Positions 1 to 64,000 of a DNA stretch of 64,000 nucleotides are shown piece by piece. Source of the DNA: an uncultured bacterium (GTDB lineage Bacteria; Hydrogenedentota; Hydrogenedentia; Hydrogenedentales; Hydrogenedentaceae). The notes beneath the pieces are model-generated. The model did not search any database. It had not been told where the DNA came from and saw nothing but the letters and a program-made list of their open reading frames with translations. The DNA is taken from contig CALLRP010000006.1 in assembly GCA_938014335.1 (NCBI GenBank), forward strand, positions 14,226-78,225, given 5' to 3'. The position numbers and the translations under genes are program-made. Numbering within the stretch: the stretch's first letter is position 1; every line of letters starts with the position of its first letter.

Positions 1-309
1 CAATCTCTCCGAGATTCTATTGAAAGAGGGGGAGGGTTAGAAGTTCCATTGCGAGCATCTGCCGATGTGATTCCTCCGGTTGTTGCAGATATGTTAATAA
101 CAGGGGAAGAGTCAGGAAGTATAGATAAAATAGCTGAACAAATCGCTGAAATATATGATAATGAGGTTCAAGTGGCTGTTAATACCTTAGGTGAAGCACT
201 ACAACCTATTTTTACAGTTATTGTAGGTATTATTGTTGTAACCTTATTTGTTTCTTTGTTCTATCCGATGATTAGCATGATAGAACAGATAACAAATGCC
301 AGCGTCTAA
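1..309 (+). CDS. Type II secretion / type IV pilus platform protein PilC/GspF, C-terminal fragment. The gene starts upstream of the window.
   Basis: The ORF runs off the 5' edge of the window. The translation ...ITGEESGSIDKIAEQIAEIYDNEVQVAVNTLGEALQPIFTVIVGIIVVTLFVSLFYPMI matches the conserved last cytoplasmic segment and final TM helix of the GspF/PilC family. Confidence 0.75.
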   Translation, partial: QSLRDSIERGGGLEVPLRASADVIPPVVADMLITGEESGSIDKIAEQIAEIYDNEVQVAVNTLGEALQPIFTVIVGIIVVTLFVSLFYPMISMIEQITNASV

Positions 310-331
310 CAAATTCATACATTACATGAAC

Positions 332-369
332 GAAACGGGGCAAACATAATAAAATGTTTGCCCCGTTTC
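332..369. terminator. GC-rich perfect hairpin between convergent genes, probably a bidirectional intrinsic terminator.
   Basis: gaaacggggcaaacat-aataaa-atgtttgccccgtttc forms a 16-bp perfect inverted repeat with a 6-nt loop. It lies 23 nt after the pilC stop and 21 nt after the stop of the minus-strand gene that ends at 390. Confidence 0.6.
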
Positions 370-389
370 TATTGGAAAGTTCACATAAT

Positions 390-1619
390 TTATTTGGTTT
401 CAAAAATATTCTGAATCGTTTGCAAATCCACTCCCAATACTTTTTCTGCGAGATAATTTAATTCTTTTTCACTTCCTACAAAGTGGAAAGTCCGATGCGT
501 ATGTTCAACATATTCTCCTTTCTTTAATTCCTCCGCAGGAGAAGAAGTTTCTAATTCATAGAAAGGACCCAGAGGTTTTTTCCCGGGACCTAACGGGCCA
601 TCGTTATAAGAATTAATTACATCACCGCCATACGGGTCTTTTTGCATTTCCCACATCGAATTAACATAGGGTTTAAGCATGGTAGGCTTACTGTATTCCA
701 CAATGGTCAATACTTTATTCTTTGCATCATAGCTTCCACATACAGATAATGCTCGTTTTGGGGAAACTCCTATTTTGCTGCGATATTGCCCATCTCCACG
801 GAAGAATACCGCATTTTCTTTTACAACCAGACGGTCTGGAGGAACCTTGCCGAAATAAGCATCATTTACTTTGGGACCTAAAACCTCTTCCGGACCGGGT
901 AGGAACGGAATGACAATAGTGGTTTCTGAAGAAGGGTTAAACATTCCTAATATCCAGATAGACAATAGCCCTTTTTCTTTACTCCAATCTTCTGCCCCAG
1001 TATTTGTTATTTTATTTTTTGATTCAGCTCCTATGTATTTAATATTGGAAGGAATGGTCACTCCTAAAGCACCTGCTATTTGTTCTTTGGATAAAATGCT
1101 GACCGTTCGTTCTATTAATATTTGGAAATCGGTTCCTGACCAGTTTTTTAATTTTGCCTCCTTTTTGAAAGATACTTGCCTTTCGTTTTGTGAAATAACT
1201 TCATACGGTTCTGTATCTATAACCGCGGGGGTTTGCCAGTGTTCCAAATCGAAAGGAGCATTGATGGGGAAGAAAATACCATACTGTCCCCCTTCAGGAC
1301 CAATCCAGAAACGATCTTCACCTCCGAACACATTAATATGGGGTTCAAATTTTTTTGAGGAAATTAATTCACGATTAATCCATCCAAAACTTAATCCTTC
1401 TGCTCCTTCTGCGGTACTTGTCATGATACGTCCCTGATACTCGGGGACAATTGCAATTTCGCCATCAGATTCTGCATCTTTCAATACAATAACAGTTACA
1501 TACTGTTTTAAAAATTCCACATCATCTTTGAAACGAGAATCTGAGTATGCGGTATTGTAAGAAGAACAGAGGACAAACATTAGTAAAGATAATCCAATAA
1601 TAAACATAACCTTTGTCAT
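390..1619 (-). CDS. Secreted hypothetical protein (409 aa), family not recognised.
   Basis: It has an N-terminal signal peptide, MTKVMFIIGLSLLMFVLCSSYNTAYS. It is a long uninterrupted ORF with normal codon usage. The opposite-strand ORFs inside it (722..913, 871..1437) look spurious. Confidence 0.6.
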   Translation of the reverse strand: MTKVMFIIGLSLLMFVLCSSYNTAYSDSRFKDDVEFLKQYVTVIVLKDAESDGEIAIVPEYQGRIMTSTAEGAEGLSFGWINRELISSKKFEPHINVFGGEDRFWIGPEGGQYGIFFPINAPFDLEHWQTPAVIDTEPYEVISQNERQVSFKKEAKLKNWSGTDFQILIERTVSILSKEQIAGALGVTIPSNIKYIGAESKNKITNTGAEDWSKEKGLLSIWILGMFNPSSETTIVIPFLPGPEEVLGPKVNDAYFGKVPPDRLVVKENAVFFRGDGQYRSKIGVSPKRALSVCGSYDAKNKVLTIVEYSKPTMLKPYVNSMWEMQKDPYGGDVINSYNDGPLGPGKKPLGPFYELETSSPAEELKKGEYVEHTHRTFHFVGSEKELNYLAEKVLGVDLQTIQNIFETK

Positions 1620-1759
1620 ACATTATCTCCTTTTAATTAATTATTTTTAAAGTAAATGTTAACTTATTTTTGTTTCGGAAAGTTAAACCAAAAGTATTAT
1701 AATATAACATCTAATAAGAAACTTATTAATTTTAATATATTTTAGGAAAAATTTTCGCT

Positions 1760-3892
1760 ATGAAGTTGCTTGCTTACAAAAAAACACGTGAGAAAAGAGT
1801 AAAAATCCTTTATATTCTTCCCTCTCATTATGATGATGACGGTTATCCGTATCGTTTCTGGAAAGGATTACTGCCATCAAACACACTCGTGTGTATGAGA
1901 GCATTAACAGAAAAGTTAATTAGAGATAATAAAATAGACCCTGCATTCGAGGTTCGAGTAGAGATAATAGATGAGTTTGTTCATGGAATCAATGTTGAAA
2001 AAATAGTTAAAGAGAGCAGGAAACAAAAAGAAAAATTAATTGTGGGGTTGGTGGGGGTGCAAACGAATATGTTTGCTCGGGCAACTGACATAGCCAGGAT
2101 GTTTCGTAAGCATGATATACCAGTAATGATGGGTGGATTCCATGTGAGTGGTGTTATAAAGTTATTCGGTCCACATACTTCGCACTTAAAATTCCTTATG
2201 GATAATGGTGTGAGTCTGGTTTGTGGAGAGGTGGAGGGGGAGGAAGTACTTGCTCGGATATTAAATGATGCTATTCATAATAATTTACAACCCTGTTACA
2301 TTATTCAAGAATCTCCTAATATTGATGAGGCTCCTATTCCTGAAGCAGATCCTGAATACTTAAAACATTTCATGCAACCCATGTGTACCATAGATACAAG
2401 TCGTGGATGTCCATTTAATTGCTCTTTTTGCACCATAATCAATGTCCAAGGGCGTAAAATAAGATGTCGTTCTGCGGAAAGAATTTTAGAGGTTATCGAG
2501 AGGAACTACGATAATGGGTTTTATAGTTATTTCTTTACTGATGATAATATGTCTCGTTCCCCTATTTGGAAAGAATTATTTACAGGGCTTATTGATTTGA
2601 AGCACCAAGGGAAGAAGATTCGATTCATGATGCAGATTGATACACAAGCATGGAAAATCCCTGATTTTGTTCGGATGGCTTCAGAAGCAGGATGTTATCT
2701 TGTATTTATTGGAATGGAAAGTATCAATCCGCAAAATCTAATTATGATGAAAAAGACACAAAATAAAACTTCTGAGTATGCTGAAATGGTGGAAGCATGG
2801 CATAAAGCGGGGGTTCTTGTTCATGTAGGGTATATTGTGGGGATGCCCTGTGATACCCCCAAAAGTATTATCTATGATGTTAAATTATTAAAAAGTGAAG
2901 TAAAAGTTGATGAGGCTTCCTTTTTTATCATGACCCCACTTCCGGGTTCAAGAGACCATAAAGAGCGTCTTGAAAAAGGAGAAAAAATATCAGAGGATTA
3001 TAATTATTATGATAGTTGCCACGAAACTTTCCTTCATCCTAATTTTAAATCTGGAGAATTAAAGAAATCCTGGCTAAAAGCATGGTCGCTGTTTTATTCT
3101 AAAGACAACATTATTGATATATTACTTCGTTGTCCACCCGAACAATATTGGAATGCTTTCTGGCTAACTTTATGGAACCGATATTCAACTTTATTGAGTA
3201 ATCATCCCATGAGTATGGGATTTTTGAGAAGAAAAAAACGCAAAGAACGTTGTCCAATGATGAGTGTTGAAAGTCGAGGAGAATTCCTAAGGAGAAGAAT
3301 TAAGGATTTTGCCAATCAAATCAGGGTAATTATACAGGTATTTTATGAATATCAAGAAATCTGGTTACTAACACGGAAACAATTAAAAGAAAAGAGAGAA
3401 TCCTTATCTTTTGCTTATTCATATCTTCAAGAAGTTCGTGTTCGATTGATACAAATGGTTCAATCTAACCAATACACTCAGTTTGTTTCCCAGGAGTATG
3501 ATCAACTTCTTCAAAAAGCAAACGAGTTAATCCTTCAACTGTCTCAAACTTCAGGACAGATAAATAAAAAAATCCAAAGGAAATTAGAACAACAATTAAG
3601 TGGATTTCGGGAACAGTTAAACAATTTAATACAAAAATCTTGTGCCCCTAATTTTGATAATTTAATTTGGCTGGATGCACTTGTGAAAAATAGAATCATC
3701 TCCAGCTATGAAGAGATAATGATAAAATCAGTTGCACATCGAAGAAAAATCAATCGCTGGTGGTTAGGAATAAAACATGATTTGTCTCATGGAACATTTC
3801 GACTACGAAACATGTTTTATATACCAGAAGTGTTATTATATGAAATTTCCACTGGATTAAGATTTGCTATTTCAGCAGTTCGGATGAAGTAA
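1760..3892 (+). CDS. B12-binding-domain radical SAM protein with a ~280-aa C-terminal helical extension (710 aa).
   Basis: The N-terminus has a Rossmann-like B12-binding region (VGLVGVQTNMFARATDIARMFRKHDIPVMMGGFHVSG). The radical-SAM cluster motif is CPFNCSFC. The basic, coiled-coil-like C-terminal tail resembles the DUF4070-type tails seen on B12-rSAMs. Upstream there is an AT-rich region with a TATAAT-like box near 1698..1703. Confidence 0.8.
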   Translation: MKLLAYKKTREKRVKILYILPSHYDDDGYPYRFWKGLLPSNTLVCMRALTEKLIRDNKIDPAFEVRVEIIDEFVHGINVEKIVKESRKQKEKLIVGLVGVQTNMFARATDIARMFRKHDIPVMMGGFHVSGVIKLFGPHTSHLKFLMDNGVSLVCGEVEGEEVLARILNDAIHNNLQPCYIIQESPNIDEAPIPEADPEYLKHFMQPMCTIDTSRGCPFNCSFCTIINVQGRKIRCRSAERILEVIERNYDNGFYSYFFTDDNMSRSPIWKELFTGLIDLKHQGKKIRFMMQIDTQAWKIPDFVRMASEAGCYLVFIGMESINPQNLIMMKKTQNKTSEYAEMVEAWHKAGVLVHVGYIVGMPCDTPKSIIYDVKLLKSEVKVDEASFFIMTPLPGSRDHKERLEKGEKISEDYNYYDSCHETFLHPNFKSGELKKSWLKAWSLFYSKDNIIDILLRCPPEQYWNAFWLTLWNRYSTLLSNHPMSMGFLRRKKRKERCPMMSVESRGEFLRRRIKDFANQIRVIIQVFYEYQEIWLLTRKQLKEKRESLSFAYSYLQEVRVRLIQMVQSNQYTQFVSQEYDQLLQKANELILQLSQTSGQINKKIQRKLEQQLSGFREQLNNLIQKSCAPNFDNLIWLDALVKNRIISSYEEIMIKSVAHRRKINRWWLGIKHDLSHGTFRLRNMFYIPEVLLYEISTGLRFAISAVRMK

Positions 3893-3895
3893 AAA

Positions 3896-4684
3896 ATGCC
3901 AGATATAGACATACAACATCGCAGGGTAGGGGTTATTATGCTTCATGGTTCCTGTTCCATGAGTTGTCTATTTTGTATTACAGAGAATAGCATTACAGAA
4001 ATGTCTCCAGAACAGGTAAAAACCATTTTAAAGCTTATGAAAGAGCAAGAAATGGAAAGTGTTGTTTTTGGAGGAGGCGAGCCACTACAATGGAATCATT
4101 CCTTATCGGATTCCATAAAATTAGCGAAATCTATGAGACTTCACACACAGGTAGGCACAAACGGTGTGGGATTAAATCCAGATGTAATTCAGAATTTAAA
4201 TGCAGACCGATATGTGCTTCCTATGGATTCTATCAATCCGCAAATTCATAATTATCTCAGAGGAGGATTCCGAAAACATTACGATATAATAAAAAAAAGA
4301 TTGAGATATTTAACAGAAATAGGGGTGCCTTTTACTATTTCCACAGTTGTTTGTAGGATTAATTTAGATATGTTAAATGAAATAACAGCTTTTCTATTAC
4401 ATTTGTGGGAAAAAGGAGCTCGAATCCATGCCTGGCATTTATATCGTTTTCTACCCATGGGTAGGGGTGGATTGAAAAACGCCAGCATGCTTCATATTAC
4501 CAAAGATGAATATTTTGAGAAAACGGAAGAGATAAAGCAACGTGGAATGCCTTTCCTCGTGTATCGTCGACCTAATATGCAGTTGTCAAAAGAAGTAGAT
4601 TTTTTTTGGGCGGAAGCAGGAGAAGTCAAAGTCGGCAGTCAGGTATGGGAAAAGAAGAATTCTACTTATTGTCTGTGTGAATAA
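3896..4684 (+). CDS. Small radical SAM enzyme of the PFL-activase/NrdG/QueE-like 'single-cluster' type (262 aa).
   Basis: A CSMSCLFC motif sits at residues 19-26 and a GGGEPLQW motif about 35 residues later. It starts 4 nt after the stop of the 710-aa rSAM, so it is probably in the same operon. Confidence 0.7.
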   Translation: MPDIDIQHRRVGVIMLHGSCSMSCLFCITENSITEMSPEQVKTILKLMKEQEMESVVFGGGEPLQWNHSLSDSIKLAKSMRLHTQVGTNGVGLNPDVIQNLNADRYVLPMDSINPQIHNYLRGGFRKHYDIIKKRLRYLTEIGVPFTISTVVCRINLDMLNEITAFLLHLWEKGARIHAWHLYRFLPMGRGGLKNASMLHITKDEYFEKTEEIKQRGMPFLVYRRPNMQLSKEVDFFWAEAGEVKVGSQVWEKKNSTYCLCE

Positions 4685-4692
4685 TGTATTCA

Positions 4693-6465
4693 CTATTTTT
4701 TAGGGGGAACAATGGAGATATGGAGTTCTTGAAGTTGTTTCGGTGTAACTTCACTGGGAGCGCCCATAAGTAGGTCACGTGCTTTCTGGTTTAGTGGAAA
4801 TGCGATGACTTCGCGGATATTAGGAGAATCCGTGAGCAACATTAGTATTCGGTCGAAGCCGGGAGCAATTCCTCCGTGAGGTGGGGCTCCGTAATGAAAG
4901 GCTTTCCACAAAGCAGGAAATTTATTTTTAACAACTTCAGGGGGATAGCCAACAATTTCAAAGGCTTTAAGCATGATTTCAGGCTTATGATTACGAATCG
5001 CTCCGGAGGAAAGTTCTACACCATTACATACAATATCATACTGATACGCCAGGATATCCAACGGGTCTTTGTTTAATAATGCATCCATTCCCCCCTGAGG
5101 CATCGAAAAAGGATTGTGTGAAAAATCGTAGTGTTTTTCTTCTTCATTCCACTCAAACATGGGGAAGTCAACAATCCAGCAAAAGGCGACCTGGTTGGGG
5201 TCTATCATGTTTAACTGACGGGCAAGGTAAGTCCGAACCTTGCCCATAAGAGTGTTGGTTTCATTCCTTGCACCGGCTCCGAAGAAAATTGCATCGCCTT
5301 CTTTCATCTGAAGTTTCTGAATGAGTGCTTGTTTTTCTTCCTCTTTCATAAATTTTGCTATAGGACCTTTAAAATCCCCTTCTTTCAATATGAGCCACGC
5401 TAATCCCTTAGCTCCTTCACTTTTTGCATATTCTTCTGCATCATCAAAAAATTTGCGGGGTTGCTGGTCTGCACCAGGGAGATGAATAACTTTAATAACT
5501 CCACCTGTTTTTATCTGTGCACTGAAAACTTTCAGTTCGGAGTTAGCAAATATATCAGTACAATCATGCATTTCAAGTCCATAGCGGAGGTCAGGCTTAT
5601 CGGTTCCGTATTTTTCCATAGCTTCCCGATAGGGGATGCGGGGAAATTTTTCCCAGATGATATTTTTAGTGGACAGTTCTTTGAATATACGAACCATCAA
5701 TAATTCGAGTTCATAAAATATATCTTCTTGTGTTACAAAGGACATTTCTATATCAATTTGATAAAATTCTCCGGGACTACGGTCTGCGCGTGAATCTTCA
5801 TCACGAAAACAGGGTGCTATCTGGAAGTACTTATCGAAGCCAGAAATCATCAGTAATTGTTTAAACTGTTGGGGAGCCTGGGGAAGAGCATAAAATTGCC
5901 CGGGATAGATTCGACTGGGAACCAGAAAATCACGAGCCCCTTCCGGCGAAGAACTTGTGAGTATGGGAGTATGAAATTCATTAAATCCACGAGAGATTAA
6001 ATGTTCTCGGACAAGTTTCGCTAATTTTGCTCGTAACATAATGTTTTTATGAAGCGTATTTCGCCTAAGGTCTAAAAATCGATATTCCAGTCTCAGTTCT
6101 TCGGGTGCTTCTATTTCTTTATTAACAGGAAAAGGTAATTGTTCACAGGCGGATTCGAGAAGAAAACTATTGGCGATCACTTCTATTTCACCCGTTTCAA
6201 TATTGGGATTAATCGTTTCGGGTGTTCGCGCAACAACTTCTCCCTCAATAGTTATTACACTTTCGTTTCGTACACTTTCTACTTCGGAGAAAAAAGGACG
6301 GTCAGGATTGACTACAATTTGTGTCATTCCGTAATGGTCGCGCAAATCTATGAAAATCACTCCACCGTGGTCTCGTTTTGTATGTACCCAGCCGGAAAGT
6401 TTGACAGTTTTACCTACATCAGGTTTTCTTAACTGATTGCAGTGATAGGTTCGGAAAGGGTGCAT
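4693..6465 (-). CDS. aspS: Aspartyl-tRNA synthetase, bacterial type (590 aa).
   Basis: The N-terminal OB-fold anticodon-binding region is HTKRDHGGVIFIDLRDHYG. Class II motifs are present: FYQIDIEMSF, and the motif-3 region GGIAPGFDRILMLL. Confidence 0.95.
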   Translation of the reverse strand: MHPFRTYHCNQLRKPDVGKTVKLSGWVHTKRDHGGVIFIDLRDHYGMTQIVVNPDRPFFSEVESVRNESVITIEGEVVARTPETINPNIETGEIEVIANSFLLESACEQLPFPVNKEIEAPEELRLEYRFLDLRRNTLHKNIMLRAKLAKLVREHLISRGFNEFHTPILTSSSPEGARDFLVPSRIYPGQFYALPQAPQQFKQLLMISGFDKYFQIAPCFRDEDSRADRSPGEFYQIDIEMSFVTQEDIFYELELLMVRIFKELSTKNIIWEKFPRIPYREAMEKYGTDKPDLRYGLEMHDCTDIFANSELKVFSAQIKTGGVIKVIHLPGADQQPRKFFDDAEEYAKSEGAKGLAWLILKEGDFKGPIAKFMKEEEKQALIQKLQMKEGDAIFFGAGARNETNTLMGKVRTYLARQLNMIDPNQVAFCWIVDFPMFEWNEEEKHYDFSHNPFSMPQGGMDALLNKDPLDILAYQYDIVCNGVELSSGAIRNHKPEIMLKAFEIVGYPPEVVKNKFPALWKAFHYGAPPHGGIAPGFDRILMLLTDSPNIREVIAFPLNQKARDLLMGAPSEVTPKQLQELHISIVPPKK

Positions 6466-6682
6466 TTACTTTTCTCCTATTATGGTATTTAGTAAGGCTA
6501 TATATTTTTGAATTAACAAATATTCGTGTATAAAGACAATATTTTAAAAAAAAAGGTAATTAAGAGTATAATATCCACTTAATCCCCCAAATAAGTATAT
6601 ATTAGCGTAATAGTTTAAATGAATTGAGGGAACTTTTTCAATGTAGAAACTCATATAATTATTAACTTTTTAGGAGTAAAAA

Positions 6683-7693
6683 ATGATAAGAGTAGGAATA
6701 GTTGGTGCCATAGGTTATGCGGGACGAGAGTTTATTCGTCTGATAATAGGACATCCACAGGCGCAGTTGGTTTGTGCTATAGAAATGGAGGCAGGTAAAA
6801 AACTACAGGATGTTCTTCCTAATCTCCGTAAGTTAGTTGATATTGAATTAGAAACATTTAACCCAGATGTAGTAGCCCAAAAATGTGATGTGGTGTTTTT
6901 TGCATTGCCTGCGGGCAAATCGATGCCATTAATAGCGGAGTTAGATAAGAAAGGTGTTGTAGTGATGGATTTGGGCTCTGATTTGCGAATTAAAGATGCA
7001 AATGCTTATGAAAAATTTTATAAAATACAATATACTCATCCCGAATTCGTGGCCCGTTCGGTTTATGGATTAGTGCCGTGGTATCGTGAACAAATTAAGA
7101 AGGCTGATTTTGTGGCCGTTCCGGGTTGTTTCCCTATCAGTGCTATTTTACCATTGCGTCCTTTGGTTGAGCATGCAAAACCGGATATACCCATAGTTAT
7201 TGATTCTGTTTCAGGGGTTTCTGGAGCAGGGCGTAGTTTGAACGAATTATTCCATTTCCCAAATATGAATGAAAACATGCGTGCATATCGTATTGGAAAT
7301 CATCAACATGTTCCCGAAATAGAACAAGAAATAGGTGGAAAATATCAGGTCCAGTTTACACCTCATGTGGCACCACTTACGCGTGGAATTCTTTCTACAA
7401 TTACACTAAGACCTACAAAAGGTGTAAATCCCGCAGATATATATAAATGCTATGAAAAGGAACCTTTTGTACGCGTTCTACCTGAAGGACAATTCCCAGA
7501 AATAAATTTTGTTCGTAATTCCAATTTCTGCGATATAGGTTGGACTTATGATAGACGGACAGGAAATATTGTAATTATTAGTGCTATTGATAATCTCGTT
7601 GGAGGTACCGCGGGCATGGGTGTTCAGTGTTTAAATGTCCGATTTGGATTTCCAGAAGACACAGGGCTTCGTTTCCCGGGAATGATGCCATAA
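6683..7693 (+). CDS. argC: N-acetyl-gamma-glutamyl-phosphate reductase.
   Basis: MIRVGIVGAIGYAGREFIRL is an NAD(P)-binding N-terminus. The length is 336 aa. An AGGAG RBS lies upstream. It is followed directly by argJ and argB. Confidence 0.93.
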   Translation: MIRVGIVGAIGYAGREFIRLIIGHPQAQLVCAIEMEAGKKLQDVLPNLRKLVDIELETFNPDVVAQKCDVVFFALPAGKSMPLIAELDKKGVVVMDLGSDLRIKDANAYEKFYKIQYTHPEFVARSVYGLVPWYREQIKKADFVAVPGCFPISAILPLRPLVEHAKPDIPIVIDSVSGVSGAGRSLNELFHFPNMNENMRAYRIGNHQHVPEIEQEIGGKYQVQFTPHVAPLTRGILSTITLRPTKGVNPADIYKCYEKEPFVRVLPEGQFPEINFVRNSNFCDIGWTYDRRTGNIVIISAIDNLVGGTAGMGVQCLNVRFGFPEDTGLRFPGMMP

Positions 7694-7726
7694 TAAATAA
7701 ATTAATAATAGATAAAGGAAATAAAA

Positions 7727-8938
7727 ATGAGTATAGTTCCTATTGATGGTGGAGTTTGTGCAAGTTTAGGTTTTGAATCCGCTTCTGCTTCCGCAGGGAT
7801 AAAGAATCCTGAAAATAAAAGATTGGATTGTGCTTTAGTGGTATCAAGAAATAAAGCAAATGTAGCAGGGACTTTTACCACAAATCGGGTGAAAGCAGCT
7901 CCTGTATGGTGGTGCCAGCAAATTTGTGAGAGAGGGGAAGCTCAGGCTGTATTTATAAATAGTGGTAATGCGAATGCATGCACGGGGGAGCAAGGGAAAA
8001 AGGATGTAGAACAGACTGCGGAAGAATTAGCATCATTATTGAAGATAGGAAAAGAATGTGTGTTGGTTATGAGTACCGGTGTAATTGGGGTTCCTTTACC
8101 AATGGATAGAATAAAAAAAGGAATACAGGAATGCTTAAAATCTTTGTCTTCTGAGAATCATTTAAACTCGGCGAGAGCCATTATGACCACAGATACAGTC
8201 CCGAAGGAATATGCTGTAGCAGTGCAATTATCCAACGGGATTGTTCGCATTGGTGGAATGGCAAAAGGAGCCGGTATGATTTGCCCTAATATGGCAACCA
8301 TGTTATGTGTTTTGACAACAGATGCTTGGATTGATAAAGGGCAACTTAAAAGACTGCTTTTAAATGCGGTTCAAAAATCATTTAATTGTATTGCCGTTGA
8401 TAATGATATGAGCACAAATGATTCGGTAATTTTAATGGCAAATGGAGCCTCAGAAATAACAATTCAACCTGGTTCTGAAGATGAAAAATTATTTTTTGAA
8501 GGATTACAACAGGTATGTATTCGATTGGCACGAAATATCGTTTCAGATGGCGAAGGTGCGACCAAATTAGTAGAAATTAGAATCACTGGGGCAGATACAG
8601 AAGATAATGCGAAGAAAATAGCAAAATCTATTGCAGTGTCCCAGTTATGCAAAACAGCATTTTTTGGGGGGGACCCAAATTGGGGTAGAATTTTGTGTGC
8701 TATAGGATACAGTGGAGTTCCTGTAGAGTCCGAAAGAATAAAACTTTGGATAGGGGATATACTCGTTTTTGAGGAAGGACTGCCTGCTCGATATGATGAA
8801 AAAGAAGTAGCAGAGGTAATGAGAAATAAAGAATTTACAATTCAAGCCTTTTTAGGTATGGGTTCAGAAGAAATATATTATTGGACTTCTGATTTAAGTT
8901 ATGATTATGTGAAAATAAATGCAGATTATAGAACGTAA
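7727..8938 (+). CDS. argJ: Bifunctional ornithine acetyltransferase / N-acetylglutamate synthase.
   Basis: The conserved self-cleavage region is ...GMICPNMATMLCVLTTDA (the ATML autoproteolysis site). It is 403 aa and has an RBS, AAGGAAA. Confidence 0.93.
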   Translation: MSIVPIDGGVCASLGFESASASAGIKNPENKRLDCALVVSRNKANVAGTFTTNRVKAAPVWWCQQICERGEAQAVFINSGNANACTGEQGKKDVEQTAEELASLLKIGKECVLVMSTGVIGVPLPMDRIKKGIQECLKSLSSENHLNSARAIMTTDTVPKEYAVAVQLSNGIVRIGGMAKGAGMICPNMATMLCVLTTDAWIDKGQLKRLLLNAVQKSFNCIAVDNDMSTNDSVILMANGASEITIQPGSEDEKLFFEGLQQVCIRLARNIVSDGEGATKLVEIRITGADTEDNAKKIAKSIAVSQLCKTAFFGGDPNWGRILCAIGYSGVPVESERIKLWIGDILVFEEGLPARYDEKEVAEVMRNKEFTIQAFLGMGSEEIYYWTSDLSYDYVKINADYRT

Positions 8939-8955
8939 TTTTGCAAGGAAGATTT

Positions 8956-9825
8956 ATGAATAAATTGATAGAAAAAGCCAATGTTCTGATTGAAGCATTG
9001 CCGTATATCCGTGAGTTCTGGGGTAAAACAGTGGTTATAAAATACGGGGGTGCGGCAATGATAGAGGAACGATTAAGACAAAGCACAGCAGAAGATATTG
9101 TATTGATGAAATATGTTGGAATGAATCCCATTGTTGTTCATGGAGGAGGGCCCTCCATAAATGAGATGTTAAAAAAATTAGGGATTACACCTCAGTTTAG
9201 CCCACAGGGACTTCGGATTACAGACGAAAAAACGATTTCTGTTGTAGAGATGGTTCTATCGGGTGTAGTAAACAAAGATATTGTCGCCTTAATAAATCGT
9301 GCTGGAGGCTCTGCGGTTGGTATTAGCGGTAAAGATGGTCGCTTACTTTATGCCGTCAAAAAATACGCAGAGGATGGGACAGATATTGGCCAGGTAGGAA
9401 GAATTACAAAGGTGGAAACAAAAGTGATTCAGGTTCTTTGTGAAGCGGGTTTTATACCTGTCGTTGCTCCGTTAGCAACGGACGAATTCGGTGGGGTATG
9501 GAATATAAATGCAGACACAGTAGCAGGAGATATTGCCTCTGCGATGAAAGCAGAAAAATTAGTATTTCTAACTGACACCCCCGGTTTATTGCGTGACCCT
9601 TCCAATCCTGAAACATTAATTCATCAACTGCCCTCGAATGAGATTCAGTATCTGAAAGATGAAAAAATAATAAGTGGAGGTATGATTCCTAAGATTGAAT
9701 CATGCTTAAAAGCATTGGACCATGGAGTCCGCAAAACCCACATTATTGATGGTCGTATTCCTCATAGTTTATTACTTGAAATCTTTACTCGTGAGGGACT
9801 GGGAACGCTTGTATATCTTTCTTAA
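8956..9825 (+). CDS. argB: Acetylglutamate kinase. The start is moved from the TTG at 8941 in the ORF track to the ATG at 8956.
   Basis: VVIKYGGAAM is the amino-acid-kinase family N-terminal motif. AGGAAG lies 5 nt upstream of ATG 8956. This gene completes the argCJB cluster. Confidence 0.9.
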   Translation: MNKLIEKANVLIEALPYIREFWGKTVVIKYGGAAMIEERLRQSTAEDIVLMKYVGMNPIVVHGGGPSINEMLKKLGITPQFSPQGLRITDEKTISVVEMVLSGVVNKDIVALINRAGGSAVGISGKDGRLLYAVKKYAEDGTDIGQVGRITKVETKVIQVLCEAGFIPVVAPLATDEFGGVWNINADTVAGDIASAMKAEKLVFLTDTPGLLRDPSNPETLIHQLPSNEIQYLKDEKIISGGMIPKIESCLKALDHGVRKTHIIDGRIPHSLLLEIFTREGLGTLVYLS

Positions 9826-9886
9826 TGAATTATCGTAATAAATAAAGATTATATAAATTTAATTCGTTTGAAAAGGAGATTATCTG

Positions 9887-10522
9887 ATGCCGATGGACCC
9901 CCTCGAGATTATGTTTAAAGGTGGAATTTTAATGTGGCCTATTATGCTCTGCTCTGTGATAGGCGTATGTATTATTATAGAGCGTTTTTGGTTTTTACGG
10001 AGGGCTGGGATTGATACAAGCGAGTTTATGGATACAATTCGCCAGGTCCTTCGACAAAATCGTATACAAGATGCAGTTGATATTTGTAATCGTGTGGATG
10101 CTCCCGTAGCACGGATATTAAAAGCAGGAATTCTAAAGTATAAAAAATCGAAGGAAGAAATTCGTGAATCTATAGAAGATGCCGGACAGATGGAAATCCC
10201 TCGTTTGGAGAGGTATTTGTCTGCATTAGCCACATGTGCTAGTATTGCCCCTTTATTAGGGCTTCTTGGGACTGTTCAGGGTATGATAAAATGTTTTGCG
10301 GCGATTCAAAATAAGAGAGGACAAGTTAATCCATCGGATCTCGCGGAAGGTATTTCCAACGCATTAATTACTACTGCTGCTGGACTAACTGTAGCTATAC
10401 CTCTTCTGGTGTTCTATAACTATTTTGTATCCAGAGTGGATAATATGATTGTAGAGATGGAAATAAGTTCTTCAGAATTAGTGGATTTACTTACACGACA
10501 TCAGGGAGACAAGGAGATTTAA
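9887..10522 (+). CDS. exbB: MotA/TolQ/ExbB proton-channel protein.
   Basis: It has three TM segments and the conserved C-terminal region GLLGTVQGMIKCFAAI...ALITTAAGLTVAIP. A GGAG RBS is present. Confidence 0.85.
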   Translation: MPMDPLEIMFKGGILMWPIMLCSVIGVCIIIERFWFLRRAGIDTSEFMDTIRQVLRQNRIQDAVDICNRVDAPVARILKAGILKYKKSKEEIRESIEDAGQMEIPRLERYLSALATCASIAPLLGLLGTVQGMIKCFAAIQNKRGQVNPSDLAEGISNALITTAAGLTVAIPLLVFYNYFVSRVDNMIVEMEISSSELVDLLTRHQGDKEI

Positions 10523-10523
10523 C

Positions 10524-10988
10524 ATGAAATTTAATCGGAAAAAGAATCATAGTAAGTTGGTTAAGGCAACCATAGATTTGACCCCTCTCATTGATGTTGT
10601 ATTCCAATTACTTCTCTTTTTCATGTTAACATCCACTTTTGTGGTTCAGGCATCAATTCCTGTTGAATTATCAAAAAGCGATTCTTCGGAGCAGTTAGAA
10701 CAAAAAGATGCAACCGTAACATTAGCCTATGGTGAAGGTGGACCCGATAATCAGGGTGAGATTTATTATACAGAAGATAATGAAGTCCCTATTAAAAGCT
10801 GGTACGAATTAACGAGGGCAATGGAAAGTTTTTATGAGAGAAGACCCGAAGGACTTTTACTAATTCGTCCTGATCGTCGGGTTCCTACAGAAAGATTAGT
10901 TAAAGTACTTGGAATTGCCAATTCTGTCGGAATTAAGCATTACGGAATTGCAGCAATTCCTTCAACTACTGAAGAAACAACTCAATAA
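10524..10988 (+). CDS. exbD: ExbD/TolR biopolymer transport protein.
   Basis: It has an N-terminal single TM segment (IDLTPLIDVVFQLLLFFMLT) and an ExbD-like periplasmic domain. Its start overlaps the exbB stop. Confidence 0.85.
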   Translation: MKFNRKKNHSKLVKATIDLTPLIDVVFQLLLFFMLTSTFVVQASIPVELSKSDSSEQLEQKDATVTLAYGEGGPDNQGEIYYTEDNEVPIKSWYELTRAMESFYERRPEGLLLIRPDRRVPTERLVKVLGIANSVGIKHYGIAAIPSTTEETTQ

Positions 10989-11004
10989 CAAACGGATTAA
11001 GAAA

Positions 11005-11988
11005 ATGAAAAGGCGCACGCGGAAATCCGTGCGCAAGCACGCCAAAAATTATGAGATGGAAAAAGATATTCAGGAGCCCCCTGATTTTTCTAAAATCTCG
11101 GAAGCTTTATCTTTGCCCCAAATGGGAGAAGAATCCTTTCAATATGCTATTTCTACAAGTCCCCAAGGGGATTTGCTAGTCCAATTAAAGAAGGACCGCA
11201 ATCGTTTTTTTAAAACAATCATTTTTGCTCTTCTTCTTCACCTTTCTGCAGTTACTCTTTTCAAAATTGTAGTTTATATTCCTCGTTCTGACCTCCAATA
11301 TCTCGATATTCGCGTTGTTCAAGCAGATATAGATGAAAGTTATAGGCCTACTTTAATCTCGCGATTAAGATTATCAGAAAATTTAGGAAGTGATGATGTC
11401 CTTAATATAAATGAATTAAAACAATCAAGCAGTTTTGAGCTCCCTAAAATCGAGTTTGAAGAATTAGAAAAGTTGAGACTTCGTAGAACATTGGTTGAAG
11501 AAGAAACGATTCCTACTCCTTTATCGGAAGAATACAAGGATAGTTGGGCACAGTTCGGTGCAGGTATTAATCGAATTAGAGAATCTATAAGCGCATTAAG
11601 TCCTTTTGCACCAGCAACAGGAATAAAAGAGAAACAGTCAAACGATAATTCGGGTGCTCCACTGATAAAACAAAACATTGGAAATGGTATAGAAATTATT
11701 TTCCGTTGGATAAATCCTCCGTATGACAGGACCGTTTTGTTTTTCCCAGGTCTATTAGAAATGTCAAGGAAGTCTATGGTAGATGAAGATAAAGATTATG
11801 ATTTTATGTTAACAGTATTATCTGATGGGACTGTTACAAGAGTAATAGACTTGAATATAATTGAGGATGAAATATCAAAGTATATAGAAGAAGAAATGAG
11901 TAAAATTCGATTTGAACCCTTGATCAATCCTGATATTGGGGAACAACAAGTAACAATTCGCTATCGCATATCAAAGGCTTTGTTATGA
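11005..11988 (+). CDS. TonB-family energy transducer-like protein. The start is reassigned to the ATG at 11005; the ORF-track start at 10909 overlaps exbD.
   Basis: It has a basic cytoplasmic N-terminus (MKRRTRKSVRKH) and a single TM segment (IIFALLLHLSAVTLFKIVVYI). The C-terminal domain ends in a ...SKIRFEPL motif, like the TonB C-terminal KWRFEP. Its position right after exbBD supports the call. Confidence 0.55.
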   Translation: MKRRTRKSVRKHAKNYEMEKDIQEPPDFSKISEALSLPQMGEESFQYAISTSPQGDLLVQLKKDRNRFFKTIIFALLLHLSAVTLFKIVVYIPRSDLQYLDIRVVQADIDESYRPTLISRLRLSENLGSDDVLNINELKQSSSFELPKIEFEELEKLRLRRTLVEEETIPTPLSEEYKDSWAQFGAGINRIRESISALSPFAPATGIKEKQSNDNSGAPLIKQNIGNGIEIIFRWINPPYDRTVLFFPGLLEMSRKSMVDEDKDYDFMLTVLSDGTVTRVIDLNIIEDEISKYIEEEMSKIRFEPLINPDIGEQQVTIRYRISKALL

Positions 11989-12326
11989 TCGAAATATCCA
12001 TAACAGAAGCATTCGTTATTTATTCGTTTATAATTGCGCTTTCTGGTATTATTCTGTGGGGATTATCTGAAGTGGGGACACGACGAATCTATACCGCATT
12101 TAAAAACCAAAATGTTTGGGAGTGTAAATATTGTGCTTTTGTATATCTTGACACAGAAGCAGAAGAAATATCTCAATGTCCTCGTTGTTATAGTTTTAAT
12201 ATTATTTCGACTGCTAATAATATTATGCAAGATGAAAGCAAAGAGGAAAATATAGAACCTCGTCGAAATCCCTCCCACAAAAAACACCCACATGCACGCC
12301 ATCGGGGTCCCCGGAAAAGAAGGTAA
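11985..12326 (+). CDS. Small membrane protein with a rubredoxin-like zinc ribbon (113 aa). Hypothetical.
   Basis: It has an N-terminal TM helix and a CKYC...CPRC four-cysteine ribbon. The C-terminal tail is basic. Its ATG overlaps the TGA of the upstream gene (ATGA coupling). Confidence 0.5.
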   Translation: MIEISITEAFVIYSFIIALSGIILWGLSEVGTRRIYTAFKNQNVWECKYCAFVYLDTEAEEISQCPRCYSFNIISTANNIMQDESKEENIEPRRNPSHKKHPHARHRGPRKRR

Positions 12327-12337
12327 AGGTTTTATTT

Positions 12338-13303
12338 TTATTTAGATGAGAAAAAATTAATTAGTTTTTGCAACAGTGAAAATTTCTTTTCGGGAGATAC
12401 AATTATCATTCTTTCGTGATGAAGCATGTCTTTATGCTCTAATTCCCCAATGATTCGAATGGCAACAGCAGTAATATTGTCAGGGGCTCCCTCTTCAATG
12501 GCCTTATCGACAAGGAAATTTAATCCCTCAGTCAGTTTTTGAGATGATAGTCCTTGTTGGATTTGTTCATCTGTTATCATATTACTCAAGCCATCTGAGC
12601 AGAGAAGAAGGGTATCACCTGTTTTTATTGAAAAAGCATATAAATCGGTCTCAACGATTTCTTTAATTCCTAAAGCTCTTGTTATAAGATTTTTTAACAT
12701 GTGGTTTCGAGCTTCTTCCTCATTAATTAAACCTTCTTTTAACTGCTCTGCCACAATTGAGTGGTCCTCGGTTACTTGTTTTACAGGATAATCATTTCTG
12801 TAAAGGTAAATGCGACTGTCTCCAACCTGAGCGACATATCCAACATCTCCATGAATAACTAATGCAGACAAAGTTGTCCCCATTCCAAAATAAGAGGGAT
12901 CATTTTCACTCAAATTAAAAATATCACTATTAATTTTTTGGATAGCATTTAGTAATATATCTGGAATATGGTTCCCTTCCGATTGAAAATAATAATCAGT
13001 TAGATATGATACAGCCATTTTACTAGCATGTTCTCCAGCTACAGCACCACCCATCCCATCCGCAACAGCAGTTAATATCCCTAATCGTTCCTGATAATTA
13101 TTATCTCTCGCCTTTGAGAAAAGACAATGATCCTCATTATTTGTTCTACGATTCCCAATATCGGAAATCATGCAGACTTCGATAATTTCATTTGTATAAT
13201 CATAGATATATCTTTTTTCACTTTGGGGACCAATTTCTTTCAGAATATTTGTCTGGGGTTCACACACAGGTTTTTCCTTGTTTCTTCTTCTTTTCATATC
13301 CAT
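12338..13303 (-). CDS. PP2C-family Ser/Thr protein phosphatase.
   Basis: Metal-binding motifs are present: ...AVADGMGGAVAGEHAS... and the C-terminal CSDGL. It is 321 aa. Confidence 0.85.
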   Translation of the reverse strand: MDMKRRRNKEKPVCEPQTNILKEIGPQSEKRYIYDYTNEIIEVCMISDIGNRRTNNEDHCLFSKARDNNYQERLGILTAVADGMGGAVAGEHASKMAVSYLTDYYFQSEGNHIPDILLNAIQKINSDIFNLSENDPSYFGMGTTLSALVIHGDVGYVAQVGDSRIYLYRNDYPVKQVTEDHSIVAEQLKEGLINEEEARNHMLKNLITRALGIKEIVETDLYAFSIKTGDTLLLCSDGLSNMITDEQIQQGLSSQKLTEGLNFLVDKAIEEGAPDNITAVAIRIIGELEHKDMLHHERMIIVSPEKKFSLLQKLINFFSSK

Positions 13304-13317
13304 ATTTTATCATGATT

Positions 13318-14307
13318 TTAACTATTCCGACTATTAAATTTTGTCCTATTTTCATCAGGGAAACCCGAAGTCCGTGCACAAATATATAAAGGTCGCTGCT
13401 TCACTTCATCATAAATTCGGGCAATATATTCACCTAAAAGAGCTATCCCTACTAAATTTATCCCCCCAAAAAAAGAAATGGAAATAAGTTGAGATGCCCA
13501 TGCTGTTACTGCAAGTCCCGTTATCCATTTATGATAAAGGGCAAATATAATTAATCCGAAACAGAGTAATAAACTCCCTATGCCGGCAAATCGGAAGAAA
13601 AATAAGGGTACATAGGAAAAGGAAAAAAACGCATTCATGGCAAGTGTCCATAAACCGCGGAATCCCACGCGAGGTTTTGAATCATAACGAGCTCTTCTTT
13701 CAACCACAACGCCTGTTTGTTTAAAACCGACCCATCCTCGAAGTCCTGGAATGTAACGGTTTCGTTCCGGGCATGATTTAATGGCTTCAATTACCTTTCG
13801 GTCAATCAAAGCAAAATTCCCAGCATCGAGTGGGAGTGATATTTGAGCACTAAATGATAATAGACGATAAAAAAACCATGAACAAAAACGAAAAAGAAAA
13901 CCTTCTTTTCGTTGAGCTCTGGTTGCGAAAATTACATCATATCCATTTTCCCATAGTTCCATAAATTTAGAAAAACATCGAGGGTCATCTTGACCATCGG
14001 AATCCATAATTATTGCACAATTTCCAGAAGCAAAATGTAAACCGGCAGTTATGGCAGATGCTTGGCCAAAATTTCTGGCTAAATGAACAGCGAAAATAAG
14101 ACCGGGGTATGTCTCTGTTAAATAATCCAAATGCTTTTCGGTCTCATCTGTACTCCCATCATTTACAAGGATTATTTCACTCCTTTTTGTTATGCCTAAT
14201 TCACTTAAAACTTCGATAATCTCCGATACAAAATCTTTAATATACGAACCTTCATTAAATACAGGGGCTATAATGGATAATTTGAAATTTAAAGGTCTGG
14301 TTTCCAT
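13318..14307 (-). CDS. GT2 polyprenyl-phosphate sugar synthase (GtrB/ArnC/DPM1-like) with a C-terminal membrane anchor.
   Basis: The GT-A signature is SIIAPVFNEG...VNDGSTDET with a DSDGQDD-type DxD motif. Two C-terminal TM helices follow. It is 329 aa. Confidence 0.85.
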   Translation of the reverse strand: METRPLNFKLSIIAPVFNEGSYIKDFVSEIIEVLSELGITKRSEIILVNDGSTDETEKHLDYLTETYPGLIFAVHLARNFGQASAITAGLHFASGNCAIIMDSDGQDDPRCFSKFMELWENGYDVIFATRAQRKEGFLFRFCSWFFYRLLSFSAQISLPLDAGNFALIDRKVIEAIKSCPERNRYIPGLRGWVGFKQTGVVVERRARYDSKPRVGFRGLWTLAMNAFFSFSYVPLFFFRFAGIGSLLLCFGLIIFALYHKWITGLAVTAWASQLISISFFGGINLVGIALLGEYIARIYDEVKQRPLYICARTSGFPDENRTKFNSRNS

Positions 14308-14309
14308 TT

Positions 14310-15161
14310 TTATGTAATAGATGGTGTATTCACAAATATTTTTATTATCATTTCGACAGGATTTATTCCTATTAGCAGCTGAATACCTATTATAATGGTT
14401 AATATCATGATAACAAAATTAAAGGTATGTTCTGAAATTTTATTATGAAGCCAAACCCCCAAAAAAGAGCCTATAGGAATAAAAGGAATTAAAAAAACAT
14501 CCAACTTAAGCACAGACCAATCTACTAATCCGACACCAATATAAAAAGGCAACTTTGTAATATTAATGAGTGTAAAAGTCCAAGCTACAGTTCCAACAAA
14601 CATGGTTTTGCCTAAATTTTTAGAAAAAAGGAACAAACTTACAATGGGACCTGCAGCATGAGCAAGGGTTGAGGTAATCCCTGCTAAAATACCTGCAACA
14701 ATTCCAACTCGCATACCAAAACTTTTGTTTTCCACCCATTTCATAGAAAACTCTTTGAGCCAGATATATAATGCAAAGATGATAGCAAAGACTCCAACAA
14801 ATTGCTTCAATGGTTTTTCGTATTCTTTGACTCCATTTTCTCCCATGTACCACCACATGAGTGAACCTATAAGAATTCCAATAATTGCAGGAATATAAAT
14901 TTCCATTATAGGTTTCCATATTTTATTTTTTCTATGAATATATACAGCATTCAAATCACATAAAATTAATATAGGAAGTAGCGTTGCTGCGACCTTATCC
15001 GGTGGCATAACTAACATCATGAGAGGTACAGAAATAATTCCCGCCCCCCCTGCAAAACCTGATTTGCTAATTCCTTGAATCAAAACACCGATTGCAACAA
15101 AAATCCAGAACAAAACCACAGGAATATCAGGAAGAGCATAAGAAGCCCCAATATTTGTCAT
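14310..15161 (-). CDS. TSUP (TauE/SafE) family anion-exporter membrane protein.
   Basis: It has about 8 TM segments with duplicated Gly-rich 4-TM halves (GAGGGI..., GIVAGILAG...). It starts 2 nt after the end of the GT2 gene. Confidence 0.7.
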   Translation of the reverse strand: MTNIGASYALPDIPVVLFWIFVAIGVLIQGISKSGFAGGAGIISVPLMMLVMPPDKVAATLLPILILCDLNAVYIHRKNKIWKPIMEIYIPAIIGILIGSLMWWYMGENGVKEYEKPLKQFVGVFAIIFALYIWLKEFSMKWVENKSFGMRVGIVAGILAGITSTLAHAAGPIVSLFLFSKNLGKTMFVGTVAWTFTLINITKLPFYIGVGLVDWSVLKLDVFLIPFIPIGSFLGVWLHNKISEHTFNFVIMILTIIIGIQLLIGINPVEMIIKIFVNTPSIT

Positions 15162-15366
15162 AGTTAGATATAAGTCCTATTAAAATTCAAGTTTTTAGTC
15201 TCAAATATGGTGACAAATAATTAATAATAAAGCATGATTATATAACATTCATGAAAATAAATTAACAAAATATGGTGAGTCGGATTCGAACATCAATTTG
15301 CTTATAGCATTATTTTTCAGTATTATGTTTTTAACATAATTATAGAATTTAATAAGGAGATGTTCT

Positions 15367-16899
15367 ATGCTTAACTTGGGTTATGTCTTGGAAGAAACCG
15401 CAAAAACATATCCAAATATTACAGCTATTATTTTAGATGCGATAAAAATGAGTTATGAACAATTGAATAAATACTCCAATAGAATAGCAAATATTTTGAA
15501 GAAAAAAGGGCTGAAAAAAGGAGATAAAGTTGCAGTAATGATTCCAAATGTTCCCTATTTTCCTATGGTATATTATGGAATTTTGAAAGCAGGAGGGGTA
15601 GTGGTTCCTGTAAATGTGTTATATCAAAAGATGGAAATCGAACATTATATCCGAGATTCCGAAGCCGTTGTTTTTTTTGTTTATCATGGTTGTTCTGAAG
15701 AGGCAGTTAAGGCTTTTCAATCCGTAGATTCATGCAAGCATCTTATCATAATACCTCCTATGGATAATCTGGGAGACTTAGAAGTGGGTGAGAATTTTAA
15801 TAAATTAGTTATGGAATCCAGCGATGAATTTGATGTGGTGCAAACCATGCCCGATGATACAGCCGTTATTTTATACACATCAGGCACAACAGGAGCACCT
15901 AAAGGGGCAGAATTAACACACTTCAATATGTTTTTCAATGCTTATTATGCATCTCATGAAATTGTCCGTGTAAAGCCGGGCATGGTCGCATTAGTAGTTT
16001 TACCTTTATTCCATTCTTTTGGGCAAACTTGTGTAATGAATGCTTGCATTATGCGAGGGGGAACAATGTCAATGTTACCCCGTTTTGAAACCCAAAAAGC
16101 AATGGAAGTTATATCACGAGATCGTGTTAATGTCCTTGCAATGGTTCCGACTATGTATGCATTTATTTTAAATGCTCCTAACTGGCCAGATTACGATTTT
16201 TCCTGTGTAACTCTGGCGGTATCTGGGGGCGCCGCTTTGCCCGCGGATATACATCAAAGATTTCAAGAGAGATATGGTATTACAATTCTTGAAGGCTACG
16301 GTCTATCCGAAACAAGTCCTGTTGCATCTTTTACGGTGTTAGGAGAAGAAGTTCGCATAGGTTCTATTGGTAAACCTATCTGGGGAGTAGATATGCGTAT
16401 TATGAGAGATGATGGAACATTTGCTGAACCAGATGAAATAGGAGAAATTGTAATCCGTGGACATAATGTTATGAAAGGATATTATAAACGTCCTGAAGCC
16501 ACTGCGGAAGTAATGCTTAATGATTGGTTCCATACAGGAGATATGGGACGAATAGATAAAGATGGATATTTCTATATAGTTGACCGCAAAAAAGAACTGA
16601 TTATTCGTGGAGGTATGAATATATATCCAAGAGAGATTGAAGAAGTTTTGTATACACATCCCAAAGTTTTGGAGGCGGCTGTAGTTGGCATACCGGATAA
16701 ATTGCGGGGAGAAGAAGTTCGTGTTTATGTAGCACCCAAAGAAGGCGAAGAAATTCATCCTGAAGAAATTATGCAGTTTTTACAAGAAAAAATCGCCAAG
16801 TTCAAATGGCCTAAAGATGTAGTTGTATTACCTCAATTACCTAAAGGTCCCACCGGTAAAATCTTAAAACGACAATTGAGAAGTATGCCCATCGTTTAA
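15367..16899 (+). CDS. AMP-forming long-chain-fatty-acid--CoA ligase.
   Basis: The AMP-binding motif is YTSGTTGAPKGAELTH, and the C-terminal region GDMGRIDKDGYFYIVDRKKELI is conserved. An RBS, AAGGAG, is present. Confidence 0.9.
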   Translation: MLNLGYVLEETAKTYPNITAIILDAIKMSYEQLNKYSNRIANILKKKGLKKGDKVAVMIPNVPYFPMVYYGILKAGGVVVPVNVLYQKMEIEHYIRDSEAVVFFVYHGCSEEAVKAFQSVDSCKHLIIIPPMDNLGDLEVGENFNKLVMESSDEFDVVQTMPDDTAVILYTSGTTGAPKGAELTHFNMFFNAYYASHEIVRVKPGMVALVVLPLFHSFGQTCVMNACIMRGGTMSMLPRFETQKAMEVISRDRVNVLAMVPTMYAFILNAPNWPDYDFSCVTLAVSGGAALPADIHQRFQERYGITILEGYGLSETSPVASFTVLGEEVRIGSIGKPIWGVDMRIMRDDGTFAEPDEIGEIVIRGHNVMKGYYKRPEATAEVMLNDWFHTGDMGRIDKDGYFYIVDRKKELIIRGGMNIYPREIEEVLYTHPKVLEAAVVGIPDKLRGEEVRVYVAPKEGEEIHPEEIMQFLQEKIAKFKWPKDVVVLPQLPKGPTGKILKRQLRSMPIV

Positions 16900-17181
16900 G
16901 AATTTAAAAAAAATTCTACAGAAATATTAATCGTATTATTTTTTGTTTCTATATGTTTATATATATAATTTTATCTTATATCTTCCATAAGTTTTTCTTA
17001 TATTTACTTTTATACAAATTTGCGAAAATTAATGATTATTTGTAATAAAAGCGTATTTTTCATAACTCATTAAATTTCAAACACATAAAAAGAATGAGTT
17101 ATCTTTTGTTGAATTAATGAAAAAAATGAATATAAATAAAATAATAATTTTATATGTAAATAAAAATATTCAATGAAAAGT

Positions 17182-17211
17182 ATAAATTATGTTGACAAAT
17201 AGTATCTATAT
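17182..17211 (+). promoter_or_regulatory. Putative sigma-70-type promoter (TTGACA, 18 nt, TATAAA) upstream of the small basic-protein gene.
   Basis: The elements read ttgaca-aatagtatctatatgtag-tataaa, about 95 nt upstream of ATG 17306. The 5'UTR contains an inverted repeat, aagttgt...acaactt. Confidence 0.4.
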
Positions 17212-17305
17212 GTAGTATAAATATTATTGGTATACCACAATATAAAAGTTGTGTATGCCCTGTGTATCTTACAACTTATGTAAACTAATAAAAAGGAGAA
17301 TGGAA

Positions 17306-17401
17306 ATGGCTACAGCAAAAAAGGCCGCTGCAAAGAAGGCTCCTGCGAAGAAAGCCGCCGCAAAGAAGGCTCCTGCAAAGAAAACAGCAGGCAAAAAGTA
17401 A
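17306..17401 (+). CDS. Small Ala/Lys-rich basic protein (31 aa; 33 aa if it starts at ATG 17300), histone H1/Hc1-like. It is below the ORF-track length cutoff and so is not in the track.
   Basis: The translation is MATAKKAAAKKAPAKKAAAKKAPAKKTAGKK. An AAGGAG RBS lies 7 nt upstream. A strong terminator follows immediately. It is an isolated transcription unit inside a 400-bp AT-rich intergenic region. Confidence 0.6.
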   Translation: MATAKKAAAKKAPAKKAAAKKAPAKKTAGKK

Positions 17402-17430
17402 AGTAGGACAATAATTGCCACTCTTTTCAA

Positions 17431-17467
17431 GTACAGGTCACATTTTTATGTGACCTGTACTTTTTTT
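17431..17467 (+). terminator. Rho-independent terminator.
   Basis: gtacaggtcacat-tttt-atgtgacctgtac forms a 13-bp perfect stem and is followed by TTTTTTT. Confidence 0.8.
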
Positions 17468-17565
17468 GTATGTAGTCATTTTTTGATTGAAATTTGAGTC
17501 AATAAAAAGTCTTTTCGTAAGATTAAGAGTATTTTCGATAATATTTAATAAAAAGGAAAATTTTA

Positions 17566-18428
17566 TGAAACATTCCCTTTGTCTTTTTATGTGTTTAATA
17601 ATTGCTTCTAATATTATTTTAATCTCTAAGCCAGGTTATGCCGAAGACACTATTAAAGTAATGACTTTTAATCTCCGATATGGAACTGCTATGGATGGTC
17701 CTAATCATTGGAATAAGAGAAAAGATATTCTTGTAGAAGTTATAAAGATGTATGACCCTGATTTATTAGGGACTCAAGAATGTCTTGATTTCCAAGCCCG
17801 ATATATAGCAGAACAAATCCCGTCTTATTCTTATGTGGGAAGAGGGAGAGAAAAAGATGGTTCCAGTGAACAGACCGCCGTATTTTATAAGAAAGATTTA
17901 TGGGAAGTTTTAGATACAAAATATTTCTGGATTTCAGAAACCCCCGAAGAACCGGGCTCCAAATCATGGGATACTGTTTGCACGAGAATTGTCACATGGT
18001 TGAAATTAAAATATAAACCATCAGGTAAAGAGGTTCTTTATATTAACACGCATTTAGACCATAAAGGTGAAATTGCCCGTCAAAAAGGGGCGGAGATGAT
18101 ATGTGAAAGAATTAAAAAAGATGGAGACAACGTACCTGTTATCATCACAGGCGATTTTAATGCTGTAGGTGAGAAATCAGAAGCATGGAAAATTTTTATA
18201 AATAATGGTTTTAATGATTCATGGTTAAAAGCAAATGAAAAAGTAGGTCCACTAACGACATGGTGTGGATTTAAAGACCCCGATATGAGTTCAGATACTC
18301 GTATAGATTGGATTTTATATCAAGGACCTTTACATCCGTTAAAATCGGAGACTATTATTTACAATAAAGAAGGAAAATATCCTTCTGACCATTTCCCCGT
18401 AATAACTGTTTTCAAATGGGGCTTATAG
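17566..18428 (+). CDS. Secreted endonuclease/exonuclease/phosphatase (EEP) family protein. The start is moved to the ATG at 17566.
   Basis: It has a signal peptide (MKHSLCLFMCLIIASNIILISKPGYA). EEP motifs are present: ...FNLRYG..., TGDFNA, and the C-terminal SDHFPV. An RBS, AAAGGAAA, lies before 17566. Confidence 0.8.
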
Positions 18429-18499
18429 TTGTTATATAATTACACATCTTTTCTACCCTTCTATATTTATACACTAAATTAAACTTTTAAAAATATTTT

Positions 18500-19297
18500 T
18501 TGGGAGAAAAAGTTGTGCCAATAGTTAAAGTAGTTACATTTGATTTATGGGATTGTCTTTTTATTGATGACAGCGATGAACCCAAACGAGCAAAGGCAGG
18601 ATTACCCAGTAAAAAAGTTGCACGACGAGAAATTCTTCATAAAGCATTATCAAAAATATCACCTATTGACCGTGCAATTGTTGATATTGCTTTTGATGTA
18701 GTTGATGCTGCCTTTCGGAAGGTATGGCATGACCAACTCATGACCTGGATAGTGGCAGAAAGGCTCTCTGTTTTATTAGAAGGGTTGGGTCGTTCCCTTC
18801 CAAAAGAAGTTTTTGATGAGATAGTCAAATCATACGAGGATATGGAAATTCAATATATGCCTGACCCTGTTCCTGGTGCGGTAGATGCATTAAAAGAATT
18901 GAGTAAACAATATAAGTTAGCCATTATTTCCGATGCTATTTTTACACCGGGAAGGAATTTGAGAATCCTATTAAAAGAAGCAGGAATGTATCCTTACTTT
19001 GATTACTTTGTTTTTTCAGATGAAATAGGAGTGTCCAAACCCCATCCTGCAGTTTTTGAATCAGTTGCCCGATATTTCAATATTGAACTCCAAAATATCG
19101 TCCATGTAGGAGATCGTCCACATAATGATATATTAGGTCCACAGGCTGTAGGGGCAAGAGCTGTACTTTTAACCACAGCAAAAGAAAGGCCGTTAGATGG
19201 GACCTGTCCAGATGCAATTTGCAAAAAATATGAAGATTTACCACGAATTATTCAAGAATTAGATACAGAAAATGAATCTGTGTTTTATAGTAAATAA
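18500..19297 (+). CDS. HAD-superfamily hydrolase.
   Basis: HAD motif I is VTFDLWDCLF (DxD). A later ...VGDRPHNDI... motif is also present. The start codon is uncertain (TTG/GTG region 18500-18517). Confidence 0.75.
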   Translation: MGEKVVPIVKVVTFDLWDCLFIDDSDEPKRAKAGLPSKKVARREILHKALSKISPIDRAIVDIAFDVVDAAFRKVWHDQLMTWIVAERLSVLLEGLGRSLPKEVFDEIVKSYEDMEIQYMPDPVPGAVDALKELSKQYKLAIISDAIFTPGRNLRILLKEAGMYPYFDYFVFSDEIGVSKPHPAVFESVARYFNIELQNIVHVGDRPHNDILGPQAVGARAVLLTTAKERPLDGTCPDAICKKYEDLPRIIQELDTENESVFYSK

Positions 19298-19331
19298 TTA
19301 CAAATAATCAAGTAGTAAAGGAGTATCATAT

Positions 19332-20192
19332 ATGAGTAAAGCCCCACGATTTCTCATAGTGGATGGTTATCCCCTCAAAAGTCGCGAACAGTTTAACCAA
19401 GTAGGGATGAAACTTGCGGGTGTTCTATATGCTGACTTACTGGTAAAATATTTGCCCGAAGCAGAGTATGATATTTGGTATAGCAGTGATGAGGGGGCTG
19501 TCCCTCCGACAGATGAACAACTAAGTCAATATACGGGCGTAATCTGGCCTGGGTGTAACTTAACAATATATCATGACGACCCACGTGTCCACGCTCATAT
19601 TCGTTTGTGCCAGCGCTGTTATGAAGCAGGTATTCCTCAGATTGGAAGTTGCTGGGGCATTCAATTAGCTAATTATTCTGCAGGGGGGAAAGTTGAACCT
19701 CATCCCAAAGGACGCGAGATGGGAATTGCTACAAAAATTAGATTGACAGAAGAAGGTAAAAAGCACCCCATGTTTAAGGAAAAACCTGAAGTATACTCCC
19801 ACTTTGTCAGTCATGATGACCAAGTAACAAAATTGGCAGATGGTGCTATTCTTTTAGCAGGAAATGATTGGAGTCCCGTTCAGGCATGTGAAGTTCACTA
19901 CAAAAAAGGAATTTTCTGGGCAACTCAATATCATCCTGAATATAATCTACACGAAGTCGCAAGGTTAATTATTGCACGCGAACCTAAACTTATCCAACAG
20001 GGAATGTTTCGCGACCACGAAGACCTGATGATATATGTAACACGACTCGAAATGGTTTACGAAAATCCTTCATTAAAATATATCCGCTGGCAGTATAAAA
20101 TTGACGATGATTTAATTGATGATAAAATCCGTGAATGCGAATTTATCAACTGGATAGAACATATCATCAAACCCCGCATTGCAGGAAAATAA
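19332..20192 (+). CDS. Class I glutamine amidotransferase-like protein.
   Basis: The nucleophile elbow is IGSCWGIQLA, and a downstream ...ATQYHPEY... His motif is present. It is 286 aa. Confidence 0.7.
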   Translation: MSKAPRFLIVDGYPLKSREQFNQVGMKLAGVLYADLLVKYLPEAEYDIWYSSDEGAVPPTDEQLSQYTGVIWPGCNLTIYHDDPRVHAHIRLCQRCYEAGIPQIGSCWGIQLANYSAGGKVEPHPKGREMGIATKIRLTEEGKKHPMFKEKPEVYSHFVSHDDQVTKLADGAILLAGNDWSPVQACEVHYKKGIFWATQYHPEYNLHEVARLIIAREPKLIQQGMFRDHEDLMIYVTRLEMVYENPSLKYIRWQYKIDDDLIDDKIRECEFINWIEHIIKPRIAGK

Positions 20193-20278
20193 TTTTTTAT
20201 ATCAGAACACAGGCCTTGATTGAAAAACACAAAGTAGAACCCCTTTCGGAAAGAACGAACAATAAATGACTTTATTAT

Positions 20279-22450
20279 CTAATAACCACGGGGAATATTA
20301 TTTAAATACTCGCTGTACCGGCAAAGGTGGACTATAGCTTTTGCCATCTGAGTAGGATTCTGGAAAACGTAAATATTTAATTCCTCAAGTTTTTCTAAAA
20401 CAGGATTGGTATTTTTCCCATGCGAAATGATTGTTGTATCCGAGGCGACAACAATAGGTTTCTGATAAGTATTCATTAATTTTGCAATTGTTTCCGCATC
20501 TTTTAGCTCAAATTGTGTTCCAATTTCTGATAATTTATCCAGACCTAAATTCTTTGCCCGTTCGGAATTTTGAAATCGCACATACGCACTTGCGATATAA
20601 CCTATTCCTAAAATGACGAGAATATCAATCTCATCATCCTGTATTAGGATCTCCATAGATTTTTTGAATAATTCCACATCTGTTCCTGCCACCATATCTA
20701 CGGGATTAGTTCGATTCCACCATTTAGGCATGATTTGGTCTAATTTCTGAAGTATGTTTTCAGATAAGGGAATCACATTCAATCCCGCCTTGCTACAGAC
20801 ATCAGCGGTAATAACCCCCCACCCTCCTCCTTGTGAAAGAATCCCCACATTTCGCCCCCTGGGAAGTGGGACATTAAAAAGTAAATGGGCTGTTTCTACC
20901 GCTTCATAAACATCCTCAGTCAAAATAGCACCCTGTTGAACACATACTCCTTGAAATAGGCGATAATCGGTTGCTAATGCCCCTGTATGTGAAGATGCAG
21001 CACGAGACCCTGCCTGAGTTTTGCCTCCTTTTAATAGGATAACAGGTTTTTTCTTCGTTACTTTTTTTAATTCATTGAAAAATAGACGTATATTTTTGGC
21101 ACTTTCAATATATGAAAAAACTACTTTTGTTTTGAGGTCGTTACCTAAAAAGTTTAGATAATGATAATTTTTTATCACTGCTTCATTTCCGGTGCTTATA
21201 AATCGTGATACTCCTAATTTATGTTGCATTGCCCAACTCATTACAGTGTTCCCAATATTCCCACTTTGAGAAAGTATTCCTAATCCACCGGCTTGAGGGT
21301 ATCTTCCTATCATAGAGCAATATAGTTTCATTGGGTCAGGACTTACTACACCGGCACAATTAGGACCAATTAAGTATAAATTATTTTCTTTTGCCATCTT
21401 TTCCAGTTCTTCCTGTGCAGATTGAGCTTCTTTATCTGCTAACTCTCCGAAACCTGCTGTAATGACTAAGACAACTTGAATTCCCTTTTCAATACACTCT
21501 CGAACGCAGGGCTGAACAGATTGTGGAGGGACAATAATAACCGCTAAGTCCACTTTTTCGGGTAAAGATGAAATAGAAGGATAGCAAGGAATATTTAGGA
21601 CTTCACTTCGTTTTGGGTTAACACCATATATTTTCCCTGTATATCCACCTTCTAAAGTATTGAATAGAACACGAAATCCCCATTTTAGTGACTTGTCTGT
21701 TATTCCCACAATGGCAATACTTTGGGGTTCAAATAATTTTAATAATTTATTGAAATCAATAGATGTATCTTCTGCTTCCAAGTTGTTTGTTGAATCGCTC
21801 CCTGTTATTGCAAGAGCATCTACTGCGATAGCTGTATTGTGATGTATTAAGATGGGATTTAATTCAAATTGTGTAATTTCTGTTTCATTCGATAAAAGAT
21901 TTTCAATAGATTTTATTACTTGAAAAAGTTTTTGTATATCAACAGGAGGGTCACCTCGAAAAGAATAAAAGATTTTATTGCAGCGTAGTTCGTTAATCAT
22001 TTCCTGCAAGTCAATTTCATTTATGGGTGCACAACGAAAGGATACATCTTCAAGAACTTCTACGAGAATACCTCCTATTCCAATATAGACACATATACCA
22101 TATTCGTTATGTTTCATTCCCCCCATGATGAGTTCTCGTTTCCCGTAAATATGTTTTTGTAATAAAAATCCCGATAATTTAAAGTTTTTTGAATTGTCCT
22201 GGATTTCATCAATTGCTTTTAATAAGTGTTCTTTCGATTTAATATCTGTCTTTACTAACCCAAAATCACTTTTGTGACCTATTCCTTCTACAATCCCTTT
22301 TAAGGTTATGGGGTAACCTAATGTTTTTGCAGAGGAAATAATTTCGTTAGTATCACTACACACATGAAAATCAGCCATTGGTATCTTATATTTTTCTAAC
22401 AAAGATAATGTCTGCACTTCAGATAATATTTGAGACAAATTCTCACTCAT
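20279..22450 (-). CDS. ADP-forming acetyl-CoA synthetase (NDP-forming acyl-CoA synthetase, fused alpha/beta domains).
   Basis: It has a CoA-binding Rossmann region (SIAIVGITDKSLKWGF), succinyl-CoA-synthetase-like ligase-CoA domains and a C-terminal ATP-grasp domain. It is 723 aa. Confidence 0.88.
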   Translation of the reverse strand: MSENLSQILSEVQTLSLLEKYKIPMADFHVCSDTNEIISSAKTLGYPITLKGIVEGIGHKSDFGLVKTDIKSKEHLLKAIDEIQDNSKNFKLSGFLLQKHIYGKRELIMGGMKHNEYGICVYIGIGGILVEVLEDVSFRCAPINEIDLQEMINELRCNKIFYSFRGDPPVDIQKLFQVIKSIENLLSNETEITQFELNPILIHHNTAIAVDALAITGSDSTNNLEAEDTSIDFNKLLKLFEPQSIAIVGITDKSLKWGFRVLFNTLEGGYTGKIYGVNPKRSEVLNIPCYPSISSLPEKVDLAVIIVPPQSVQPCVRECIEKGIQVVLVITAGFGELADKEAQSAQEELEKMAKENNLYLIGPNCAGVVSPDPMKLYCSMIGRYPQAGGLGILSQSGNIGNTVMSWAMQHKLGVSRFISTGNEAVIKNYHYLNFLGNDLKTKVVFSYIESAKNIRLFFNELKKVTKKKPVILLKGGKTQAGSRAASSHTGALATDYRLFQGVCVQQGAILTEDVYEAVETAHLLFNVPLPRGRNVGILSQGGGWGVITADVCSKAGLNVIPLSENILQKLDQIMPKWWNRTNPVDMVAGTDVELFKKSMEILIQDDEIDILVILGIGYIASAYVRFQNSERAKNLGLDKLSEIGTQFELKDAETIAKLMNTYQKPIVVASDTTIISHGKNTNPVLEKLEELNIYVFQNPTQMAKAIVHLCRYSEYLNNIPRGY

Positions 22451-22701
22451 TACAAAACTCCCACTACAATTTTTTCTAATTTGGTCTTTATGTTAACAAA
22501 TTTTTGTTAAGAAATTATATTTATTAAACATAAAAAGCACAGAAAACCTATAAAAACGCAAAAAATTTTTAATCACGAATGACACGAATGAGAATGAATA
22601 AAAAAACTTTTTTCTCATTCAAAAATGGGTATCGAAGAGCAGAAAAGTTCAGTATAGCAGAGCCATATTGTCTGTAGATATCTTGCAGAAAAACACTCAA
22701 A

Positions 22702-23007
22702 CTAATGTCTACTTCGTCGTTGACGCCTACGAATTTGCTGTTGTTTATTTTGATTTTGTCCTTTGTTTTCTTCTCCATCTCCTATCTTTTGATAAAATAA
22801 GGCTTCTTTATCGGAAAGTTTTTTGTTTTGTATCATGTTTTTAATCTTTTCAATGTCAGTTACTGTTCCCGTCGTTTTTATGTCTGTAGAAACTGAAGAT
22901 ATTTCTGTTTCTGGTTTTCCCGGTAAAGTCTGATAAATGAAAATAGCCACAAATATAATAGTGTAAAGTATTGAGACTGTTAAGAATATAGCATCATTTT
23001 TTTTCAT
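22702..23007 (-). CDS. Small membrane-anchored protein with an Arg-rich C-terminus (101 aa), last gene of the AmmeMemoRadiSam-associated operon.
   Basis: It has an N-terminal TM helix (IFLTVSILYTIIFVAIFIY) and the C-terminal sequence QQIRRRQRRSRH. Its start overlaps the stop of the upstream 1187-aa gene by 14 nt. Confidence 0.4.
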   Translation of the reverse strand: MKKNDAIFLTVSILYTIIFVAIFIYQTLPGKPETEISSVSTDIKTTGTVTDIEKIKNMIQNKKLSDKEALFYQKIGDGEENKGQNQNKQQQIRRRQRRSRH

Positions 23008-26000
23008 GTTTATAGCACCGATTACATTGAATACAATCTATTTCTTCTATTTTTGAAATTCCGAGGTCACAGTGGTTTGGAAAAGTTCTCTGCCAGAAGA
23101 AAGAAAATATTCGTAGTGATTGAATTAAACTTAAAAATGCCCCTGTGGGACACAGCACCCGGCACCAGAAGCGGTTATATAAAAGGCTTCCGAACAAAAC
23201 AAAAATTCCAAAAATAGTTACGGTATTCGACATATCCAGCGTGAAAAAAGTAAGTAGTGGGTCAATACTTGCCATATTTGTCTCACGCAAAAAGAAATAA
23301 ACTAAAAAGAAAATAAATGCAAATATATACTTAAACTGCCTTGTCGTGTACCACATCTGCTTCGAAGGGGTAATTTTATTATTTATCCAGTTAAACTTAC
23401 TCATTAATTCTGACATGGCACCAAAGGGGCATAAATAACCGCAATATATATTCCCATTTATAAGAACCAGCAGAGGAATCCCTATGGTAAGTATGCAAGA
23501 AATAGATAAAGTAAACCGGAATTTATCAATAGATATTAGTTGAATAATGGAATAAATCCCGTATTGGATATTTAACCAAAAACCCAATACCAACATAACA
23601 GCAATTAACCAGATGATTCGAAGTACATCGTTGTGAAAGAAACGAAACACAATAGATAGGAGAATAAATATGATGAAGATGTAAACAGAATAAGTGGTTT
23701 GTGTGTGGTTTGCATGTGCAAGTTGTTGTATCTCAGAATAGCCCGTGCTTTTATCTTGAATTAATTTAGCAAACTCTTTCCCAGCAAATTGCACAGCCCT
23801 TTTTACTGCATCCGCTGTTGTTGTGGCACCGCTAACGGTATCTATTTCTGCAATCGTTTCGGGTTGAAATATATTTTTCCCTTTATAAAGAAAAAAATAG
23901 TCTTCTACCCGTGACAAATAGTCGGGTGTTTCATTAGATTGAATAACCCTGATATTTTCTATTCTACCTTCTTTGGAAACTTTAACGGCTATATCTATTT
24001 CACCACCGTATCCGATAACCTTAAATAACGAGGCAGTGGAAAAAATATAAAAAGTGTTCTCATTTTGATTTTCATCTTTTTTTGTAAACGAATAAAATCG
24101 TATTTTACGATTATCGGGAAGAGTCAATATCTCAGGTTTAATTTCCTCCCTTTCTGCGAGTTGTTGAGCAATTTGTGTGAAAACATCTTCGGGGAGAGGT
24201 ATTGTAGAACGATAATATATTTCTGTAGAGATAAAGGTTAGTATAAGAATAGGAACCAATGTATATCCAAGTGTTCTACCCCAAAGTGATGAAACACAAA
24301 ACAAAGTTTTTTGGAGTAATGGAATAAATAAAAGGACAAGAATTAGATAGAAAAAAACAATTCCTGCTGAATATTGAAGTCCCCACAGAGGGAGCAATAA
24401 CAATGGAAATACAAAGGCACCTATACCGGCTCCCAAATGATCGCATCCCTCTAAATATACTGCTAAACGAGAGGTGGTTAATTCTTTATCAGAGATTTCG
24501 AGGAATACAGAAAGCAAGAAACCTAACACAAAACCCCATAGAAAGAAAATAGCAAGATATGTGTAAAAATGAATAGATGGTATTTGAAATATGATGATTG
24601 TAAAAAATGCACATGTACAAGACAGGCAAAAGGCAATGAAAAAAGGCAATCGGCTTTTTTTGTTTACATAAAAAAGATTAAAAAAAATGGGACTTATTGA
24701 AAGTCCCAGCATAAAAAGTGAGGATAAAAGCCCCAAATAAGTGGATAATGAGCCATAAGTATATTGAAATTGAATAAAGAGCAGAAGAGAAACTCCCATG
24801 CCCACAAGTCCAATGATAAAAATGGCAAAGCAAGTTTCAGCAATCGAATAAGTGTATTTTTGTATTCTTTTTCGGAGCGACCTCTTTTTATATATCCATC
24901 GAAATAGGATAAAACTCAATGGGAAGCATATAAAAAGAAAAAGAATTATTCTTTTAATGATTATAATTTTTTCTAATAATCCTGAATACCCATGTTTCCA
25001 GAGATAAAAGAGATTACTGTATAAAAATCCAAGATATTTATTTTCAGAATTGATGAGGTAATTGCTGTCGGTAACTTTTTTAATTTCTTCATACCGATTT
25101 TTTTGAAAAATGATTCTATCCGGTGGATACAAGTCTCTCACAAGATTGGGTCTAATTTCGGGCAATTGTTGTGCAATCGTAGTTAGTCGCTGTTCCAGAG
25201 TGGGGACATGCTCACTCAAAGGATGTGTTAAAGAACCCAATAACCATGTTTCCTCCCCGGGTTTCAGCACAGTAACTTTAAATACTTGATGAAAAGTGAA
25301 AAATATAGAGGCTCCAAGGGTTGCAATTTCCCCCCCTAAAAAATTTTCACCTCCTGACATACGAATACCCACTATTCCTCTATCCGCGAGGCAATTCTTC
25401 AACAAGTTAAAAAAACTATCGGTGAGATATTGATTTGAATTTATCGTTTGAGGGTCACCTGTATACACCAAAATAATATCGAATTTTTCATTTGTAGTTG
25501 TTAAAAATAATCGAGGTTCCGTTTGTGGAAATATCAATTTGTTTGAAGTATTTAAAGATTTTTCTTGTAGTAGCGGGATAATTTTTTGGGATAATTCAAA
25601 ATCAAAAGGTATCCACAAAATTTTCTCTATTTCCTTAATTTTTATGAGGTAGGGTAATATATAAATAAAAGGTTCACCAATTAATAGAAAATTTTTTGCA
25701 TCATTTTTTTGAGCAAGGAAGGTGGACAAGAAACGCAAACCATATTCCTGATTTGGGAAATTTAAGGCAGGTTTAAGATTTCTCAACAAAATAAACTGGG
25801 TATTATCAAATCCATATAAATATTCCCCCTTCTGGGTGATAATTTTACCACCTAAATTTTCACTTTTAGTAAGATTTTCCCAGTGTGTTTTATTTTCCCA
25901 TGATTCTAATGTAAATGCTAAAAACAGAAACAATGGCAAAAGAAAAACAACAATAACTTTTTTAAATAAAACATAGTGAGATAGGGAAAAAGAGGAAGTA

Positions 26001-26557
26001 ATTAAAAAAAAGGAAACGAGACAGAAAGGAATCCAGTGAGAAAGACCGAAATATATGCACAATGAGGTAATAAGTCCACCTAACACAGCCCCGAAAGCCT
26101 CATAAGCGTATATAGAGCGAACAATTGTAGAAGGGGTAGGAATATTTTGTGAGTTCGATGTTAAATTTTGCTCCCACCAAAGTGTGCAGTGGGTAAATAA
26201 GAAACCTGTAAGAAAACTTAATCCTGCAGTTGTCAAAGAAGAATACAATACGAGGGTAGGAATATCAAATATTTCATAAGAAGGAATACCAGAAATATAT
26301 CGAGCACTGCGGATAAAAAAATGTGCACATAACCAGGCAGGAATATAAATAAGAGATGTTATTGTTAAGTATTTAAACTGTTTATAAAAAAGACGCCCTA
26401 CAAGGGTTCCGGGGATAATCCAGATAAACCAGAAAAAATAAAGAATACCCAGGGCAAATTCATTTTCTTCAATACAATGAAGGAAATCACGCACAAGGAG
26501 GGCTTGTGCGGTAATCGAAAACGCTCCTAATGCAATGGGTAATAGAAACTTTTTCAC
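22994..26557 (-). CDS. 1187-aa polytopic membrane fusion protein: a spermidine-synthase-like domain with flanking TM bundles, fused to a NosR/NapH-like module (periplasmic FMN-binding domain plus a TM polyferredoxin with two CxxxCP motifs).
   Basis: The aminopropyltransferase-like region is ...DIILVYTGDPQTINSNQYLTDSFFNLLKNCLADRGIVGI. The FMN_bind-like motif is TVSGATTTADAVKRAVQFAG. NapH/NosR-type cluster motifs are CGYLCPFGAM and CRVLCPTGAF, and the C-terminal cysteine cluster is CDLGISKIEEIDCIQCNRC. Its start overlaps the stop of the MEMO-AMMECR1 gene (ATGA-type 4-nt overlap). Confidence 0.75.
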   Translation of the reverse strand: MKKFLLPIALGAFSITAQALLVRDFLHCIEENEFALGILYFFWFIWIIPGTLVGRLFYKQFKYLTITSLIYIPAWLCAHFFIRSARYISGIPSYEIFDIPTLVLYSSLTTAGLSFLTGFLFTHCTLWWEQNLTSNSQNIPTPSTIVRSIYAYEAFGAVLGGLITSLCIYFGLSHWIPFCLVSFFLITSSFSLSHYVLFKKVIVVFLLPLFLFLAFTLESWENKTHWENLTKSENLGGKIITQKGEYLYGFDNTQFILLRNLKPALNFPNQEYGLRFLSTFLAQKNDAKNFLLIGEPFIYILPYLIKIKEIEKILWIPFDFELSQKIIPLLQEKSLNTSNKLIFPQTEPRLFLTTTNEKFDIILVYTGDPQTINSNQYLTDSFFNLLKNCLADRGIVGIRMSGGENFLGGEIATLGASIFFTFHQVFKVTVLKPGEETWLLGSLTHPLSEHVPTLEQRLTTIAQQLPEIRPNLVRDLYPPDRIIFQKNRYEEIKKVTDSNYLINSENKYLGFLYSNLFYLWKHGYSGLLEKIIIIKRIILFLFICFPLSFILFRWIYKKRSLRKRIQKYTYSIAETCFAIFIIGLVGMGVSLLLFIQFQYTYGSLSTYLGLLSSLFMLGLSISPIFFNLFYVNKKSRLPFFIAFCLSCTCAFFTIIIFQIPSIHFYTYLAIFFLWGFVLGFLLSVFLEISDKELTTSRLAVYLEGCDHLGAGIGAFVFPLLLLPLWGLQYSAGIVFFYLILVLLFIPLLQKTLFCVSSLWGRTLGYTLVPILILTFISTEIYYRSTIPLPEDVFTQIAQQLAEREEIKPEILTLPDNRKIRFYSFTKKDENQNENTFYIFSTASLFKVIGYGGEIDIAVKVSKEGRIENIRVIQSNETPDYLSRVEDYFFLYKGKNIFQPETIAEIDTVSGATTTADAVKRAVQFAGKEFAKLIQDKSTGYSEIQQLAHANHTQTTYSVYIFIIFILLSIVFRFFHNDVLRIIWLIAVMLVLGFWLNIQYGIYSIIQLISIDKFRFTLSISCILTIGIPLLVLINGNIYCGYLCPFGAMSELMSKFNWINNKITPSKQMWYTTRQFKYIFAFIFFLVYFFLRETNMASIDPLLTFFTLDMSNTVTIFGIFVLFGSLLYNRFWCRVLCPTGAFLSLIQSLRIFSFFWQRTFPNHCDLGISKIEEIDCIQCNRCYKHEKK

Positions 26558-28119
26558 AATTGCTCTTCGTGGAACACTTCTGCTTCAAAAACTTCAAATT
26601 CTGCACCTTCTTTATAGCCATCCGGAGATAATCCTGCTTTCATTGAAAGGTGTTCTAATGTCTGTTGTAAATTCCAATTTTGTTCTGGGGCTACCTGTGG
26701 TAAAAACAAAGCTTGATAATATCCTTTTTTCATAATTATCCCGTGTTTACCCAATTCAATTTCATTATAATGGTTTATCTTTCGTGGATGTGTAAGGAGG
26801 GATATGTCAATCTTAATCTTAGGCAACTCATCTTTTGTGATAGGGTAGAATCGTGGGTCCTTAAATCCAGCATTATACGCATTTTGTAAAACGGATTTAT
26901 ACATTGGCTTTGTTGCGAAAATTTCACCAATACATCCCCGCAAATCGTCATTTATTTTTAAGGTAACAAATGCGGCGCGAGGTGTTTTCATCGTCTCTGT
27001 TATTGTAATAGGTATTTCATTATCCAAAGGTAATTTGTTATGTTCCAGCACATATTCAAGTGTCCATCGTGCTAATTTTAATAAATCCTTTTTCTCTTCA
27101 GGTGTTAATGTCGTTGAAATATTCATAGATTTCTTTTCTCCTTTCTGCCATATTCCCGTAAAGGCAATACTAAAATAACTTACCGAATTCCGATAATCAT
27201 TTACAATCTCGCCGGATTGTTTATATTCAATAAGTTTGGTTTGTGTATTTTCGGGTAATAAATACATTAAAACTCCAATACCATAAGGACCACAAATAGT
27301 AATCCCTGTTTTTTCAATATAATCATAAAATCCCTTTACATCTCGTTTTTCAATATATTGATAAGCGACCATATCCAATTTTTTAAGATTTTCGGGTATA
27401 TTTTCATTAAAAGGTGTGTAATTGTAATTCGGTCCATAATGAGTAAAATCACTACTGGCAATTACCAATGTCTTCTCATCAATGTAGTTTTTTAATATTC
27501 GAGCTACCCTTTCTGTGGTTTCGATATCCAATCTGCCACAAATTAGAGGAATTAATTTAAATTCTCCTTTAAAATATTGTAACAGTGGTAATTCTATTTC
27601 AACGCTATGTTCTCCTTGTTGTGCTAAAGGAACTTCCTTGAAATATGGATATTTTTTTAATTCTTGTATTGTTTCTGTATCAAGAGGTATCTCGCCCATA
27701 GGTGTTTCATAACAATCAACGGAAGGGAGACTTATGAGATTTTCCAAAGATGCTCTATGGCTTGTCCCTAAAATGATTATCCGAGAATATGTCCCTTTCT
27801 CTGTTGTTTTAATTCCTCTGCATGCAGTTAAACCTGAATACATATAACCCGCATGAGGTAAAATAAGTCCGATTACATGTTCAATAAGCTCCCCATCTGC
27901 TTTATTAAACATTTCTGAGATTTGTTGTTTTAATTTTTCTGGATTTGCATCATACCATTGACCTGCAATTAAAGATTGATAAACTTTTTTAGACTCCCTA
28001 TGATTTTCTTGACTTAAAGATAAATTATCCCCACATGCAAATGGAAGAGTGACGATAAACAATAGAAAAAGAGTAATATTTGAATAATTTCTCATCCAAT
28101 AACCCCTTCTTTTTTTCAT
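26554..28119 (-). CDS. Fused AmmeMemoRadiSam system protein B (MEMO1-like) and protein A (AMMECR1 domain), with a signal-peptide-like N-terminus.
   Basis: The MEMO1 motif is GLILPHAGYMYSG, with later His/Asp-containing segments. The C-terminal AMMECR1 motif is PRAAFVTLKINDDLRGCIGEIF. The N-terminus is MKKRRGYWMRNYSNITLFLLFIVTLPFACG. It lies directly downstream of the cognate radical SAM gene. Confidence 0.85.
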   Translation of the reverse strand: MKKRRGYWMRNYSNITLFLLFIVTLPFACGDNLSLSQENHRESKKVYQSLIAGQWYDANPEKLKQQISEMFNKADGELIEHVIGLILPHAGYMYSGLTACRGIKTTEKGTYSRIIILGTSHRASLENLISLPSVDCYETPMGEIPLDTETIQELKKYPYFKEVPLAQQGEHSVEIELPLLQYFKGEFKLIPLICGRLDIETTERVARILKNYIDEKTLVIASSDFTHYGPNYNYTPFNENIPENLKKLDMVAYQYIEKRDVKGFYDYIEKTGITICGPYGIGVLMYLLPENTQTKLIEYKQSGEIVNDYRNSVSYFSIAFTGIWQKGEKKSMNISTTLTPEEKKDLLKLARWTLEYVLEHNKLPLDNEIPITITETMKTPRAAFVTLKINDDLRGCIGEIFATKPMYKSVLQNAYNAGFKDPRFYPITKDELPKIKIDISLLTHPRKINHYNEIELGKHGIIMKKGYYQALFLPQVAPEQNWNLQQTLEHLSMKAGLSPDGYKEGAEFEVFEAEVFHEEQL

Positions 28120-28138
28120 AACATCATTATATTAAATT

Positions 28139-28324
28139 TTAACCTGCCCATGGAGAGGATTTCGTTTGAGAAAGGCCGAAATTGTTTTTGTTTTTTGGCA
28201 ATTTTTTTTTGTGTAATAACGGTATTGCATAAGTCTGCCGAACCAAGGATGGTTTTTTTATGCCATATTTGGCAACTACCACGGCCAGAATAGATGATAA
28301 AAATTTTCTCCGATTTATTGCCAT
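28139..28324 (-). CDS. Possible 61-aa ORF with a textbook twin-arginine (Tat) signal, lying between the AmmeMemoRadiSam rSAM and MEMO-AMMECR1 genes. It is a doubtful gene.
   Basis: The sequence MAINRRKFLSSILAVVVAKYG matches the S/T-RRxFLK consensus followed by a hydrophobic core. It overlaps the rSAM stop by 10 nt. It contains a homopolymer run (A9-10), so a frameshift artefact cannot be excluded. A competing ORF, 28116..28406, overlaps it in another frame. Confidence 0.3.
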   Translation of the reverse strand: MAINRRKFLSSILAVVVAKYGIKKPSLVRQTYAIPLLHKKKLPKNKNNFGLSQTKSSPWAG

Positions 28325-29292
28325 ATCCCGTATATCTCCTTGTTACATTTGGGACATTTTCCATTTGAAATATTGTTTTGGAGAATGTTATATCCATATC
28401 TTTCAATCAATAAAATTTTACAGAATGGACAGTAAGTATTTGAACTTTCACGGTGTATAATATTGCCAATATATACGAATTGCAATCCCTCATTTTGTGC
28501 AATTTGGCGAGCTTTCAGAAGCGTCTCTAAAGGAGTAGGGAAGAGGTGGGTCATTTTATAACGGGGATAAAACTGGGAAAAATGGAGTGGAGTATCCTTC
28601 CCCAAATTTTTCGCTATCCATGCAGATAATTGTTGTAAGTCTTCATCTTTATCATTCAAGGTGGGAATGACTAAATTCGTGACTTCAAGTTCAACGCCTG
28701 CATTTTTAGTCAGTTCTAAAGTTTTTAAAACAGGTTTTAACGAGCCATCACATACGGTTCTGTAAAATTCCTCTGAAAAACCTTTTAGGTCTATATTAGC
28801 GGAGTGAACAAAAGGTAGCAACCTTTTGTAGGGTTCTTCATTAATATATCCTGCGGTAACAAGAACATTTTTTAGTCCTTTTCCCGCGGATATTTTACAA
28901 CACTCATAAGTATACTCATAATAAGCCAATGGTTCGGTGTAGGTATAAGCGATAGAATGGCTCTTGTACTGAATTGCTAATGCTGTAATCTTTTCAGGGG
29001 CTATAAATTCAGTTTCATATTGATAAGGCTCCGCCTGTGATATTTCCCAATTCTGGCAATTTTTGCAGTGGAGATTACAGCCCACAGTAGCGAGGGATAA
29101 AATAGGTGTTCCAGGCAAAAAATGATAAAGCGGTTTTTTTTCAACGGGGTCAATATGAATAGAACAAGGATAACCATAAGTTACTGCATATAATTTTCCA
29201 TCTATATTAACCCGAATACGACACTCCCCTTTTTGTCCGTTCTCCAGCACACAATAACGGGGACAAAGTTCACATTTGACTAATGTAGTCAT
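28315..29292 (-). CDS. AmmeMemoRadiSam system radical SAM enzyme (PFL-activase-like).
   Basis: The N-terminal Cys pair is CELCPRYC...C. The radical-SAM motif is CNLHCKNCQNWEIS. It is 325 aa and has the conserved C-terminal CPFCKILL / CPKCNKEI zinc-ribbon-like cysteines. Confidence 0.85.
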   Translation of the reverse strand: MTTLVKCELCPRYCVLENGQKGECRIRVNIDGKLYAVTYGYPCSIHIDPVEKKPLYHFLPGTPILSLATVGCNLHCKNCQNWEISQAEPYQYETEFIAPEKITALAIQYKSHSIAYTYTEPLAYYEYTYECCKISAGKGLKNVLVTAGYINEEPYKRLLPFVHSANIDLKGFSEEFYRTVCDGSLKPVLKTLELTKNAGVELEVTNLVIPTLNDKDEDLQQLSAWIAKNLGKDTPLHFSQFYPRYKMTHLFPTPLETLLKARQIAQNEGLQFVYIGNIIHRESSNTYCPFCKILLIERYGYNILQNNISNGKCPKCNKEIYGIWQ

Positions 29293-29509
29293 TGGTATTC
29301 TACCATTGGTGTTTGTCTTTCAATAGTATTATAACGAGAAAAATACAAACAAAGGGAACTTTTTAATTAATTTTGGTGTTAATTAATGAAAATATAAAAA
29401 AATTAAAATATAAAACATTAAATATTAAAAATAATTTGATATATAAATAATTTTATGATAAAATTGTTTATAATTATTAAATAACGATACATTTATAAAG
29501 GGTTTATTG

Positions 29510-29980
29510 ATGAAAGATTACTCATCTGAAGCAAATGAAATTTTTAATACGATTCAGGTGATTCAACGCTGGATGCATGACCGTTTTCACTGCAATTTTG
29601 ATGAAGAGAGAAGGATGAAGATAGGACATGACCTCACAATGCCTCAATTTCATATGTTAGTCACAATTAAACAATTTGAGCCACTGAAATTGAAAGAATT
29701 AGCAGAATATCTTCATGTCTCTCCGCCTGCTGCAAGTTTAATGTTAGACCGCTTGGTTGAATTAGGTTTGGTAATTCGAGAACAATCTGCAGAAGACCGT
29801 CGAGAAATTCAGATACGACTAACTCCAGAGGCGAGTGAAACTTTAAAGTGGCATGAGAGGCAGATTTTATCGGGAATAAAAAAATTATTGCAAGGATTAG
29901 GAGATGAAACCGCCTCTCAATGGGTTGATGTGTACAAAAAGATAAGACAATATATAATTTCTGTTCAGAATAATAAATGA
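29510..29980 (+). CDS. MarR-family transcriptional regulator.
   Basis: The winged-HTH region is LTMPQFHMLVTIKQFEPLKLKELAEYLHVSPPAASLMLDRLVELGLVIREQSAEDRREIQIRLT. It is divergent from the AmmeMemoRadiSam operon and upstream of the RND efflux genes. Confidence 0.85.
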   Translation: MKDYSSEANEIFNTIQVIQRWMHDRFHCNFDEERRMKIGHDLTMPQFHMLVTIKQFEPLKLKELAEYLHVSPPAASLMLDRLVELGLVIREQSAEDRREIQIRLTPEASETLKWHERQILSGIKKLLQGLGDETASQWVDVYKKIRQYIISVQNNK

Positions 29981-29998
29981 ATTCAACGAGGAGGTTTT

Positions 29999-31348
29999 AT
30001 GAGTGATAATGAGATAAAGAGATATATAACAATTACAAAATTAGCATCTTTTTTTGTTGCTATTCTGGTTTTACTATCGGGAGTGATTCTTTTTATTTTC
30101 TTTTCATCGTTTCGAAAACCTCCAGCTCAAGCGGAACAAGAAGAAAGGCCTATACCTGTTGAAGTGATACAAGTCCAGCCCGAAGATATCCCGATTGTTT
30201 TAACTGGTTTTGGTGAAGTCCGAACATTGGCGACAGTCCCTATATCCTCAGAAATTTCAGGTCGTATAATTCGCATCCATCCAAGACTTGAGGCAGGGGA
30301 AGTGATTTCTGCGGGAGAAGTCCTTTTTGAAATTGACCCCAGCGATTATCAGGTGAAACTTCAATCTGCACAAGCAGGGTTAGAACAGGCAAAACATGTA
30401 TTAAAAAGGCTACAAGAACAATTTGCCTCTGACCAGGGAAGGCTTAAGACTTTAGAAAGGACAAAAGACCTTGCCTATTCAGAATTTCAACGAGTGAAAC
30501 AATTGTTTGAAAAAGAGAAGGTGGGAACACAATCTAATGTTGAACAAACAGAGCGAACATACAATCAAACATTAGATGCTTTTAATCAATTAGCCCAGTC
30601 AGTAGAATTATATCCGCTACGAATTAAAGAAGCAGAAGAATCTGTGAAGACAGCAGAAGCACAATTAGCACAAGCAGAAATTAATTTAACACGGACACAG
30701 GTAAAAGCACTTTTTCATGCGAGAATAAAATCGGTTAATTTGGAAGTAGGACAATATGTAAATCCCGGGATGGTCGTGATGACACTTTCCGATGATTCTA
30801 TTTTAGAAATATCCATTCCACTCGATGCTAAACAGGCAATACAATGGCTCCCATTTCAGAAAGATGATATGAATATTGATTCTGCATGGTTCCCTCCCTT
30901 AGAACCTAAAGAATGTGAAATTCTGTGGACTGAAGATAAAGAAAATCATAAGTGGAAGGGAGTACTTCATCGTATTGAAAGATATGACGAAAAAACAAGA
31001 ACAATCTATGCAGTTGTTCGAGTAGAAAAGGGAAATATTTATTCCCAGTCAGAAGACAAGATACCATTAGTTCAAGGTATGTTTTGTCAGGTAAAAATTC
31101 CAGGAAAAACACTAATAGGTATCTATCGTTTACCTGATACTGCAGTAAGTTTTGAAGGGACTGTTTATGTTGCAGAAGATAATCGTCTACGTTCCATTCA
31201 AGTAGAAAGGTTATATATTCAAGGTGATGAGGTTTTTGTTAGTGGGTTAAATCCAGGAACTATAGTTATTACGACACGGTTGATTAATCCAATGGGAAAT
31301 TCATTGTTGGAAATTAAAAAAAGGGGCGATAAGGAAACTGTTTTATGA
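29999..31348 (+). CDS. RND efflux periplasmic adaptor (membrane fusion protein, HlyD family).
   Basis: It has an N-terminal TM anchor, coiled-coil hairpin, lipoyl and beta-barrel segments. A GAGGAGG RBS is present. Confidence 0.88.
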   Translation: MSDNEIKRYITITKLASFFVAILVLLSGVILFIFFSSFRKPPAQAEQEERPIPVEVIQVQPEDIPIVLTGFGEVRTLATVPISSEISGRIIRIHPRLEAGEVISAGEVLFEIDPSDYQVKLQSAQAGLEQAKHVLKRLQEQFASDQGRLKTLERTKDLAYSEFQRVKQLFEKEKVGTQSNVEQTERTYNQTLDAFNQLAQSVELYPLRIKEAEESVKTAEAQLAQAEINLTRTQVKALFHARIKSVNLEVGQYVNPGMVVMTLSDDSILEISIPLDAKQAIQWLPFQKDDMNIDSAWFPPLEPKECEILWTEDKENHKWKGVLHRIERYDEKTRTIYAVVRVEKGNIYSQSEDKIPLVQGMFCQVKIPGKTLIGIYRLPDTAVSFEGTVYVAEDNRLRSIQVERLYIQGDEVFVSGLNPGTIVITTRLINPMGNSLLEIKKRGDKETVL

Positions 31349-34300
31349 ATCAGTTTTTAGGATATTTCGTGGGAAACCGTGTTTTTGCGAATATATTAAC
31401 GGCTGTCATACTTATTGCGGGACTCATTTCGCTAATGTTAATGCGAAGAGAACTCTTCCCTGAGTTTTCGTTAGATATGATAACTGTCCAAGTATTCTAT
31501 CCTGGTACTGACCCTGAAGAAGTAGAAGAAGGGATATGCCGAAAGATTGAAGAGGCTTTAGATACTGTTGAAGGGATAAAACGCTATACGACAGTCGCTT
31601 CTGAAAACATGGGAATGGCAAGTATTGAGGTAATGGATGGTTATGATTTGAATAAAGTCTATGACAAAGTTCGCAACGCTATAGATTCCATTTCTACATT
31701 TCCTAAAGATGCAGAAAAACCGATAACAAATGAGGTAACTATCCGTCGAGAAGTTATTCAAGTGGCATTATCCGGAAATTTGCCTGATAGAACTTTGAAA
31801 GAATGGGCAGAACAGGTAAAAGATGAATTACAAGCATTACCTGAGATATCACAAGTGTTTATTTTTGGTGCAAAACAATATGAGATAGGTATAGAAATTT
31901 CTGAAGAAAGACTCCAGAAATTAGGGTTAACTTTTTCTCAAGTAGCATCAGCAGTTCGTTCCGGAAATTTAAACATTTCGGGTGGACTTATTCGTTCCAA
32001 AGGAGCTGAAATACGAGTTAGAACTATAGGTAGGAAATACTATGCAGATGAATTAGCAAAGATAGTAGTCCTTGCAAAACCCACAGGTGAAGTAATTACA
32101 TTAGATCAGGTAGCAGAAATACGCGATGATTTTAATGAAGACCCATTAGAAGCAGATTACAATGGTGAAAAATCAGTTCTAATTGCATGTTTTAAGACTC
32201 AGGAAGAAGACGATATTGCAATATCTGATGCAGTTCATAAGTATGTAAAAGCGAAACAAAAGCAGTTGCCACCGGGAGTGAAAATTTCTTTGTGGAACGA
32301 TAGAGCTCGACTAATCCGTGCACGATTAAATCTGCTTGAAGTTAATGGGATTCAAGGATTGATCATCGTTATTACACTCTTATTATTGTTGATGAATGCT
32401 CGTTTATCATTTTTCGTTACTTTAGGTATTCCTATATCTTTTGCAGGTGCCCTATGTATTTTATATCTTAACGGAAACACATTAAATATGATGTCGTTAT
32501 TTGGGTTGATTATGGTGTTGGGAATGTTGGTTGATGACGCTATTGTAGTGGGCGAAGCCATATATTACCATCGCCAACGCGGTTTACCCCCTATGAAGGC
32601 AGCTTTAGCAGGAGTTGAAGAAGTGGGTCTCCCTGTAATTGGTGCTGTTACTACAACTATTGCCGCATTTCTACCTTTAATGTTTGTCAGTGGGATAATG
32701 GGAAAATTTATTCGTATTCTACCTATTGTTGTTATTTCTGCTTTATCTGTTTCTTTATATGAATCTCTCTTCCTTCTACCCGCACATCTTAATGACCTCC
32801 CCGATTTATCTCATACTATTTCAAATTCAGATAATCGAAGACATCCTCTGAAAAAATTAAGATGGTTTTTTAGTGATTTCCTTGATTCCTTCATAAACAA
32901 AGTATACCTTCCGTTCTTAAATAATATGTTGAAACATAGATATATTTCGTTAAGTGCATTTATTGCTGTATTATTAACAGTCTTTGGACTTGTCCGTGGA
33001 CAGATTATTAAATTTGAGGTCTTCTCTGAAGTAGATGGGGATTATCTAATGGCACAGGTAGAATTCCCAGCGGGGACACCCTTTCATGTCACAAAAGAGG
33101 CAGTAAAGAAAATGGAAGAGGCACTTACAAGATTGACAGAAAAAACGACTACTATGAGTGGTGAACCTATGGTTCAAAATGTGTATAGCGTTGTTGGACA
33201 GAGTAGCAGTGGTTTTTCTGCTCAAGGAGGTAGTAATGTTGGTGAAATAAGAGTAGAATTATTACCCACAGAGCGGAGGGGAATTCATGCCAAAAAGATA
33301 AGTTCCATGTGGGCAAAAGAAACAGGCGAAATTCCAGGAGCATTAAGACAGAAATATGATATCAGTGGAGGAGGTCCCCGAGGAACAGGCATTGAACTTT
33401 GGTTGAGGAGTGAAAACCTCAACGATGTGGTTCAGGCAAGTCAAGAAATAAAGGAAAAACTTCGGACCTATGACGGCGTATACCAGATTGAAGATGATTA
33501 TAGACCTGCAAAGATTGAAGCACGGTTTTACTTAAAGCCCGAAGCTCAAACATTGGGGATTACTCTTGATTCTTTAGGTAGACAATTAGCAAGTGGTTTT
33601 TTCGGCGAAGAGGCAGTCCGAATTCAAAGAGGTAGAGATGATATTCGTATCCGAGTTCGTTATCCGCGTGAAGAACGTAGTTATCTTTCTATACTAAATC
33701 AAGTTCGTATTCGAACAAATCAGGGGTATGAAGTTCCTTTATTTGCAGTAGCAGATGTAGATTATTCCCCGGGTTTCGCATCTATAACCCGCGTAGATGG
33801 TATGAGAAGAGTAGTTGTAACCGCAGATATTGATTCCTCAAAAGCCAATTCACAGGAGATTATTGGAGATTTAACAAATACATTCTTGCCTTCTCTTCAA
33901 AAGAAATATCCGGGATTAATCTGGTCATTTGAAGGACCTCAACAGAGTAGTAGAGATGCTCTTAATTCATTAAAAGTGGGTTTCCCAATTGCACTATTAG
34001 TGATATTTTTAATCATATCATCCATTTTTCATTCCTATTCCCAACCTATATTGATTATGCTTACAATACCTTTTGGTGTAGTAGGAGCCTTAATAGGACA
34101 TTTAATCTTTGGTCAAATTGTAACGCTTATGAGTTTATTTGGTATTGTAGCACTTGCTGGGGTTGTTGTTAATGATGCCATTGTGTTTATAGATTGTTTC
34201 AATGCTAACCTCGGAGCGGGTAGTGATTTTATTTCTGCTATTATTCAAGCAGGGAAGAGAAGATTCCGTGCTATATTTTTAACTTCAACTACCACTTTTG

Positions 34301-34557
34301 GCGGTTTGATTGGGTTACTTTTTACACGTGATATGCAAGCACAGTTTTTAAAACCGATGGCTATTTCTTTAGCAATAGGCTTGATATTTTCCACAACAGT
34401 AACTCTATTATTTATACCCACCATTATTGGAGTATTAAATGATATTCGTAGAGTATTGTATATAATACGGAAACGAAGAATTCCCAAACCTGAAGAGGTA
34501 GAGCCTGTATTTGCAATGTTAGAACAAAAACGACAATTAGAAAACGGTTCTTTATAA
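31345..34557 (+). CDS. RND efflux permease (AcrB/HAE1-like, 1070 aa).
   Basis: It has a 12-TM topology with two large periplasmic loops. The conserved TM4 region is ...GLIMVLGMLVDDAIVVGEAI. It overlaps the MFP gene with ATGA coupling. Confidence 0.93.
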   Translation: MNQFLGYFVGNRVFANILTAVILIAGLISLMLMRRELFPEFSLDMITVQVFYPGTDPEEVEEGICRKIEEALDTVEGIKRYTTVASENMGMASIEVMDGYDLNKVYDKVRNAIDSISTFPKDAEKPITNEVTIRREVIQVALSGNLPDRTLKEWAEQVKDELQALPEISQVFIFGAKQYEIGIEISEERLQKLGLTFSQVASAVRSGNLNISGGLIRSKGAEIRVRTIGRKYYADELAKIVVLAKPTGEVITLDQVAEIRDDFNEDPLEADYNGEKSVLIACFKTQEEDDIAISDAVHKYVKAKQKQLPPGVKISLWNDRARLIRARLNLLEVNGIQGLIIVITLLLLLMNARLSFFVTLGIPISFAGALCILYLNGNTLNMMSLFGLIMVLGMLVDDAIVVGEAIYYHRQRGLPPMKAALAGVEEVGLPVIGAVTTTIAAFLPLMFVSGIMGKFIRILPIVVISALSVSLYESLFLLPAHLNDLPDLSHTISNSDNRRHPLKKLRWFFSDFLDSFINKVYLPFLNNMLKHRYISLSAFIAVLLTVFGLVRGQIIKFEVFSEVDGDYLMAQVEFPAGTPFHVTKEAVKKMEEALTRLTEKTTTMSGEPMVQNVYSVVGQSSSGFSAQGGSNVGEIRVELLPTERRGIHAKKISSMWAKETGEIPGALRQKYDISGGGPRGTGIELWLRSENLNDVVQASQEIKEKLRTYDGVYQIEDDYRPAKIEARFYLKPEAQTLGITLDSLGRQLASGFFGEEAVRIQRGRDDIRIRVRYPREERSYLSILNQVRIRTNQGYEVPLFAVADVDYSPGFASITRVDGMRRVVVTADIDSSKANSQEIIGDLTNTFLPSLQKKYPGLIWSFEGPQQSSRDALNSLKVGFPIALLVIFLIISSIFHSYSQPILIMLTIPFGVVGALIGHLIFGQIVTLMSLFGIVALAGVVVNDAIVFIDCFNANLGAGSDFISAIIQAGKRRFRAIFLTSTTTFGGLIGLLFTRDMQAQFLKPMAISLAIGLIFSTTVTLLFIPTIIGVLNDIRRVLYIIRKRRIPKPEEVEPVFAMLEQKRQLENGSL

Positions 34558-34585
34558 CATATAGATTTTGGAGGAAAAGTGAAAA

Positions 34586-35185
34586 ATGTTTGAACCTTTT
34601 TTAATTCGATGGCGAAGTTTCTATCATGGATTGAAATTTGCTCAAAAAGGCAAAAAATGTCGTATCCAAGGTAAGCATTTTACAATCGAGGGACATGTAG
34701 AATGCGGGGATTATTGTAGATTCCGTGATTATATAATACTCCGTACACATAAAAATGGAAAAATTATAATGGGGACGCACTCTGTTTTAAGTTATTATAC
34801 AATTTTAGAATCTACTACATTAATCCAGATTGGAAGTAACACTGCTGTGGCAGAGTTTACGGTAATTCGTGACACACATCATGTGTTTTGGGGAACCAAA
34901 GAACATTTTGCCCTAACTCCACATATTGCGAAACCGATCATAATAGGAGATAATGTCCTTATTGGTAGTCGCTGTTATATCCATCCGGGTGTAGAAATTG
35001 GAGATGGTGCGATAATCGGTGTAGGAAGTGTTCTTACTGAAGATACAAAAGTAGGACCTTTGGAGATCTGGGCAGGAGTCCCTGCAAGAAAAGTAGGACA
35101 TCGATTAGAAAATGTCCCACCTAAAAAATTACAACAAACAGAGGAGTTAATAAAACAATATGGAATACGCAAATTCCGATATTAA
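34586..35185 (+). CDS. Hexapeptide-repeat (LbH) acyl/acetyltransferase embedded in the efflux operon.
   Basis: Left-handed beta-helix repeats are present: IGDNVLIGSRCYIHPGVEIGDGAIIGVGSVLT. A GGAGG RBS is present. Confidence 0.8.
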   Translation: MFEPFLIRWRSFYHGLKFAQKGKKCRIQGKHFTIEGHVECGDYCRFRDYIILRTHKNGKIIMGTHSVLSYYTILESTTLIQIGSNTAVAEFTVIRDTHHVFWGTKEHFALTPHIAKPIIIGDNVLIGSRCYIHPGVEIGDGAIIGVGSVLTEDTKVGPLEIWAGVPARKVGHRLENVPPKKLQQTEELIKQYGIRKFRY

Positions 35186-36707
35186 ATATAATATTTGTAT
35201 TATGTGGGCTTTTGTAATATGCGGTTTGATAGTTTTCTCTGCTCATCCACAAGATAATGATTCAGATTCGTTTCCTTTAAAATTAGAAAATACAGAGTTT
35301 ACCCATCAACTCCCTGAATATTTAGATTTACAAACTGCGCAAAAAATAGCATTGGAACAAAATCCATCATTAAAGGCGGTAACAGAACGAATAGAACAAG
35401 CCCGACAGAGAGTAAAACAAGCATTAGCACAATACTATCCGCAAATTATTGCTAATTATACTGCTTCACATACAGAGCTATCCGATTCGGCTATTCGTCG
35501 TTCACAAAATGCGGTATGGCAGCAAAGTTCCAATGCGATTTCTCAGTCTGTATTTAGGGGAACGGGAGGAACAAGTACAGACATATTATCTTCTATTCCA
35601 TGGGAAAATGTTTTAAGTTCCTGGATTTCTGCCTACCAGGCAAGCAATAGTATTCCAGAATCTCAAAACAATTATGCTCTTAATTTTATCATTCGTTATA
35701 CCTTATTTGATGGTTTTGCCCGTAAATATTCTATTGCCCTCGTTAAATTGGGCGAACAAGCAACACAAGAATCCCGACAGGAAGCCATTCGGATGTTATT
35801 ATCTGCTGTTGCGAATAGTTTTTATGCAGTTCAGTTGGCGGAAGAGAATTTACGCATAGCAGAAGCGGATAAATCTTTCAACGAAAGATTGCTGTATGAG
35901 GCACGAGTAAAACAAGAATTAGGGGCAGGCTCATTAAGTGATGTATTAAACTTTGAAGTGCGGTTAAGAACTGCTGAATCGCTGATAATTAATGCTCGAC
36001 AAAATCGTGAAATTGCCCGTATCTCGTTAGCCGGAGTAATGGGATTAAATGCAGGAGTACTCCCTGATTATGTTAAATTAACACCCCTTCAAACAGAAGA
36101 AGAAGGTGATTTGCATGGTCCGGATGTTGATAATTTGTTAGCTTATGCTCTTCAGAATAGACCTGATTTGAGAATTTTAACTTTAGTTGTTCAGCAGTCC
36201 AAAGCACAGGTGGGACAAAGTCGTTCAACTCTATACCCAGAGGTAGGGGTATCTTTATCTCGTTCTGCAACAAGGACAATAGATAGTGAATTCAATGCAG
36301 ATGATTTTGCAACTACTGTGAGTGTAGATATCTCTTACCACCTTTTTTCAGGAGGTAGAAATCGAGCATTGCGAGCGGAGGCGAGAGCTAAACTTAGAGA
36401 AGCAGAACAAAACTATTATGAAGGAAGAATTAATGTAATAACAAATGTGCAAAGTGCTATTCAGGATTTGAAATCTGCTCAAGAACAATTAAGACTTCAA
36501 AGGGAAACCGCTGAATATGTAAAGAAAAACAGAGATTTGGTTGAGCAGGAATATAAAGCCGGTCAAACTTCTTTAGTTCGGTTGAATGAAGCTCAAAGGG
36601 ATTTGATTGAAGCGGAGGGAAGACTGGCTTCTGCACGCGTTGCTTTACTTCGTGCCTGGTATCAATTAAAGACCGTTACTGCACAGTCTCTTGAAGAAAT
36701 AAAATAA
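35160..36707 (+). CDS. TolC-family outer-membrane efflux channel.
   Basis: It has two structural repeats with coiled-coil and beta-strand segments, a signal peptide and the typical ...LDLQTAQKIALEQNPSLKA... opening. An alternative start lies at 35202. Confidence 0.85.
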   Translation: MEYANSDIKYNICIMWAFVICGLIVFSAHPQDNDSDSFPLKLENTEFTHQLPEYLDLQTAQKIALEQNPSLKAVTERIEQARQRVKQALAQYYPQIIANYTASHTELSDSAIRRSQNAVWQQSSNAISQSVFRGTGGTSTDILSSIPWENVLSSWISAYQASNSIPESQNNYALNFIIRYTLFDGFARKYSIALVKLGEQATQESRQEAIRMLLSAVANSFYAVQLAEENLRIAEADKSFNERLLYEARVKQELGAGSLSDVLNFEVRLRTAESLIINARQNREIARISLAGVMGLNAGVLPDYVKLTPLQTEEEGDLHGPDVDNLLAYALQNRPDLRILTLVVQQSKAQVGQSRSTLYPEVGVSLSRSATRTIDSEFNADDFATTVSVDISYHLFSGGRNRALRAEARAKLREAEQNYYEGRINVITNVQSAIQDLKSAQEQLRLQRETAEYVKKNRDLVEQEYKAGQTSLVRLNEAQRDLIEAEGRLASARVALLRAWYQLKTVTAQSLEEIK

Positions 36708-36902
36708 AAAATTATTTATTTCAGCTGTTTATTTCAGCTTTTTGAGGAGAGGATTTTAATACTTTTTATTTATTAACAGAGACAAAATTTTCTATTTTAT
36801 TTACACATCTTGTTTGAATTAAAATTCTGTATATGTCTAAGTGATAAATATTATATTTATAAATTACTTTTTAGTAAATAACATCTAATTGGAGTGTATA
36901 TT

Positions 36903-38231
36903 ATGAATAAACCGAATTCTTATTCTCGAAGGGCATTTGTAAAAAATGTTCTTATGGGAACTGCAGGAATGGCTATTGCCCCTACAATTATTCCTTCTTA
37001 TGTCTGGGGTGCGGAACCTTCTACTTTGCCAAATGAAAGAATTACAGTTGCTTGTATTGGTGTAGGAGGTCAGGGCAAGTATGATATGAAAGCTTTTTTG
37101 AGCCTGCCTGAGGTTCAAGTTGTCGCTGTTTGCGATGTAGATGATACCCATGCACGGGAAGCCCAAAAAATTGTAAATGATTTCTATGCTCAAAAAAAAG
37201 ATATACCTTCCTATAAGGGTTGTGATACATATCATGATTTTCGAGATGTAATTGCCCGTAAGGATGTTGATGCAGTGATGATAGCGACACCTGACCATTG
37301 GCACCCGATCATATCTGTTATGTCTGCAAAAGAGGGAAAAGATATTTATTGTGAAAAACCATTGTCGAACTCTATTCCAGAGGGTAAAGCCGTAGTAGAG
37401 GCTATTCGTAAATATCGTAGAGTGTTCCAGACGGGGAGTCATGAGCGTTCTCGTGATAATGCAAGATATGCGTGTGAGTTAGTGCGGAATGGAAGAATAG
37501 GAAAATTACATACTATACGGGTAAATATGCCTGTGGACAACCATACTCCTATTCCTCCTCAACCCGAAATGCCTGTTCCCCCCGGGTTTGACTATGATTT
37601 CTGGTTGGGTCCTGCTCCCAAAGAACCCTATACAGAAAAAAGATGTCATTTCTGGTTCCGTTATATACTGGATTACAGTGGTGGGGAAATGACTGACCGT
37701 GGAGCTCACATTATTGATTTAGGACAATTAGGTAATGGAACGGATAATACTTTCCCCATCTCCGTAGAGGGAAAAGGTTTTTTCCCGAAGGAAGGTTTAT
37801 TTAATACTGCAATGAGTTATGAATTCCGCTTTGAATACGCAAATGGGGTGGAATTATTAGGGAAAAGTATAGGACCACGCGGGATTAAATTTGAAGGAGA
37901 TAAAGGATGGATTTTTATTTACATCCATGGAGGAGACCTACGAGCGAGTCCTTCTTCTTTACTTCAGGAAACCATAGGACCAAATGAAATTCATTTGGGA
38001 CGGAGTAAAGGACATCACAAAAACTTTATTGAGTGTGTGAAATCCCGCAAAGACCCAATGGCTCCTGTTGAGGTAGGTTATCACACTGCAACAATGTGCC
38101 ACATGGCTAATATTTCTATGAGACTTGGAAGAAAACTAAATTGGGACCCCGAAAAAGAAATGTTTATCAATGATGATGAAGCCAACCGTATGATGCAACC
38201 TTCAATGAGAGCCCCCTGGACATTAGGCTAA
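36903..38231 (+). CDS. Tat-exported Gfo/Idh/MocA-family NAD(P)-dependent oxidoreductase.
   Basis: The Tat signal is SRRAFVKNVLMGTAGMAIAP. The Rossmann motif is VACIGVGGQGKYDM, and a GFO_IDH_MocA C-terminal domain follows. Confidence 0.85.
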   Translation: MNKPNSYSRRAFVKNVLMGTAGMAIAPTIIPSYVWGAEPSTLPNERITVACIGVGGQGKYDMKAFLSLPEVQVVAVCDVDDTHAREAQKIVNDFYAQKKDIPSYKGCDTYHDFRDVIARKDVDAVMIATPDHWHPIISVMSAKEGKDIYCEKPLSNSIPEGKAVVEAIRKYRRVFQTGSHERSRDNARYACELVRNGRIGKLHTIRVNMPVDNHTPIPPQPEMPVPPGFDYDFWLGPAPKEPYTEKRCHFWFRYILDYSGGEMTDRGAHIIDLGQLGNGTDNTFPISVEGKGFFPKEGLFNTAMSYEFRFEYANGVELLGKSIGPRGIKFEGDKGWIFIYIHGGDLRASPSSLLQETIGPNEIHLGRSKGHHKNFIECVKSRKDPMAPVEVGYHTATMCHMANISMRLGRKLNWDPEKEMFINDDEANRMMQPSMRAPWTLG

Positions 38232-38249
38232 ACAAAAAGGAGATGAAAC

Positions 38250-40790
38250 ATGAAAAATTATTTTTTTACAAATATATTCCTTCCATTAATTGTTTTGACA
38301 ACAGTAGTCTTTGCTCAAGAAGTTACAGATATAGAAAGGGCTCTGGATTACCTAAAAACTTACAAGTTTGGAATGAACCGTGAACCTTTGGAACCTATTT
38401 TAGAAGCAATAACAACAACGCAAAACAATCCCGCCAAACAGGAAAAATTGTCAAAACAACTTATTGGAATTTTGCCTCAATGTTCAATAGATGGTAAAAG
38501 GTTTATTGCTCGCCAATTAGTTGTAATTGCAACTCCCTCTGTTATTTCAGGAATTGAGCCTTTATTAAAGGATAAGGAAACAATAGATTTGGGTTGTCGT
38601 ATTTTGGAACAAATTCCTGAAAAAGAGGCGACGCAAGCACTTCTGAATGCTTTGAAACGAGACGGAATAACAGAAGATGATAAAATTAGTTTTATTAATT
38701 CATTAGGAAGAAGAAAAGATAACTTAGCGATAGGTGAATTATCAAAATATCTTGATGATTCCTCATCGAAAGTTCAGAATTCGGCAATAATTGCTTTGGG
38801 TTCTATTGGGGGAAAAGAAGCGGGCAATATTCTGTGGAACTGGGCAAAAAATAAATCCATGACTGACAATTCTGAAGTCCAATCGGCATTGCTAAAAATA
38901 GCAAGCCGATTAGTTGAAGACTCACAGGGGAAAGATACTGCATTGGAGATTTACTCTTCTTTATTCAGTGATGATAAAACAACATCTATAAATAAAGGAT
39001 ATGCTCTAAGAGGATTGGTTCAGTTAAAAGGGAAAGATGCTCTCAATGAAGTCTGGCAGAGCGTTTATAGTGAAGATACAATACTTTCTTCCACAGGGAT
39101 AGACCTATTAAAGGACCCAACCTTTTCAGAGGATTTAATTTTGGAGAAATGTGTAAATTCCTTGAAAATAGCCAGTCCGAGAATTCAATTAGGGTTATTA
39201 GAAGTAATTGCTTCCCGTAAAATGAAAGAGGCTGTTTTGCAGGTATTAGCACTTGTAGAAAAATCAGAAGGTGAAGTAAAAACATCTGCTATTCAGTGTT
39301 TAGGGCAGATGGGAGATAATAGGGCTATAGAACCATTGATAAACATCGTATTAAATAACTCTCGTGAAATTAGGGAAATAGCAAAAGATGCATTAATTAA
39401 ATTAGATAGTCCAGACGGGAATAAGTACTTAATGGAGAAAATTCAAAAAGGAAGTCCCGAGGTAAAGAAATTGGCAGTTGAATTAATTACAGAACGCAGA
39501 GCTATTGAAGCAAAAGGAATTATGAAAGATGCTATAGCAAAGAATGACAAAGATATAATAGAGGGTGCACTCAATTATCTTGCTGTTTTGGGAAATGAAG
39601 AGGATTTACCTTTCCTATTTGATAAACTTATGTCTAATGCTGAAAATGGTTCTATATACATTCCGGCTATCTCTTTGATTATGGATAGGACAGGTGATGA
39701 AGGTCGTAAAGTAATGTTAATAACAGAACAGTGGCAATTATGTAAAAATGATGTACAGAAGAAATTGATAATTACATTACTGGGAAATGTTAAAAGTCCA
39801 GAAGCATGTGCAATGCTTGAAATTCTGTTGGCAAGCGAGCCGAACTTGAAAACCAGTATTTTGCAAGTTATGGGGCAATGTGATGATGCAAACACTTTGC
39901 AAAAGATAGTAAATGGAATTGCGCAGGAAACAGATGAAGAAGTTAAGAATGTGGGTATTTTAAGTTCCTTAAATATACTGAGAACGCTTAATTTAACGGA
40001 TAAACAAAAATATGATTATTATGTAAGCCTTTGGAAGATGGCAGGCAACAAACCTAATCTCCAAAAAAATATATTGGGGGGTCTTGCGAAATTAAGTCTG
40101 TTAGAAGTATTAGATTTCATAAATGGAGTGAATATCAATGACGCAATAAAAGCGGATTGGGCAAATGCTAGATTTAGTATTGCTCGAAATATTAGTTTTT
40201 CATATCCTTCAAAAACTATACCTATTTTGGAAGAAACACTTCCCAATTTGAAGGATAATCAGGCGAAAGAGGTAGGGAACTTACTAAATGGTCTTAAAAA
40301 TAAAGGTGATTTTCTATGTTCCTGGAGTGTAAGTGGACCCTACCGTATTGAAGATTATAGTGCAAGAAGGTTGTTTGACGAGGTATCTTTACCACCAGAG
40401 ACAGATGTGAATTCTGTCCAGGACTGGCGCATTTTACCTATGAAAGTGCGCGAAGATGGCTTGATTTATGCCGATTTAGCCGATTTTTTGGGAGGAGAGG
40501 TAGAATGTGTAGCCTATGTGCTATGTAAACTGAAACTTCCTGAACCTTCTAATGCAAAACTTTTATTGGGAAGTAATGATGGAGTTAAAGTGTGGCTGAA
40601 TGGCAAATTGATACACTCATATCCCGAAGGAAGGACGATGACACCTGATCAAGATCAAATTCCTGTTACATTACAAAATGAAAATGTATTACTTATGGCT
40701 GTATATAATCAAGGTGCAGCATGGGAATTTACTGTTAAACTTCAAGGAGTTCCAGTAGATAAAATATCCGTAGAACCCTATTTACCATGA
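38250..40790 (+). CDS. Exported HEAT/armadillo-repeat protein with a C-terminal beta-sandwich (PA14/lectin-like) domain (846 aa).
   Basis: It has a signal peptide (MKNYFFTNIFLPLIVLTTVVFAQE) and repeated ~30-aa helical HEAT-like units. The C-terminal motif ...LLGSNDGVKVWLNGKLIHS... is typical of sugar-binding beta-sandwich domains. Confidence 0.65.
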   Translation: MKNYFFTNIFLPLIVLTTVVFAQEVTDIERALDYLKTYKFGMNREPLEPILEAITTTQNNPAKQEKLSKQLIGILPQCSIDGKRFIARQLVVIATPSVISGIEPLLKDKETIDLGCRILEQIPEKEATQALLNALKRDGITEDDKISFINSLGRRKDNLAIGELSKYLDDSSSKVQNSAIIALGSIGGKEAGNILWNWAKNKSMTDNSEVQSALLKIASRLVEDSQGKDTALEIYSSLFSDDKTTSINKGYALRGLVQLKGKDALNEVWQSVYSEDTILSSTGIDLLKDPTFSEDLILEKCVNSLKIASPRIQLGLLEVIASRKMKEAVLQVLALVEKSEGEVKTSAIQCLGQMGDNRAIEPLINIVLNNSREIREIAKDALIKLDSPDGNKYLMEKIQKGSPEVKKLAVELITERRAIEAKGIMKDAIAKNDKDIIEGALNYLAVLGNEEDLPFLFDKLMSNAENGSIYIPAISLIMDRTGDEGRKVMLITEQWQLCKNDVQKKLIITLLGNVKSPEACAMLEILLASEPNLKTSILQVMGQCDDANTLQKIVNGIAQETDEEVKNVGILSSLNILRTLNLTDKQKYDYYVSLWKMAGNKPNLQKNILGGLAKLSLLEVLDFINGVNINDAIKADWANARFSIARNISFSYPSKTIPILEETLPNLKDNQAKEVGNLLNGLKNKGDFLCSWSVSGPYRIEDYSARRLFDEVSLPPETDVNSVQDWRILPMKVREDGLIYADLADFLGGEVECVAYVLCKLKLPEPSNAKLLLGSNDGVKVWLNGKLIHSYPEGRTMTPDQDQIPVTLQNENVLLMAVYNQGAAWEFTVKLQGVPVDKISVEPYLP

Positions 40791-40869
40791 GTTAAAAGGC
40801 AAGACTTTTATAGTAAAATAAGTATCAAGGAGTGTTGTATATATACAGTTCAAAAGGAGTTGATGCGTT

Positions 40870-42510
40870 GTGCCTTTATTGATTGTTGAACAACAAGGAG
40901 TTTCTACTCAGACTATTCCTATTGGAGACAAAGAAATAATATTAGGACGTTCTACGGATTGTGATGTGATGTTGACCGCAGATGAAATTTCTCGTCATCA
41001 TGCGAAGATTTTTATTAAAGATGGGACCTATATGATTGCAGACTTAAAAAGTTTGAATGGTACCTATGTTAACCGCCAAAGGATTGTAGAACATAAACTT
41101 AAACATTTAGATGAGATATGGTTGGGGAGTAAATGTAGGATTATATTCAGAGAGGATGTCTCTCAAAAGGAACCGGGCACAATACGTGAAAAGGATAAGC
41201 ATGAGAGTAAATATCATAGTCATATGGAGCAAATTCGTGAAGAAATAGAGGAGGTCAGAAACACCTTATTTAAAATATCGAAAGAACAAGTGGGTATATC
41301 TCAACAGAAGACGATAGAAGAATCCGCTCCCTCACTTGATATTAGAAAATTAAGTCGTGCTTATCGTCGTTTAGATGCTTTGTATAAAGCAACACAAATT
41401 ATGGGTTCTACTAATAATTTGGATTCAAAACTTCTACAATTATTAGACTTGGTTATTGAAATTCTTGGAGCAGAACGAGGCTTTATTCTTCTTAAAGATG
41501 AAGATAGAAATACTTTGATTACAAAAGTTGCACGGGCGATGAGTTCCGAGTTAGAAGCATCCTCCCCAAGCATGGGAATTGCCAGTCGGTCAGCTATTGA
41601 TGGTGAACCTGTACTTATGATGGACCGTTCTGCGAATGCGGAGTTTGGTAATAGAGAAAGTGTTATCGCCCGAAAAATAACAAGTGCCATGTGTGTTCCA
41701 CTGCGAATTGAAGATAGAATATTAGGTTCGATTTATATTGACACGATCAAGAAAAAAGCCTTTTTTGATGAAGAAGATTTAGAACTATTTTGCTCTATGG
41801 GCAATCAGATTGCACTTGCAATAGAAAATGCCCGCCTAAACCAAAAAATGATAGAGGAAGAGCGCAAAAAGGATAACTTCAGAAGATTTCTTGCTGATGT
41901 TGTGGTAGAAAGGATTATGAGTGAAGGTTCTGCTTTAAAGTTAGGGGGAGAAAAGAAAAGAGTAACCACAATGTTTTGTGACATTCGAGGGTCGTCTCAA
42001 TTAGCCGAAAAACTTTCTCCTCAAGAATTGTTACATCTATTAAACGAACATTTTACTGCAATGACAGAAATTATCTTTACATGGAATGGGACATTGGATA
42101 AATATATAGGTGATGAAATTATGGCGGTATTCGGTGCCCCTATTCCTACGGGTGATGATGCGTATGCAGCGGTATGTTCTGCATTAGATATATTAAAAAA
42201 GAATGAAGAATTAAATGTGTTAAGAATTTCTGAAGGAAAACCTGCCTTCCAGTTGGGGATTGGAATTGAAACAGGTGATGTAATAGCAGGTTTTATCGGC
42301 TCACCAAAAAGAATGGAATATACCGTCGTAGGGGATAGAGTAAATTCGGCAAAGAGATTATGTGACATGGCGAATCCGGGGACAATTGTTGTTGGCAGTG
42401 AAACCTGGGGAGAGTTAAAAGGAAGAGTTAGAGGATCACCTATAGGAACATTCAAAGTGAAGAATAAAGAGCAATTTATTGTCGCTTATGAAGTGAAAGG
42501 GCTGATATGA
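40870..42510 (+). CDS. FHA-domain / GAF-domain / class III adenylate-guanylate cyclase signalling protein (GTG start).
   Basis: The FHA domain is ILGRSTDCDVML...ISRHHAKIFIKDGTYMIADLKSLNGTYVN. The GAF region is ...ERGFILLKDEDRN.... The cyclase region is TTMFCDIRGSSQLAEKLSPQELLHLLNEHF...YIGDEIMAVFGAP. Confidence 0.85.
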   Translation: MPLLIVEQQGVSTQTIPIGDKEIILGRSTDCDVMLTADEISRHHAKIFIKDGTYMIADLKSLNGTYVNRQRIVEHKLKHLDEIWLGSKCRIIFREDVSQKEPGTIREKDKHESKYHSHMEQIREEIEEVRNTLFKISKEQVGISQQKTIEESAPSLDIRKLSRAYRRLDALYKATQIMGSTNNLDSKLLQLLDLVIEILGAERGFILLKDEDRNTLITKVARAMSSELEASSPSMGIASRSAIDGEPVLMMDRSANAEFGNRESVIARKITSAMCVPLRIEDRILGSIYIDTIKKKAFFDEEDLELFCSMGNQIALAIENARLNQKMIEEERKKDNFRRFLADVVVERIMSEGSALKLGGEKKRVTTMFCDIRGSSQLAEKLSPQELLHLLNEHFTAMTEIIFTWNGTLDKYIGDEIMAVFGAPIPTGDDAYAAVCSALDILKKNEELNVLRISEGKPAFQLGIGIETGDVIAGFIGSPKRMEYTVVGDRVNSAKRLCDMANPGTIVVGSETWGELKGRVRGSPIGTFKVKNKEQFIVAYEVKGLI

Positions 42511-42528
42511 GTTTGGTCTAATAATACT

Positions 42529-43131
42529 TTACGGTGAATGCTGTGTCAAAAGGAACTTCCAAATAACAAATGATAAACATAAAACCCCTGTAAACACTAT
42601 GATGATATGAAAAATCCATTGTTTTATAAAAGTATTTTTATTTGTGTCGGGATTTAATTCAACTCCAATTGGACTATACAATAATTCGGGAGGGCGATTT
42701 TGACTATATACAGATTGAGCCATTTCTATCGCCTTTAATGCCTGTTTATAAATAGTTTCTTTAATTACCTTTTTCCCTTGAGGACTATCCCAAAAAATAT
42801 ACCCTGCTTTTTTCCAGCCTTCTTCAAGTCTTTTTTTGCGTAATACGGGAGCTTCGTATGAAAGTTCTAAACGATGTCCAAGTTCCCTGCGATGAATTTG
42901 GGGTGTTTCCCATGGAGTGTCTATAACAATTTCAACAGACTTACTTTTTAATTCTGGGAGAGAAGCATTATCCACCCACTGCCCTTGTAGAATAAGTCCA
43001 CCATAAAACTCATTTTGTTCTCTTTGAATTTTAATTAAGAATGTTGGGATATTTTCTGGAATTTCACCATAAAAGGATTGTGCTCCATAAGATAAACAAC
43101 AGAGTATAATGTAAATAGATGTCTGTAACAT
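42529..43131 (-). CDS. Hypothetical exported protein with a C-terminal TM anchor (200 aa).
   Basis: It has a signal peptide (MLQTSIYIILCCLSYGAQS) and a C-terminal hydrophobic helix (IFHIIIVFTGVLCLSFVIWKFLL). Confidence 0.5.
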   Translation of the reverse strand: MLQTSIYIILCCLSYGAQSFYGEIPENIPTFLIKIQREQNEFYGGLILQGQWVDNASLPELKSKSVEIVIDTPWETPQIHRRELGHRLELSYEAPVLRKKRLEEGWKKAGYIFWDSPQGKKVIKETIYKQALKAIEMAQSVYSQNRPPELLYSPIGVELNPDTNKNTFIKQWIFHIIIVFTGVLCLSFVIWKFLLTQHSP

Positions 43132-43243
43132 AATCTTTTATAAACAATTTTTAATTTTTTTCGTTATATGATATAACGATTGTAAGATATTTAACCTTCA
43201 ATTACATAATTATAAACAATTGTTACTATTTTGGGGTGAATTT

Positions 43244-44260
43244 ATGAAAAGGAAAAAATTGAGTTTTATTGCTATCTGGCTTCTTGTTTTAGTTGCTGGT
43301 TTTTCTTGTAAATCTACAAACAAAGAAGAAAAAAATAATATTCAGACCGAAATCACAAAAGAAGAAAGTATTTTCGACCTTGTCAGAGAGTCAGCTTTAT
43401 TAAATGTGATCGTGAGAAAGTTAGGTCATGAGTTCCCTGTATCTATTTCAGTAGTCAACGGTGCTGAAATACGATGGGTTCAAATTGATAAACCCGAAAA
43501 AGATGTCTCCGATTTAATTCGGCAAATATCTGAAAATACCAATATGGCTTTACAAGAAATAAACGATTATTATTTTTTATATCCGTTAGAACAATCTATA
43601 TATGAAAATCTAACGAAACTTTCACTAACAGAACTACCACAAAAATATTCTAATATAAAAATAACTGCAGGATTTGGTGCAGGGACAAAACTATTTAATG
43701 TCTTTAATAGCCTTAATTTTACTTATGGTTGTAATATTGTTGCAGATAACAGCCTTGCAGAATTACCTATTGGTGAACTGGTAGTTTTTCAAAAGCCTTT
43801 AAGTGTGGCATTAGAAATGATATTAAAAAGTGCCCGTATAGTTCCTCAAAGTATTCGTTGGTGCGCAAAAGATGATTTTATATTTTTTTATACTCCATTA
43901 AATATGAGAGTAGATCAACTTACTGGATGTAAGGTTTTTGATAACGAAGGGAAACAATCTATATTGGACAAAGAAGTAATCATTTCTCTACCAAAATCTG
44001 TTCCATTAAATAAAAAAGGTTCTCTTCCTTTTTATGATGGGGCAATGCCATTATCTAAAATTGCTCCTGTTCTTGCAAATCAAACAGGTCTTACAATAGA
44101 AATGATGGTCGGGACTGAAAACCTACCTATAAATCCATGTTATTTGAATAAAATAAAACTTAAATTAGCCCTTGATTTGTTAACTTTTCAGTGGTTAGAT
44201 ACATCGTATACATATTCTATTGAGAATGAAAAAATCGTTTTTATTAAATTGGGTAACTAA
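43244..44260 (+). CDS. Hypothetical lipoprotein-like protein.
   Basis: The N-terminus is MKRKKLSFIAIWLLVLVAGFSCKST, with a lipobox-like ...GFSC. No catalytic motif was recognised. Confidence 0.5.
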   Translation: MKRKKLSFIAIWLLVLVAGFSCKSTNKEEKNNIQTEITKEESIFDLVRESALLNVIVRKLGHEFPVSISVVNGAEIRWVQIDKPEKDVSDLIRQISENTNMALQEINDYYFLYPLEQSIYENLTKLSLTELPQKYSNIKITAGFGAGTKLFNVFNSLNFTYGCNIVADNSLAELPIGELVVFQKPLSVALEMILKSARIVPQSIRWCAKDDFIFFYTPLNMRVDQLTGCKVFDNEGKQSILDKEVIISLPKSVPLNKKGSLPFYDGAMPLSKIAPVLANQTGLTIEMMVGTENLPINPCYLNKIKLKLALDLLTFQWLDTSYTYSIENEKIVFIKLGN

Positions 44261-45254
44261 CTGGCAAAACAAATCATTGATGAATCTACACTATTTTATA
44301 ACTCAAAATAAAAGACAGATGTCCTATACTCAAAAAATATCTTTTTTTATATGGGTATCATTTATTGCTCATTTATGTGTATTGAGTATTTTTACAAAAA
44401 TCCCAACTTATAAAGGAATAATCTCCTCCATTCCGAAAGCAAAAACGATAAATATAGAATTTGTAAAACAAGAACCACAAAAATCTACAAAAAAGTTAGT
44501 AGAGGTAGTGGAACCTACAGATGAAATCCCTTCAAAAACAGAAAATATTGGAGAATTTAATTCTATATCTTCTGGTCCTATTAAAAAAGATGGAGATACT
44601 CACGGACCTCCTTTGATAGAAAATGAAAAAATTGAGACATTAGGTTCAGAGCATCAAAAAATACAGATTGCTAATGTTATACCGACTCCTGAAAAACAAT
44701 CGAAAACAAAATCTGTAGATTCTATTAGGAAGAGGAAAGAATCCTCCCATATAGATGTAATCCAAAAAGGACAGTTAAAAACAACACCCCCAAAACAAGA
44801 AGAGCCTCCAAAAGAGAGAGATACACTTATAAATAAAGAAAGCCCAGAAAAAATTGTAGCGCCCGAATATTTACCAAATACATTTACTAAACCGCAGGGG
44901 AAAATATATAATCAGGTTAAAAAGGAAGGAATACTTGGATTTGAGGCACTTCAAGACCAGTTAGCACCTTATTTGAAAGAAATCCAACGAAAAGTAGAAA
45001 AATACTGGATACATTATTTGTTAACACGATATTCTGGGACAAAACCTACAGAGGTTCTCATTGATTGTGAGATAAGTTCTGAAGGTAATATTGTTAAATT
45101 AGATATAATAGGGAACCCTGAAGACCCCCTGTTTGCAGGTATTTGTAAACAAGCCTTACAAAAATCTGCACCTTTTTCACCTTTTCCATTTCAGGTTCCC
45201 GATATATATCAAAATAAAAATCTACAAATACGGTGGACATTTAGTTTCATGTAA
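44220..45254 (+). CDS. TonB-family energy transducer-like protein. The start is uncertain; candidate ATGs lie at 44220, 44280 and 44319.
   Basis: It has a TM helix (ISFFIWVSFIAHLCVLSIFT) and a Lys/Pro/Glu-rich linker (...KTTPPKQEEPPKERD...). The C-terminal domain (...IIGNPEDPLFAGICKQALQKSAPFSPFP) resembles the TonB C-terminal fold. It is followed by exbB. Confidence 0.55.
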   Translation: MRMKKSFLLNWVTNWQNKSLMNLHYFITQNKRQMSYTQKISFFIWVSFIAHLCVLSIFTKIPTYKGIISSIPKAKTINIEFVKQEPQKSTKKLVEVVEPTDEIPSKTENIGEFNSISSGPIKKDGDTHGPPLIENEKIETLGSEHQKIQIANVIPTPEKQSKTKSVDSIRKRKESSHIDVIQKGQLKTTPPKQEEPPKERDTLINKESPEKIVAPEYLPNTFTKPQGKIYNQVKKEGILGFEALQDQLAPYLKEIQRKVEKYWIHYLLTRYSGTKPTEVLIDCEISSEGNIVKLDIIGNPEDPLFAGICKQALQKSAPFSPFPFQVPDIYQNKNLQIRWTFSFM

Positions 45255-45274
45255 AGATAAAAGGAGTTTTTAAT

Positions 45275-45889
45275 ATGAACTGGATAAATATGCTTTATCA
45301 AGGGGGATGGGTTATGTTCCCTTTAGGTATATGTTCTGTGATTGCATTGGCAATTATATTAGAGCGTTTGTTTGCACTGAGGATAACGAGAAATGTTCCA
45401 GAAAATCTTGTTCAATTACTTTCTCATCCTAATATGTTAAAAGAACTGGAAACTATTCGTTCTATCGCACACCGTAATAATTCCCTCCTTGGGACACTTG
45501 TTCTTGAAATTATCAATCTTCGTAATGAACCCAAAGAGGTTTTAGTAGAACATATAAATACATTAGGGAGAACACAGTTATCTTATTTGGAACGAGGACT
45601 CACAGTATTGCAAATTATAGCAGTTATAAGTCCATTATTAGGGTTACTGGGAACTGTTTTAGGAATGGTAGATATATTTAATGTAATTACTATAGGAGGT
45701 ATAGGTAATGCGCAAATGCTGGCACAAGGTATTTCAAAAGCATTAATAACCACAGTAGTCGGCTTAATTGTTGCTATCCCTTCATTAGTCGCTTATCATT
45801 TATATTGGAGAAGAGTGGAAGAAATAGGAATAAAAATTCAAGAACTTATTATGCCCTTTTTAATGAAGGTTAAAAGTATCGAAAAATAA
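45275..45889 (+). CDS. exbB: MotA/TolQ/ExbB proton-channel protein (second copy).
   Basis: The sequence ...GLLGTVLGMVDIFNVI...ALITTVVGLIVAIPSLVAY is paralogous to the 9887 gene. An AAGGAG RBS is present. Confidence 0.85.
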   Translation: MNWINMLYQGGWVMFPLGICSVIALAIILERLFALRITRNVPENLVQLLSHPNMLKELETIRSIAHRNNSLLGTLVLEIINLRNEPKEVLVEHINTLGRTQLSYLERGLTVLQIIAVISPLLGLLGTVLGMVDIFNVITIGGIGNAQMLAQGISKALITTVVGLIVAIPSLVAYHLYWRRVEEIGIKIQELIMPFLMKVKSIEK

Positions 45890-45976
45890 TTTTCTTTTGT
45901 TTCATTTTACTTCTTTCCTATTAAACCATAAATTTTTGTATAATAATTATGAAAATAAGATATGGAGGCATTTTTC

Positions 45977-46129
45977 ATGAAAGAATTATTAAAGGAGTTT
46001 TGGGATTTCCTGAAAGTGAGAAAAAAGTATTGGCTGGCTCCTATTATTATTACGCTTTTATTATTGGCTGCTTTATTTATCTTTGCAGGAAATGCTGGCG
46101 TAATTTCCCCCTTTATCTATGCTTTATAA
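45977..46129 (+). CDS. 50-aa single-TM peptide resembling the DUF5989 family. I found it in a different frame from the ORF-track call 45949..46185.
   Basis: The translation is MKELLKEFWDFLKVRKKYWLAPIIITLLLLAALFIFAGNAGVISPFIYAL. A GGAGG RBS lies 8 nt upstream. It matches my memory of a conserved small-protein family (MxxLLKEFWxFLxVRKKWWLLPIIxxLLLLGAL...) that is often encoded near carbamoyltransferase / SxtJ-like genes. Confidence 0.6.
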   Translation: MKELLKEFWDFLKVRKKYWLAPIIITLLLLAALFIFAGNAGVISPFIYAL

Positions 46130-46204
46130 GACAACCCTTATGTGGGTTGCGCACTCTTTTTAGATTATTCATCATTTCTCCATAAAATACATAAGGAAAA
46201 ATGT

Positions 46205-49200
46205 GTGAAGGGAAGACAAGTTAGGTGTGCTTTATTCTTTATTCTTCTCATTGCTATTATTTTAAGAGTATGGTATCTTTATGAAGTATATAAATATGCC
46301 CCTGATTATTCAGCACTCCAGCAGGACCCGGAAGTTCAAGATTATTTTGCTCGTGCCATTGTAACAGGTGATTGGAGTGTCCCTGAAGGGGTTACCGACC
46401 CCGAGATGCGAACAACCCCTTTTTTCCGTCCACCAGGGCATGGTTATTTTTTAAGTTTTCTGTATCGATTCATTTCGGACAGTTATCTAACACCACGAAT
46501 TGTTAATTCTATCGCTGGCATTTTAACCGTTCTATTAGCATTTTATCTGGGTCGGGCGATTTTCAATGAATATGTGGGATTAATATTCAGTTTTTTAGTG
46601 GCTACCTACAGTGTATTTATATATTGGGAGGGGGAAGTAAATGATCCATCTCTATTTGTCTTTTTTGTTGTTCTCATGTTTTATATTTTGTATCGTTGGA
46701 GTATATACAAAAAATGGTATGAGTGTATTCTTTTGGGCTTGGTAATAGGTGCTTATGCAACTATGAGACCAAACATACTTTCATTTGGTCCTTTTATAGC
46801 CTTATGGATGGCATGGATTGTATTTAAAGAAAAGAAATATTTTGCGTTTATTCCTTCCTGGATTGTTCTCCTTGTTTTTACCTTTGTTCCCATTATACCA
46901 ATCACAGTGAGAAATTATATTGCTTCAGGGGAATGGGTATTCATCTCGACTTATTTTGGTGAAAATTTATTTATAGGGAACAATCCGGAAGCCGATGGAA
47001 CAACCCCATGGAACCAATACTTACAGAAATTAGAAGGAACAGGCAACTGGACTGCTCGCGATTATGTGAATGTGGTAAAAGGGTTGGGTAAAGAATTAGG
47101 AATAAAAGACCTGAAACATGCAGATGCATCAAAAATATTTGCAGAAAAAGCACTGGAATATATCAAAACACATCCTAAAGAAACACTTATACAAGTTTTG
47201 AAAAAAGCAGTTCTTCTTTGGTGTCCTATTGAAATTACATGCAACAAAGTGGTGTATTATGAATTAAAACATTACTCTCCGTTAAAATATCTTCCTACTT
47301 TTCCATGGGCGGGTGGCCTTTTCATTACAGGGACAATTTTGCTTGTTTCTAATATAAAATCTATCTGGAAAAAGAAAAAAATTGTTCCGTTTCTTTTCTC
47401 CTCAAATGGGACATATTCTACAGAGTTATTATTATTAATATACTTGTTTATTGCTACCTATTTAGGTAGTTTTCTCATTTTCTTTGTGAATGGAAGGGCA
47501 CGAGTCCCTGTTATTCCTTTATTTTTTTTAATAGGAGCCAATTTCCTTTATTTTTTGTGGCTATGTATTAAAAACAAAAATCATGTATCTTTAGTAAACT
47601 GGTTATCAGTTCTTTTTATTAGTTTTATTGTAATATCTGTGAAATGGATTCCTTTTGAGCCTGATTTAGCTCGATGGCATTATCAACGAGCAGATTCTTA
47701 TTTAAGAAGAGGAGAAATCCAAAAGGCATTAGAAGAAGCACAAACATTGGTTTATATGCCACAAAGTTTACCTTATATGCATCATCGTTTGGGAAAAGAC
47801 CTATTTAAAGCAGGTTACTTTGTAGAAGCTAAAGAGCAGTTTGAAAAAGGTATTCGATTAGACCCTACTTATCAAGATATGTTTTATTATCTCGGTAAAA
47901 CCTATCTTGTAATGAAAGATGAGACAAAGGCAGAAGAATATTTTAGAAAAGCACTTGAATTAAATCCAAATGATGCCCGTTCTCACAATGAAATTGGGGA
48001 AATTCTTGAGCATCAGGGAAATTGGAAAGAGGCTCTTACTCATTACGAAAAAGCTTTACAAATAGTCCCAGATTTTACTTATGTTTTAGATAAATACGGT
48101 AGAATATTATCTTCACAAGGACGCTCTGAAGATGCGTTGGCTTTTTATAGAAAGGCTTTAGAGACAGACCCTTCCTATCAGGATGTATATTACCTTATTG
48201 GAAGAGAGTTAAGAAGTTTAGGGCGAATTGAAGAGGCGCAAGATACACTCCAAAAAGCGGTAGAATTAAATCCAAAGGATGCAAGGGCACTGTGTGAATT
48301 AGGAAATATTTGTGCAGATGAGGGGGATTGGGATAGTGCAGAGGCGTATTATCGCAAAGCTGTCTCTGCGGTACCTGATTTTGCTTATGCTTATGAACGA
48401 TTAGGAAGAATCTTATTTGCAAAAGATAATTTGAAAGAATCTGAAAAGAATTTAAAAAAAGCGATTGAGTTGAATCCTGAATATCAGGATGGTATTTATC
48501 TTTTAGGTTGTGTTCTGAAAAAGGAAGGACGATTGGAAGAGGCAGAAACATATTTTCGGAGGGCATTAGAATTAAATGTTCGCGATGCACGAGCTTGGAA
48601 TGAATTAGGCGAGATTATGGAAACGAAAAAAGATTATGAGCAAGCACTTAACTGTTATGAAAAAGCATTGGAGGCATATCCTCAATTTGCTTATGTTATT
48701 GCAAAAATGGGTGCAATTTATGCTAACAGGGGAGAATATGAAAAATCGTTGGAAAAACTCAAATTAGCTTTGAACATTGACCCCAATTTCCAGAATGTCT
48801 GTTATATGACAGGGCAGGTACTATCCCGAATGGGACAAAAAGAGGAAGCGAAAGTATACTTTAATAAAGCCATAGAGATGAACCCCGAAGATGCAAGAGC
48901 TCATAGGGAATTAGCCTTGTTAATACAAGAAGATAATCCTGAAAAGGCAATAGAGCATTTCAAAAAGGCATTGGAAATCGTGCCCGATTTCACATTGATA
49001 TTGAATAATTGGGGTAGTCTTCTGGTTAAACAAAATCGTTGGGATGAAGCAGAAAATAAATTTTATGAGGCGTTGAAAATAAGACCCCATGATGAATTAG
49101 CGTACTACAATCTGGCACAGTTAGCAGAGAAAAAAGGGAATACAGAACAGGCGATTGAACTGTATAAAAAGGCAATGGTGAACAGTCCTGATAATTCGTA

Positions 49201-49975
49201 TATTCCGTATGATTTAGGTGTTTTATACGACCGTATGGGTAAAACACAAGAAGCAGAAGCAATGTATTACAAAGCACTAGAAGTAGATGATAAAAATCCA
49301 TTGGCATATAACAATTTAGGTTATCATGCCTTTCTATCAGGAGAAATAGATAAAGCGATAGAACTCTACCAAAAATCCTTATCTATCAAACCTGATTTAA
49401 TAAATGCTCTTTACAATCTTGCAGATGCATTTTTTTCAAAAGAGGAGTTAGAAAAAGTTATTCCTTATTTTGAGAAAGCATTAGAGATTCAACCTAAAGA
49501 CCATAATCTCCATAACGCCTTAGGTTTTTATGCCCTTCAAGTAGGCAAATTCGATTTAGCAGAGAAACACTTAAAGGAAGCAGTAAATTTACAACATGAA
49601 TTCCCACTTGCATGGAAAAATTTAGGGGATTTATATAAAGTTCAAAAAAGATATAGTGAAGCAGAACAAGCGTACAAAAAGGCAATAGAAATTTATCCCA
49701 GTGACGGAGAAGGTTGGGCAAGATATGCTATATTAAAGAAGGAAAAGGGTGATTATCAGGAATCTTTAGAATTATTTCAAGAAGCTTTAAAAAGATTGAA
49801 AGAAAGAGAAAGTCCACCAGAGCTAATTACAGAAGTTTTATTTGAAATAGGAGAAATATACCTTAAATGGGGTGATCAGGAAAATGTGAAGAAAATAATT
49901 ACAGAAATTACAAGATTGAACCCTGAAAATGATGAGATAAAACAAAGAATGAAACAAAAGGGATTCCCTGAATAA
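46205..49975 (+). CDS. Giant membrane protein: an N-terminal GT-C glycosyltransferase (PMT/ArnT/GT39-83-like, TMTC-like architecture) fused to about 25 TPR repeats. The start is reassigned to the GTG at 46205 (AAGGAA RBS).
   Basis: The first 480 residues are polytopic TM with an early extracytoplasmic acidic loop (...VPEGVTDPEMRTTPFFRPPGHGY...). The remaining ~790 residues are tandem 34-aa TPRs (e.g. AKEQFEKGIRLDPTYQDMFYYLGKTYLVMKDETKAEEYFRKALELNPNDARSH...). Confidence 0.8.
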   Translation: MKGRQVRCALFFILLIAIILRVWYLYEVYKYAPDYSALQQDPEVQDYFARAIVTGDWSVPEGVTDPEMRTTPFFRPPGHGYFLSFLYRFISDSYLTPRIVNSIAGILTVLLAFYLGRAIFNEYVGLIFSFLVATYSVFIYWEGEVNDPSLFVFFVVLMFYILYRWSIYKKWYECILLGLVIGAYATMRPNILSFGPFIALWMAWIVFKEKKYFAFIPSWIVLLVFTFVPIIPITVRNYIASGEWVFISTYFGENLFIGNNPEADGTTPWNQYLQKLEGTGNWTARDYVNVVKGLGKELGIKDLKHADASKIFAEKALEYIKTHPKETLIQVLKKAVLLWCPIEITCNKVVYYELKHYSPLKYLPTFPWAGGLFITGTILLVSNIKSIWKKKKIVPFLFSSNGTYSTELLLLIYLFIATYLGSFLIFFVNGRARVPVIPLFFLIGANFLYFLWLCIKNKNHVSLVNWLSVLFISFIVISVKWIPFEPDLARWHYQRADSYLRRGEIQKALEEAQTLVYMPQSLPYMHHRLGKDLFKAGYFVEAKEQFEKGIRLDPTYQDMFYYLGKTYLVMKDETKAEEYFRKALELNPNDARSHNEIGEILEHQGNWKEALTHYEKALQIVPDFTYVLDKYGRILSSQGRSEDALAFYRKALETDPSYQDVYYLIGRELRSLGRIEEAQDTLQKAVELNPKDARALCELGNICADEGDWDSAEAYYRKAVSAVPDFAYAYERLGRILFAKDNLKESEKNLKKAIELNPEYQDGIYLLGCVLKKEGRLEEAETYFRRALELNVRDARAWNELGEIMETKKDYEQALNCYEKALEAYPQFAYVIAKMGAIYANRGEYEKSLEKLKLALNIDPNFQNVCYMTGQVLSRMGQKEEAKVYFNKAIEMNPEDARAHRELALLIQEDNPEKAIEHFKKALEIVPDFTLILNNWGSLLVKQNRWDEAENKFYEALKIRPHDELAYYNLAQLAEKKGNTEQAIELYKKAMVNSPDNSYIPYDLGVLYDRMGKTQEAEAMYYKALEVDDKNPLAYNNLGYHAFLSGEIDKAIELYQKSLSIKPDLINALYNLADAFFSKEELEKVIPYFEKALEIQPKDHNLHNALGFYALQVGKFDLAEKHLKEAVNLQHEFPLAWKNLGDLYKVQKRYSEAEQAYKKAIEIYPSDGEGWARYAILKKEKGDYQESLELFQEALKRLKERESPPELITEVLFEIGEIYLKWGDQENVKKIITEITRLNPENDEIKQRMKQKGFPE

Positions 49976-49985
49976 CCTAAATTTA

Positions 49986-51182
49986 CTATTCAACGAGCTT
50001 ATTTAGATGATTACATACATATTTAACAGTATCTTCGGAAATTCCATCATAGAAAGGTAGGGCAAGCAATCGTGGATAAACATTATTTGCATTGGGACAG
50101 TTTGAATTTTCTATAAATACGGATACATTATCAATTACTTCTTCCCTCAATGCCGTATCAATTCCTCTAAAAAGAAGAGAACGACACATGTTTCGAGAAT
50201 CCATAGGGAGAATAACTACAAACATGTAATAAGATGGAGTACAATCGGGATGTACATAGGGAATATCAATTCTATCTGATAGAAATTTTCGATATAAACC
50301 GGCTATTTCATTCCGGTGCTCTACTCGTGAAGTAAGAAAGGGTAACTTTTCGATACCAATACTTGCTTGAAGAGGAGTAAACCGAATATTTTCAGGTGGA
50401 ACACTCTGAATCTTACGATATATAAACTCAAGTGATTTAAAAAAGAAAGGGAACAATCTAAAGAAAAGTATAGGATACATTAATCGTGAATTATAAAGAG
50501 TTTGTTCTAATTTTATCGATTTCGCTTTTTTAGTTATCTCCTTTGTGGTTAAAATTAATTTTTGGTTGTATTCCCCTACAAAATCAATAAGGGATGAATC
50601 CTTACTTACCAACATCCCCCCGCCATAAGTATTAATGGGTTTGGATATATCAAAACTAAAGAACCCCGCATATCCGAATGTCCCAGCATGCTGATTATTA
50701 ATTTTAGCCCCACATGCATGAGCGGTGTCTTCTATTACGGGAATATTATGTTCTTGTCCTATTTTACATAATTCTTCGATGTAGCAAGGATTTCCAAAAG
50801 TATGTAACGCGATAATGGCTTTGGTCTTTGAAGTTATAGAGTCTTGAACCAATTCAGGGTCAATATTTAATGTTTTGGGATTTATATCCACACAGATAGG
50901 TTTTAATCCCAATGACTGGATGATATTTACAAGTGCCTTTAATGTGAACGAAGGAATGATTACCTCATCATTCTTATGAAGCTTTAAATGTTGCAAAATG
51001 AGTTTGAGAGCCATCCGCCCCGATGGGAGAGCCACTGTGTATGGAGAGCCCAAAAAATCGCCAAACTCCCTTTCCCATCGAGAAACAATCCTATCATTGG
51101 ATAGTAAATCCAGAGAGGGATTTAGAACTTCTTTATATTCAGCAGGTAAAATATGTATCCATCTTCGTGGTATCATATACAC
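49986..51182 (-). CDS. DegT/DnrJ/EryC1/StrS-family PLP-dependent sugar aminotransferase.
   Basis: The conserved core is ...AIIALHTFGNPCYIEELCKIGQEHNIPVIEDTAHACGAKINNQHAGTFGYAGFFSFDISKPINTYGGGMLV (with the PLP-lysine region). It is 398 aa. Confidence 0.88.
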   Translation of the reverse strand: MYMIPRRWIHILPAEYKEVLNPSLDLLSNDRIVSRWEREFGDFLGSPYTVALPSGRMALKLILQHLKLHKNDEVIIPSFTLKALVNIIQSLGLKPICVDINPKTLNIDPELVQDSITSKTKAIIALHTFGNPCYIEELCKIGQEHNIPVIEDTAHACGAKINNQHAGTFGYAGFFSFDISKPINTYGGGMLVSKDSSLIDFVGEYNQKLILTTKEITKKAKSIKLEQTLYNSRLMYPILFFRLFPFFFKSLEFIYRKIQSVPPENIRFTPLQASIGIEKLPFLTSRVEHRNEIAGLYRKFLSDRIDIPYVHPDCTPSYYMFVVILPMDSRNMCRSLLFRGIDTALREEVIDNVSVFIENSNCPNANNVYPRLLALPFYDGISEDTVKYVCNHLNKLVE

Positions 51183-51205
51183 TCCAACTCTTAAAAGATA
51201 TAGTA

Positions 51206-52138
51206 ATGATTAATTTTATAAAAAGCAAAGACAAAATATTAAATGTTCTTCATATATCTGGTTTTGTCATTTTGATATTATTAACCTGTTTTGGAGTATA
51301 TCAGATACGAGAAGAAAATTTTGAAAATATAAAACATGTAATTGTAAATAGATGGGAACTATTCTTTTTAGCGTGTGTATTACGATTATTTGACTGGATT
51401 TTAGACTACTATTTGTGGCGATGTATGTTTAAAAATTTTTCTATCTCTTTCCCTTTTATAAAATCTATTTGGGTCTATCTCACTCAGGGTGCTGGAATTG
51501 TATTGCCGGCACAATTAGGCAGAGCATTAAGAGGATATATAATCACAAAAACAGTGAGCACACCCATCTCAAAAGCCATGACTGCGGAATTTTTGTTTTT
51601 ATTATGTGTTTTGGAAGGAGCATTTTTAGTTTTAATACTCTCATTAGCTATTTATACCAACACATTTGTATTGCCAATAATCCTTTCATTACTTTCATTA
51701 TTACTCTTCCCCTTTTTATTAAAATTCTTTAAACCTTTTCTGGCAAAGTTAAAAATAGGATTAACGGACAATGTAATTCGTCCTCCTTTTTTGATTTTAT
51801 TCTGCATAGGCTGTTCTATTGGGTGGGCAGTTAATGGCTTAATATTTTATCTTTTATTGGGAGGGAAAGAATCGGGACTATATTTAAGTCAAGTTGAAAT
51901 GATTGTTTTAGGAAACTTATTTTTAGCAATATGTAGTGGGATTCCTGGCGGAGTGGGAATTGTAGAAGCAACTATGAGTGTTTCATTACATTGGCTTCAG
52001 GTTCAATTACCCGAAATAATCCTTGTTATAGGGTTGTTCCGTATAATAACATTCTGGATTTGGATACCTTTAGGTTGGCTGGGTTTATTCCGTTTAAAAT
52101 TATATAAAAGTGTGGATTTAAAAGTAGATGTAGAATGA
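51206..52138 (+). CDS. Polytopic membrane protein of the flippase-like / lysylphosphatidylglycerol-synthase-TM (UPF0104-like) type. The start is reassigned to the ATG at 51206.
   Basis: It has about 8 TM helices and no soluble domain. It is first in the operon and is coupled to the next gene by an ATGA overlap. Confidence 0.55.
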   Translation: MINFIKSKDKILNVLHISGFVILILLTCFGVYQIREENFENIKHVIVNRWELFFLACVLRLFDWILDYYLWRCMFKNFSISFPFIKSIWVYLTQGAGIVLPAQLGRALRGYIITKTVSTPISKAMTAEFLFLLCVLEGAFLVLILSLAIYTNTFVLPIILSLLSLLLFPFLLKFFKPFLAKLKIGLTDNVIRPPFLILFCIGCSIGWAVNGLIFYLLLGGKESGLYLSQVEMIVLGNLFLAICSGIPGGVGIVEATMSVSLHWLQVQLPEIILVIGLFRIITFWIWIPLGWLGLFRLKLYKSVDLKVDVE

Positions 52139-53130
52139 AACAGAAAATAAAAAGTATTCCAATACTGTTGAAATCATGGGTAAAAACAAAAATTTTAGGA
52201 ATAAATGCGCCTTTATTTGTTGAGTGGAACCTAACTTTCCGATGCCCATATCAGTGCCTTTATTGTGGCTCTCGGGAAGTGACTGTTAATGAGTTAGATA
52301 CAAATGAAATATTGGAGCGGTTGAATATTTTACAAAAAATAGGTGTTAGATGGATTACCTTTGGTGGGGGAGAACCTTTAATTAAAAAAGACATAATAAA
52401 AATTCTTGAACATGCGAAATCGTTAGGGCTGAATGTTTTTTTAAGTTCCACAGGTGTCAATATAGAAAAGTACAATGGAATTGAAAAGTATGTTGACCAT
52501 ATAAATCTGAGTTTTGATGGGCCACAAGAAATACATGATAAAATTAGGGGTGAGAGGACTTATAATCGGTTATTTCAAGTAGTTGATTTTTGCAAGTCGA
52601 AGAATATTTCGGTGTCCTTTTTATGTGTTATATCCAAGTTAAATATTAATAAATTAGACTATGTTTTAGATAAGGCTAAAGAAGAAAATATAAAGGTAAT
52701 GTTTCAGCCAGCAACTTTACATTTAGATTCCTCTTTAACTCCAAATCCAATTGCTCCTGATAAAGACACATATGATAATGCGCTACAATATATTATGAAC
52801 AAGAAAAAACAAGGCTACCCTGTTCGTAATTCATTTGCAGGGTTAGAATATCTTAGGAACTGGCCGAACCCGTCAAGAATATGGTGTTCTGCTGGAAGAT
52901 TAACATGTACTATTGAACCGGATGGTACAATACTTTCCTGTCATTTATTTGAAACTCGTGAACTATATAAAAAGAAAGAAAACAAAGGAGATAATGAAGA
53001 ATTTGAAAAGATAATAAATCAGTTAAAAGTACCAAAAGGTTGCTCTACTTGCTGGTGTGCCCCTGTTGTTGAACTTGCTTTAATATGGAATTTAAATCCT
53101 TCTGCTATATGGAATGCACTCGGGATATAA
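52135..53130 (+). CDS. Radical SAM / SPASM-domain protein.
   Basis: The cluster motif is CPYQCLYC, with GGGEPLI after it. C-terminal auxiliary-cluster cysteines are present: CSAGRLTCTIEPDGTILSCH...GCSTCWCAP. Confidence 0.8.
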   Translation: MKQKIKSIPILLKSWVKTKILGINAPLFVEWNLTFRCPYQCLYCGSREVTVNELDTNEILERLNILQKIGVRWITFGGGEPLIKKDIIKILEHAKSLGLNVFLSSTGVNIEKYNGIEKYVDHINLSFDGPQEIHDKIRGERTYNRLFQVVDFCKSKNISVSFLCVISKLNINKLDYVLDKAKEENIKVMFQPATLHLDSSLTPNPIAPDKDTYDNALQYIMNKKKQGYPVRNSFAGLEYLRNWPNPSRIWCSAGRLTCTIEPDGTILSCHLFETRELYKKKENKGDNEEFEKIINQLKVPKGCSTCWCAPVVELALIWNLNPSAIWNALGI

Positions 53131-53158
53131 AATGGTTTCTTTTTAGGATTAATTATTA

Positions 53159-54910
53159 ATGATAATATTAGGAATTAGTGAAGACTTTTTTGATGCAGGG
53201 GTTACCCTTTGTGATGATGAGTGGATATTATTCATGTCGAACGAGGAGCGATATACCCGCCAAAAAAATGAAGGTGGATTTCCACATTTATCATTAGAAA
53301 ATGCATTAAAACAAACAGGAATAACATGGAAAGATATACAGGCAGTATGTGTTTCTGGTTTTGTAACACCCTTCCCTTTTTTCCGATTATTTCCTAATTT
53401 ACAGAAAAAAGCATTTTGTTCAAAGAGAAAGAAAAATCAGAGTGACAAAAAATCGAACTACTGGGATAACATTACAGAATGGGCAGTCTCATATAATCCC
53501 ATAAGTTATATGAATCCTTCAGAGACGATGAAAAAAAGTTTATCTGTTATTTTAAGAAAAATAATACGAAAAAGATTACCCTTTCTTAATTCTGATGTTC
53601 CTATTCATTTCATCGAACACCATGAAGCCCATGCATGGGGAAGTTATTTCTGTTCTGGTTTTGATGAGGCACTTATTGTTACTGCAGATGGAATGGGGGA
53701 TGGCTTATCGTTGACTATTTCGAAAGGAGAAGGGAACTCGATAACCCGATTATGGAAATCCTCTGCTAAGAGTTCTTTTGGATTATTTTTTGAGAATCTG
53801 GCGGAAGTGTTAGGATTTGTCCCTTGTAGAGATGAAGGGAAACTTACAGGTTTATCAGCTCATGGAGATGCAAATAGAATTCAGTATGAAAATCCATTTT
53901 CATGGAATAATGATGTCCTCTTATACAAAGGACCCTACGGCAAAAAATTAAGAGAATGGCTTCTACAGTTATTACATGAATATTCGCGAGAAGACCTTTG
54001 TGCCTGGTCACAAAATATTTTAGAACAAATGCTATGTTCTTTAATTGAATATTGGTTAGATAGAACAGGGCTTAAAAAAATTGCTGTGGCTGGGGGAGTT
54101 TTTGCGAATGTGCTGTTAAACCAGAAAATACACGAATTGGAAAAGGTCGAAGAACTCTTTGTGTATCCGAATATGGGTGATGGAGGGTTGAGTTTAGGGG
54201 CTATCAGTGCACAACTCCGTTTTTATCCAAAACCTCTTCCGCATGCTTTCTGGGGGGATGGTTTTAGTAAAAAAGAAATAACGGGTGCAATTTCTAAATA
54301 TAAACTTCCATTTAAAGAATTCGATGAACAGGAAATACCCCAACTTGTTGCAAAGTGTTTGTATAACAAGAGAATTATTGCAAGATTTCATGGTAAAATG
54401 GAATGGGGACCTCGTGCTTTGGGAAATCGTTCTATTTTGTGTGATTCTACCATGAAAGATGTAACAGAAAAATTGAATAATATGTTAAAACGAAGTGATT
54501 TCATGCCGTTTGCACCTGCTTTATTAGATGAGGATGCAGGGCAATTTTTGATAGGATATGAAAAGGCAAGGCATGCAGGTGAATTTATGACATGCTGTTT
54601 TCAGAGTACTCCTAAAATGAAAGACCAACACGGTGCAGTTGTTCATATTGATGGAACAACACGAGCCCAACTTGTAAAAAAAGAGAATAACCCAACCTTT
54701 TATGAAATTTTAAAGGAATATAAAAAACTTTCAGGAACAAGTGTGGTTTTAAATACAAGTTTTAATATGCATGAATCGCCAATAATACGAACTCCTGAAG
54801 AAGCCTTACAAACATTTAAAGAGACTGATGTAGATTTTCTATTTTTAGAAAACTTTGTTATAGCAAAAACTCCGGATTTATGGAATGACTTTAGACAAAA
54901 TAGCAAATAA
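53159..54910 (+). CDS. NodU/CmcH-family carbamoyltransferase.
   Basis: The N-terminus, MIILGISEDFFDAGVTLCDD, is a Kae1/HypF-like ASKHA fold. A middle ...HHEAHAWGSYF... His motif and a C-terminal carbamoyl-phosphate-binding domain are present. It is 583 aa. Confidence 0.88.
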   Translation: MIILGISEDFFDAGVTLCDDEWILFMSNEERYTRQKNEGGFPHLSLENALKQTGITWKDIQAVCVSGFVTPFPFFRLFPNLQKKAFCSKRKKNQSDKKSNYWDNITEWAVSYNPISYMNPSETMKKSLSVILRKIIRKRLPFLNSDVPIHFIEHHEAHAWGSYFCSGFDEALIVTADGMGDGLSLTISKGEGNSITRLWKSSAKSSFGLFFENLAEVLGFVPCRDEGKLTGLSAHGDANRIQYENPFSWNNDVLLYKGPYGKKLREWLLQLLHEYSREDLCAWSQNILEQMLCSLIEYWLDRTGLKKIAVAGGVFANVLLNQKIHELEKVEELFVYPNMGDGGLSLGAISAQLRFYPKPLPHAFWGDGFSKKEITGAISKYKLPFKEFDEQEIPQLVAKCLYNKRIIARFHGKMEWGPRALGNRSILCDSTMKDVTEKLNNMLKRSDFMPFAPALLDEDAGQFLIGYEKARHAGEFMTCCFQSTPKMKDQHGAVVHIDGTTRAQLVKKENNPTFYEILKEYKKLSGTSVVLNTSFNMHESPIIRTPEEALQTFKETDVDFLFLENFVIAKTPDLWNDFRQNSK

Positions 54911-55559
54911 TAAAAATGAAAGATTAAAAATTGCCATTATTGATTATTCCGCAGGGAATATCCATTCTGTATATCGTGCTTTTTCGAAGACAGGTGTCAT
55001 GATTGAGGTTATAAATAAGGAAACGGAGTTAGACCTATTTGATGCGGTTGTTTTGCCAGGGGTAGGTGCCTGTGCCAGTGCTATGGACTTTTTATCAAAG
55101 GTAGGACTTATAAAGAGATTAAACCACTATGTTTTAGAATTGAAAAAGCCTATTTTAGGGATTTGTTTAGGTTTTCAAATAATGGCAGAATTTAGTGAGG
55201 AAGGCGAAGCAAAAGGATTAGGTTGGATACCGGGACATGTCCGTTATATACGGAATGTTGTTCAAAATTTCATTCGCGTTCCACATATTGGCTGGAATGA
55301 TGTGAAAACTTACAAAGGAAGTTTATCTCTTCTGTCAGGGATGATAGATAATCCTAATTTTTATTTTGCTCATTCATACTTTATCCCAGCCAATAAAATC
55401 GAAGGAAACATTGGAATAACCGAATATGGAACGCCCTTTATTTCTTTATATCAAAATAAAAATATTTACGGCACTCAATTTCATCCCGAAAAAAGTTATA
55501 TTGGTGGTGCTATCTTAATCCAAAATTTTTTAAATGAGGTATGTAATGCTAAAAGTTAG
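54885..55559 (+). CDS. HisH-like glutamine amidotransferase subunit. In this context it is a WbuY-type partner of the sugar amidotransferase, not a histidine-biosynthesis gene.
   Basis: The triad signature is GICLGFQIM...HSYF..FHPEKS. It lies between the carbamoyltransferase and the HisF-like/WbuX genes. No other his genes are present in the window. Confidence 0.8.
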   Translation: MTLDKIANNKNERLKIAIIDYSAGNIHSVYRAFSKTGVMIEVINKETELDLFDAVVLPGVGACASAMDFLSKVGLIKRLNHYVLELKKPILGICLGFQIMAEFSEEGEAKGLGWIPGHVRYIRNVVQNFIRVPHIGWNDVKTYKGSLSLLSGMIDNPNFYFAHSYFIPANKIEGNIGITEYGTPFISLYQNKNIYGTQFHPEKSYIGGAILIQNFLNEVCNAKS

Positions 55560-56364
55560 AGTAATACCGGTATTATTACTAAGACATTGGGGTCTGGAGA
55601 AGACCATCCAATTTACAAATCCTAAATATGTGGGGTGTCCAATTAATGCGGCTCGAGTTTTTAACCAGCATAATGTGGATGAACTTATATTGCTTGACAT
55701 AGTCGCGACACTTGAAAATCGTCCTCCGGAAATTGATGTTGTGAGGCAAATATCCGCAGAGACTTCAATGCCCTTCACAGTAGGAGGAGGAATTCGGGAT
55801 GTAGGCATTATACGAGAGTTATTAAAAGCGGGGGCAGATAAAGTAGTTTTAAATACCTCCGTTGTTGAAGTCCCCGGTTTGTTGGAAAAATCCGCAGAAC
55901 AATTTGGGCGACAATGTATTGTAGTATCCATAGATGTGAAAAAAGTTAATGGGACTTATGAGGTATTTACGCATGGAGGGAGGAAACCCGCAGGATTAAA
56001 CCCTGTAGAGTTGGCAATGAAGGCAGAGAAAGAAGGAGCCGGGGAAATATTAATTACAAGTATAGATAGAGATGGAACGCTCGAAGGTTATGACTTAGAT
56101 TTAATAAAAATGATTACAGAATCAGTTCAGATTCCTGTTATTGCTTGTGGTGGGGCTGGTTCTGTAAAAAATTTAGCAGATGCATACTATAAATCAGGGG
56201 CTTCTGCTGTAGCGTGTGGTGCATTTTTTCTCTTTTATGGTACTCGAAGGACAGTACTAATAACTTACCCATCCGAAGAACAATTGTTAGAGTATTTTGA
56301 GCCTCAACATGTTCGAAAAAGAGATCCCAAGAAACCTATTGATTTAGAATTAGCACGGTTATAA
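55546..56364 (+). CDS. HisF-like cyclase/ammonia-channel subunit (WbuZ-type). The start is moved to the ATG at 55546 (GAGG RBS).
   Basis: TIM-barrel HisF motifs are present: ...RVIPVLLL..., DELILLDI, GGGIRD and ITSIDRDGTLEGYDL. Confidence 0.8.
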   Translation: MLKVRVIPVLLLRHWGLEKTIQFTNPKYVGCPINAARVFNQHNVDELILLDIVATLENRPPEIDVVRQISAETSMPFTVGGGIRDVGIIRELLKAGADKVVLNTSVVEVPGLLEKSAEQFGRQCIVVSIDVKKVNGTYEVFTHGGRKPAGLNPVELAMKAEKEGAGEILITSIDRDGTLEGYDLDLIKMITESVQIPVIACGGAGSVKNLADAYYKSGASAVACGAFFLFYGTRRTVLITYPSEEQLLEYFEPQHVRKRDPKKPIDLELARL

Positions 56365-56381
56365 CGGATATAGGTGGTGTT

Positions 56382-57533
56382 ATGATTCAGCAAAATGAAG
56401 AAAAAGTTTTATGTAAACGGTGTGTGATGGATACTTCTATTCCAGGCGTTCGTTTAGACAAACAGGGAATATGTAACTTTTGCCACATGCATAATAATTT
56501 AGATAAACGATTCCCTGTGGGAGAAGAAGGAGCAAAAATATTACAAAAGATTGCTAATAAAATAAGAAAAGATGGCAAAGGGAAAAGATACGATTGTGTC
56601 GTTGGAGTAAGTGGGGGAAGAGATACATCTTATTGTTTATATTATGTGAAAGAAGTTATGAATCTACGTCCTCTGGCTGTTCATTTTGACAACGGTTGGG
56701 ATTCCGAAATTGCAAAGAGTAATCTTGCTAAATTATGTGATAAATTAGATGTAGAATTGCACACGATAATTATGGACTGGCCTGAATCCCGCGAACTAAC
56801 AAATGCAACTATTAGAGCATGTGTACCTTATATAGACTTAACGGACGATATCGGAATTGCGAGTAGTTTATACCGAACCGCTGTCGAAGAAAATGTCCGC
56901 TATATCATTCTAAGTCATTCTTTTCGTGAAGAAGGGATAACCCCACTGAAATGGAATTACATAGATGGAAAATATACCCGTGCTATTGTAGACCAGTTTT
57001 GTACAATTCCATTAATACATTTTGAGAATGTAGAACTCTGGGATATGATTTACTGGATATTGTGGAGGGGAATTCGTGTAATTAATATAACAAATTATTA
57101 TGACGATACAGGGGAAAAAATAGAGACATTTCTTAAAGAAAAGTTTGATTGGCAGGATACAGGACAACACCATTTGGATAATGAATTATTTACATTAGTT
57201 TATTATTATGCAAGAAGAAAATTTGGTTTCGATTGGCGCGTAGTTGAATTATCCGCAAAAGTTAGAACCGGTGTAATTTCTCGAGAGTCTGCTTTGAAAG
57301 CGTTACAAGAAATTCCTTTTTTTGAGGATGAAGAAAGGATAGAACATTGTTTAAGAAAACAAGGTATAAGTCGAGAAGAATTTGAGATGATAGTTAAATC
57401 ACCCAATAAATATTTTACAGATTATCCGTCTTACTATCCCTTGCTACGAAAGTTTAAATGGTTTATATGGATTTTATGTAAACTTCATGCTATACCAGCA
57501 CATACTTATGAAAAATATTTTCATGCTATCTGA
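56382..57533 (+). CDS. PP-loop N-acetyl-sugar amidotransferase (WbuX/WbpG/PseA-like) that forms an acetamidino group.
   Basis: N-terminal Cys pairs form a zinc ribbon (CKRCVMD...CNFCHMH). The PP-loop is VVGVSGGRDTSY. It is 383 aa. Confidence 0.82.
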   Translation: MIQQNEEKVLCKRCVMDTSIPGVRLDKQGICNFCHMHNNLDKRFPVGEEGAKILQKIANKIRKDGKGKRYDCVVGVSGGRDTSYCLYYVKEVMNLRPLAVHFDNGWDSEIAKSNLAKLCDKLDVELHTIIMDWPESRELTNATIRACVPYIDLTDDIGIASSLYRTAVEENVRYIILSHSFREEGITPLKWNYIDGKYTRAIVDQFCTIPLIHFENVELWDMIYWILWRGIRVINITNYYDDTGEKIETFLKEKFDWQDTGQHHLDNELFTLVYYYARRKFGFDWRVVELSAKVRTGVISRESALKALQEIPFFEDEERIEHCLRKQGISREEFEMIVKSPNKYFTDYPSYYPLLRKFKWFIWILCKLHAIPAHTYEKYFHAI

Positions 57534-57583
57534 AATTAAACTTAAATCGGTATATAATTTTATTTTAATTAGGTATACGGTAA

Positions 57584-59023
57584 ATGAAGAAAAAAAGATT
57601 ATTTTTAGTTAATCTGGGTTTGAGAAGACCACTATATCCATTAGCCACTCCTCCGATGGGGCTTTTGTATCTTTCGGCGTATCTACGCCGTGAATTGAAA
57701 GACATTGAAATAGGTATAATAAACCAGAGGTTGGAAAATTGTAATATTGAAGAATTATGTGAAAGAATCAAGACTTTTGAACCCGACATTATTGGTATAT
57801 CTACTTTTACCACTTTTGCTTATTTACTTCCTTTGTTAGTCCCAATGCTTCGAAGTGCTTGTCCCAAAGCATGGATTATTGTTGGAGGACCCCATGCTTC
57901 AGCTGTGCGTAAAGGTGTATTTGATGATGTAGATATAGATATTTTAGTGCCAGGTGAGGGCGAAATTGCTTTAAAACAAATAATAGAAAGTTTTCCAGAA
58001 AGGGAATCGTTACAAAATATAAACGGGATTTACTGGAAAGATAAATCAGGAGAGGTAATTCAGAACCCAGGATTATTGCCTATGATTGAGAATTTAGATG
58101 AATTGCCTTTTCCCGCTTATGATTTAATTGATTTGCCCCGTTATTGGAAACATCAGTCTATTGCCCCTATAGTAAGAAGGAAATATGCCTCACTTGTAAG
58201 TAGTCGGGGGTGTCCTTATCAATGTATGTGGTGTCATTCTATTTTTGGAAGACGAATCCGAATGCATTCTGCTGAACGAGTTGTAGATGAAATCGAATAT
58301 TTGGGAAAAGAATACAATATCACCGATTTTGAGTTTTTAGATGATAACTTTAATTTTAACTCGAAGCGAGTAATAGAGATTGCAGAACTTATTCATAAAC
58401 GAGGCTTAAAAACAGAAATTGCTTTTCCCACCGCAATTCGAGGAGATTTAGCAACTCAGGAAGTTATAGATGCGATGCATTCTATAGGTACATATCTTTG
58501 TGGCTACTCATTAGAGACAGGGTCTCCTCGGCTACAAAAATTTACCTGTAAAAGACTGGATATTCCCAAATTTTTAAATGCGGTAGAAATGACAGCCAAA
58601 AAGAACATCTACATTACAGGTTTCTGTATGATGGGATTTCCTACTGAGACCGAAGAAGAACTACAACAAACTATAGATGTAGCATGTAAATCTCGTTTTC
58701 ATACCGCTAGTTTCTTTACAGTAACCCCATTCCCCGGAACCCCTCTCTTTGAATGGGTAAAAGAAAATCGTCCTGAAAAATTATCACAATTGAATTATAA
58801 CAACATGGATTTCTCAGCAATGAATGTAAATTTAACAGACTTGCCTGACGAAGTCCTTTTTGCCTATCAGCGTAAAGCTATGAAAAAGTTTTATACCGAC
58901 CCCATTCGTATTTATCGACTATTGAGAAGTTATCCCAAACCCCTGCTATTGCCCTATTATCTCCCCATCTTTATCCATCGAGCCACCAAAGGACTATGGA
59001 AATCTCAAACAATTAATTGTTAA
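57584..59023 (+). CDS. B12-binding-domain radical SAM protein (class-B-like).
   Basis: The N-terminal B12-binding fold is ...DIIGISTF...AWIIVGGPHAS. The radical-SAM motif is SSRGCPYQCMWC. It is 479 aa, and its stop overlaps the start of the downstream GT-C gene. Confidence 0.85.
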   Translation: MKKKRLFLVNLGLRRPLYPLATPPMGLLYLSAYLRRELKDIEIGIINQRLENCNIEELCERIKTFEPDIIGISTFTTFAYLLPLLVPMLRSACPKAWIIVGGPHASAVRKGVFDDVDIDILVPGEGEIALKQIIESFPERESLQNINGIYWKDKSGEVIQNPGLLPMIENLDELPFPAYDLIDLPRYWKHQSIAPIVRRKYASLVSSRGCPYQCMWCHSIFGRRIRMHSAERVVDEIEYLGKEYNITDFEFLDDNFNFNSKRVIEIAELIHKRGLKTEIAFPTAIRGDLATQEVIDAMHSIGTYLCGYSLETGSPRLQKFTCKRLDIPKFLNAVEMTAKKNIYITGFCMMGFPTETEEELQQTIDVACKSRFHTASFFTVTPFPGTPLFEWVKENRPEKLSQLNYNNMDFSAMNVNLTDLPDEVLFAYQRKAMKKFYTDPIRIYRLLRSYPKPLLLPYYLPIFIHRATKGLWKSQTINC

Positions 59024-61272
59024 ACTGTGAATGGTATCCTTATAAGATTATAATTCTTAAACAGGGCTTTTTGGTGGGAAACAATAAAGAAAAAAAATAT
59101 AATATTCAAGTCTTATTGAGTTGTTTCCTTATCATTTTATTAGCTTTCATCATCCGAATTTACAAAATTTCCGATGAATCGATATGGTGGGATGAGTATT
59201 CCAGTCTGGCTCACATAAATGCAGACTCTTTATCAGAGTTCCTTTTTTTAAATCCTCTTTATGACCCCGCCACCATGCCAGCCTATTATATTATAGAATA
59301 CCTTTTCTGGCACTATATATCTCCTTCTGTTTTAGGTTTGCGGTTCTTTTCTGTCTTATTGAGTATAATGACCATCCCTATTTTATTTCTCATCGGTAGA
59401 AAATTAGGTTCCTATAAAATAGGATTAATAGCGGGTCTATTTTTCGCTCTCTCACCGATACATCGTTTTTTTGGACAGGGGATACGAATGTATGTTTTAT
59501 TAACTTTACTTTTTACTTTGTCAGTATATTATTTACTTTCATATCTCGAAGAGAACAAAAAGAAAAACGGGATTATTCTGACTATAGTAAACTTTATCCT
59601 TTTGTGGACTCATCCCTTTGCAATTCTGATTATTGGTATAGAAATGTTTTGTTTTCTCATTGCTCATAAAGTAAGAGGATATAAAAAATATATCTTGTTT
59701 TTTTCTCAAACAATTATAAGTATCCCTCCTTTATTTTATATGTTGAATATAAAATATTATTCAACAGAGAAATCTTTCTGGTTCAAAATACCAAGTCTAT
59801 ATGAGTTTATTGGGGATTTATTTGCTGATGATGCGGTAGGTTTGACATATCAGGTACGAATTATTAATGAAATTATCCCTGATTATTTGAGAACAATACA
59901 TCCTTTTATGGACTTATCTTTATTAGTCATAAATGTTGGAATAATTCTATTTAGTTTAGGGTATGTTTTGAAAAACCTAAAAGATGAAAACGAATTAAAG
60001 GGCAAAATCACTTTTCTTATTTTGATGTTTTTAATCCCACCTATGTTTTTATATGTCATTTCAATTCTATGGAGGCCTTGTATATTCCCAAGATACACAC
60101 TTTATAGTAGTCTCGCTATATATTTGCTTTATGGATGTTTTATACATATAATAAATAATAAATATCTAAAAAAATCAATATTATTTTTGTTAATAGCTAT
60201 TTTTGGTTATCAGTTATTTATTACAATTCCGTTACCTCAACGTACAAATTGGCAAGAAACTTCTCGTTTTATTGAACAATCCTTTCCACCAGAGGGAGAG
60301 AAATCCCCCGTGTTTGTATATCAAGCCATTAATAAAGATGTTTTTTCTTTTAATTTAAAAGATAAAACAATCCCTGTTTCCTTTGTAGAAAAAGTTGATA
60401 CTCTTATCCCTATTTTTCAAGAACTGTTTCAAAAGGATACCAATTGTTTTTGTTCTGAAGTATGGTTTGTGCATGTTTCTTTCTATTTTGCTGAATACGG
60501 CTCTCCGGAGTTAGAACGATTGTTGGACGAGAATAAAATGGCTTATAAATATTACGACTTCTACGGAATAGAACCTATTCGATTATACAGAATTACACCT
60601 ATGGAAGGTGTTGCATATCCTAATTTGAATCTGAAAGCCTTATCTGATGAGATGTTGAAATTTACAATTTCGGATTTAGCCCTTTCTTATGTTGAGACTG
60701 GGTATAAAGAATGTGCGATATATTTACTTGAAAAATTAATGAATGACCCTCTCCAAAGATTACAGTATAAAAATTTATATAATGCACAAAAAAATGATAA
60801 GAATGTCTACAATCTTGCAAATGCCTTACGGTATTACCAGATAAGCCAGAGAAGTATAGACCCAAAGTATAAGGAATACTTCTTAAATAAGGCTATTGAA
60901 CGGGATGCAGATTTGAAACTGGCTTATTTATGTTTTGACGCGATTATGACTTCAATAGAAGGAGATATCAATACCACTCATGAAAAACTTTACCGTATTA
61001 TTGACATGGCTCCTGACCTTGCTCTTCCAAGAATTGCTCTGGGAGTGATTGCCTTATCGCAGAACAGGGAAGAAGATGCCAAAAAATGGCTTTATTCCGC
61101 TATAGAGTGTGAAAAGGGACATTACAAAAGTTGGGAAAATCTATTAAATTTCATTTTTATAGAGAAAAATTACTCCAAGGCATTGGAAGAATATCATGCC
61201 CTTCAAGATAAAGGTATATTTGTAGAAACTTATTTTGAAGAATACTTAACCGAAAAGATACAAAATAAATAA
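59017..61272 (+). CDS. GT-C glycosyltransferase (PMT/ArnT, GT39/83-like) with a C-terminal TPR-like helical domain (751 aa).
   Basis: TM1 is followed by the ...ISDESIWWDEYSS acidic DE motif typical of ArnT/PMT first-loop catalytic residues. It has about 11 TM helices and then helical-repeat sequence. Confidence 0.8.
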   Translation: MLNCEWYPYKIIILKQGFLVGNNKEKKYNIQVLLSCFLIILLAFIIRIYKISDESIWWDEYSSLAHINADSLSEFLFLNPLYDPATMPAYYIIEYLFWHYISPSVLGLRFFSVLLSIMTIPILFLIGRKLGSYKIGLIAGLFFALSPIHRFFGQGIRMYVLLTLLFTLSVYYLLSYLEENKKKNGIILTIVNFILLWTHPFAILIIGIEMFCFLIAHKVRGYKKYILFFSQTIISIPPLFYMLNIKYYSTEKSFWFKIPSLYEFIGDLFADDAVGLTYQVRIINEIIPDYLRTIHPFMDLSLLVINVGIILFSLGYVLKNLKDENELKGKITFLILMFLIPPMFLYVISILWRPCIFPRYTLYSSLAIYLLYGCFIHIINNKYLKKSILFLLIAIFGYQLFITIPLPQRTNWQETSRFIEQSFPPEGEKSPVFVYQAINKDVFSFNLKDKTIPVSFVEKVDTLIPIFQELFQKDTNCFCSEVWFVHVSFYFAEYGSPELERLLDENKMAYKYYDFYGIEPIRLYRITPMEGVAYPNLNLKALSDEMLKFTISDLALSYVETGYKECAIYLLEKLMNDPLQRLQYKNLYNAQKNDKNVYNLANALRYYQISQRSIDPKYKEYFLNKAIERDADLKLAYLCFDAIMTSIEGDINTTHEKLYRIIDMAPDLALPRIALGVIALSQNREEDAKKWLYSAIECEKGHYKSWENLLNFIFIEKNYSKALEEYHALQDKGIFVETYFEEYLTEKIQNK

Positions 61273-61277
61273 TTCAA

Positions 61278-62384
61278 TCATTTAGTTTGCCAACCTAAAT
61301 ATTTATCCAAAAAACGATAGGCTTCTTCTCGTATTTCAGGAGGGAAATCGTGCCCGCAGTCAGGATGGACTACTTTTAAATTTTCTTCAGTTTTATAAAG
61401 TGCATAGACCTTCTTTGCGGATTGCACACAATCATCCACACCTGTTACCTCAAAATTATCATCATGTAGGGGAGCATTAATAAAAACCGGACGAGGTGCG
61501 AGAGTTCCCAGAATTTCAGTAAAATCAAAAGGGAGTAAATCGGGATTGCATTTATATATTTCTTTTATCCTCGGCATGTATCCCTTATGAGACCAGCCGT
61601 TTAGGTCACCGTTATAGTACTTTTTCATACTCGTGAATCCACAACTGGTTACCATAACTTTAATTCGTTCATCGAAAGCCCCTAAAAAGAGTGCGTTATG
61701 TCCCCCCAAGGAATGACCAATTGCTCCAATTTTTGTTGAGTCGACTTCATCCAGGGTTTCAAGGAGGTCAATACAACGTCGGTGATTTCCAATACCCTTG
61801 GCTGTGGCACTTGCATATCCCATAGCATAAACATCAATTTTATAATCACCAAACCCTGGGTAATCCGGAACAATAACAATATATCCCCTTTCCGCCAGTT
61901 CCTTAGCAATATGTCGGTTTTTTGCATCGCCGATGCCCACAGGGCTGGCTTTGCCTATGTCGATAGTTTGGTGTAAGCAAACAATTGCAGGCCTTTTCTC
62001 TTTAATATCTTTGGGTATCAAAAGGTAGGCAGGTAATCGGTCGTTTTGCTCTGCAACAAACGATAATTTTTTCCGCCAGTAGGTGCCCATATCTTCTATG
62101 GATTCCACTTTTGTGTCCAGTGCAGGTAATTGAGAGCGGTTAGGTAAAGGTCCCATAACGAGAAGCATGTTTTGCAATATGTGATTTTTTCGAATACTCC
62201 ATTCGCTTATATTTGTTATTTCACGAATCTCCTCATTGCTACCCAGATAGTAGAGTAAATTAAATTTATCCTTATAAAAAGGTGGTTCCCCTGATACAAC
62301 TATCGGACATAAACCCCAGAAAAGCGTTAGTACAGAAAGCATTCGCAACATACAATTACCCTTTTTAGTTAAACTGTATTGCAT
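61278..62384 (-). CDS. Secreted alpha/beta-hydrolase (esterase/dienelactone-hydrolase-like).
   Basis: It has a signal peptide. The nucleophile elbow is GAIGHSLGGHNA, and a downstream ...HPDCGHDFP His motif is present. Confidence 0.75.
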   Translation of the reverse strand: MQYSLTKKGNCMLRMLSVLTLFWGLCPIVVSGEPPFYKDKFNLLYYLGSNEEIREITNISEWSIRKNHILQNMLLVMGPLPNRSQLPALDTKVESIEDMGTYWRKKLSFVAEQNDRLPAYLLIPKDIKEKRPAIVCLHQTIDIGKASPVGIGDAKNRHIAKELAERGYIVIVPDYPGFGDYKIDVYAMGYASATAKGIGNHRRCIDLLETLDEVDSTKIGAIGHSLGGHNALFLGAFDERIKVMVTSCGFTSMKKYYNGDLNGWSHKGYMPRIKEIYKCNPDLLPFDFTEILGTLAPRPVFINAPLHDDNFEVTGVDDCVQSAKKVYALYKTEENLKVVHPDCGHDFPPEIREEAYRFLDKYLGWQTK

Positions 62385-63840
62385 AAAGGTCAGCGTCTTT
62401 CATTTGAATGGATAGGCGTATTGGAATCCCTTGAAGTTGTGATAAATTATCGATACCTTTCCATGATGCTTTGAAATGAATTCGATTTCCTTTTAATAAA
62501 GTAAAATTCTTAAATTCATATCCCGGCAAAGGATTTCCGTCTTTATCTTGAATTTCGATGAGAATGTATCCGGTAGCCGATGTGGCAAAATTCAGGAACA
62601 GGTTATTACCGGTAAAAGTAATAGGAATCGTTGTCAATGAACCTTCATCATATCCAGCCGAAATACAGGAAAATCCGTCAATTCGAAGCAGGTACCGCTG
62701 AATATGAGCTGTATCTTGTGCGTAGTTTTTATGAACATAAAAAGCCATTTGATATTCATTAATAGGAACAATTCCACGGGCGGGATAATTTGTACGAGAG
62801 ACCCAGTTTTCGGGAGGATATTCCGGTTTAAGAAAAGCGTTCAAGAAAAATCGATTATATATGTTATTCGCTCGACTGCTCATAAATATGATATCTGAAC
62901 AATCATGACTATAATTTAGCTCGACCCCGATGGATTTGATTTCCTCATCCGATAAAACCTTGCATCCGGGCACAAAACGAGCACATATAGAGATATAAAT
63001 ATGAGGAGCATTGAAATAAGGAATGGTTTGATTTGTATAAATGTGTTCCCAGGGGGCGTTTCCTTTATCCATAACAACAGGTTTTTCCCAGTTAAAGAAA
63101 TCATTGCTCGTGGTTCGGCTTACCCAACGATATTCTCTATTAGGACCATTCCATGTTCGAAAGTACAGGACATATTTTTGCTCATAAGTAGACCAGAAAG
63201 CAGCATTGAGAGAGTCAAAAGCAAAATCCTCCCAGGACTCCCCTTTAAGAATAGGTTTATCTGAAAGTCTGCGCCAGTGAATACCATCGGGCGAAGCAAA
63301 TGGAAACAAACCACTATCAAATGTGCCTGCCACCGCTTTGTATCGTTCCTCGGGGGACACATCCGGTTTCTCATCTAAAAAAGGGGCAAAATTATGCGAA
63401 AATGGGGGGGCATTTGCAAGGATGATATTATTATCACGAGCCCCATTAACTTCAAAAAGCCCCAAGGAAGGTTTTACGAAATGAATGCCATCCTTACTCT
63501 CGGCGTAGCAGGTGGATTCTGAGGTTGAACCATCCGCTTTTGAAACGGGTAACCCCCTATAATAAAGTCGGTACATGTCCTTATCATGAATCAAAGTTAT
63601 ATACCCACTAAATTTTCCTTCCCAGGGTTTGTCAAAATATAAAACTTTTTCTGCAGGAATGGGTTCACATAGCCTGAATGTCAGGTTTTCCATATGACTT
63701 ATTAATTTATTATCAACAAAAATTTCCTTTCGATTTGCTAAGTGATAGAATTCCTCGCCCTCGATAGATTGAGAAATAAAAAGAGAAAAGAGGATACATA
63801 TTAGGATTAAGATACGGCTATTATGTTGGTTCATAGACAC
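62365..63840 (-). CDS. Secreted hypothetical protein, possibly a beta-propeller glycoside-hydrolase-like fold (491 aa).
   Basis: It has a signal peptide (MSMNQHNSRILILICILFSLFISQS). Repeated ...SKDGIHF / SPDGIHW... segments suggest a propeller fold. The family is not recognised. Confidence 0.4.
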   Translation of the reverse strand: MSMNQHNSRILILICILFSLFISQSIEGEEFYHLANRKEIFVDNKLISHMENLTFRLCEPIPAEKVLYFDKPWEGKFSGYITLIHDKDMYRLYYRGLPVSKADGSTSESTCYAESKDGIHFVKPSLGLFEVNGARDNNIILANAPPFSHNFAPFLDEKPDVSPEERYKAVAGTFDSGLFPFASPDGIHWRRLSDKPILKGESWEDFAFDSLNAAFWSTYEQKYVLYFRTWNGPNREYRWVSRTTSNDFFNWEKPVVMDKGNAPWEHIYTNQTIPYFNAPHIYISICARFVPGCKVLSDEEIKSIGVELNYSHDCSDIIFMSSRANNIYNRFFLNAFLKPEYPPENWVSRTNYPARGIVPINEYQMAFYVHKNYAQDTAHIQRYLLRIDGFSCISAGYDEGSLTTIPITFTGNNLFLNFATSATGYILIEIQDKDGNPLPGYEFKNFTLLKGNRIHFKASWKGIDNLSQLQGIPIRLSIQMKDADLYAIQFN

Positions 63841-64000
63841 ATCTCCTTAATTTGTAGCATTTAGATTTTTATAATTTGTCCATTTTCTTAAGCTTAGTTT
63901 AAACCAATAATTAAATGCCCTTATTTGATTTTTCAAATGATGAGGACGGCGTATCGTTCTCACGATCGTTCTTGCAAAATAACGAGGTCTAAGATAATAT

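Follow-up and report, generated by a model that had tools for sequence, protein, structure and literature searches.

Described systems with related components

Several described systems share components with a locus that we analysed in a 64,000-nt stretch of DNA from an uncultured bacterium (GCA_938014335.1, CALLRP010000006.1:14226-78225; the window). The Arn pathway and the related Francisella Flm and Bordetella Lgm systems, which place GalN or GlcN on lipid A, share with it a DegT aminotransferase whose substrate is a keto sugar, a polyprenyl-phosphate GT2, a translocase and a periplasmic GT-C enzyme of the PMT_2/ArnT type. The predicted product is positively charged as in Arn, and the family and fold matches include ArnC and ArnT. 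However, the locus lacks an ArnA dehydrogenase/formyltransferase, an ArnD deformylase and an ArnE/F flippase. Instead we found a twitch-type radical SAM enzyme, a carbamoyltransferase, a WbuX/HisH/HisF trio, one or two B12-radical SAM enzymes, an LPG_synthase_TM protein and four TPR-bearing GT-Cs, and the equivalog cut-offs for ArnB and ArnC were not reached. A polyprenyl-P-monosaccharide GT2, a small flippase and a GT-C enzyme also make up GtrABC of Shigella and Salmonella phages, CsbB-GtcA-YfhO of Bacillus and Listeria and mycobacterial PpgS-Rv3779. PpgS and PgfS/ArnC-type models match the GT2s described below, and planctomycete versions of the locus have a YfhO-like protein in the GT-C slot. 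These three-component systems move unmodified Glc, GlcNAc or GalNAc, whereas here six or seven tailoring enzymes are encoded in the same operons and the flippase candidate belongs to a family other than GtrA/GtcA.

By architecture, the GT-C enzymes resemble Pseudomonas aeruginosa TfpW and animal TMTC1-4, in which an ArnT-like polytopic GT-C is followed by periplasmic or luminal TPRs and in which, as here, the first extracytoplasmic loop has an acidic motif. TfpW uses decaprenyl-P-D-Araf and adjoins pilA, and the TMTCs use Dol-P-Man, whereas here no pilin or cadherin-like gene is found nearby and the predicted donor is an amino sugar with many modifications. According to PMC7801869, full-length TMTC-like proteins of prokaryotes are uncharacterised. 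The acetamidino modules, namely WbpG with WbpB/E/D/I (P. aeruginosa O5), LfnA/WbuX-WbuY-WbuZ (FucNAm), AglX/Y/Z (archaellin glycan of Methanococcus maripaludis) and LpNASAT (PDB 8WEX), share a PP-loop/tetracysteine amidotransferase with HisH/HisF paralogues, and the WbuX and AglZ/HisF2 proteins here score above NCBIfam cut-offs. Planctomycete versions retain the pair of a WbpB-like GFO_IDH_MocA and a WbpE-like DegT protein. A WbpD-type N-acetyltransferase and a Wzx/Wzy or AglB-type assembly context are absent here, and in many loci of the close WbuX clade the trio is tightly linked to a carbamoyltransferase. The carbamoyltransferase shares its two-domain architecture and its metal-site and carbamoyl-AMP motifs with TobZ, NovN, GdmN and NodU, but these belong to antibiotic or Nod-factor clusters and the enzyme here to predicted envelope-glycosylation loci. 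Each part is a known kind of enzyme, and we found no description of the combination in the searchable literature.

Gene content and setting of the locus

All nine ORFs of the first-pass annotation are present between 49986 and 61272, and its family assignments (DegT, LPG_synthase_TM, radical SAM, carbamoyltransferase, HisH/HisF2/WbuX, B12-radical SAM and GT-C) were upheld by profile searches. Its picture of a self-contained island had to be given up: the nine genes lie at the centre of a larger chromosomal locus, which comprises at least 16 genes, four of them GT-C+TPR paralogues, and spans about 27 kb in relatives. Its GC content is the same as in the rest of the window, and no tRNA was found in the 64 kb. 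From a second GT-C+TPR gene at 46142 the locus extends beyond the window end. The genes within the window are as follows.

46142..49975, plus strand: GT-C glycosyltransferase with TPRs, 1277 aa (TPR families, 1e-127; orthologues with precomputed PF13231 PMT_2)
49986..51176, minus strand: DegT/DnrJ/EryC1-family PLP sugar aminotransferase, 396 aa (PF01041, 230 bits)
51206..52138, plus strand: LPG_synthase_TM/flippase-like polytopic protein, 310 aa (PF03706, 63.8 bits)
52135..53130, plus strand: radical SAM enzyme with one auxiliary-cluster (twitch-like) C-terminal domain, 331 aa (PF04055, 78.7 bits)
53159..54910, plus strand: TobZ/NovN/NodU-type carbamoyltransferase with Kae1-like and YrdC-like domains, 583 aa (Carbam_trans_C 192 bits, Carbam_trans_N 102 bits)
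54885..55559, plus strand: HisH-type class-I glutaminase subunit, 224 aa (TIGR01855, 197.6 bits, cut-off 105; PF00117)
55546..56364, plus strand: HisF2/AglZ/WbuZ-type cyclase-like subunit, 272 aa (NF038364, 322.4, cut-off 310)
56382..57533, plus strand: WbuX/NASAT PP-loop N-acetyl-sugar amidotransferase, 383 aa (TIGR03573, 224.6, cut-off 203.2)
57584..59023, plus strand: class-B (cobalamin-binding) radical SAM enzyme, B12a, 479 aa (B12-binding 51 bits, Radical_SAM 64 bits)
59074..61272, plus strand: GT-C glycosyltransferase, last gene of the tailoring operon, 732 aa (PMT_2, 25.0 bits, just under GA 26.1)
61278..62384, minus strand: alpha/beta-hydrolase, CE15/dienelactone-hydrolase-like, about 355-368 aa (GCE_fung 8e-12, Peptidase_S9, DLH)
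62365..63840, minus strand: protein of unknown family, 491 aa, with an N-terminal hydrophobic signal-like segment, predicted to be exported (weak GH130-like signal)
63865..64000, minus strand: 3' end of a second class-B radical SAM gene, B12b, cut by the window end (tblastn, 45 aa, 87% identity to the B12b C-terminus of relative L004)

The nine-gene block is tightly packed, with intergenic gaps of -26 to +50 nt, and terminators that might split the operon are not in excess (7 terminator-like sites against 10.3 expected). Of the two ATGA overlaps that had been reported, the one at 52135, between the end of the flippase-like gene and the start of the radical SAM gene, is real, whereas the sequence at 59017 reads TTG..TAA and the GT-C gene starts about 50 nt downstream, at GTG 59074, as given by the gene caller and by the starts of all orthologues. 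The DegT gene is transcribed away from the plus-strand operon, their start codons being 29 bp apart, and is co-directional with the module in two relatives (L035 and L089). The host, a member of Candidatus Hydrogenedens (Hydrogenedentota), is known from metagenomes only.

Downstream, the hydrolase gene is the last of a convergent minus-strand operon; its product, whose N-terminus shows on inspection a hydrophobic, signal-like segment, is predicted to be exported, and its position is kept in L004-L006, L008 and L010-L012. The 491-aa protein gave no match in Pfam or to PDB sequences, but its orthologue weakly matches beta-1,2-mannobiose phosphorylase (3.9e-6) and it is syntenic in relatives at 59-77% identity. 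Past the window end, three independently assembled relatives (L004, L005 and L006) continue with the second B12-radical SAM gene, a polyprenyl-P-type GT2 and two more GT-C+TPR (PMT_2) genes, and the window runs the same way as far as the 3' end of B12b. The best families of the L004 GT2 are AglJ, Dol-P hexose transferase, PpgS and ArnC, with a precomputed Pfam GT2_TM_C match. Such an enzyme, which was missing from the first-pass annotation and whose gene follows shortly after the window end in all orthologous loci, would supply the lipid-linked donor that a GT-C needs.

Tailoring enzymes and their recurrence

The order of genes is conserved across the Candidatus Hydrogenedens relatives (Hydrogenedentota, a phylum without cultured members), and since it is kept even where the GT-C proteins are only 40% identical, the arrangement is not due to chance. 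Sub-modules recur elsewhere, where the same logic is realised with components that are not orthologous. A version from Planctomycetaceae encodes a YfhO-like 13-TM protein, a carbamoyltransferase, HisF, WbuX, GFO_IDH_MocA, DegT, a small GT2, DedA and a B12-radical SAM enzyme; an Elusimicrobia MAG has two PMT_2 genes beside carbamoyltransferase-HisH-HisF-WbuX; and locus L089 combines LPG_synthase_TM, DegT, a small GT2, a carbamoyltransferase, a HisF-WbuX fusion, HisH and PMT_2. In the close WbuX clade, 13 of 22 loci have a carbamoyltransferase gene no more than 10 kb from WbuX, against none of 15 loci with a distant WbuX, in a set of loci that are not phylogenetically independent. This synteny and recurrence, in Planctomycetota as in the Elusimicrobia MAG, mark the genes as one functionally linked unit. 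The tailoring set splits, however, into a flippase-radical SAM-carbamoyltransferase module, a HisH-HisF-WbuX module and an accessory B12-radical SAM enzyme. The first is found without WbuX in L092 and L088 and the second without the carbamoyltransferase in many Hydrogenedentota loci, so that the modules could serve different sugars.

The carbamoyltransferase matches NovN (8e-62), TobZ (1e-56) and GdmN (3e-54), and alignment to NovN and TobZ showed HHEAH154, DG.G, GDGG, GPRALGNRS and LNTSFN to be conserved. Orthology to NodU was ruled out (92 bits against a cut-off of 1000). WbuX carries the PP-loop S77GGRDT82 and the tetracysteine C11/C14/C31/C34 by which its family is defined (PMC10607449), is 80-91% identical among Hydrogenedens loci and matches the single solved NASAT, LpNASAT, at E=3.7e-8. 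Its HisF2 partner, which stays below the TIGR03572 cut-off (285 against 299.7), belongs to a family associated with acetamidino modification. DegT has Lys179 within an SFDISK motif; it reaches no NCBIfam equivalog cut-off, and its nearest solved structures are scyllo-inosose/2-DOI aminotransferases, QdtB and WbpE (1e-36 to 1e-33).

The radical SAM enzyme of the operon carries the motif C37xxxC41xxC44. It had been called a radical SAM/SPASM enzyme, of which the first half stands; Pfam SPASM gave no match, and the conserved cysteines (C251, C269, C303 and C306 invariant and C308 nearly invariant in 57 homologues) suffice for one auxiliary cluster, hence a twitch-like domain. Its AF2 model (pLDDT 92.5) matches PqqE, BlsE, SuiB, SkfB, MoaA, anSME, viperin, DesII and SpeY in Foldseek. 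It is a member of a narrow, uncharacterised family, with about 90 clusters whose identity is at least 33%, followed by a gap to 26%.

The nearest solved relatives of four of these genes come from aminoglycoside or other antibiotic pathways (DegT resembles BtrR and scyllo-inosose aminotransferases, the carbamoyltransferase NovN and TobZ, B12a AprD4, and the radical SAM fold BlsE, SpeY and DesII), which might suggest an aminoglycoside- or aminocyclitol-like secondary metabolite. We regard this as the least probable of the alternatives: the likeness probably reflects which sugar-modifying enzymes were crystallised, a cyclitol synthase, a GT-B glycosyltransferase and a resistance or export gene are absent, the polyprenyl-P GT2, the four GT-Cs and the flippase-like protein count as envelope machinery, and conservation of the locus extends across the phylum, with a GC content that is normal.

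B12a (motif C210PYQCMWC) is an accessory gene, missing from L008 and L010 and broken up in L009. Its nearest families, all far below their cut-offs, are ApyD, BchE and HpnJ, and it also matches AprD4 (8e-18) and TokK (5e-14). HpnJ is also the best family of L004 B12b, and PF03706, to which the LPG_synthase_TM protein belongs, is the HpnL family. A hopanoid-like modification of a membrane-lipid head group (HpnI/J/K/L type), in which a GT2 would add an amino sugar and the HpnJ-like enzyme rearrange it next to an HpnL-like protein, is therefore to be considered. The minimal flippase-radical SAM-carbamoyltransferase operon of L092 would also fit a membrane-bound substrate, and Methylobacterium has a guanidine-substituted bacteriohopanetetrol cyclitol ether (PMC5358736). 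Yet B12b scores far below the HpnJ cut-off (199 against 578 bits), the GT2 resembles polyprenyl/dolichyl-phosphate transferases and not HpnI, neither squalene-hopene cyclase nor hpn genes occur in the window or the fetched flanks, and four GT-C enzymes would have no role, all of which makes this explanation very improbable.

Proposed lipid-linked donor, GT-C enzymes and possible acceptors

The 1277-aa protein consists of a PMT_2-type polytopic N-domain of about 500 aa (about nine hydrophobic segments), followed by about 750 aa of periplasmic TPRs. Its N-domain is 46% identical to that of the 870-aa and 32% to that of the 732-aa enzyme; it is a paralogue of the two GT-C+TPR genes (870 and 735 aa) with which the locus closes at its other end, and its position is kept in L004-L006, L009, L010 and L012. 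For the 732-aa protein, an orthologue of which is named "glycosyltransferase family 39 protein" by NCBI, a GT-C with TPRs had been proposed from a 751-aa version. The GT-C fold is confirmed on the predicted structure (AF2 pLDDT 90.7), for which the top Foldseek matches are all GT-C (STT3, PglB, AglB, ArnT, Pmt4, ALG9/12, DPY19 and AftB). The C-terminal part is TPR-like in the model and by family profile, but the Pfam TPR HMMs do not detect it in this sequence. A TM domain (about 1-400) precedes a periplasmic alpha/beta region (about 405-510) and TPR-like helical repeats (520-730), and the first loop carries the nearly invariant residues W38, W39, D40 and E41.

We lean, by a modest preponderance, towards a locus in which an unusual amino sugar, both carbamoylated and amidine-bearing, is assembled on a lipid carrier and then passed to envelope targets by the TPR-bearing GT-Cs. 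By analogy, its logic would probably be that of Arn, GtrABC, CsbB-YfhO and PpgS-Rv3779. A hexosamine-type sugar would be tailored on the cytoplasmic side, either as nucleotide sugar or already lipid-carried. The twitch-type radical SAM enzyme, which takes the slot that the GFO_IDH_MocA dehydrogenase holds beside DegT in planctomycete versions, probably generates a keto group, and DegT would transaminate this group. The TobZ-type enzyme would carbamoylate the sugar via carbamoyl-AMP, and WbuX would convert an N-acyl amide to a positively charged amidine, using ATP and ammonia from HisH/HisF2. One or two cobalamin radical SAM enzymes might add an optional decoration, most simply a C-methylation. 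The GT2 just past the window end would then load the sugar on polyprenyl phosphate. The LPG_synthase_TM-like protein, which shows several hydrophobic segments and a weak TIGR00374 match and whose gene also heads the operon in relatives (L092, L088, L023 and L028 among them), is by family name a candidate translocase that might flip the lipid-linked sugar, before the four GT-C paralogues would transfer it to envelope acceptors. Genes for a nucleotide-sugar dehydratase, a nucleotidyltransferase and an N-acetyltransferase were not found in the locus by family searches of the window or in the gene maps of relatives, a point against this reading.

The same genes might also belong to two or more unrelated systems that merely adjoin, with the tailoring genes feeding an O-antigen or capsule assembled elsewhere and the GT-Cs using another, ordinary donor. 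WbuX trios classically belong to Wzx/Wzy O-antigen loci (see also PMC10607449). The modules are separable, homologues of the GT-C+TPR proteins at about 30% identity occur in unrelated contexts without tailoring genes, which counts against a single pathway, and a second ArnC/PgfS-like polyprenyl-P GT2 in the window (13318-14307) could provide such a donor. We nevertheless consider this improbable. GT-C-like proteins of at least three families (PMT_2+TPR, plain PMT_2, and YfhO-like or other polytopic proteins) adjoin the carbamoyltransferase/WbuX module in three phyla, each time accompanied by a small GT2 and either DedA or an LPG_synthase_TM protein; the GT-C gene is the last of the tailoring operon, after a 50-nt gap without terminator; and Wzx, Wzy, Wzz and GT-A/B assembly genes are absent from the locus in the window and in the gene maps of relatives.

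For the single pathway that we prefer, the acceptor might be a protein or LPS. In the second case the locus would be an Arn/Lgm/Flm-like charge-modifying system that gives the outer membrane a cationic amidine sugar, on lipid A phosphates or the inner core. An amidine is cationic like Ara4N, GalN and GlcN, and the best structural matches of the GT-C include ArnT. A GT9 heptosyltransferase-family gene lies directly upstream of LPG_synthase_TM-radical SAM-carbamoyltransferase in L088, a GT9 and a Lip_A_acyltrans gene lie near carbamoyltransferase and DegT in L090, and the window also encodes diderm machinery (OEP/TolC, AcrB, ExbBD). LPS thus appears as the most serious alternative, albeit an unlikely one. 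To our knowledge the characterised lipid A GT-Cs (ArnT, LgmB, FlmK) have no TPR array, whereas those GT-C+TPR enzymes that have been characterised modify proteins (pilin for TfpW, cadherins for TMTC1-4). Proteins are therefore favoured as acceptors because of the TPRs, and the very different lengths of the TPR arrays in the four paralogues suggest several macromolecular acceptors.

Extent and genomic setting of the locus

The window is of metagenomic origin and, going by source names, falls into Candidatus Hydrogenedens (phylum Hydrogenedentota). All nine open reading frames that the first-pass annotation had placed at 49986-61272 were recovered exactly as listed, and Pfam and NCBIfam HMM searches upheld the family call for every one of them. 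They encode a divergent DegT aminotransferase followed by an LPG_synthase_TM membrane protein (Flip), a radical SAM enzyme (rSAM), a carbamoyltransferase (CarbT), HisH, HisF2, WbuX, a B12-binding radical SAM enzyme (B12a, 57584-59023) and a GT-C glycosyltransferase. The plus-strand genes are separated by intergenic gaps of -26 to +50 nt, and terminator-like hairpins showed no excess over shuffled sequence (7 found vs. 10.3 expected). One detail of the gene packing had to be revised: where an ATGA overlap had been read at 59017 the actual sequence is TTG...TAA, and both the gene caller and all orthologues place the GT-C start at GTG 59074, about 50 nt further downstream.

The block had been interpreted as a self-contained island of nine genes. 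It is instead part of a locus that spans about 27 kb and has at least 16 genes, four of which encode GT-C proteins with tetratricopeptide repeats (GT-C+TPR paralogues). Within the window, the following features adjoin the nine genes:

46142-49975, directly upstream of and tail-to-tail with DegT: 1277-aa protein, polytopic N-terminal domain followed by about 750 aa of canonical TPRs
61278-62384, minus strand: alpha/beta-hydrolase with an N-terminal signal-like segment
62365-63840, minus strand: 491-aa unknown protein, weakly GH130-like, with a signal-like N-terminus
Extreme window edge, minus strand: 3' end (last 45 codons) of B12b, a second B12-binding radical SAM gene

Orthologues of the 1277-aa protein bear the PMT_2 domain, while the 491-aa protein had no match in a PDB sequence search. 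The downstream part of the locus was taken from the orthologous loci of three independently assembled relatives (L004, L005 and L006, with GT-C identities of 73, 59 and 40%), and continuity is given by the 45-aa B12b fragment at the window end. Past this point all three encode the second B12-binding radical SAM enzyme, a glycosyltransferase with a C-terminal TM domain (GT2) and two PMT_2+TPR proteins; in L006 a sigma-54 response regulator comes next. The GC content of the block equals that of the remaining window, and neither tRNA genes nor Rfam families turned up when the window was checked for signs of a mobile island or a riboswitch.

The 1277-aa GT-C+TPR gene is directly preceded, at 43220-45889 on the plus strand, by two ORFs of about 345 aa without family match, which overlap as listed if read from their TTG starts, and by a MotA/ExbB-like orphan that lacks an ExbD partner; the orthologous loci that were fetched stop short of the equivalent region. 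Elsewhere in the window a hexapeptide-repeat acetyltransferase gene (34586-35185, plus strand; WcaF/NeuD-like, weak) sits unusually between the genes of an AcrB-type pump (31345-34557) and an outer-membrane factor (35160-36707).

Predicted enzymes of sugar tailoring and transfer

We regard it as moderately probable that the recurring gene set follows the logic of the Arn, Gtr, CsbB-YfhO and PpgS-Rv3779 pathways, since an oxidation/transamination pair, a carbamoyltransferase, an amidotransferase, a GT2, a flippase-like or DedA protein and a GT-C recur together. Every enzyme belongs to a known superfamily, and characterised equivalogs were matched only by the generic WbuX, HisF2 and HisH models.

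CarbT contains both domains of its family, namely Carbam_trans_N (Kae1-like; 102.1 vs. 24 bits) and Carbam_trans_C (YrdC-like; 192 vs. 27 bits), and aligns with NovN, TobZ and GdmN at 1e-54 to 1e-62. Its motifs HHEAH154, DGMGD, GDGGLSLGA, GPRALGNRS and LNTSFN match the TobZ/NovN counterparts in the alignment, so that the HxxxH/Asp metal site and the YrdC-domain carbamoyl-adenylate motifs of TobZ are retained. Orthology to NodU was rejected (NF041651 92.1 bits vs. a cut-off of 1000), which leaves family membership only. WbuX scored 224.6 bits with TIGR03573 (curated cut-off 203.2) and lies beside HisH (TIGR01855, 197.6 vs. 105 bits) and the AglZ/HisF2 'acetamidino modification protein' (NF038364, 322.4 vs. 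310 bits). The NASAT family is defined by a PP-loop SGGxDS and a tetracysteine CxxC...[GN]xCxxC zinc motif (PMC10607449). WbuX carries both, as S77GGRDT82, in which the final Ser is replaced by Thr, and as C11, C14, G29, C31 and C34, and these motifs are invariant in four orthologues. The sole solved relative, the Legionella NASAT 8WEX, is distant (E=3.7e-8), and little is known of the structural and functional properties of the family (PMC10607449, 8WEX paper). One comparison locus (L089:11950-13911, minus strand) encodes a natural HisF-WbuX fusion of 653 aa, whose HisF and WbuX parts share 53% and 60% identity with their counterparts in the window; being of the Rosetta-stone kind, the fusion confirms that HisF and WbuX work as one enzyme. 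DegT matched PF01041 with 230 bits and has the PLP-binding K179 in SFDISK. It reached no cut-off as an orthologue of PseC, LegC, ArnB, WecE or DesI, the best equivalog scores being 162 vs. 420 (LegC family), 159 vs. 423 (PseC) and 137 vs. 631 (ArnB).

A SPASM domain had been assigned to rSAM, which we could not confirm: PF13186 gave no match, and SPASM would need seven to eight cysteines and two auxiliary clusters. Among 57 sequences the C-terminal C251, C269, C303 and C306 are invariant and C308 is nearly so, and because this set of cysteines fits one auxiliary [4Fe-4S] cluster, we assign a twitch-type domain. The structural model (pLDDT 92.5) was matched by Foldseek to PqqE (4e-13), BlsE (6e-13), SkfB, MoaA, anSME, viperin, DesII and SpeY, several of which act on sugars or nucleotides. 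BtrN was absent from both sequence and fold matches, and a BtrN-like assignment was dropped in favour of the general twitch class alone. The rSAM family comprises about 90 clusters at 33% identity or more, with the next ones only at 26%; all named members are Hydrogenedentes, and the family is apparently confined to Hydrogenedentota-like genomes. That the locus might be an aminoglycoside-like secondary-metabolite cluster is hardly credible, the sole hint being which relatives of these enzymes have crystal structures.

B12a combines an N-terminal B12-binding domain (PF02310, 51.4 bits) with a radical SAM core (PF04055, 63.7 bits) and has the CxxxCxxC motif C210PYQCMWC; together with B12b it represents class-B (cobalamin-dependent) radical SAM enzymes. 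HpnJ, BchE, ApyD, AprD4, PhpK and GenK were all considered as characterised counterparts and none of the equivalog cut-offs was reached, the best scores being 162 vs. 750 (ApyD) for B12a and 199 vs. 578 (HpnJ) for B12b.

For GT2 (L004:16270-17454) the best NCBIfam match was AglJ (130 bits), followed by dolichyl-phosphate hexose transferase, PpgS and ArnC, and the precomputed annotation was GT2_TM_C; based on these matches we classify it as a polyprenyl-phosphate glycosyltransferase. Such GT2s make the donors used by GT-C enzymes. A dedicated flippase of the GtrA/ArnEF/GtcA kind was not found, there being no GtrA or EamA-type gene in the locus, and the candidate for this function is the LPG_synthase_TM protein in the case of Hydrogenedentota and L089 and a DedA/VTT protein in that of planctomycete loci. 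The window also encodes, 32 kb away from the locus, another full-length polyprenyl-phosphate GT2 (13318-14307, minus strand; PgfS 194, ArnC 127 bits), from which some of the four GT-Cs could receive a different lipid-linked donor.

The 751-aa GT-C at the end of the operon (732 aa when started at GTG 59074) stayed just below the Pfam gathering score for PMT_2 (25.0 vs. 26.1 bits, E=2.5e-5), and PF13231 is precomputed on its orthologues P0002 and P0006 and on most homologues. An AlphaFold (AF2) model built from 33 homologues (pLDDT 90.7, pTM 0.88) has the predicted GT-C fold, with a polytopic TM core and a periplasmic domain. In a Foldseek search of the PDB the best 31 matches were all GT-C enzymes, among them STT3, PglB, AglB, ArnT, Pmt4, ALG9/12/3, DPY19 and AftB (E=1.6e-6 to 1.7e-2; target-normalised TM-score 0.24-0.54). 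Immediately past TM1, in the first extracytoplasmic loop, residues W38 W39 D40 E41 are nearly invariant in the 33 homologues, which we take to be the position of the catalytic acidic residues in the GT-C class. The model places an alpha/beta domain at about 405-510 behind the TM core and 12 helices as TPR-like hairpins at 520-730. The TPRs proposed for this protein in the first-pass annotation thus hold by model and by family profile, which reaches TPR proteins at 1e-70 to 1e-11, whereas Pfam TPR HMMs were not significant on the sequence alone; Foldseek matches include OGT-TPR and consensus TPR. Searched against PDB sequences, the family profile was dominated by TPR proteins and returned nothing on the catalytic domain. 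The other three paralogues (1277, 870 and 735 aa) have catalytic domains that are mutually 32-46% identical, and the 751-aa protein forms a separate subfamily; the only similarity between these additional paralogues and the matches of the first protein search was at TPR level. Bacterial GT-C enzymes with TPR arrays are very numerous: the catalytic region of the 751-aa protein alone has 16,054 representative clusters at E<=1e-3, a number that falls to 266 at E<=1e-30. As homologues of about 30% identity sit in other gene contexts, the GT-C alone is no marker for the system. Its donor is predicted to be a polyprenyl-phosphate-linked sugar, judging from the GT2 in the same locus of all orthologues.

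The HpnJ-like best matches and the HpnL-type membrane protein suggest a hopanoid-like pathway (HpnI/J/K/L) that modifies the head group of a membrane lipid. We consider it very unlikely, because the HpnJ-like scores lie far below the cut-off, GT2 is of the polyprenyl-phosphate type, and four GT-Cs would be left without a role.

Distribution of the gene modules

A scan with the WbuX profile, one genome per species, yielded 80 loci, which were tabulated by tblastn with all locus proteins. The full arrangement is conserved in the Hydrogenedens-like genomes (L004-L006 and L008-L013), which bears out the proposal of the first-pass annotation that the block forms a unit; across these loci WbuX is 78-91% identical, and GT-C identity goes down to about 40%. 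B12a is accessory: L008 (Ca. H. terephthalaticus) and L010 lack it between WbuX and GT-C. L009 has only pieces of B12a and of GT-C, behind which come about 7.5 kb of inserted DNA and then another, complete GT-C copy. Several MAGs titled 'uncultured Nitrospirales/Nitrospiraceae' (L010, L013, L014, L015 and L020) carry near-identical Hydrogenedens-type loci; judged by their gene content and their identity to Hydrogenedens loci, they seem to have been taxonomically mislabelled.

More distant Hydrogenedentota (L023, L028) encode Flip-rSAM-CarbT-HisH-HisF-WbuX together with a B12-binding radical SAM enzyme, a GT2 or a GT-C, and in L035 the order DegT-rSAM-CarbT-HisH-HisF-WbuX leads on to genes for a DedA and a 10-TM protein. 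A parallel version in Planctomycetaceae consists of a YfhO-like 13-TM protein, GDSL hydrolases, CarbT, HisF and WbuX, accompanied in the same loci by a GFO_IDH_MocA oxidoreductase, DegT, a small GT2, DedA and a B12-binding radical SAM enzyme. L052, labelled a Fuerstiella sp. MAG, gave no matches other than WbuX and a weak GT2. In an Elusimicrobia MAG, CarbT-HisH-HisF-WbuX is flanked by two PMT_2 genes, and L089 combines LPG_synthase_TM, DegT, a small GT2, CarbT, the HisF-WbuX fusion, HisH and PMT_2. Across three phyla the tailoring module repeatedly has GT2s, flippase candidates and GT-C-like proteins of non-orthologous origin as neighbours, and in the window GT-C is the terminal gene of the tailoring operon. 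Both observations argue against the explanation that unrelated systems are merely co-located, which we judge improbable.

Of the loci that extend 5 kb or more to either side, 22 belong to the close WbuX clade (>=54% identity) and 15 have a distant WbuX; CarbT lies within 10 kb of WbuX in 13 of the former and in none of the latter. The loci are phylogenetically related, so the linkage is indicative only. The tailoring modules are separable. An operon of LPG_synthase_TM-rSAM-CarbT with overlapping or abutting genes occurs in L092:9084-12723 (plus strand; GCA_016278185.1) with no amidotransferase trio nearby, which suggests that Flip-rSAM-CarbT is a functional unit of its own acting on a membrane-bound substrate. 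L088 has the same three genes plus HisH-HisF, without WbuX and beside an IS element, and the WbuX trio occurs alone in many Hydrogenedentota loci. L007:10001-13781 encodes a B12-binding radical SAM enzyme (56% identical to B12b) next to a GT-C+TPR protein that shares 37% identity with the 751-aa GT-C; the other locus genes are all missing, and this pair may be a unit by itself. CarbT modules at L088:6762-13170 and L090:5875-13050 adjoin GT9 heptosyltransferase-family genes and a Lip_A_acyltrans (LpxL-like) gene, a hint that some module versions decorate LPS core or lipid A.

Predicted pathway, acceptor and comparison with described systems

Beyond family membership and synteny the pathway is a prediction that combines these results with established enzymology. 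A hexosamine-type sugar would gain a keto group, in Planctomycetes by a WbpB-like dehydrogenase and in Hydrogenedens possibly by the twitch rSAM; the latter assignment is of low confidence, and BlsE-like decarboxylation or epimerisation are alternatives. DegT would transaminate the keto sugar to an amino sugar, CarbT would carbamoylate it via carbamoyl-AMP, and WbuX would turn an amide into an amidine with ammonia from HisH/HisF2, while the B12 enzymes might add optional methyl groups or another sugar modification. Polyprenyl phosphate would carry the sugar, and once it is flipped, the GT-C+TPR paralogues would transfer it on the periplasmic side. It may be the lipid-linked sugar rather than a nucleotide sugar that is tailored, as hinted by the conserved association of both CarbT and rSAM with a membrane protein. 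That the alpha/beta-hydrolase and the GH130-like unknown protein edit the product in the periplasm is pure conjecture.

No N-acetyltransferase that could cap the DegT-installed amine was recognisable in the Hydrogenedens locus or in planctomycete L086, a position that such an enzyme occupies in canonical WbpB/E/D/G-type pathways; what these loci do encode is a carbamoyltransferase. The amide used by WbuX could therefore be a pre-existing 2-NAc or an N-carbamoyl group. This absence, together with the tight linkage of CarbT to WbuX/HisH/HisF and DegT, led us to consider, as a speculative idea of low probability, that the locus makes a guanidino sugar which is delivered by the TMTC-like GT-C+TPR enzymes. 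The keto sugar would be converted to an amino sugar by DegT and to an N-carbamoyl (ureido) sugar by CarbT acting on nitrogen, as in the N-directed carbamoyl transfer of Kae1/TsaD relatives; WbuX would then adenylate the ureido oxygen and add glutamine-derived ammonia to yield the guanidino sugar, which is argininosuccinate-synthetase-type PP-loop chemistry. Against this, CarbT and WbuX are each also found without the other, and WbuX would need no other substrate than the 2-N-acetyl group of a HexNAc. If true, the route would to our knowledge be the first by which bacteria are known to make guanidino sugars for their surface. Guanidine-substituted amino-cyclitol lipids are known (PMC5358736), and if the guanidino route were true, it could hint at the origin of guanidine in natural products such as the guanidine-substituted BHT cyclitol ether.

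With respect to the acceptor of the Arn/Gtr-type pathway, a protein is favoured by analogy, based on the TPR arrays and on the only characterised GT-C+TPR enzymes, of which TfpW acts on pilin and TMTC on cadherins. An LPS-directed Arn-like system would be a variant of the same pathway that differs in the acceptor alone. The GT9 and LpxL-type neighbours of related CarbT modules speak for it, yet the TPR arrays and the only characterised enzymes of this architecture point to proteins, and we therefore consider LPS rather unlikely.

The overall logic of the locus is shared with known three-component periplasmic glycosylation, and the architecture of the bacterial GT-Cs with TPR arrays is shared with the animal TMTC O-mannosyltransferases. 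In the searchable literature we found no description of CarbT, a NASAT trio and up to three radical SAM enzymes within a polyprenyl-phosphate/GT-C pathway, of four TPR-bearing GT-Cs in one locus, or of a Flip-rSAM-CarbT operon, and, with the exception of TfpW, no functional characterisation of bacterial GT-C+TPR enzymes. The locus ties four such enzymes genetically to a defined donor-synthesis set and thereby provides a testable hypothesis on the sugar transferred. It also defines two unstudied enzyme groupings, the Flip-rSAM-CarbT operon and the CarbT-HisF-WbuX module that is common with Planctomycetota, a phylum with cultured members in which genetics would be possible if the cultured ones carry this module. 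If the product were a permanently cationic amidine or guanidine sugar of the envelope, it would represent a new route of surface-charge remodelling in two poorly understood phyla.

Counting the fragment at its end, the window encodes seven radical SAM enzymes, a richness consistent with an anaerobe. A tight pair at 1760-4684 (plus strand), a 710-aa class-B-like and a 262-aa radical SAM protein, adjoins a DUF6786 gene. An AmmeMemoRadiSam system lies at 26554-29292 (minus strand), in which the B component (MEMO1-like, TIGR04336, 229 bits) is fused with A (AMMECR1, TIGR04335, 166 bits) in a protein of 521 aa and the radical SAM partner adjoins (TIGR04337, 378 vs. 220). A 1187-aa FMN_bind/Fer4_5 NosR-like membrane protein (22994-26557) overlaps this region by 4 nt and apparently belongs to the same operon.

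Follow-up and report, generated by a model that had tools for sequence, protein, structure and literature searches.

In a 64,000-nucleotide stretch of DNA (hereafter the window) from an uncultured Hydrogenedentes bacterium we identified a locus that may serve to modify a glycan or glycolipid of the cell envelope, with two uncharacterized radical SAM enzymes tailoring a sugar, a reading of the whole that we hold with evenly balanced confidence. The two enzymes, which we designated rSAM1 and B12-rSAM, belong to two separable conserved modules, one comprising an LPG_synthase_TM protein, rSAM1 and a carbamoyltransferase, and the other comprising B12-rSAM and a GT-C glycosyltransferase. The functional assignments proposed for both draw on genomic context, and the locus suggests that sugars of the envelope, not peptides, are the target of oxygen-free radical chemistry. 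Our literature search found no paper describing the association of rSAM1 or the pairing of B12-rSAM with GT-C transferases.

Gene content of the locus and a proposed pathway

Both radical SAM reading frames lie on the + strand exactly where the initial annotation had placed them, with the motifs it had given: rSAM1 (331 aa; CPYQCLYC) at 52135..53130 and B12-rSAM (479 aa; CPYQCMWC) at 57584..59023. Upstream of rSAM1 on the same strand is a polytopic membrane protein of the LPG_synthase_TM type (MprF-flippase-like, UPF0104; 51206..52138) that matched Pfam PF03706 over residues 82-351 (63.8 bits, cutoff 33.4); its start is likely M62 of the ORF at 51023-52138, and its stop overlaps the start of rSAM1 in an ATGA. 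Flipping of a sugar-lipid is a candidate role for this protein, not one demonstrated for proteins of its type. Downstream of rSAM1, also on the + strand, are genes for a NodU/CmcH/TobZ-type carbamoyltransferase with Kae1-like N-terminal and YrdC-like C-terminal domains (53159..54910; Pfam Carbam_trans_C 192 bits, Carbam_trans_N 102 bits), a WbuY-like glutamine amidotransferase of the HisH type (54885..55559; TIGR01855, 197.6 bits, cutoff 105.4), a WbuZ-like AglZ/HisF2 acetamidino-modification protein (55534..56364; NF038364, 322.4 bits, cutoff 310), a PP-loop N-acetyl-sugar amidotransferase of the WbuX family (56382..57533; TIGR03573, 224.6 bits, cutoff 203.2), and then B12-rSAM.

The operon is flanked by two genes for PMT_2-type GT-C membrane glycosyltransferases, both on the + strand. 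The first (46142..49975; 1277 aa) has a Pfam PMT_2 match within its N-terminal 553 aa (37.9 bits, cutoff 26.1) and numerous TPR matches in a long C-terminal array, and is kept upstream of a DegT gene in four related loci (L009, L010, L012 and L032). The second, a 751-aa ORF at 59017..61272 for which the public gene call begins at ~59074, has eight hydrophobic segments, a C-terminal TPR region and a borderline PMT_2 score (25.0-25.8 bits, cutoff 26.1), with orthologues in L010 (56%) and L012 (40%). The DegT/DnrJ/EryC1-family PLP sugar aminotransferase (49986..51182; Pfam PF01041, 230 bits) had been counted in the same operon as the radical SAM genes. That operon stands for the carbamoyltransferase, HisH, AglZ/HisF2 and WbuX neighbors, but the DegT gene is on the opposite strand, is divergently transcribed and belongs to a separate transcript; its adjacency is kept in relatives. 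We saw no SDR or NAD-dependent oxidoreductase in the operon able to make the keto substrate of DegT. A polyprenyl-phosphate sugar synthase of the GT2 family was likewise missing from the operon, with the closest one 38 kb away; a PgfS/ArnC-like GT2 is encoded at 13318-14307 of the window. With DegT, carbamoyltransferase, acetamidino and GT-C genes around both enzymes, the glycan context originally assigned to them is upheld, and a setting that is sugar-related, glycan rather than peptide, is supported by these family assignments.

In the pathway we propose for this anaerobic Hydrogenedentes bacterium, the sugar would most likely be attached to a lipid on the cytoplasmic side of the membrane. 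The radical SAM cluster of rSAM1 would take a hydrogen from a sugar C-H and a second electron would pass to its single Twitch-type auxiliary cluster, converting a secondary alcohol to a ketone that a membrane-associated DegT would turn into an amine, following the scheme by which BtrN and BtrR act in the butirosin pathway. The sugar would then receive a carbamoyl group from the carbamoyltransferase and an acetamidino group from the WbuX/HisH/HisF2 amidotransferase, and B12-rSAM would carry out one conserved reaction, presumably using cobalamin, that readies the donor for the neighboring GT-C; cobalamin-dependent C-methylation would be the prior expectation for this reaction, with ring rearrangement or dehydration as alternatives. 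With the LPG_synthase_TM protein as candidate flippase, the flipped sugar would be transferred outside the cell by the GT-C glycosyltransferases. Radical SAM precedents on lipid-linked sugars include HpnJ and calditol synthase (PMC13459092).

B12-rSAM and its GT-C partners

B12-rSAM contains SRGCPYQCMWCHS, in which the CX3CX2C motif spans nt 58211-58234. Its B12-like Rossmann domain (nt 57647-57982) matched Pfam B12-binding PF02310 over residues 22-133 (51.4 bits, cutoff 32.1), its radical SAM core (nt 58196-58678) matched Pfam Radical_SAM over residues 205-365 (63.7 bits), and an AlphaFold model (pLDDT 94.4) showed the expected fold. As none of the NCBIfam family cutoffs was reached, the best score being to ApyD (161.7 bits against 750), B12-rSAM is by sequence a family of its own, which numbers over 3000 members.

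Orthologues of B12-rSAM recur beside PMT_2/YfhO GT-C glycosyltransferases and are often translationally coupled to them, with 14-20 nt of overlap between the called genes at L005, L006 and L008. PMT_2 was the top neighbor family (11/52), and a large polytopic neighbor lay within two genes of 17 of 29 orthologues, against 19 of 119 distant B12-rSAMs (Fisher p 8e-6). The pairs have been duplicated as units, and in one relative (L009) both members are truncated together. A GT-C was adjacent in only ~60% of the orthologues; L097 and L096 have tandem B12-rSAM arrays with no adjacent GT-C, and L010 has kept the GT-C without the B12 enzyme.

C-methylation, which the initial annotation had suggested, stays our prior for B12-rSAM by analogy, most characterized class B radical SAM enzymes being methylases; it is not established by our results, as no curated cutoff was reached and the nearest relatives include the non-methylating AprD4, OxsB, HpnJ and BchE. 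A departure from this methylating majority, in which a lipid-linked sugar would be rearranged, ring-contracted or dehydrated and cobalamin might not be needed, is somewhat unlikely. The best solved sequence relative of B12-rSAM is AprD4 (6fd2, E-value 8e-18), an aminoglycoside-sugar diol dehydratase, OxsB and AprD4 take ranks 2-7 by fold, and the NCBIfam models for HpnJ and BchE score near the top (129-139 bits) and come first for Omnitrophota paralogues. The HpnJ gene set includes a GT2 and also an LPG_synthase_TM-like protein, HpnL. The substrate proposed for HpnJ is a lipid-linked glucosamine (PMC13459092). Against these points, the top fold match is the methylase MgmA (9ccb, E-value 3.7e-24), the top NCBIfam matches are the peptide-modifying ApyD and the P-methylating Sden_1168, and no family model reached its cutoff. 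Since AprD4 has the B12-type fold yet no cobalamin, cobalamin binding by B12-rSAM cannot be read from its sequence.

rSAM1 and its DegT and carbamoyltransferase partners

rSAM1 contains FRCPYQCLYCGS, with its CX3CX2C motif at nt 52243-52266, and matched Radical_SAM PF04055 with an E-value of 7e-22 (78.7 bits). It had been described as a SPASM-type enzyme, of which the radical SAM core and the auxiliary cysteines (nt 52885-53058; C251-x12-G-x4-C269 ... C303-x2-C306-x-C308) stood but a full SPASM domain did not: there was no Pfam SPASM match, and the NCBIfam SPASM model TIGR04085 scored 25.0 bits (cutoff 27), covering only profile positions 1-68 of 93. Among 59 members of the rSAM1 family, auxiliary cysteines 251, 269, 303 and 306 (spaced CX17C...CX2C) are invariant or nearly so, while C308 is found in 50 and C258 is variable. 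Because of the partial SPASM score and coverage and these four cysteines, the truncated C-terminus fits better as Twitch-like (one auxiliary cluster) than as SPASM (two clusters). The AlphaFold model (pLDDT 93.4) had the expected fold.

In Hydrogenedentota, rSAM1 sits between the flippase-like LPG_synthase_TM protein and the carbamoyltransferase. Among 24 loci with rSAM1 orthologues, the former lies directly upstream in 12 and the latter directly downstream in 14 or more (17 loci by tblastn). The carbamoyltransferase, not DegT, is the tightest conserved partner in this phylum, and many of its loci with both rSAM1 and carbamoyltransferase have no DegT within 10 kb (e.g., L001, L014, L016, L023-L027), so that amination may not be the universal follow-up step. 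In Omnitrophota and Planctomycetia, rSAM1 paralogues alternate with DegT genes, as in the DegT-R1-DegT-R1 type arrays of L038, L043, L044 and L045, and outside Hydrogenedentota a DegT gene directly adjoins 12 of 48 rSAM1-family genes. An exhaustive profile search found natural fusions of full-length rSAM1-family members in both orientations, a DegT-rSAM1 protein (P0281; 32% identity to the window DegT, E-value 5e-60) and an rSAM1-DegT protein (P0321; 33%, 8e-67); a third fusion (P0356) joins B12-rSAM to rSAM1. Homologs of both enzymes were found to co-occur with sugar genes, a check that the initial annotation had proposed, many of those of rSAM1 adjoining DegT or carbamoyltransferase and many of those of B12-rSAM adjoining GT-C.

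The dehydrogenation that had been floated for this locus gains ground for rSAM1, as DegT adjacency and the DegT-rSAM1 fusions support, by analogy with BtrN/BtrR, a radical dehydrogenase that would feed transamination; keto-sugar production would most simply account for the fusions in both orientations and the alternating arrays. It is somewhat unlikely, in our estimate, that rSAM1 is instead a sugar-modifying Twitch enzyme of another kind, an epimerase or decarboxylase whose product feeds the carbamoyltransferase. That reading would suit the carbamoyltransferase being the tightest Hydrogenedentota partner, and BlsE, a sugar-nucleoside decarboxylase that converts a glucuronide to a pentopyranoside, headed the Foldseek search (7vob, E-value 4e-13, TM 0.62) and was among the top sequence matches (1.5e-19); the Foldseek scores of BlsE, PqqE, SuiB and MoaA were, however, practically tied. 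It would also suit an extra cysteine on core strand beta5, Cys164, which accompanies C308 in the Hydrogenedentota orthologues and is nearly invariant there (T/A/V elsewhere). HygY and NeoN are epimerases that use a cysteine as hydrogen donor, and Cys164 could act likewise in rSAM1, but its presence across the family is unrelated to neighbor type, and the DegT fusions and arrays favor keto-sugar production.

The substrate of the putative dehydrogenase is probably a lipid-linked sugar and not a free nucleotide sugar. Among solved structures the window DegT is closest to scyllo-inosose/2-deoxy-scyllo-inosose aminotransferases (including BtrR, 2c7t), QdtB and WbpE, and the ArnB model scored 137 bits; relative to the solved chains, in which only ~22 residues match its residues 200-264, it has a hydrophobic insertion of ~40 aa (residues ~200-264, ...LMYPILFFRLFPFFFKSLEFIY...). 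The same hydrophobic 'YP' segment recurs in rSAM1-linked DegTs of other phyla, and this conserved insertion hints at a lipid-linked substrate. So does the co-clustering of the rSAM1 family across phyla with GT2 (9/86 neighbors), LPG_synthase_TM, PMT_2 and DUF2079 genes, together with the PgfS/ArnC-like GT2 of the window.

Peptide-directed readings and known systems

B12-rSAM might instead C-methylate a residue of a secreted protein acceptor in the cytoplasm, with O-glycosylation of that protein by the TPR-bearing PMT-like GT-C to follow. MgmA, the best fold match, and Mmp10 C-methylate residues of methyl-coenzyme M reductase, the best NCBIfam match is the RiPP enzyme ApyD, and TPR domains occur in many of the partner GT-Cs, as they do in TMTC-type protein O-mannosyltransferases. 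We regard this as improbable: no conserved candidate protein-substrate gene was seen beside the B12-rSAM/GT-C pairs, the partners in L005, L006 and L012 have no detectable TPR repeats, the window B12-rSAM directly follows sugar-tailoring genes, and P0356 fuses B12-rSAM to rSAM1, itself fused elsewhere to a sugar aminotransferase. It is highly improbable that either or both of the enzymes mature a RiPP or cofactor (as SkfB-, CteB-, PqqE- or ApyD-like proteins) and lie among sugar genes by chance, for although the top PDB sequence matches of rSAM1 are SkfB (1.5e-28), CteB and PqqE and B12-rSAM scores best with ApyD, no RiPP family cutoff was approached (PqqE 93 vs 381, SkfB 51.5 vs 300, ApyD as above), rSAM1 is without the ~100-aa N-terminal peptide-recognition domain (the alignment begins at SkfB/CteB residues 100-107), DegT fusions exist, the kept neighbors are carbamoyltransferase, flippase-like protein, DegT and GT-C and never a precursor/protease/transporter set, and the precursor gene that the initial annotation said would count against sugar chemistry was looked for in the operon, where gaps are 28, 17 and 50 bp and all small ORFs overlap large genes, with no free-standing one found.

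In butirosin 2-deoxystreptamine formation, the Twitch radical SAM dehydrogenase BtrN is followed by a DegT-family aminotransferase (BtrR/BtrS). Like BtrN, rSAM1 combines a radical SAM core with a single four-cysteine auxiliary cluster (CX~17-18C...CX2C) and has a DegT-family partner, in its case by adjacency and gene fusion; BtrR is among the best solved relatives of the window DegT, and with the dehydrogenase activity we infer for rSAM1 both systems would follow an oxygen-independent route from C-OH to C-NH2. Unlike BtrN, rSAM1 is ~80 aa longer, has no meaningful sequence relationship to it (profile E-value 0.006, core only; BtrN was missing from the Foldseek top 50) and would serve an envelope glycan/GT-C pathway of uncultured anaerobes instead of belonging to an antibiotic cluster, and the window DegT differs from BtrR in its hydrophobic insertion. 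BlsE, HygY and NeoN share the fold class of rSAM1 and act on carbohydrates, but identity is only 15-20%, the partners are other, and we saw no sign of epimerization or decarboxylation. B12-rSAM has the N-terminal B12-type Rossmann domain and radical SAM barrel of class B enzymes with sugar or lipid-linked sugar substrates, namely the methylases GenK/GenD1 and Fom3, the dehydratase AprD4, and HpnJ, for which ring contraction of hopanoid-linked glucosamine is proposed and which gave one of its best family-model scores; unlike all of these, its family is marked by recurrent PMT_2/YfhO GT-C pairing.

The WbuX/WbuY/WbuZ proteins of acetamidino-sugar amidotransferase systems (also AglXYZ, PseA and WbpG) are matched here by all three proteins in order, above NCBIfam cutoffs; to our knowledge, none of the known systems of this type comes with a radical SAM enzyme, a carbamoyltransferase or a GT-C transferase. 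Whereas the Arn pathway oxidizes its sugar with NAD+-dependent ArnA, the locus would use a radical SAM enzyme for this step; its candidate flippase belongs to the MprF type (LPG_synthase_TM) and not to ArnE/F or GtrA, its operon is without a GT2 and encodes extra carbamoyl and acetamidino tailoring, and its GT-Cs bear TPR domains. With Arn and other three-component (GT2 - flippase - GT-C) systems for periplasmic glycan modification it shares a DegT-type aminotransferase, GT-C transferases and a candidate flippase, with GT2 genes present in related loci and elsewhere in the window.

Gene content and sugar context of the operon

Between 51.2 and 61.3 kb the window, which has a GC content of ~35% and whose proteins were 80-100% identical to those of MAGs named Candidatus Hydrogenedens or Hydrogenedentes, carries eight tightly packed plus-strand genes, which either overlap by 4-26 nt or lie no more than 50 bp apart. 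The run opens with a flippase-like membrane protein of the LPG_synthase_TM family (PF03706, a family other than that of the Arn-type small flippases), followed by the 331-residue radical SAM enzyme rSAM1 (52135-53130), a NodU/TobZ-type carbamoyltransferase, a contiguous block (54885-57533) of a HisH-type amidotransferase, AglZ/HisF2 and the N-acetyl-sugar amidotransferase WbuX, the 479-residue radical SAM enzyme with a B12-binding domain (B12-rSAM, 57584-59023), and a PMT_2-type polytopic glycosyltransferase (GT-C) with TPR repeats. Upstream of the run lie a divergently transcribed DegT sugar aminotransferase (49986-51182, minus strand) and a second GT-C/TPR protein of 1277 residues; against PMT_2 one of the GT-C genes scored 37.9 bits and the other a borderline 25.8 bits. 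As delimited mechanically, the ORF of the LPG_synthase_TM protein (51023-52138) runs 160 nt into the 5' end of the DegT gene. Its true start is probably M62 (nt 51206), which would leave ~23 bp between the divergent genes, so that their promoters would have to fall inside coding sequence. A promoter and terminator scan returned sites more rarely than in shuffles and did not inform the operon boundaries.

The initial annotation had called this a sugar-tailoring operon, and the label is a fair one because of the gene content, which includes three acetamidino-system proteins scoring above their NCBIfam cutoffs: WbuX (TIGR03573, 224.6 vs. a cutoff of 203.2), AglZ/HisF2 (NF038364, 322.4 vs. 310), and the HisH-type amidotransferase (TIGR01855, 197.6 vs. 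105.4). By these scores the predicted WbuX/WbuY/WbuZ acetamidino-sugar system is complete, its genes are adjacent, and every component exceeds its curated cutoff. We found no SDR or NAD-dependent oxidoreductase in the operon, and no GT2 gene (polyprenyl-phosphate-sugar-synthase type) within it; GT2 genes were common in related loci. The nearest PgfS/ArnC-like GT2, 38 kb off at 13318-14307 (minus strand), had its best matches to PgfS (194 bits) and ArnC (127 bits), both under cutoff, and is a candidate source of lipid-linked donors for the GT-C enzymes. Of the three components of Arn-like periplasmic glycosylation (a polyprenyl-phosphate GT2, a small flippase and a GT-C transferase), the operon has GT-C genes and a flippase candidate from another family.

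Fold and class of the two radical SAM enzymes

Both rSAM1 and B12-rSAM belong to the radical SAM superfamily, with motif, PF04055 score and fold in agreement. The CX3CX2C cluster motif is C37/C41/C44 in rSAM1 (PF04055 78.7 bits, cutoff 29.5) and C210/C214/C217 in B12-rSAM (63.7 bits, same cutoff), and these motifs were invariant in families A2 and A3.

A SPASM domain holds two auxiliary 4Fe-4S clusters and is marked by the seven-Cys motif CX9-15GX4C-gap-CX2CX5CX3C-gap-C. The classification of rSAM1 as SPASM type in the initial annotation did not hold: there was no match to PF13186, the score against TIGR04085 was 25.0 bits (cutoff 27) over profile positions 1-68 of 93, i.e., two thirds of the model, and the C-terminus has only CX12GX4C and CX2CXC in place of the full motif. 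Among 59 family members C251, C269, C303 and C306 were essentially invariant, C308 was common, and C258 was variable. This cysteine pattern and the length of the region agree with a Twitch domain, a truncated SPASM whose short beta-hairpin/helix domain supplies 3-4 Cys ligands to one auxiliary cluster. As far as sequence can tell, the C-terminal layout of rSAM1 is that of a Twitch domain with one predicted auxiliary cluster, not that of a two-cluster SPASM. The AF2 model of rSAM1 (pLDDT 93.4) was about equally similar in Foldseek to BlsE, PqqE, SuiB, MoaA, SkfB, viperin and anSME, with BlsE the top match; BlsE, MoaA and SkfB are Twitch enzymes. No NCBIfam family was approached by rSAM1 (best 93 bits, cutoff 381). 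We also noted a cysteine, Cys164, in core strand beta5, which was conserved in Hydrogenedentota orthologues; most paralogues of Omnitrophota and Planctomycetia have T, A or V at this position. It might be an epimerase-like hydrogen donor, or irrelevant; as a marker of dehydrogenases or epimerases it was dropped, since it did not separate DegT-linked from carbamoyltransferase-linked paralogues.

B12-rSAM has the class B domain architecture, with an N-terminal B12-type Rossmann domain (PF02310, 51.4 bits, cutoff 32.1) fused to the radical SAM barrel, and its AF2 model (pLDDT 94.4) matched MgmA, OxsB, CysS, TokK and TsrM at TM 0.65-0.71, with AprD4 also a fold neighbor. Use of cobalamin by B12-rSAM is a prediction from this fold; its closest solved sequence relative, AprD4, reportedly shares the fold of class B enzymes and works without cobalamin. 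None of the named families we tried (ApyD, the Sden_1168/PhpK P-methylases, BchE, HpnJ, HpnR, MgmA, AprD4 and KedN5) was matched at its curated NCBIfam cutoff, the best score being to ApyD (161.7, cutoff 750) and the others 141/575, 139/481, 129/578, 100/360 and 76/500 (score/cutoff). The orthologues and paralogues of B12-rSAM likewise scored under every curated cutoff.

Conserved partners in related loci

We collected 79 genome loci with rSAM1 relatives and 80 metagenome loci with the B12 enzyme, plus individual look-ups. Greedy ORF calling failed in high-GC loci (L020-L027 and L048), and the adjacency counts given here are thus lower bounds, cross-checked by tblastn; some taxon labels of 'binchicken' MAGs (Nitrospirales, Pirellulaceae) looked unreliable, and loci were grouped by protein similarity instead.

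The rSAM1 family is a large one: an exhaustive profile search gave 3920 representative clusters at E ≤ 1e-30. In Hydrogenedentota-type loci the carbamoyltransferase gene lay directly downstream of at least 14 of the 24 rSAM1 orthologues (40-80% identity), or in 17 loci by tblastn, and the LPG_synthase_TM gene lay upstream of 12 of the 24; several of the other contigs end early. Paralogues in Omnitrophota, Planctomycetia and Elusimicrobia loci formed long arrays read in one direction, in which they alternated with DegT genes and distant B12-rSAMs amid GT2, LPG_synthase_TM, PMT_2 and DUF2079 genes. One Omnitrophica WOR_2 genome (L042, 5102-12004) carried three B12-rSAMs followed by five rSAM1-family genes almost consecutively. 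The divergent DegT was kept in the window and in related loci (L009-L012 and L032); many Hydrogenedentota rSAM1 loci had no DegT nearby.

Three fusion proteins from the profile search matched the window proteins by BLASTP: P0281 (DegT-rSAM1, 737 residues, E-value 5e-60), P0321 (rSAM1-DegT, 734 residues, 8e-67), and P0356 (B12-rSAM-rSAM1, 831 residues, 2e-16). Nothing else in this analysis speaks as strongly as these fusions for consecutive action of rSAM1 and the aminotransferase, and for a single pathway served by both radical SAM enzymes. The prediction that rSAM1 acts directly before DegT on the same substrate has contextual support from P0281 and P0321, from adjacency, and from the retention of the divergent DegT. 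Among the closest solved relatives of the window DegT are inosose aminotransferases of the BtrR type. At residues ~200-264 the window DegT has a ~40-residue insertion whose hydrophobic, aromatic 'YP' segment (LMYPILFFRLFPFFF) solved DegT enzymes lack; DegTs linked to rSAM1 in Omnitrophota and Planctomycetia (L017, L034, L036, L037, L038, L044 and L045) share this insertion, which may be a membrane anchor.

A search with B12-rSAM gave more than 3000 hits. Orthologues, defined by a score of at least 600 bits on the family profile, had 43-80% mutual identity in pairwise comparison, and a large polytopic protein adjoined 17 of 29 of them vs. 19 of 119 distant B12-rSAMs (p = 8e-6); ~40% of the orthologues had no adjacent GT-C. 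By far the commonest neighbor family was PMT_2, individual partners being PMT_2 (often with TPR) or YfhO. Phycisphaerae-type loci contained tandemly repeated B12-rSAM/PMT_2 pairs overlapping by 14-20 nt. Orthologous and paralogous comparisons indicated that the pairs had duplicated as units, with the GT-C diverging much faster than the B12 enzyme; a mirror-tree comparison of the two gave a Spearman coefficient of 0.59, which is inflated by shared phylogeny and serves co-duplication only. Among close relatives of the window, both genes were present in L012, the GT-C alone in L010, and truncated remnants of both in L009 (Ca. Hydrogenedens sp. KM4344-31), where a frameshifted N-terminal remnant of B12-rSAM (residues 3-176) is joined directly to a GT-C remnant (residues 26-129) at 15428-16245. 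The two genes had been lost jointly from this locus, and the remaining operon was intact. Another locus (L097, 353-10113) had five to six consecutive B12-rSAM genes. Archaeal SPASM/B12-rSAM pairs (L058, L066, L073 and L080-L085) proved to be AhbD/NirJ-like and HpnJ/BchE-like proteins unrelated to the present system.

Proposed pathway and other features of the window

DegT enzymes need a keto-sugar substrate. We propose rSAM1 as a ketone-forming dehydrogenase because of this need, because neither an SDR nor an NAD-dependent oxidoreductase is encoded in the operon, and because of the likeness to BtrN and BtrR, in which a Twitch-like radical SAM enzyme is likewise matched with a DegT, here by pairing or fusion. 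The likeness does not extend to detectable homology, however: a profile comparison of rSAM1 with BtrN (4m7t) gave an E-value of 0.006 (18.5 bits) over core residues 27-114 only, and BtrN was not among the top 50 Foldseek matches of the rSAM1 model. In the proposed pathway rSAM1 would convert a sugar hydroxyl to a ketone, DegT would then aminate it, and carbamoylation and acetamidino formation would follow. B12-rSAM would carry out a single conserved reaction, perhaps a methylation, a rearrangement or a dehydration, on the donor that its partner GT-C uses. Four features suggest that the substrate is lipid-linked: the flippase-like partner, the presence of GT-C transferases, that of GT2 genes both in related loci and in the window, and the hydrophobic insertion of rSAM1-linked DegTs. 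There are precedents for radical SAM action on lipid-bound sugars in HpnJ and calditol synthase (PMC13459092).

Instead of a dehydrogenase, rSAM1 may be an epimerase or decarboxylase, in view of the conserved Cys164 and of BlsE as the top fold match. An anSME-like role, considered as sulfatases occurred twice among the neighbors, was rejected: rSAM1 lacks a full SPASM, and what is conserved beside it is the carbamoyltransferase and the flippase-like protein. Least tenable was a RiPP maturase identity for either enzyme, as both a precursor gene and a peptide-recognition (RRE) domain were absent. We found no free-standing small ORF in or beside the operon, where the gaps are 28, 17 and 50 bp, and never saw a precursor, protease or transporter set among the conserved neighbor families of either enzyme. 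In addition, rSAM1 is without the ~100-residue N-terminal domain of CteB and SkfB, its core starting at about residue 25 and aligning from their residues 100-107. The original non-peptide reading stands, with neither a RiPP-clade assignment nor a nearby precursor gene against it.

A broader reading, which we offer tentatively and hold to be rather doubtful, is that anaerobes of Hydrogenedentota, Omnitrophota and Planctomycetota possess a radical-SAM toolkit (a Twitch dehydrogenase joined to a membrane-anchored DegT by fusion or pairing, and B12-domain enzymes that each have one GT-C partner) that would replace NAD-dependent dehydrogenases and dehydratases in building aminated, carbamoylated and possibly C-branched sugars on lipid carriers or head groups. 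Each B12-rSAM/GT-C pair would then serve envelope glycans or glycoproteins as a self-contained module, in which the donor is made and afterwards transferred. If true, this would amount to a new two-gene unit of glycosylation with a wide distribution, and would be the first case of radical SAM chemistry in the primary assembly of cell-envelope glycans.

To our knowledge, sugar-tailoring radical SAM enzymes come almost only from antibiotic pathways (BtrN, GenK, AprD4, DesII, BlsE), together with two lipid head-group cases (HpnJ and calditol synthase). Our literature searches on B12-rSAM/GT-C and on rSAM/DegT/carbamoyltransferase associations found no relevant description of either. The kinds of enzyme are already known; the families, their partners and the envelope-glycan setting are, as far as these searches show, new. 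Both families are large and without any curated model, and both lie in loci for envelope glycans in major anaerobic phyla that are uncultured. The DegT fusions lead to a directly testable hypothesis, that amino sugars are made by an oxygen- and NAD-independent route. P0281, P0321 and P0356 are ready-made constructs for the proposed coupling. The recurrent B12-rSAM/GT-C pair offers a way to the function of orphan PMT_2 glycosyltransferases, which are very numerous in Planctomycetota, Hydrogenedentota and related groups. Confirmation would bring new enzymology, a larger catalogue of bacterial surface sugars, and better annotation of thousands of 'radical SAM protein' entries.

The window holds further radical SAM genes. 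A 710-residue protein (1760-3892, plus strand) with weak B12-type similarity (PhpK 73 bits, HpnJ 64 bits) is followed 4 nt downstream by a small 262-residue protein (3896-4684, plus strand), and this pair adjoins a DUF6786 gene (390-1619, minus strand). An AmmeMemoRadiSam system (26554-29292, minus strand) consists of the radical SAM enzyme (28315-29292; TIGR04337 377.6 bits, cutoff 220) beside a single Memo-AMMECR1 fusion protein (26554-28119). A 1187-residue protein (22994-26557, minus strand) has C-terminal regions weakly similar to NosR, NapH and RnfG, suggesting a membrane FMN/Fe-S electron-transfer module. Lastly, an RND efflux operon (29999-36707, plus strand) encodes an HlyD-like adaptor, an AcrB-type pump and an OEP outer-membrane factor; a hexapeptide-repeat acyltransferase gene (34586-35185) is inserted between the last two.
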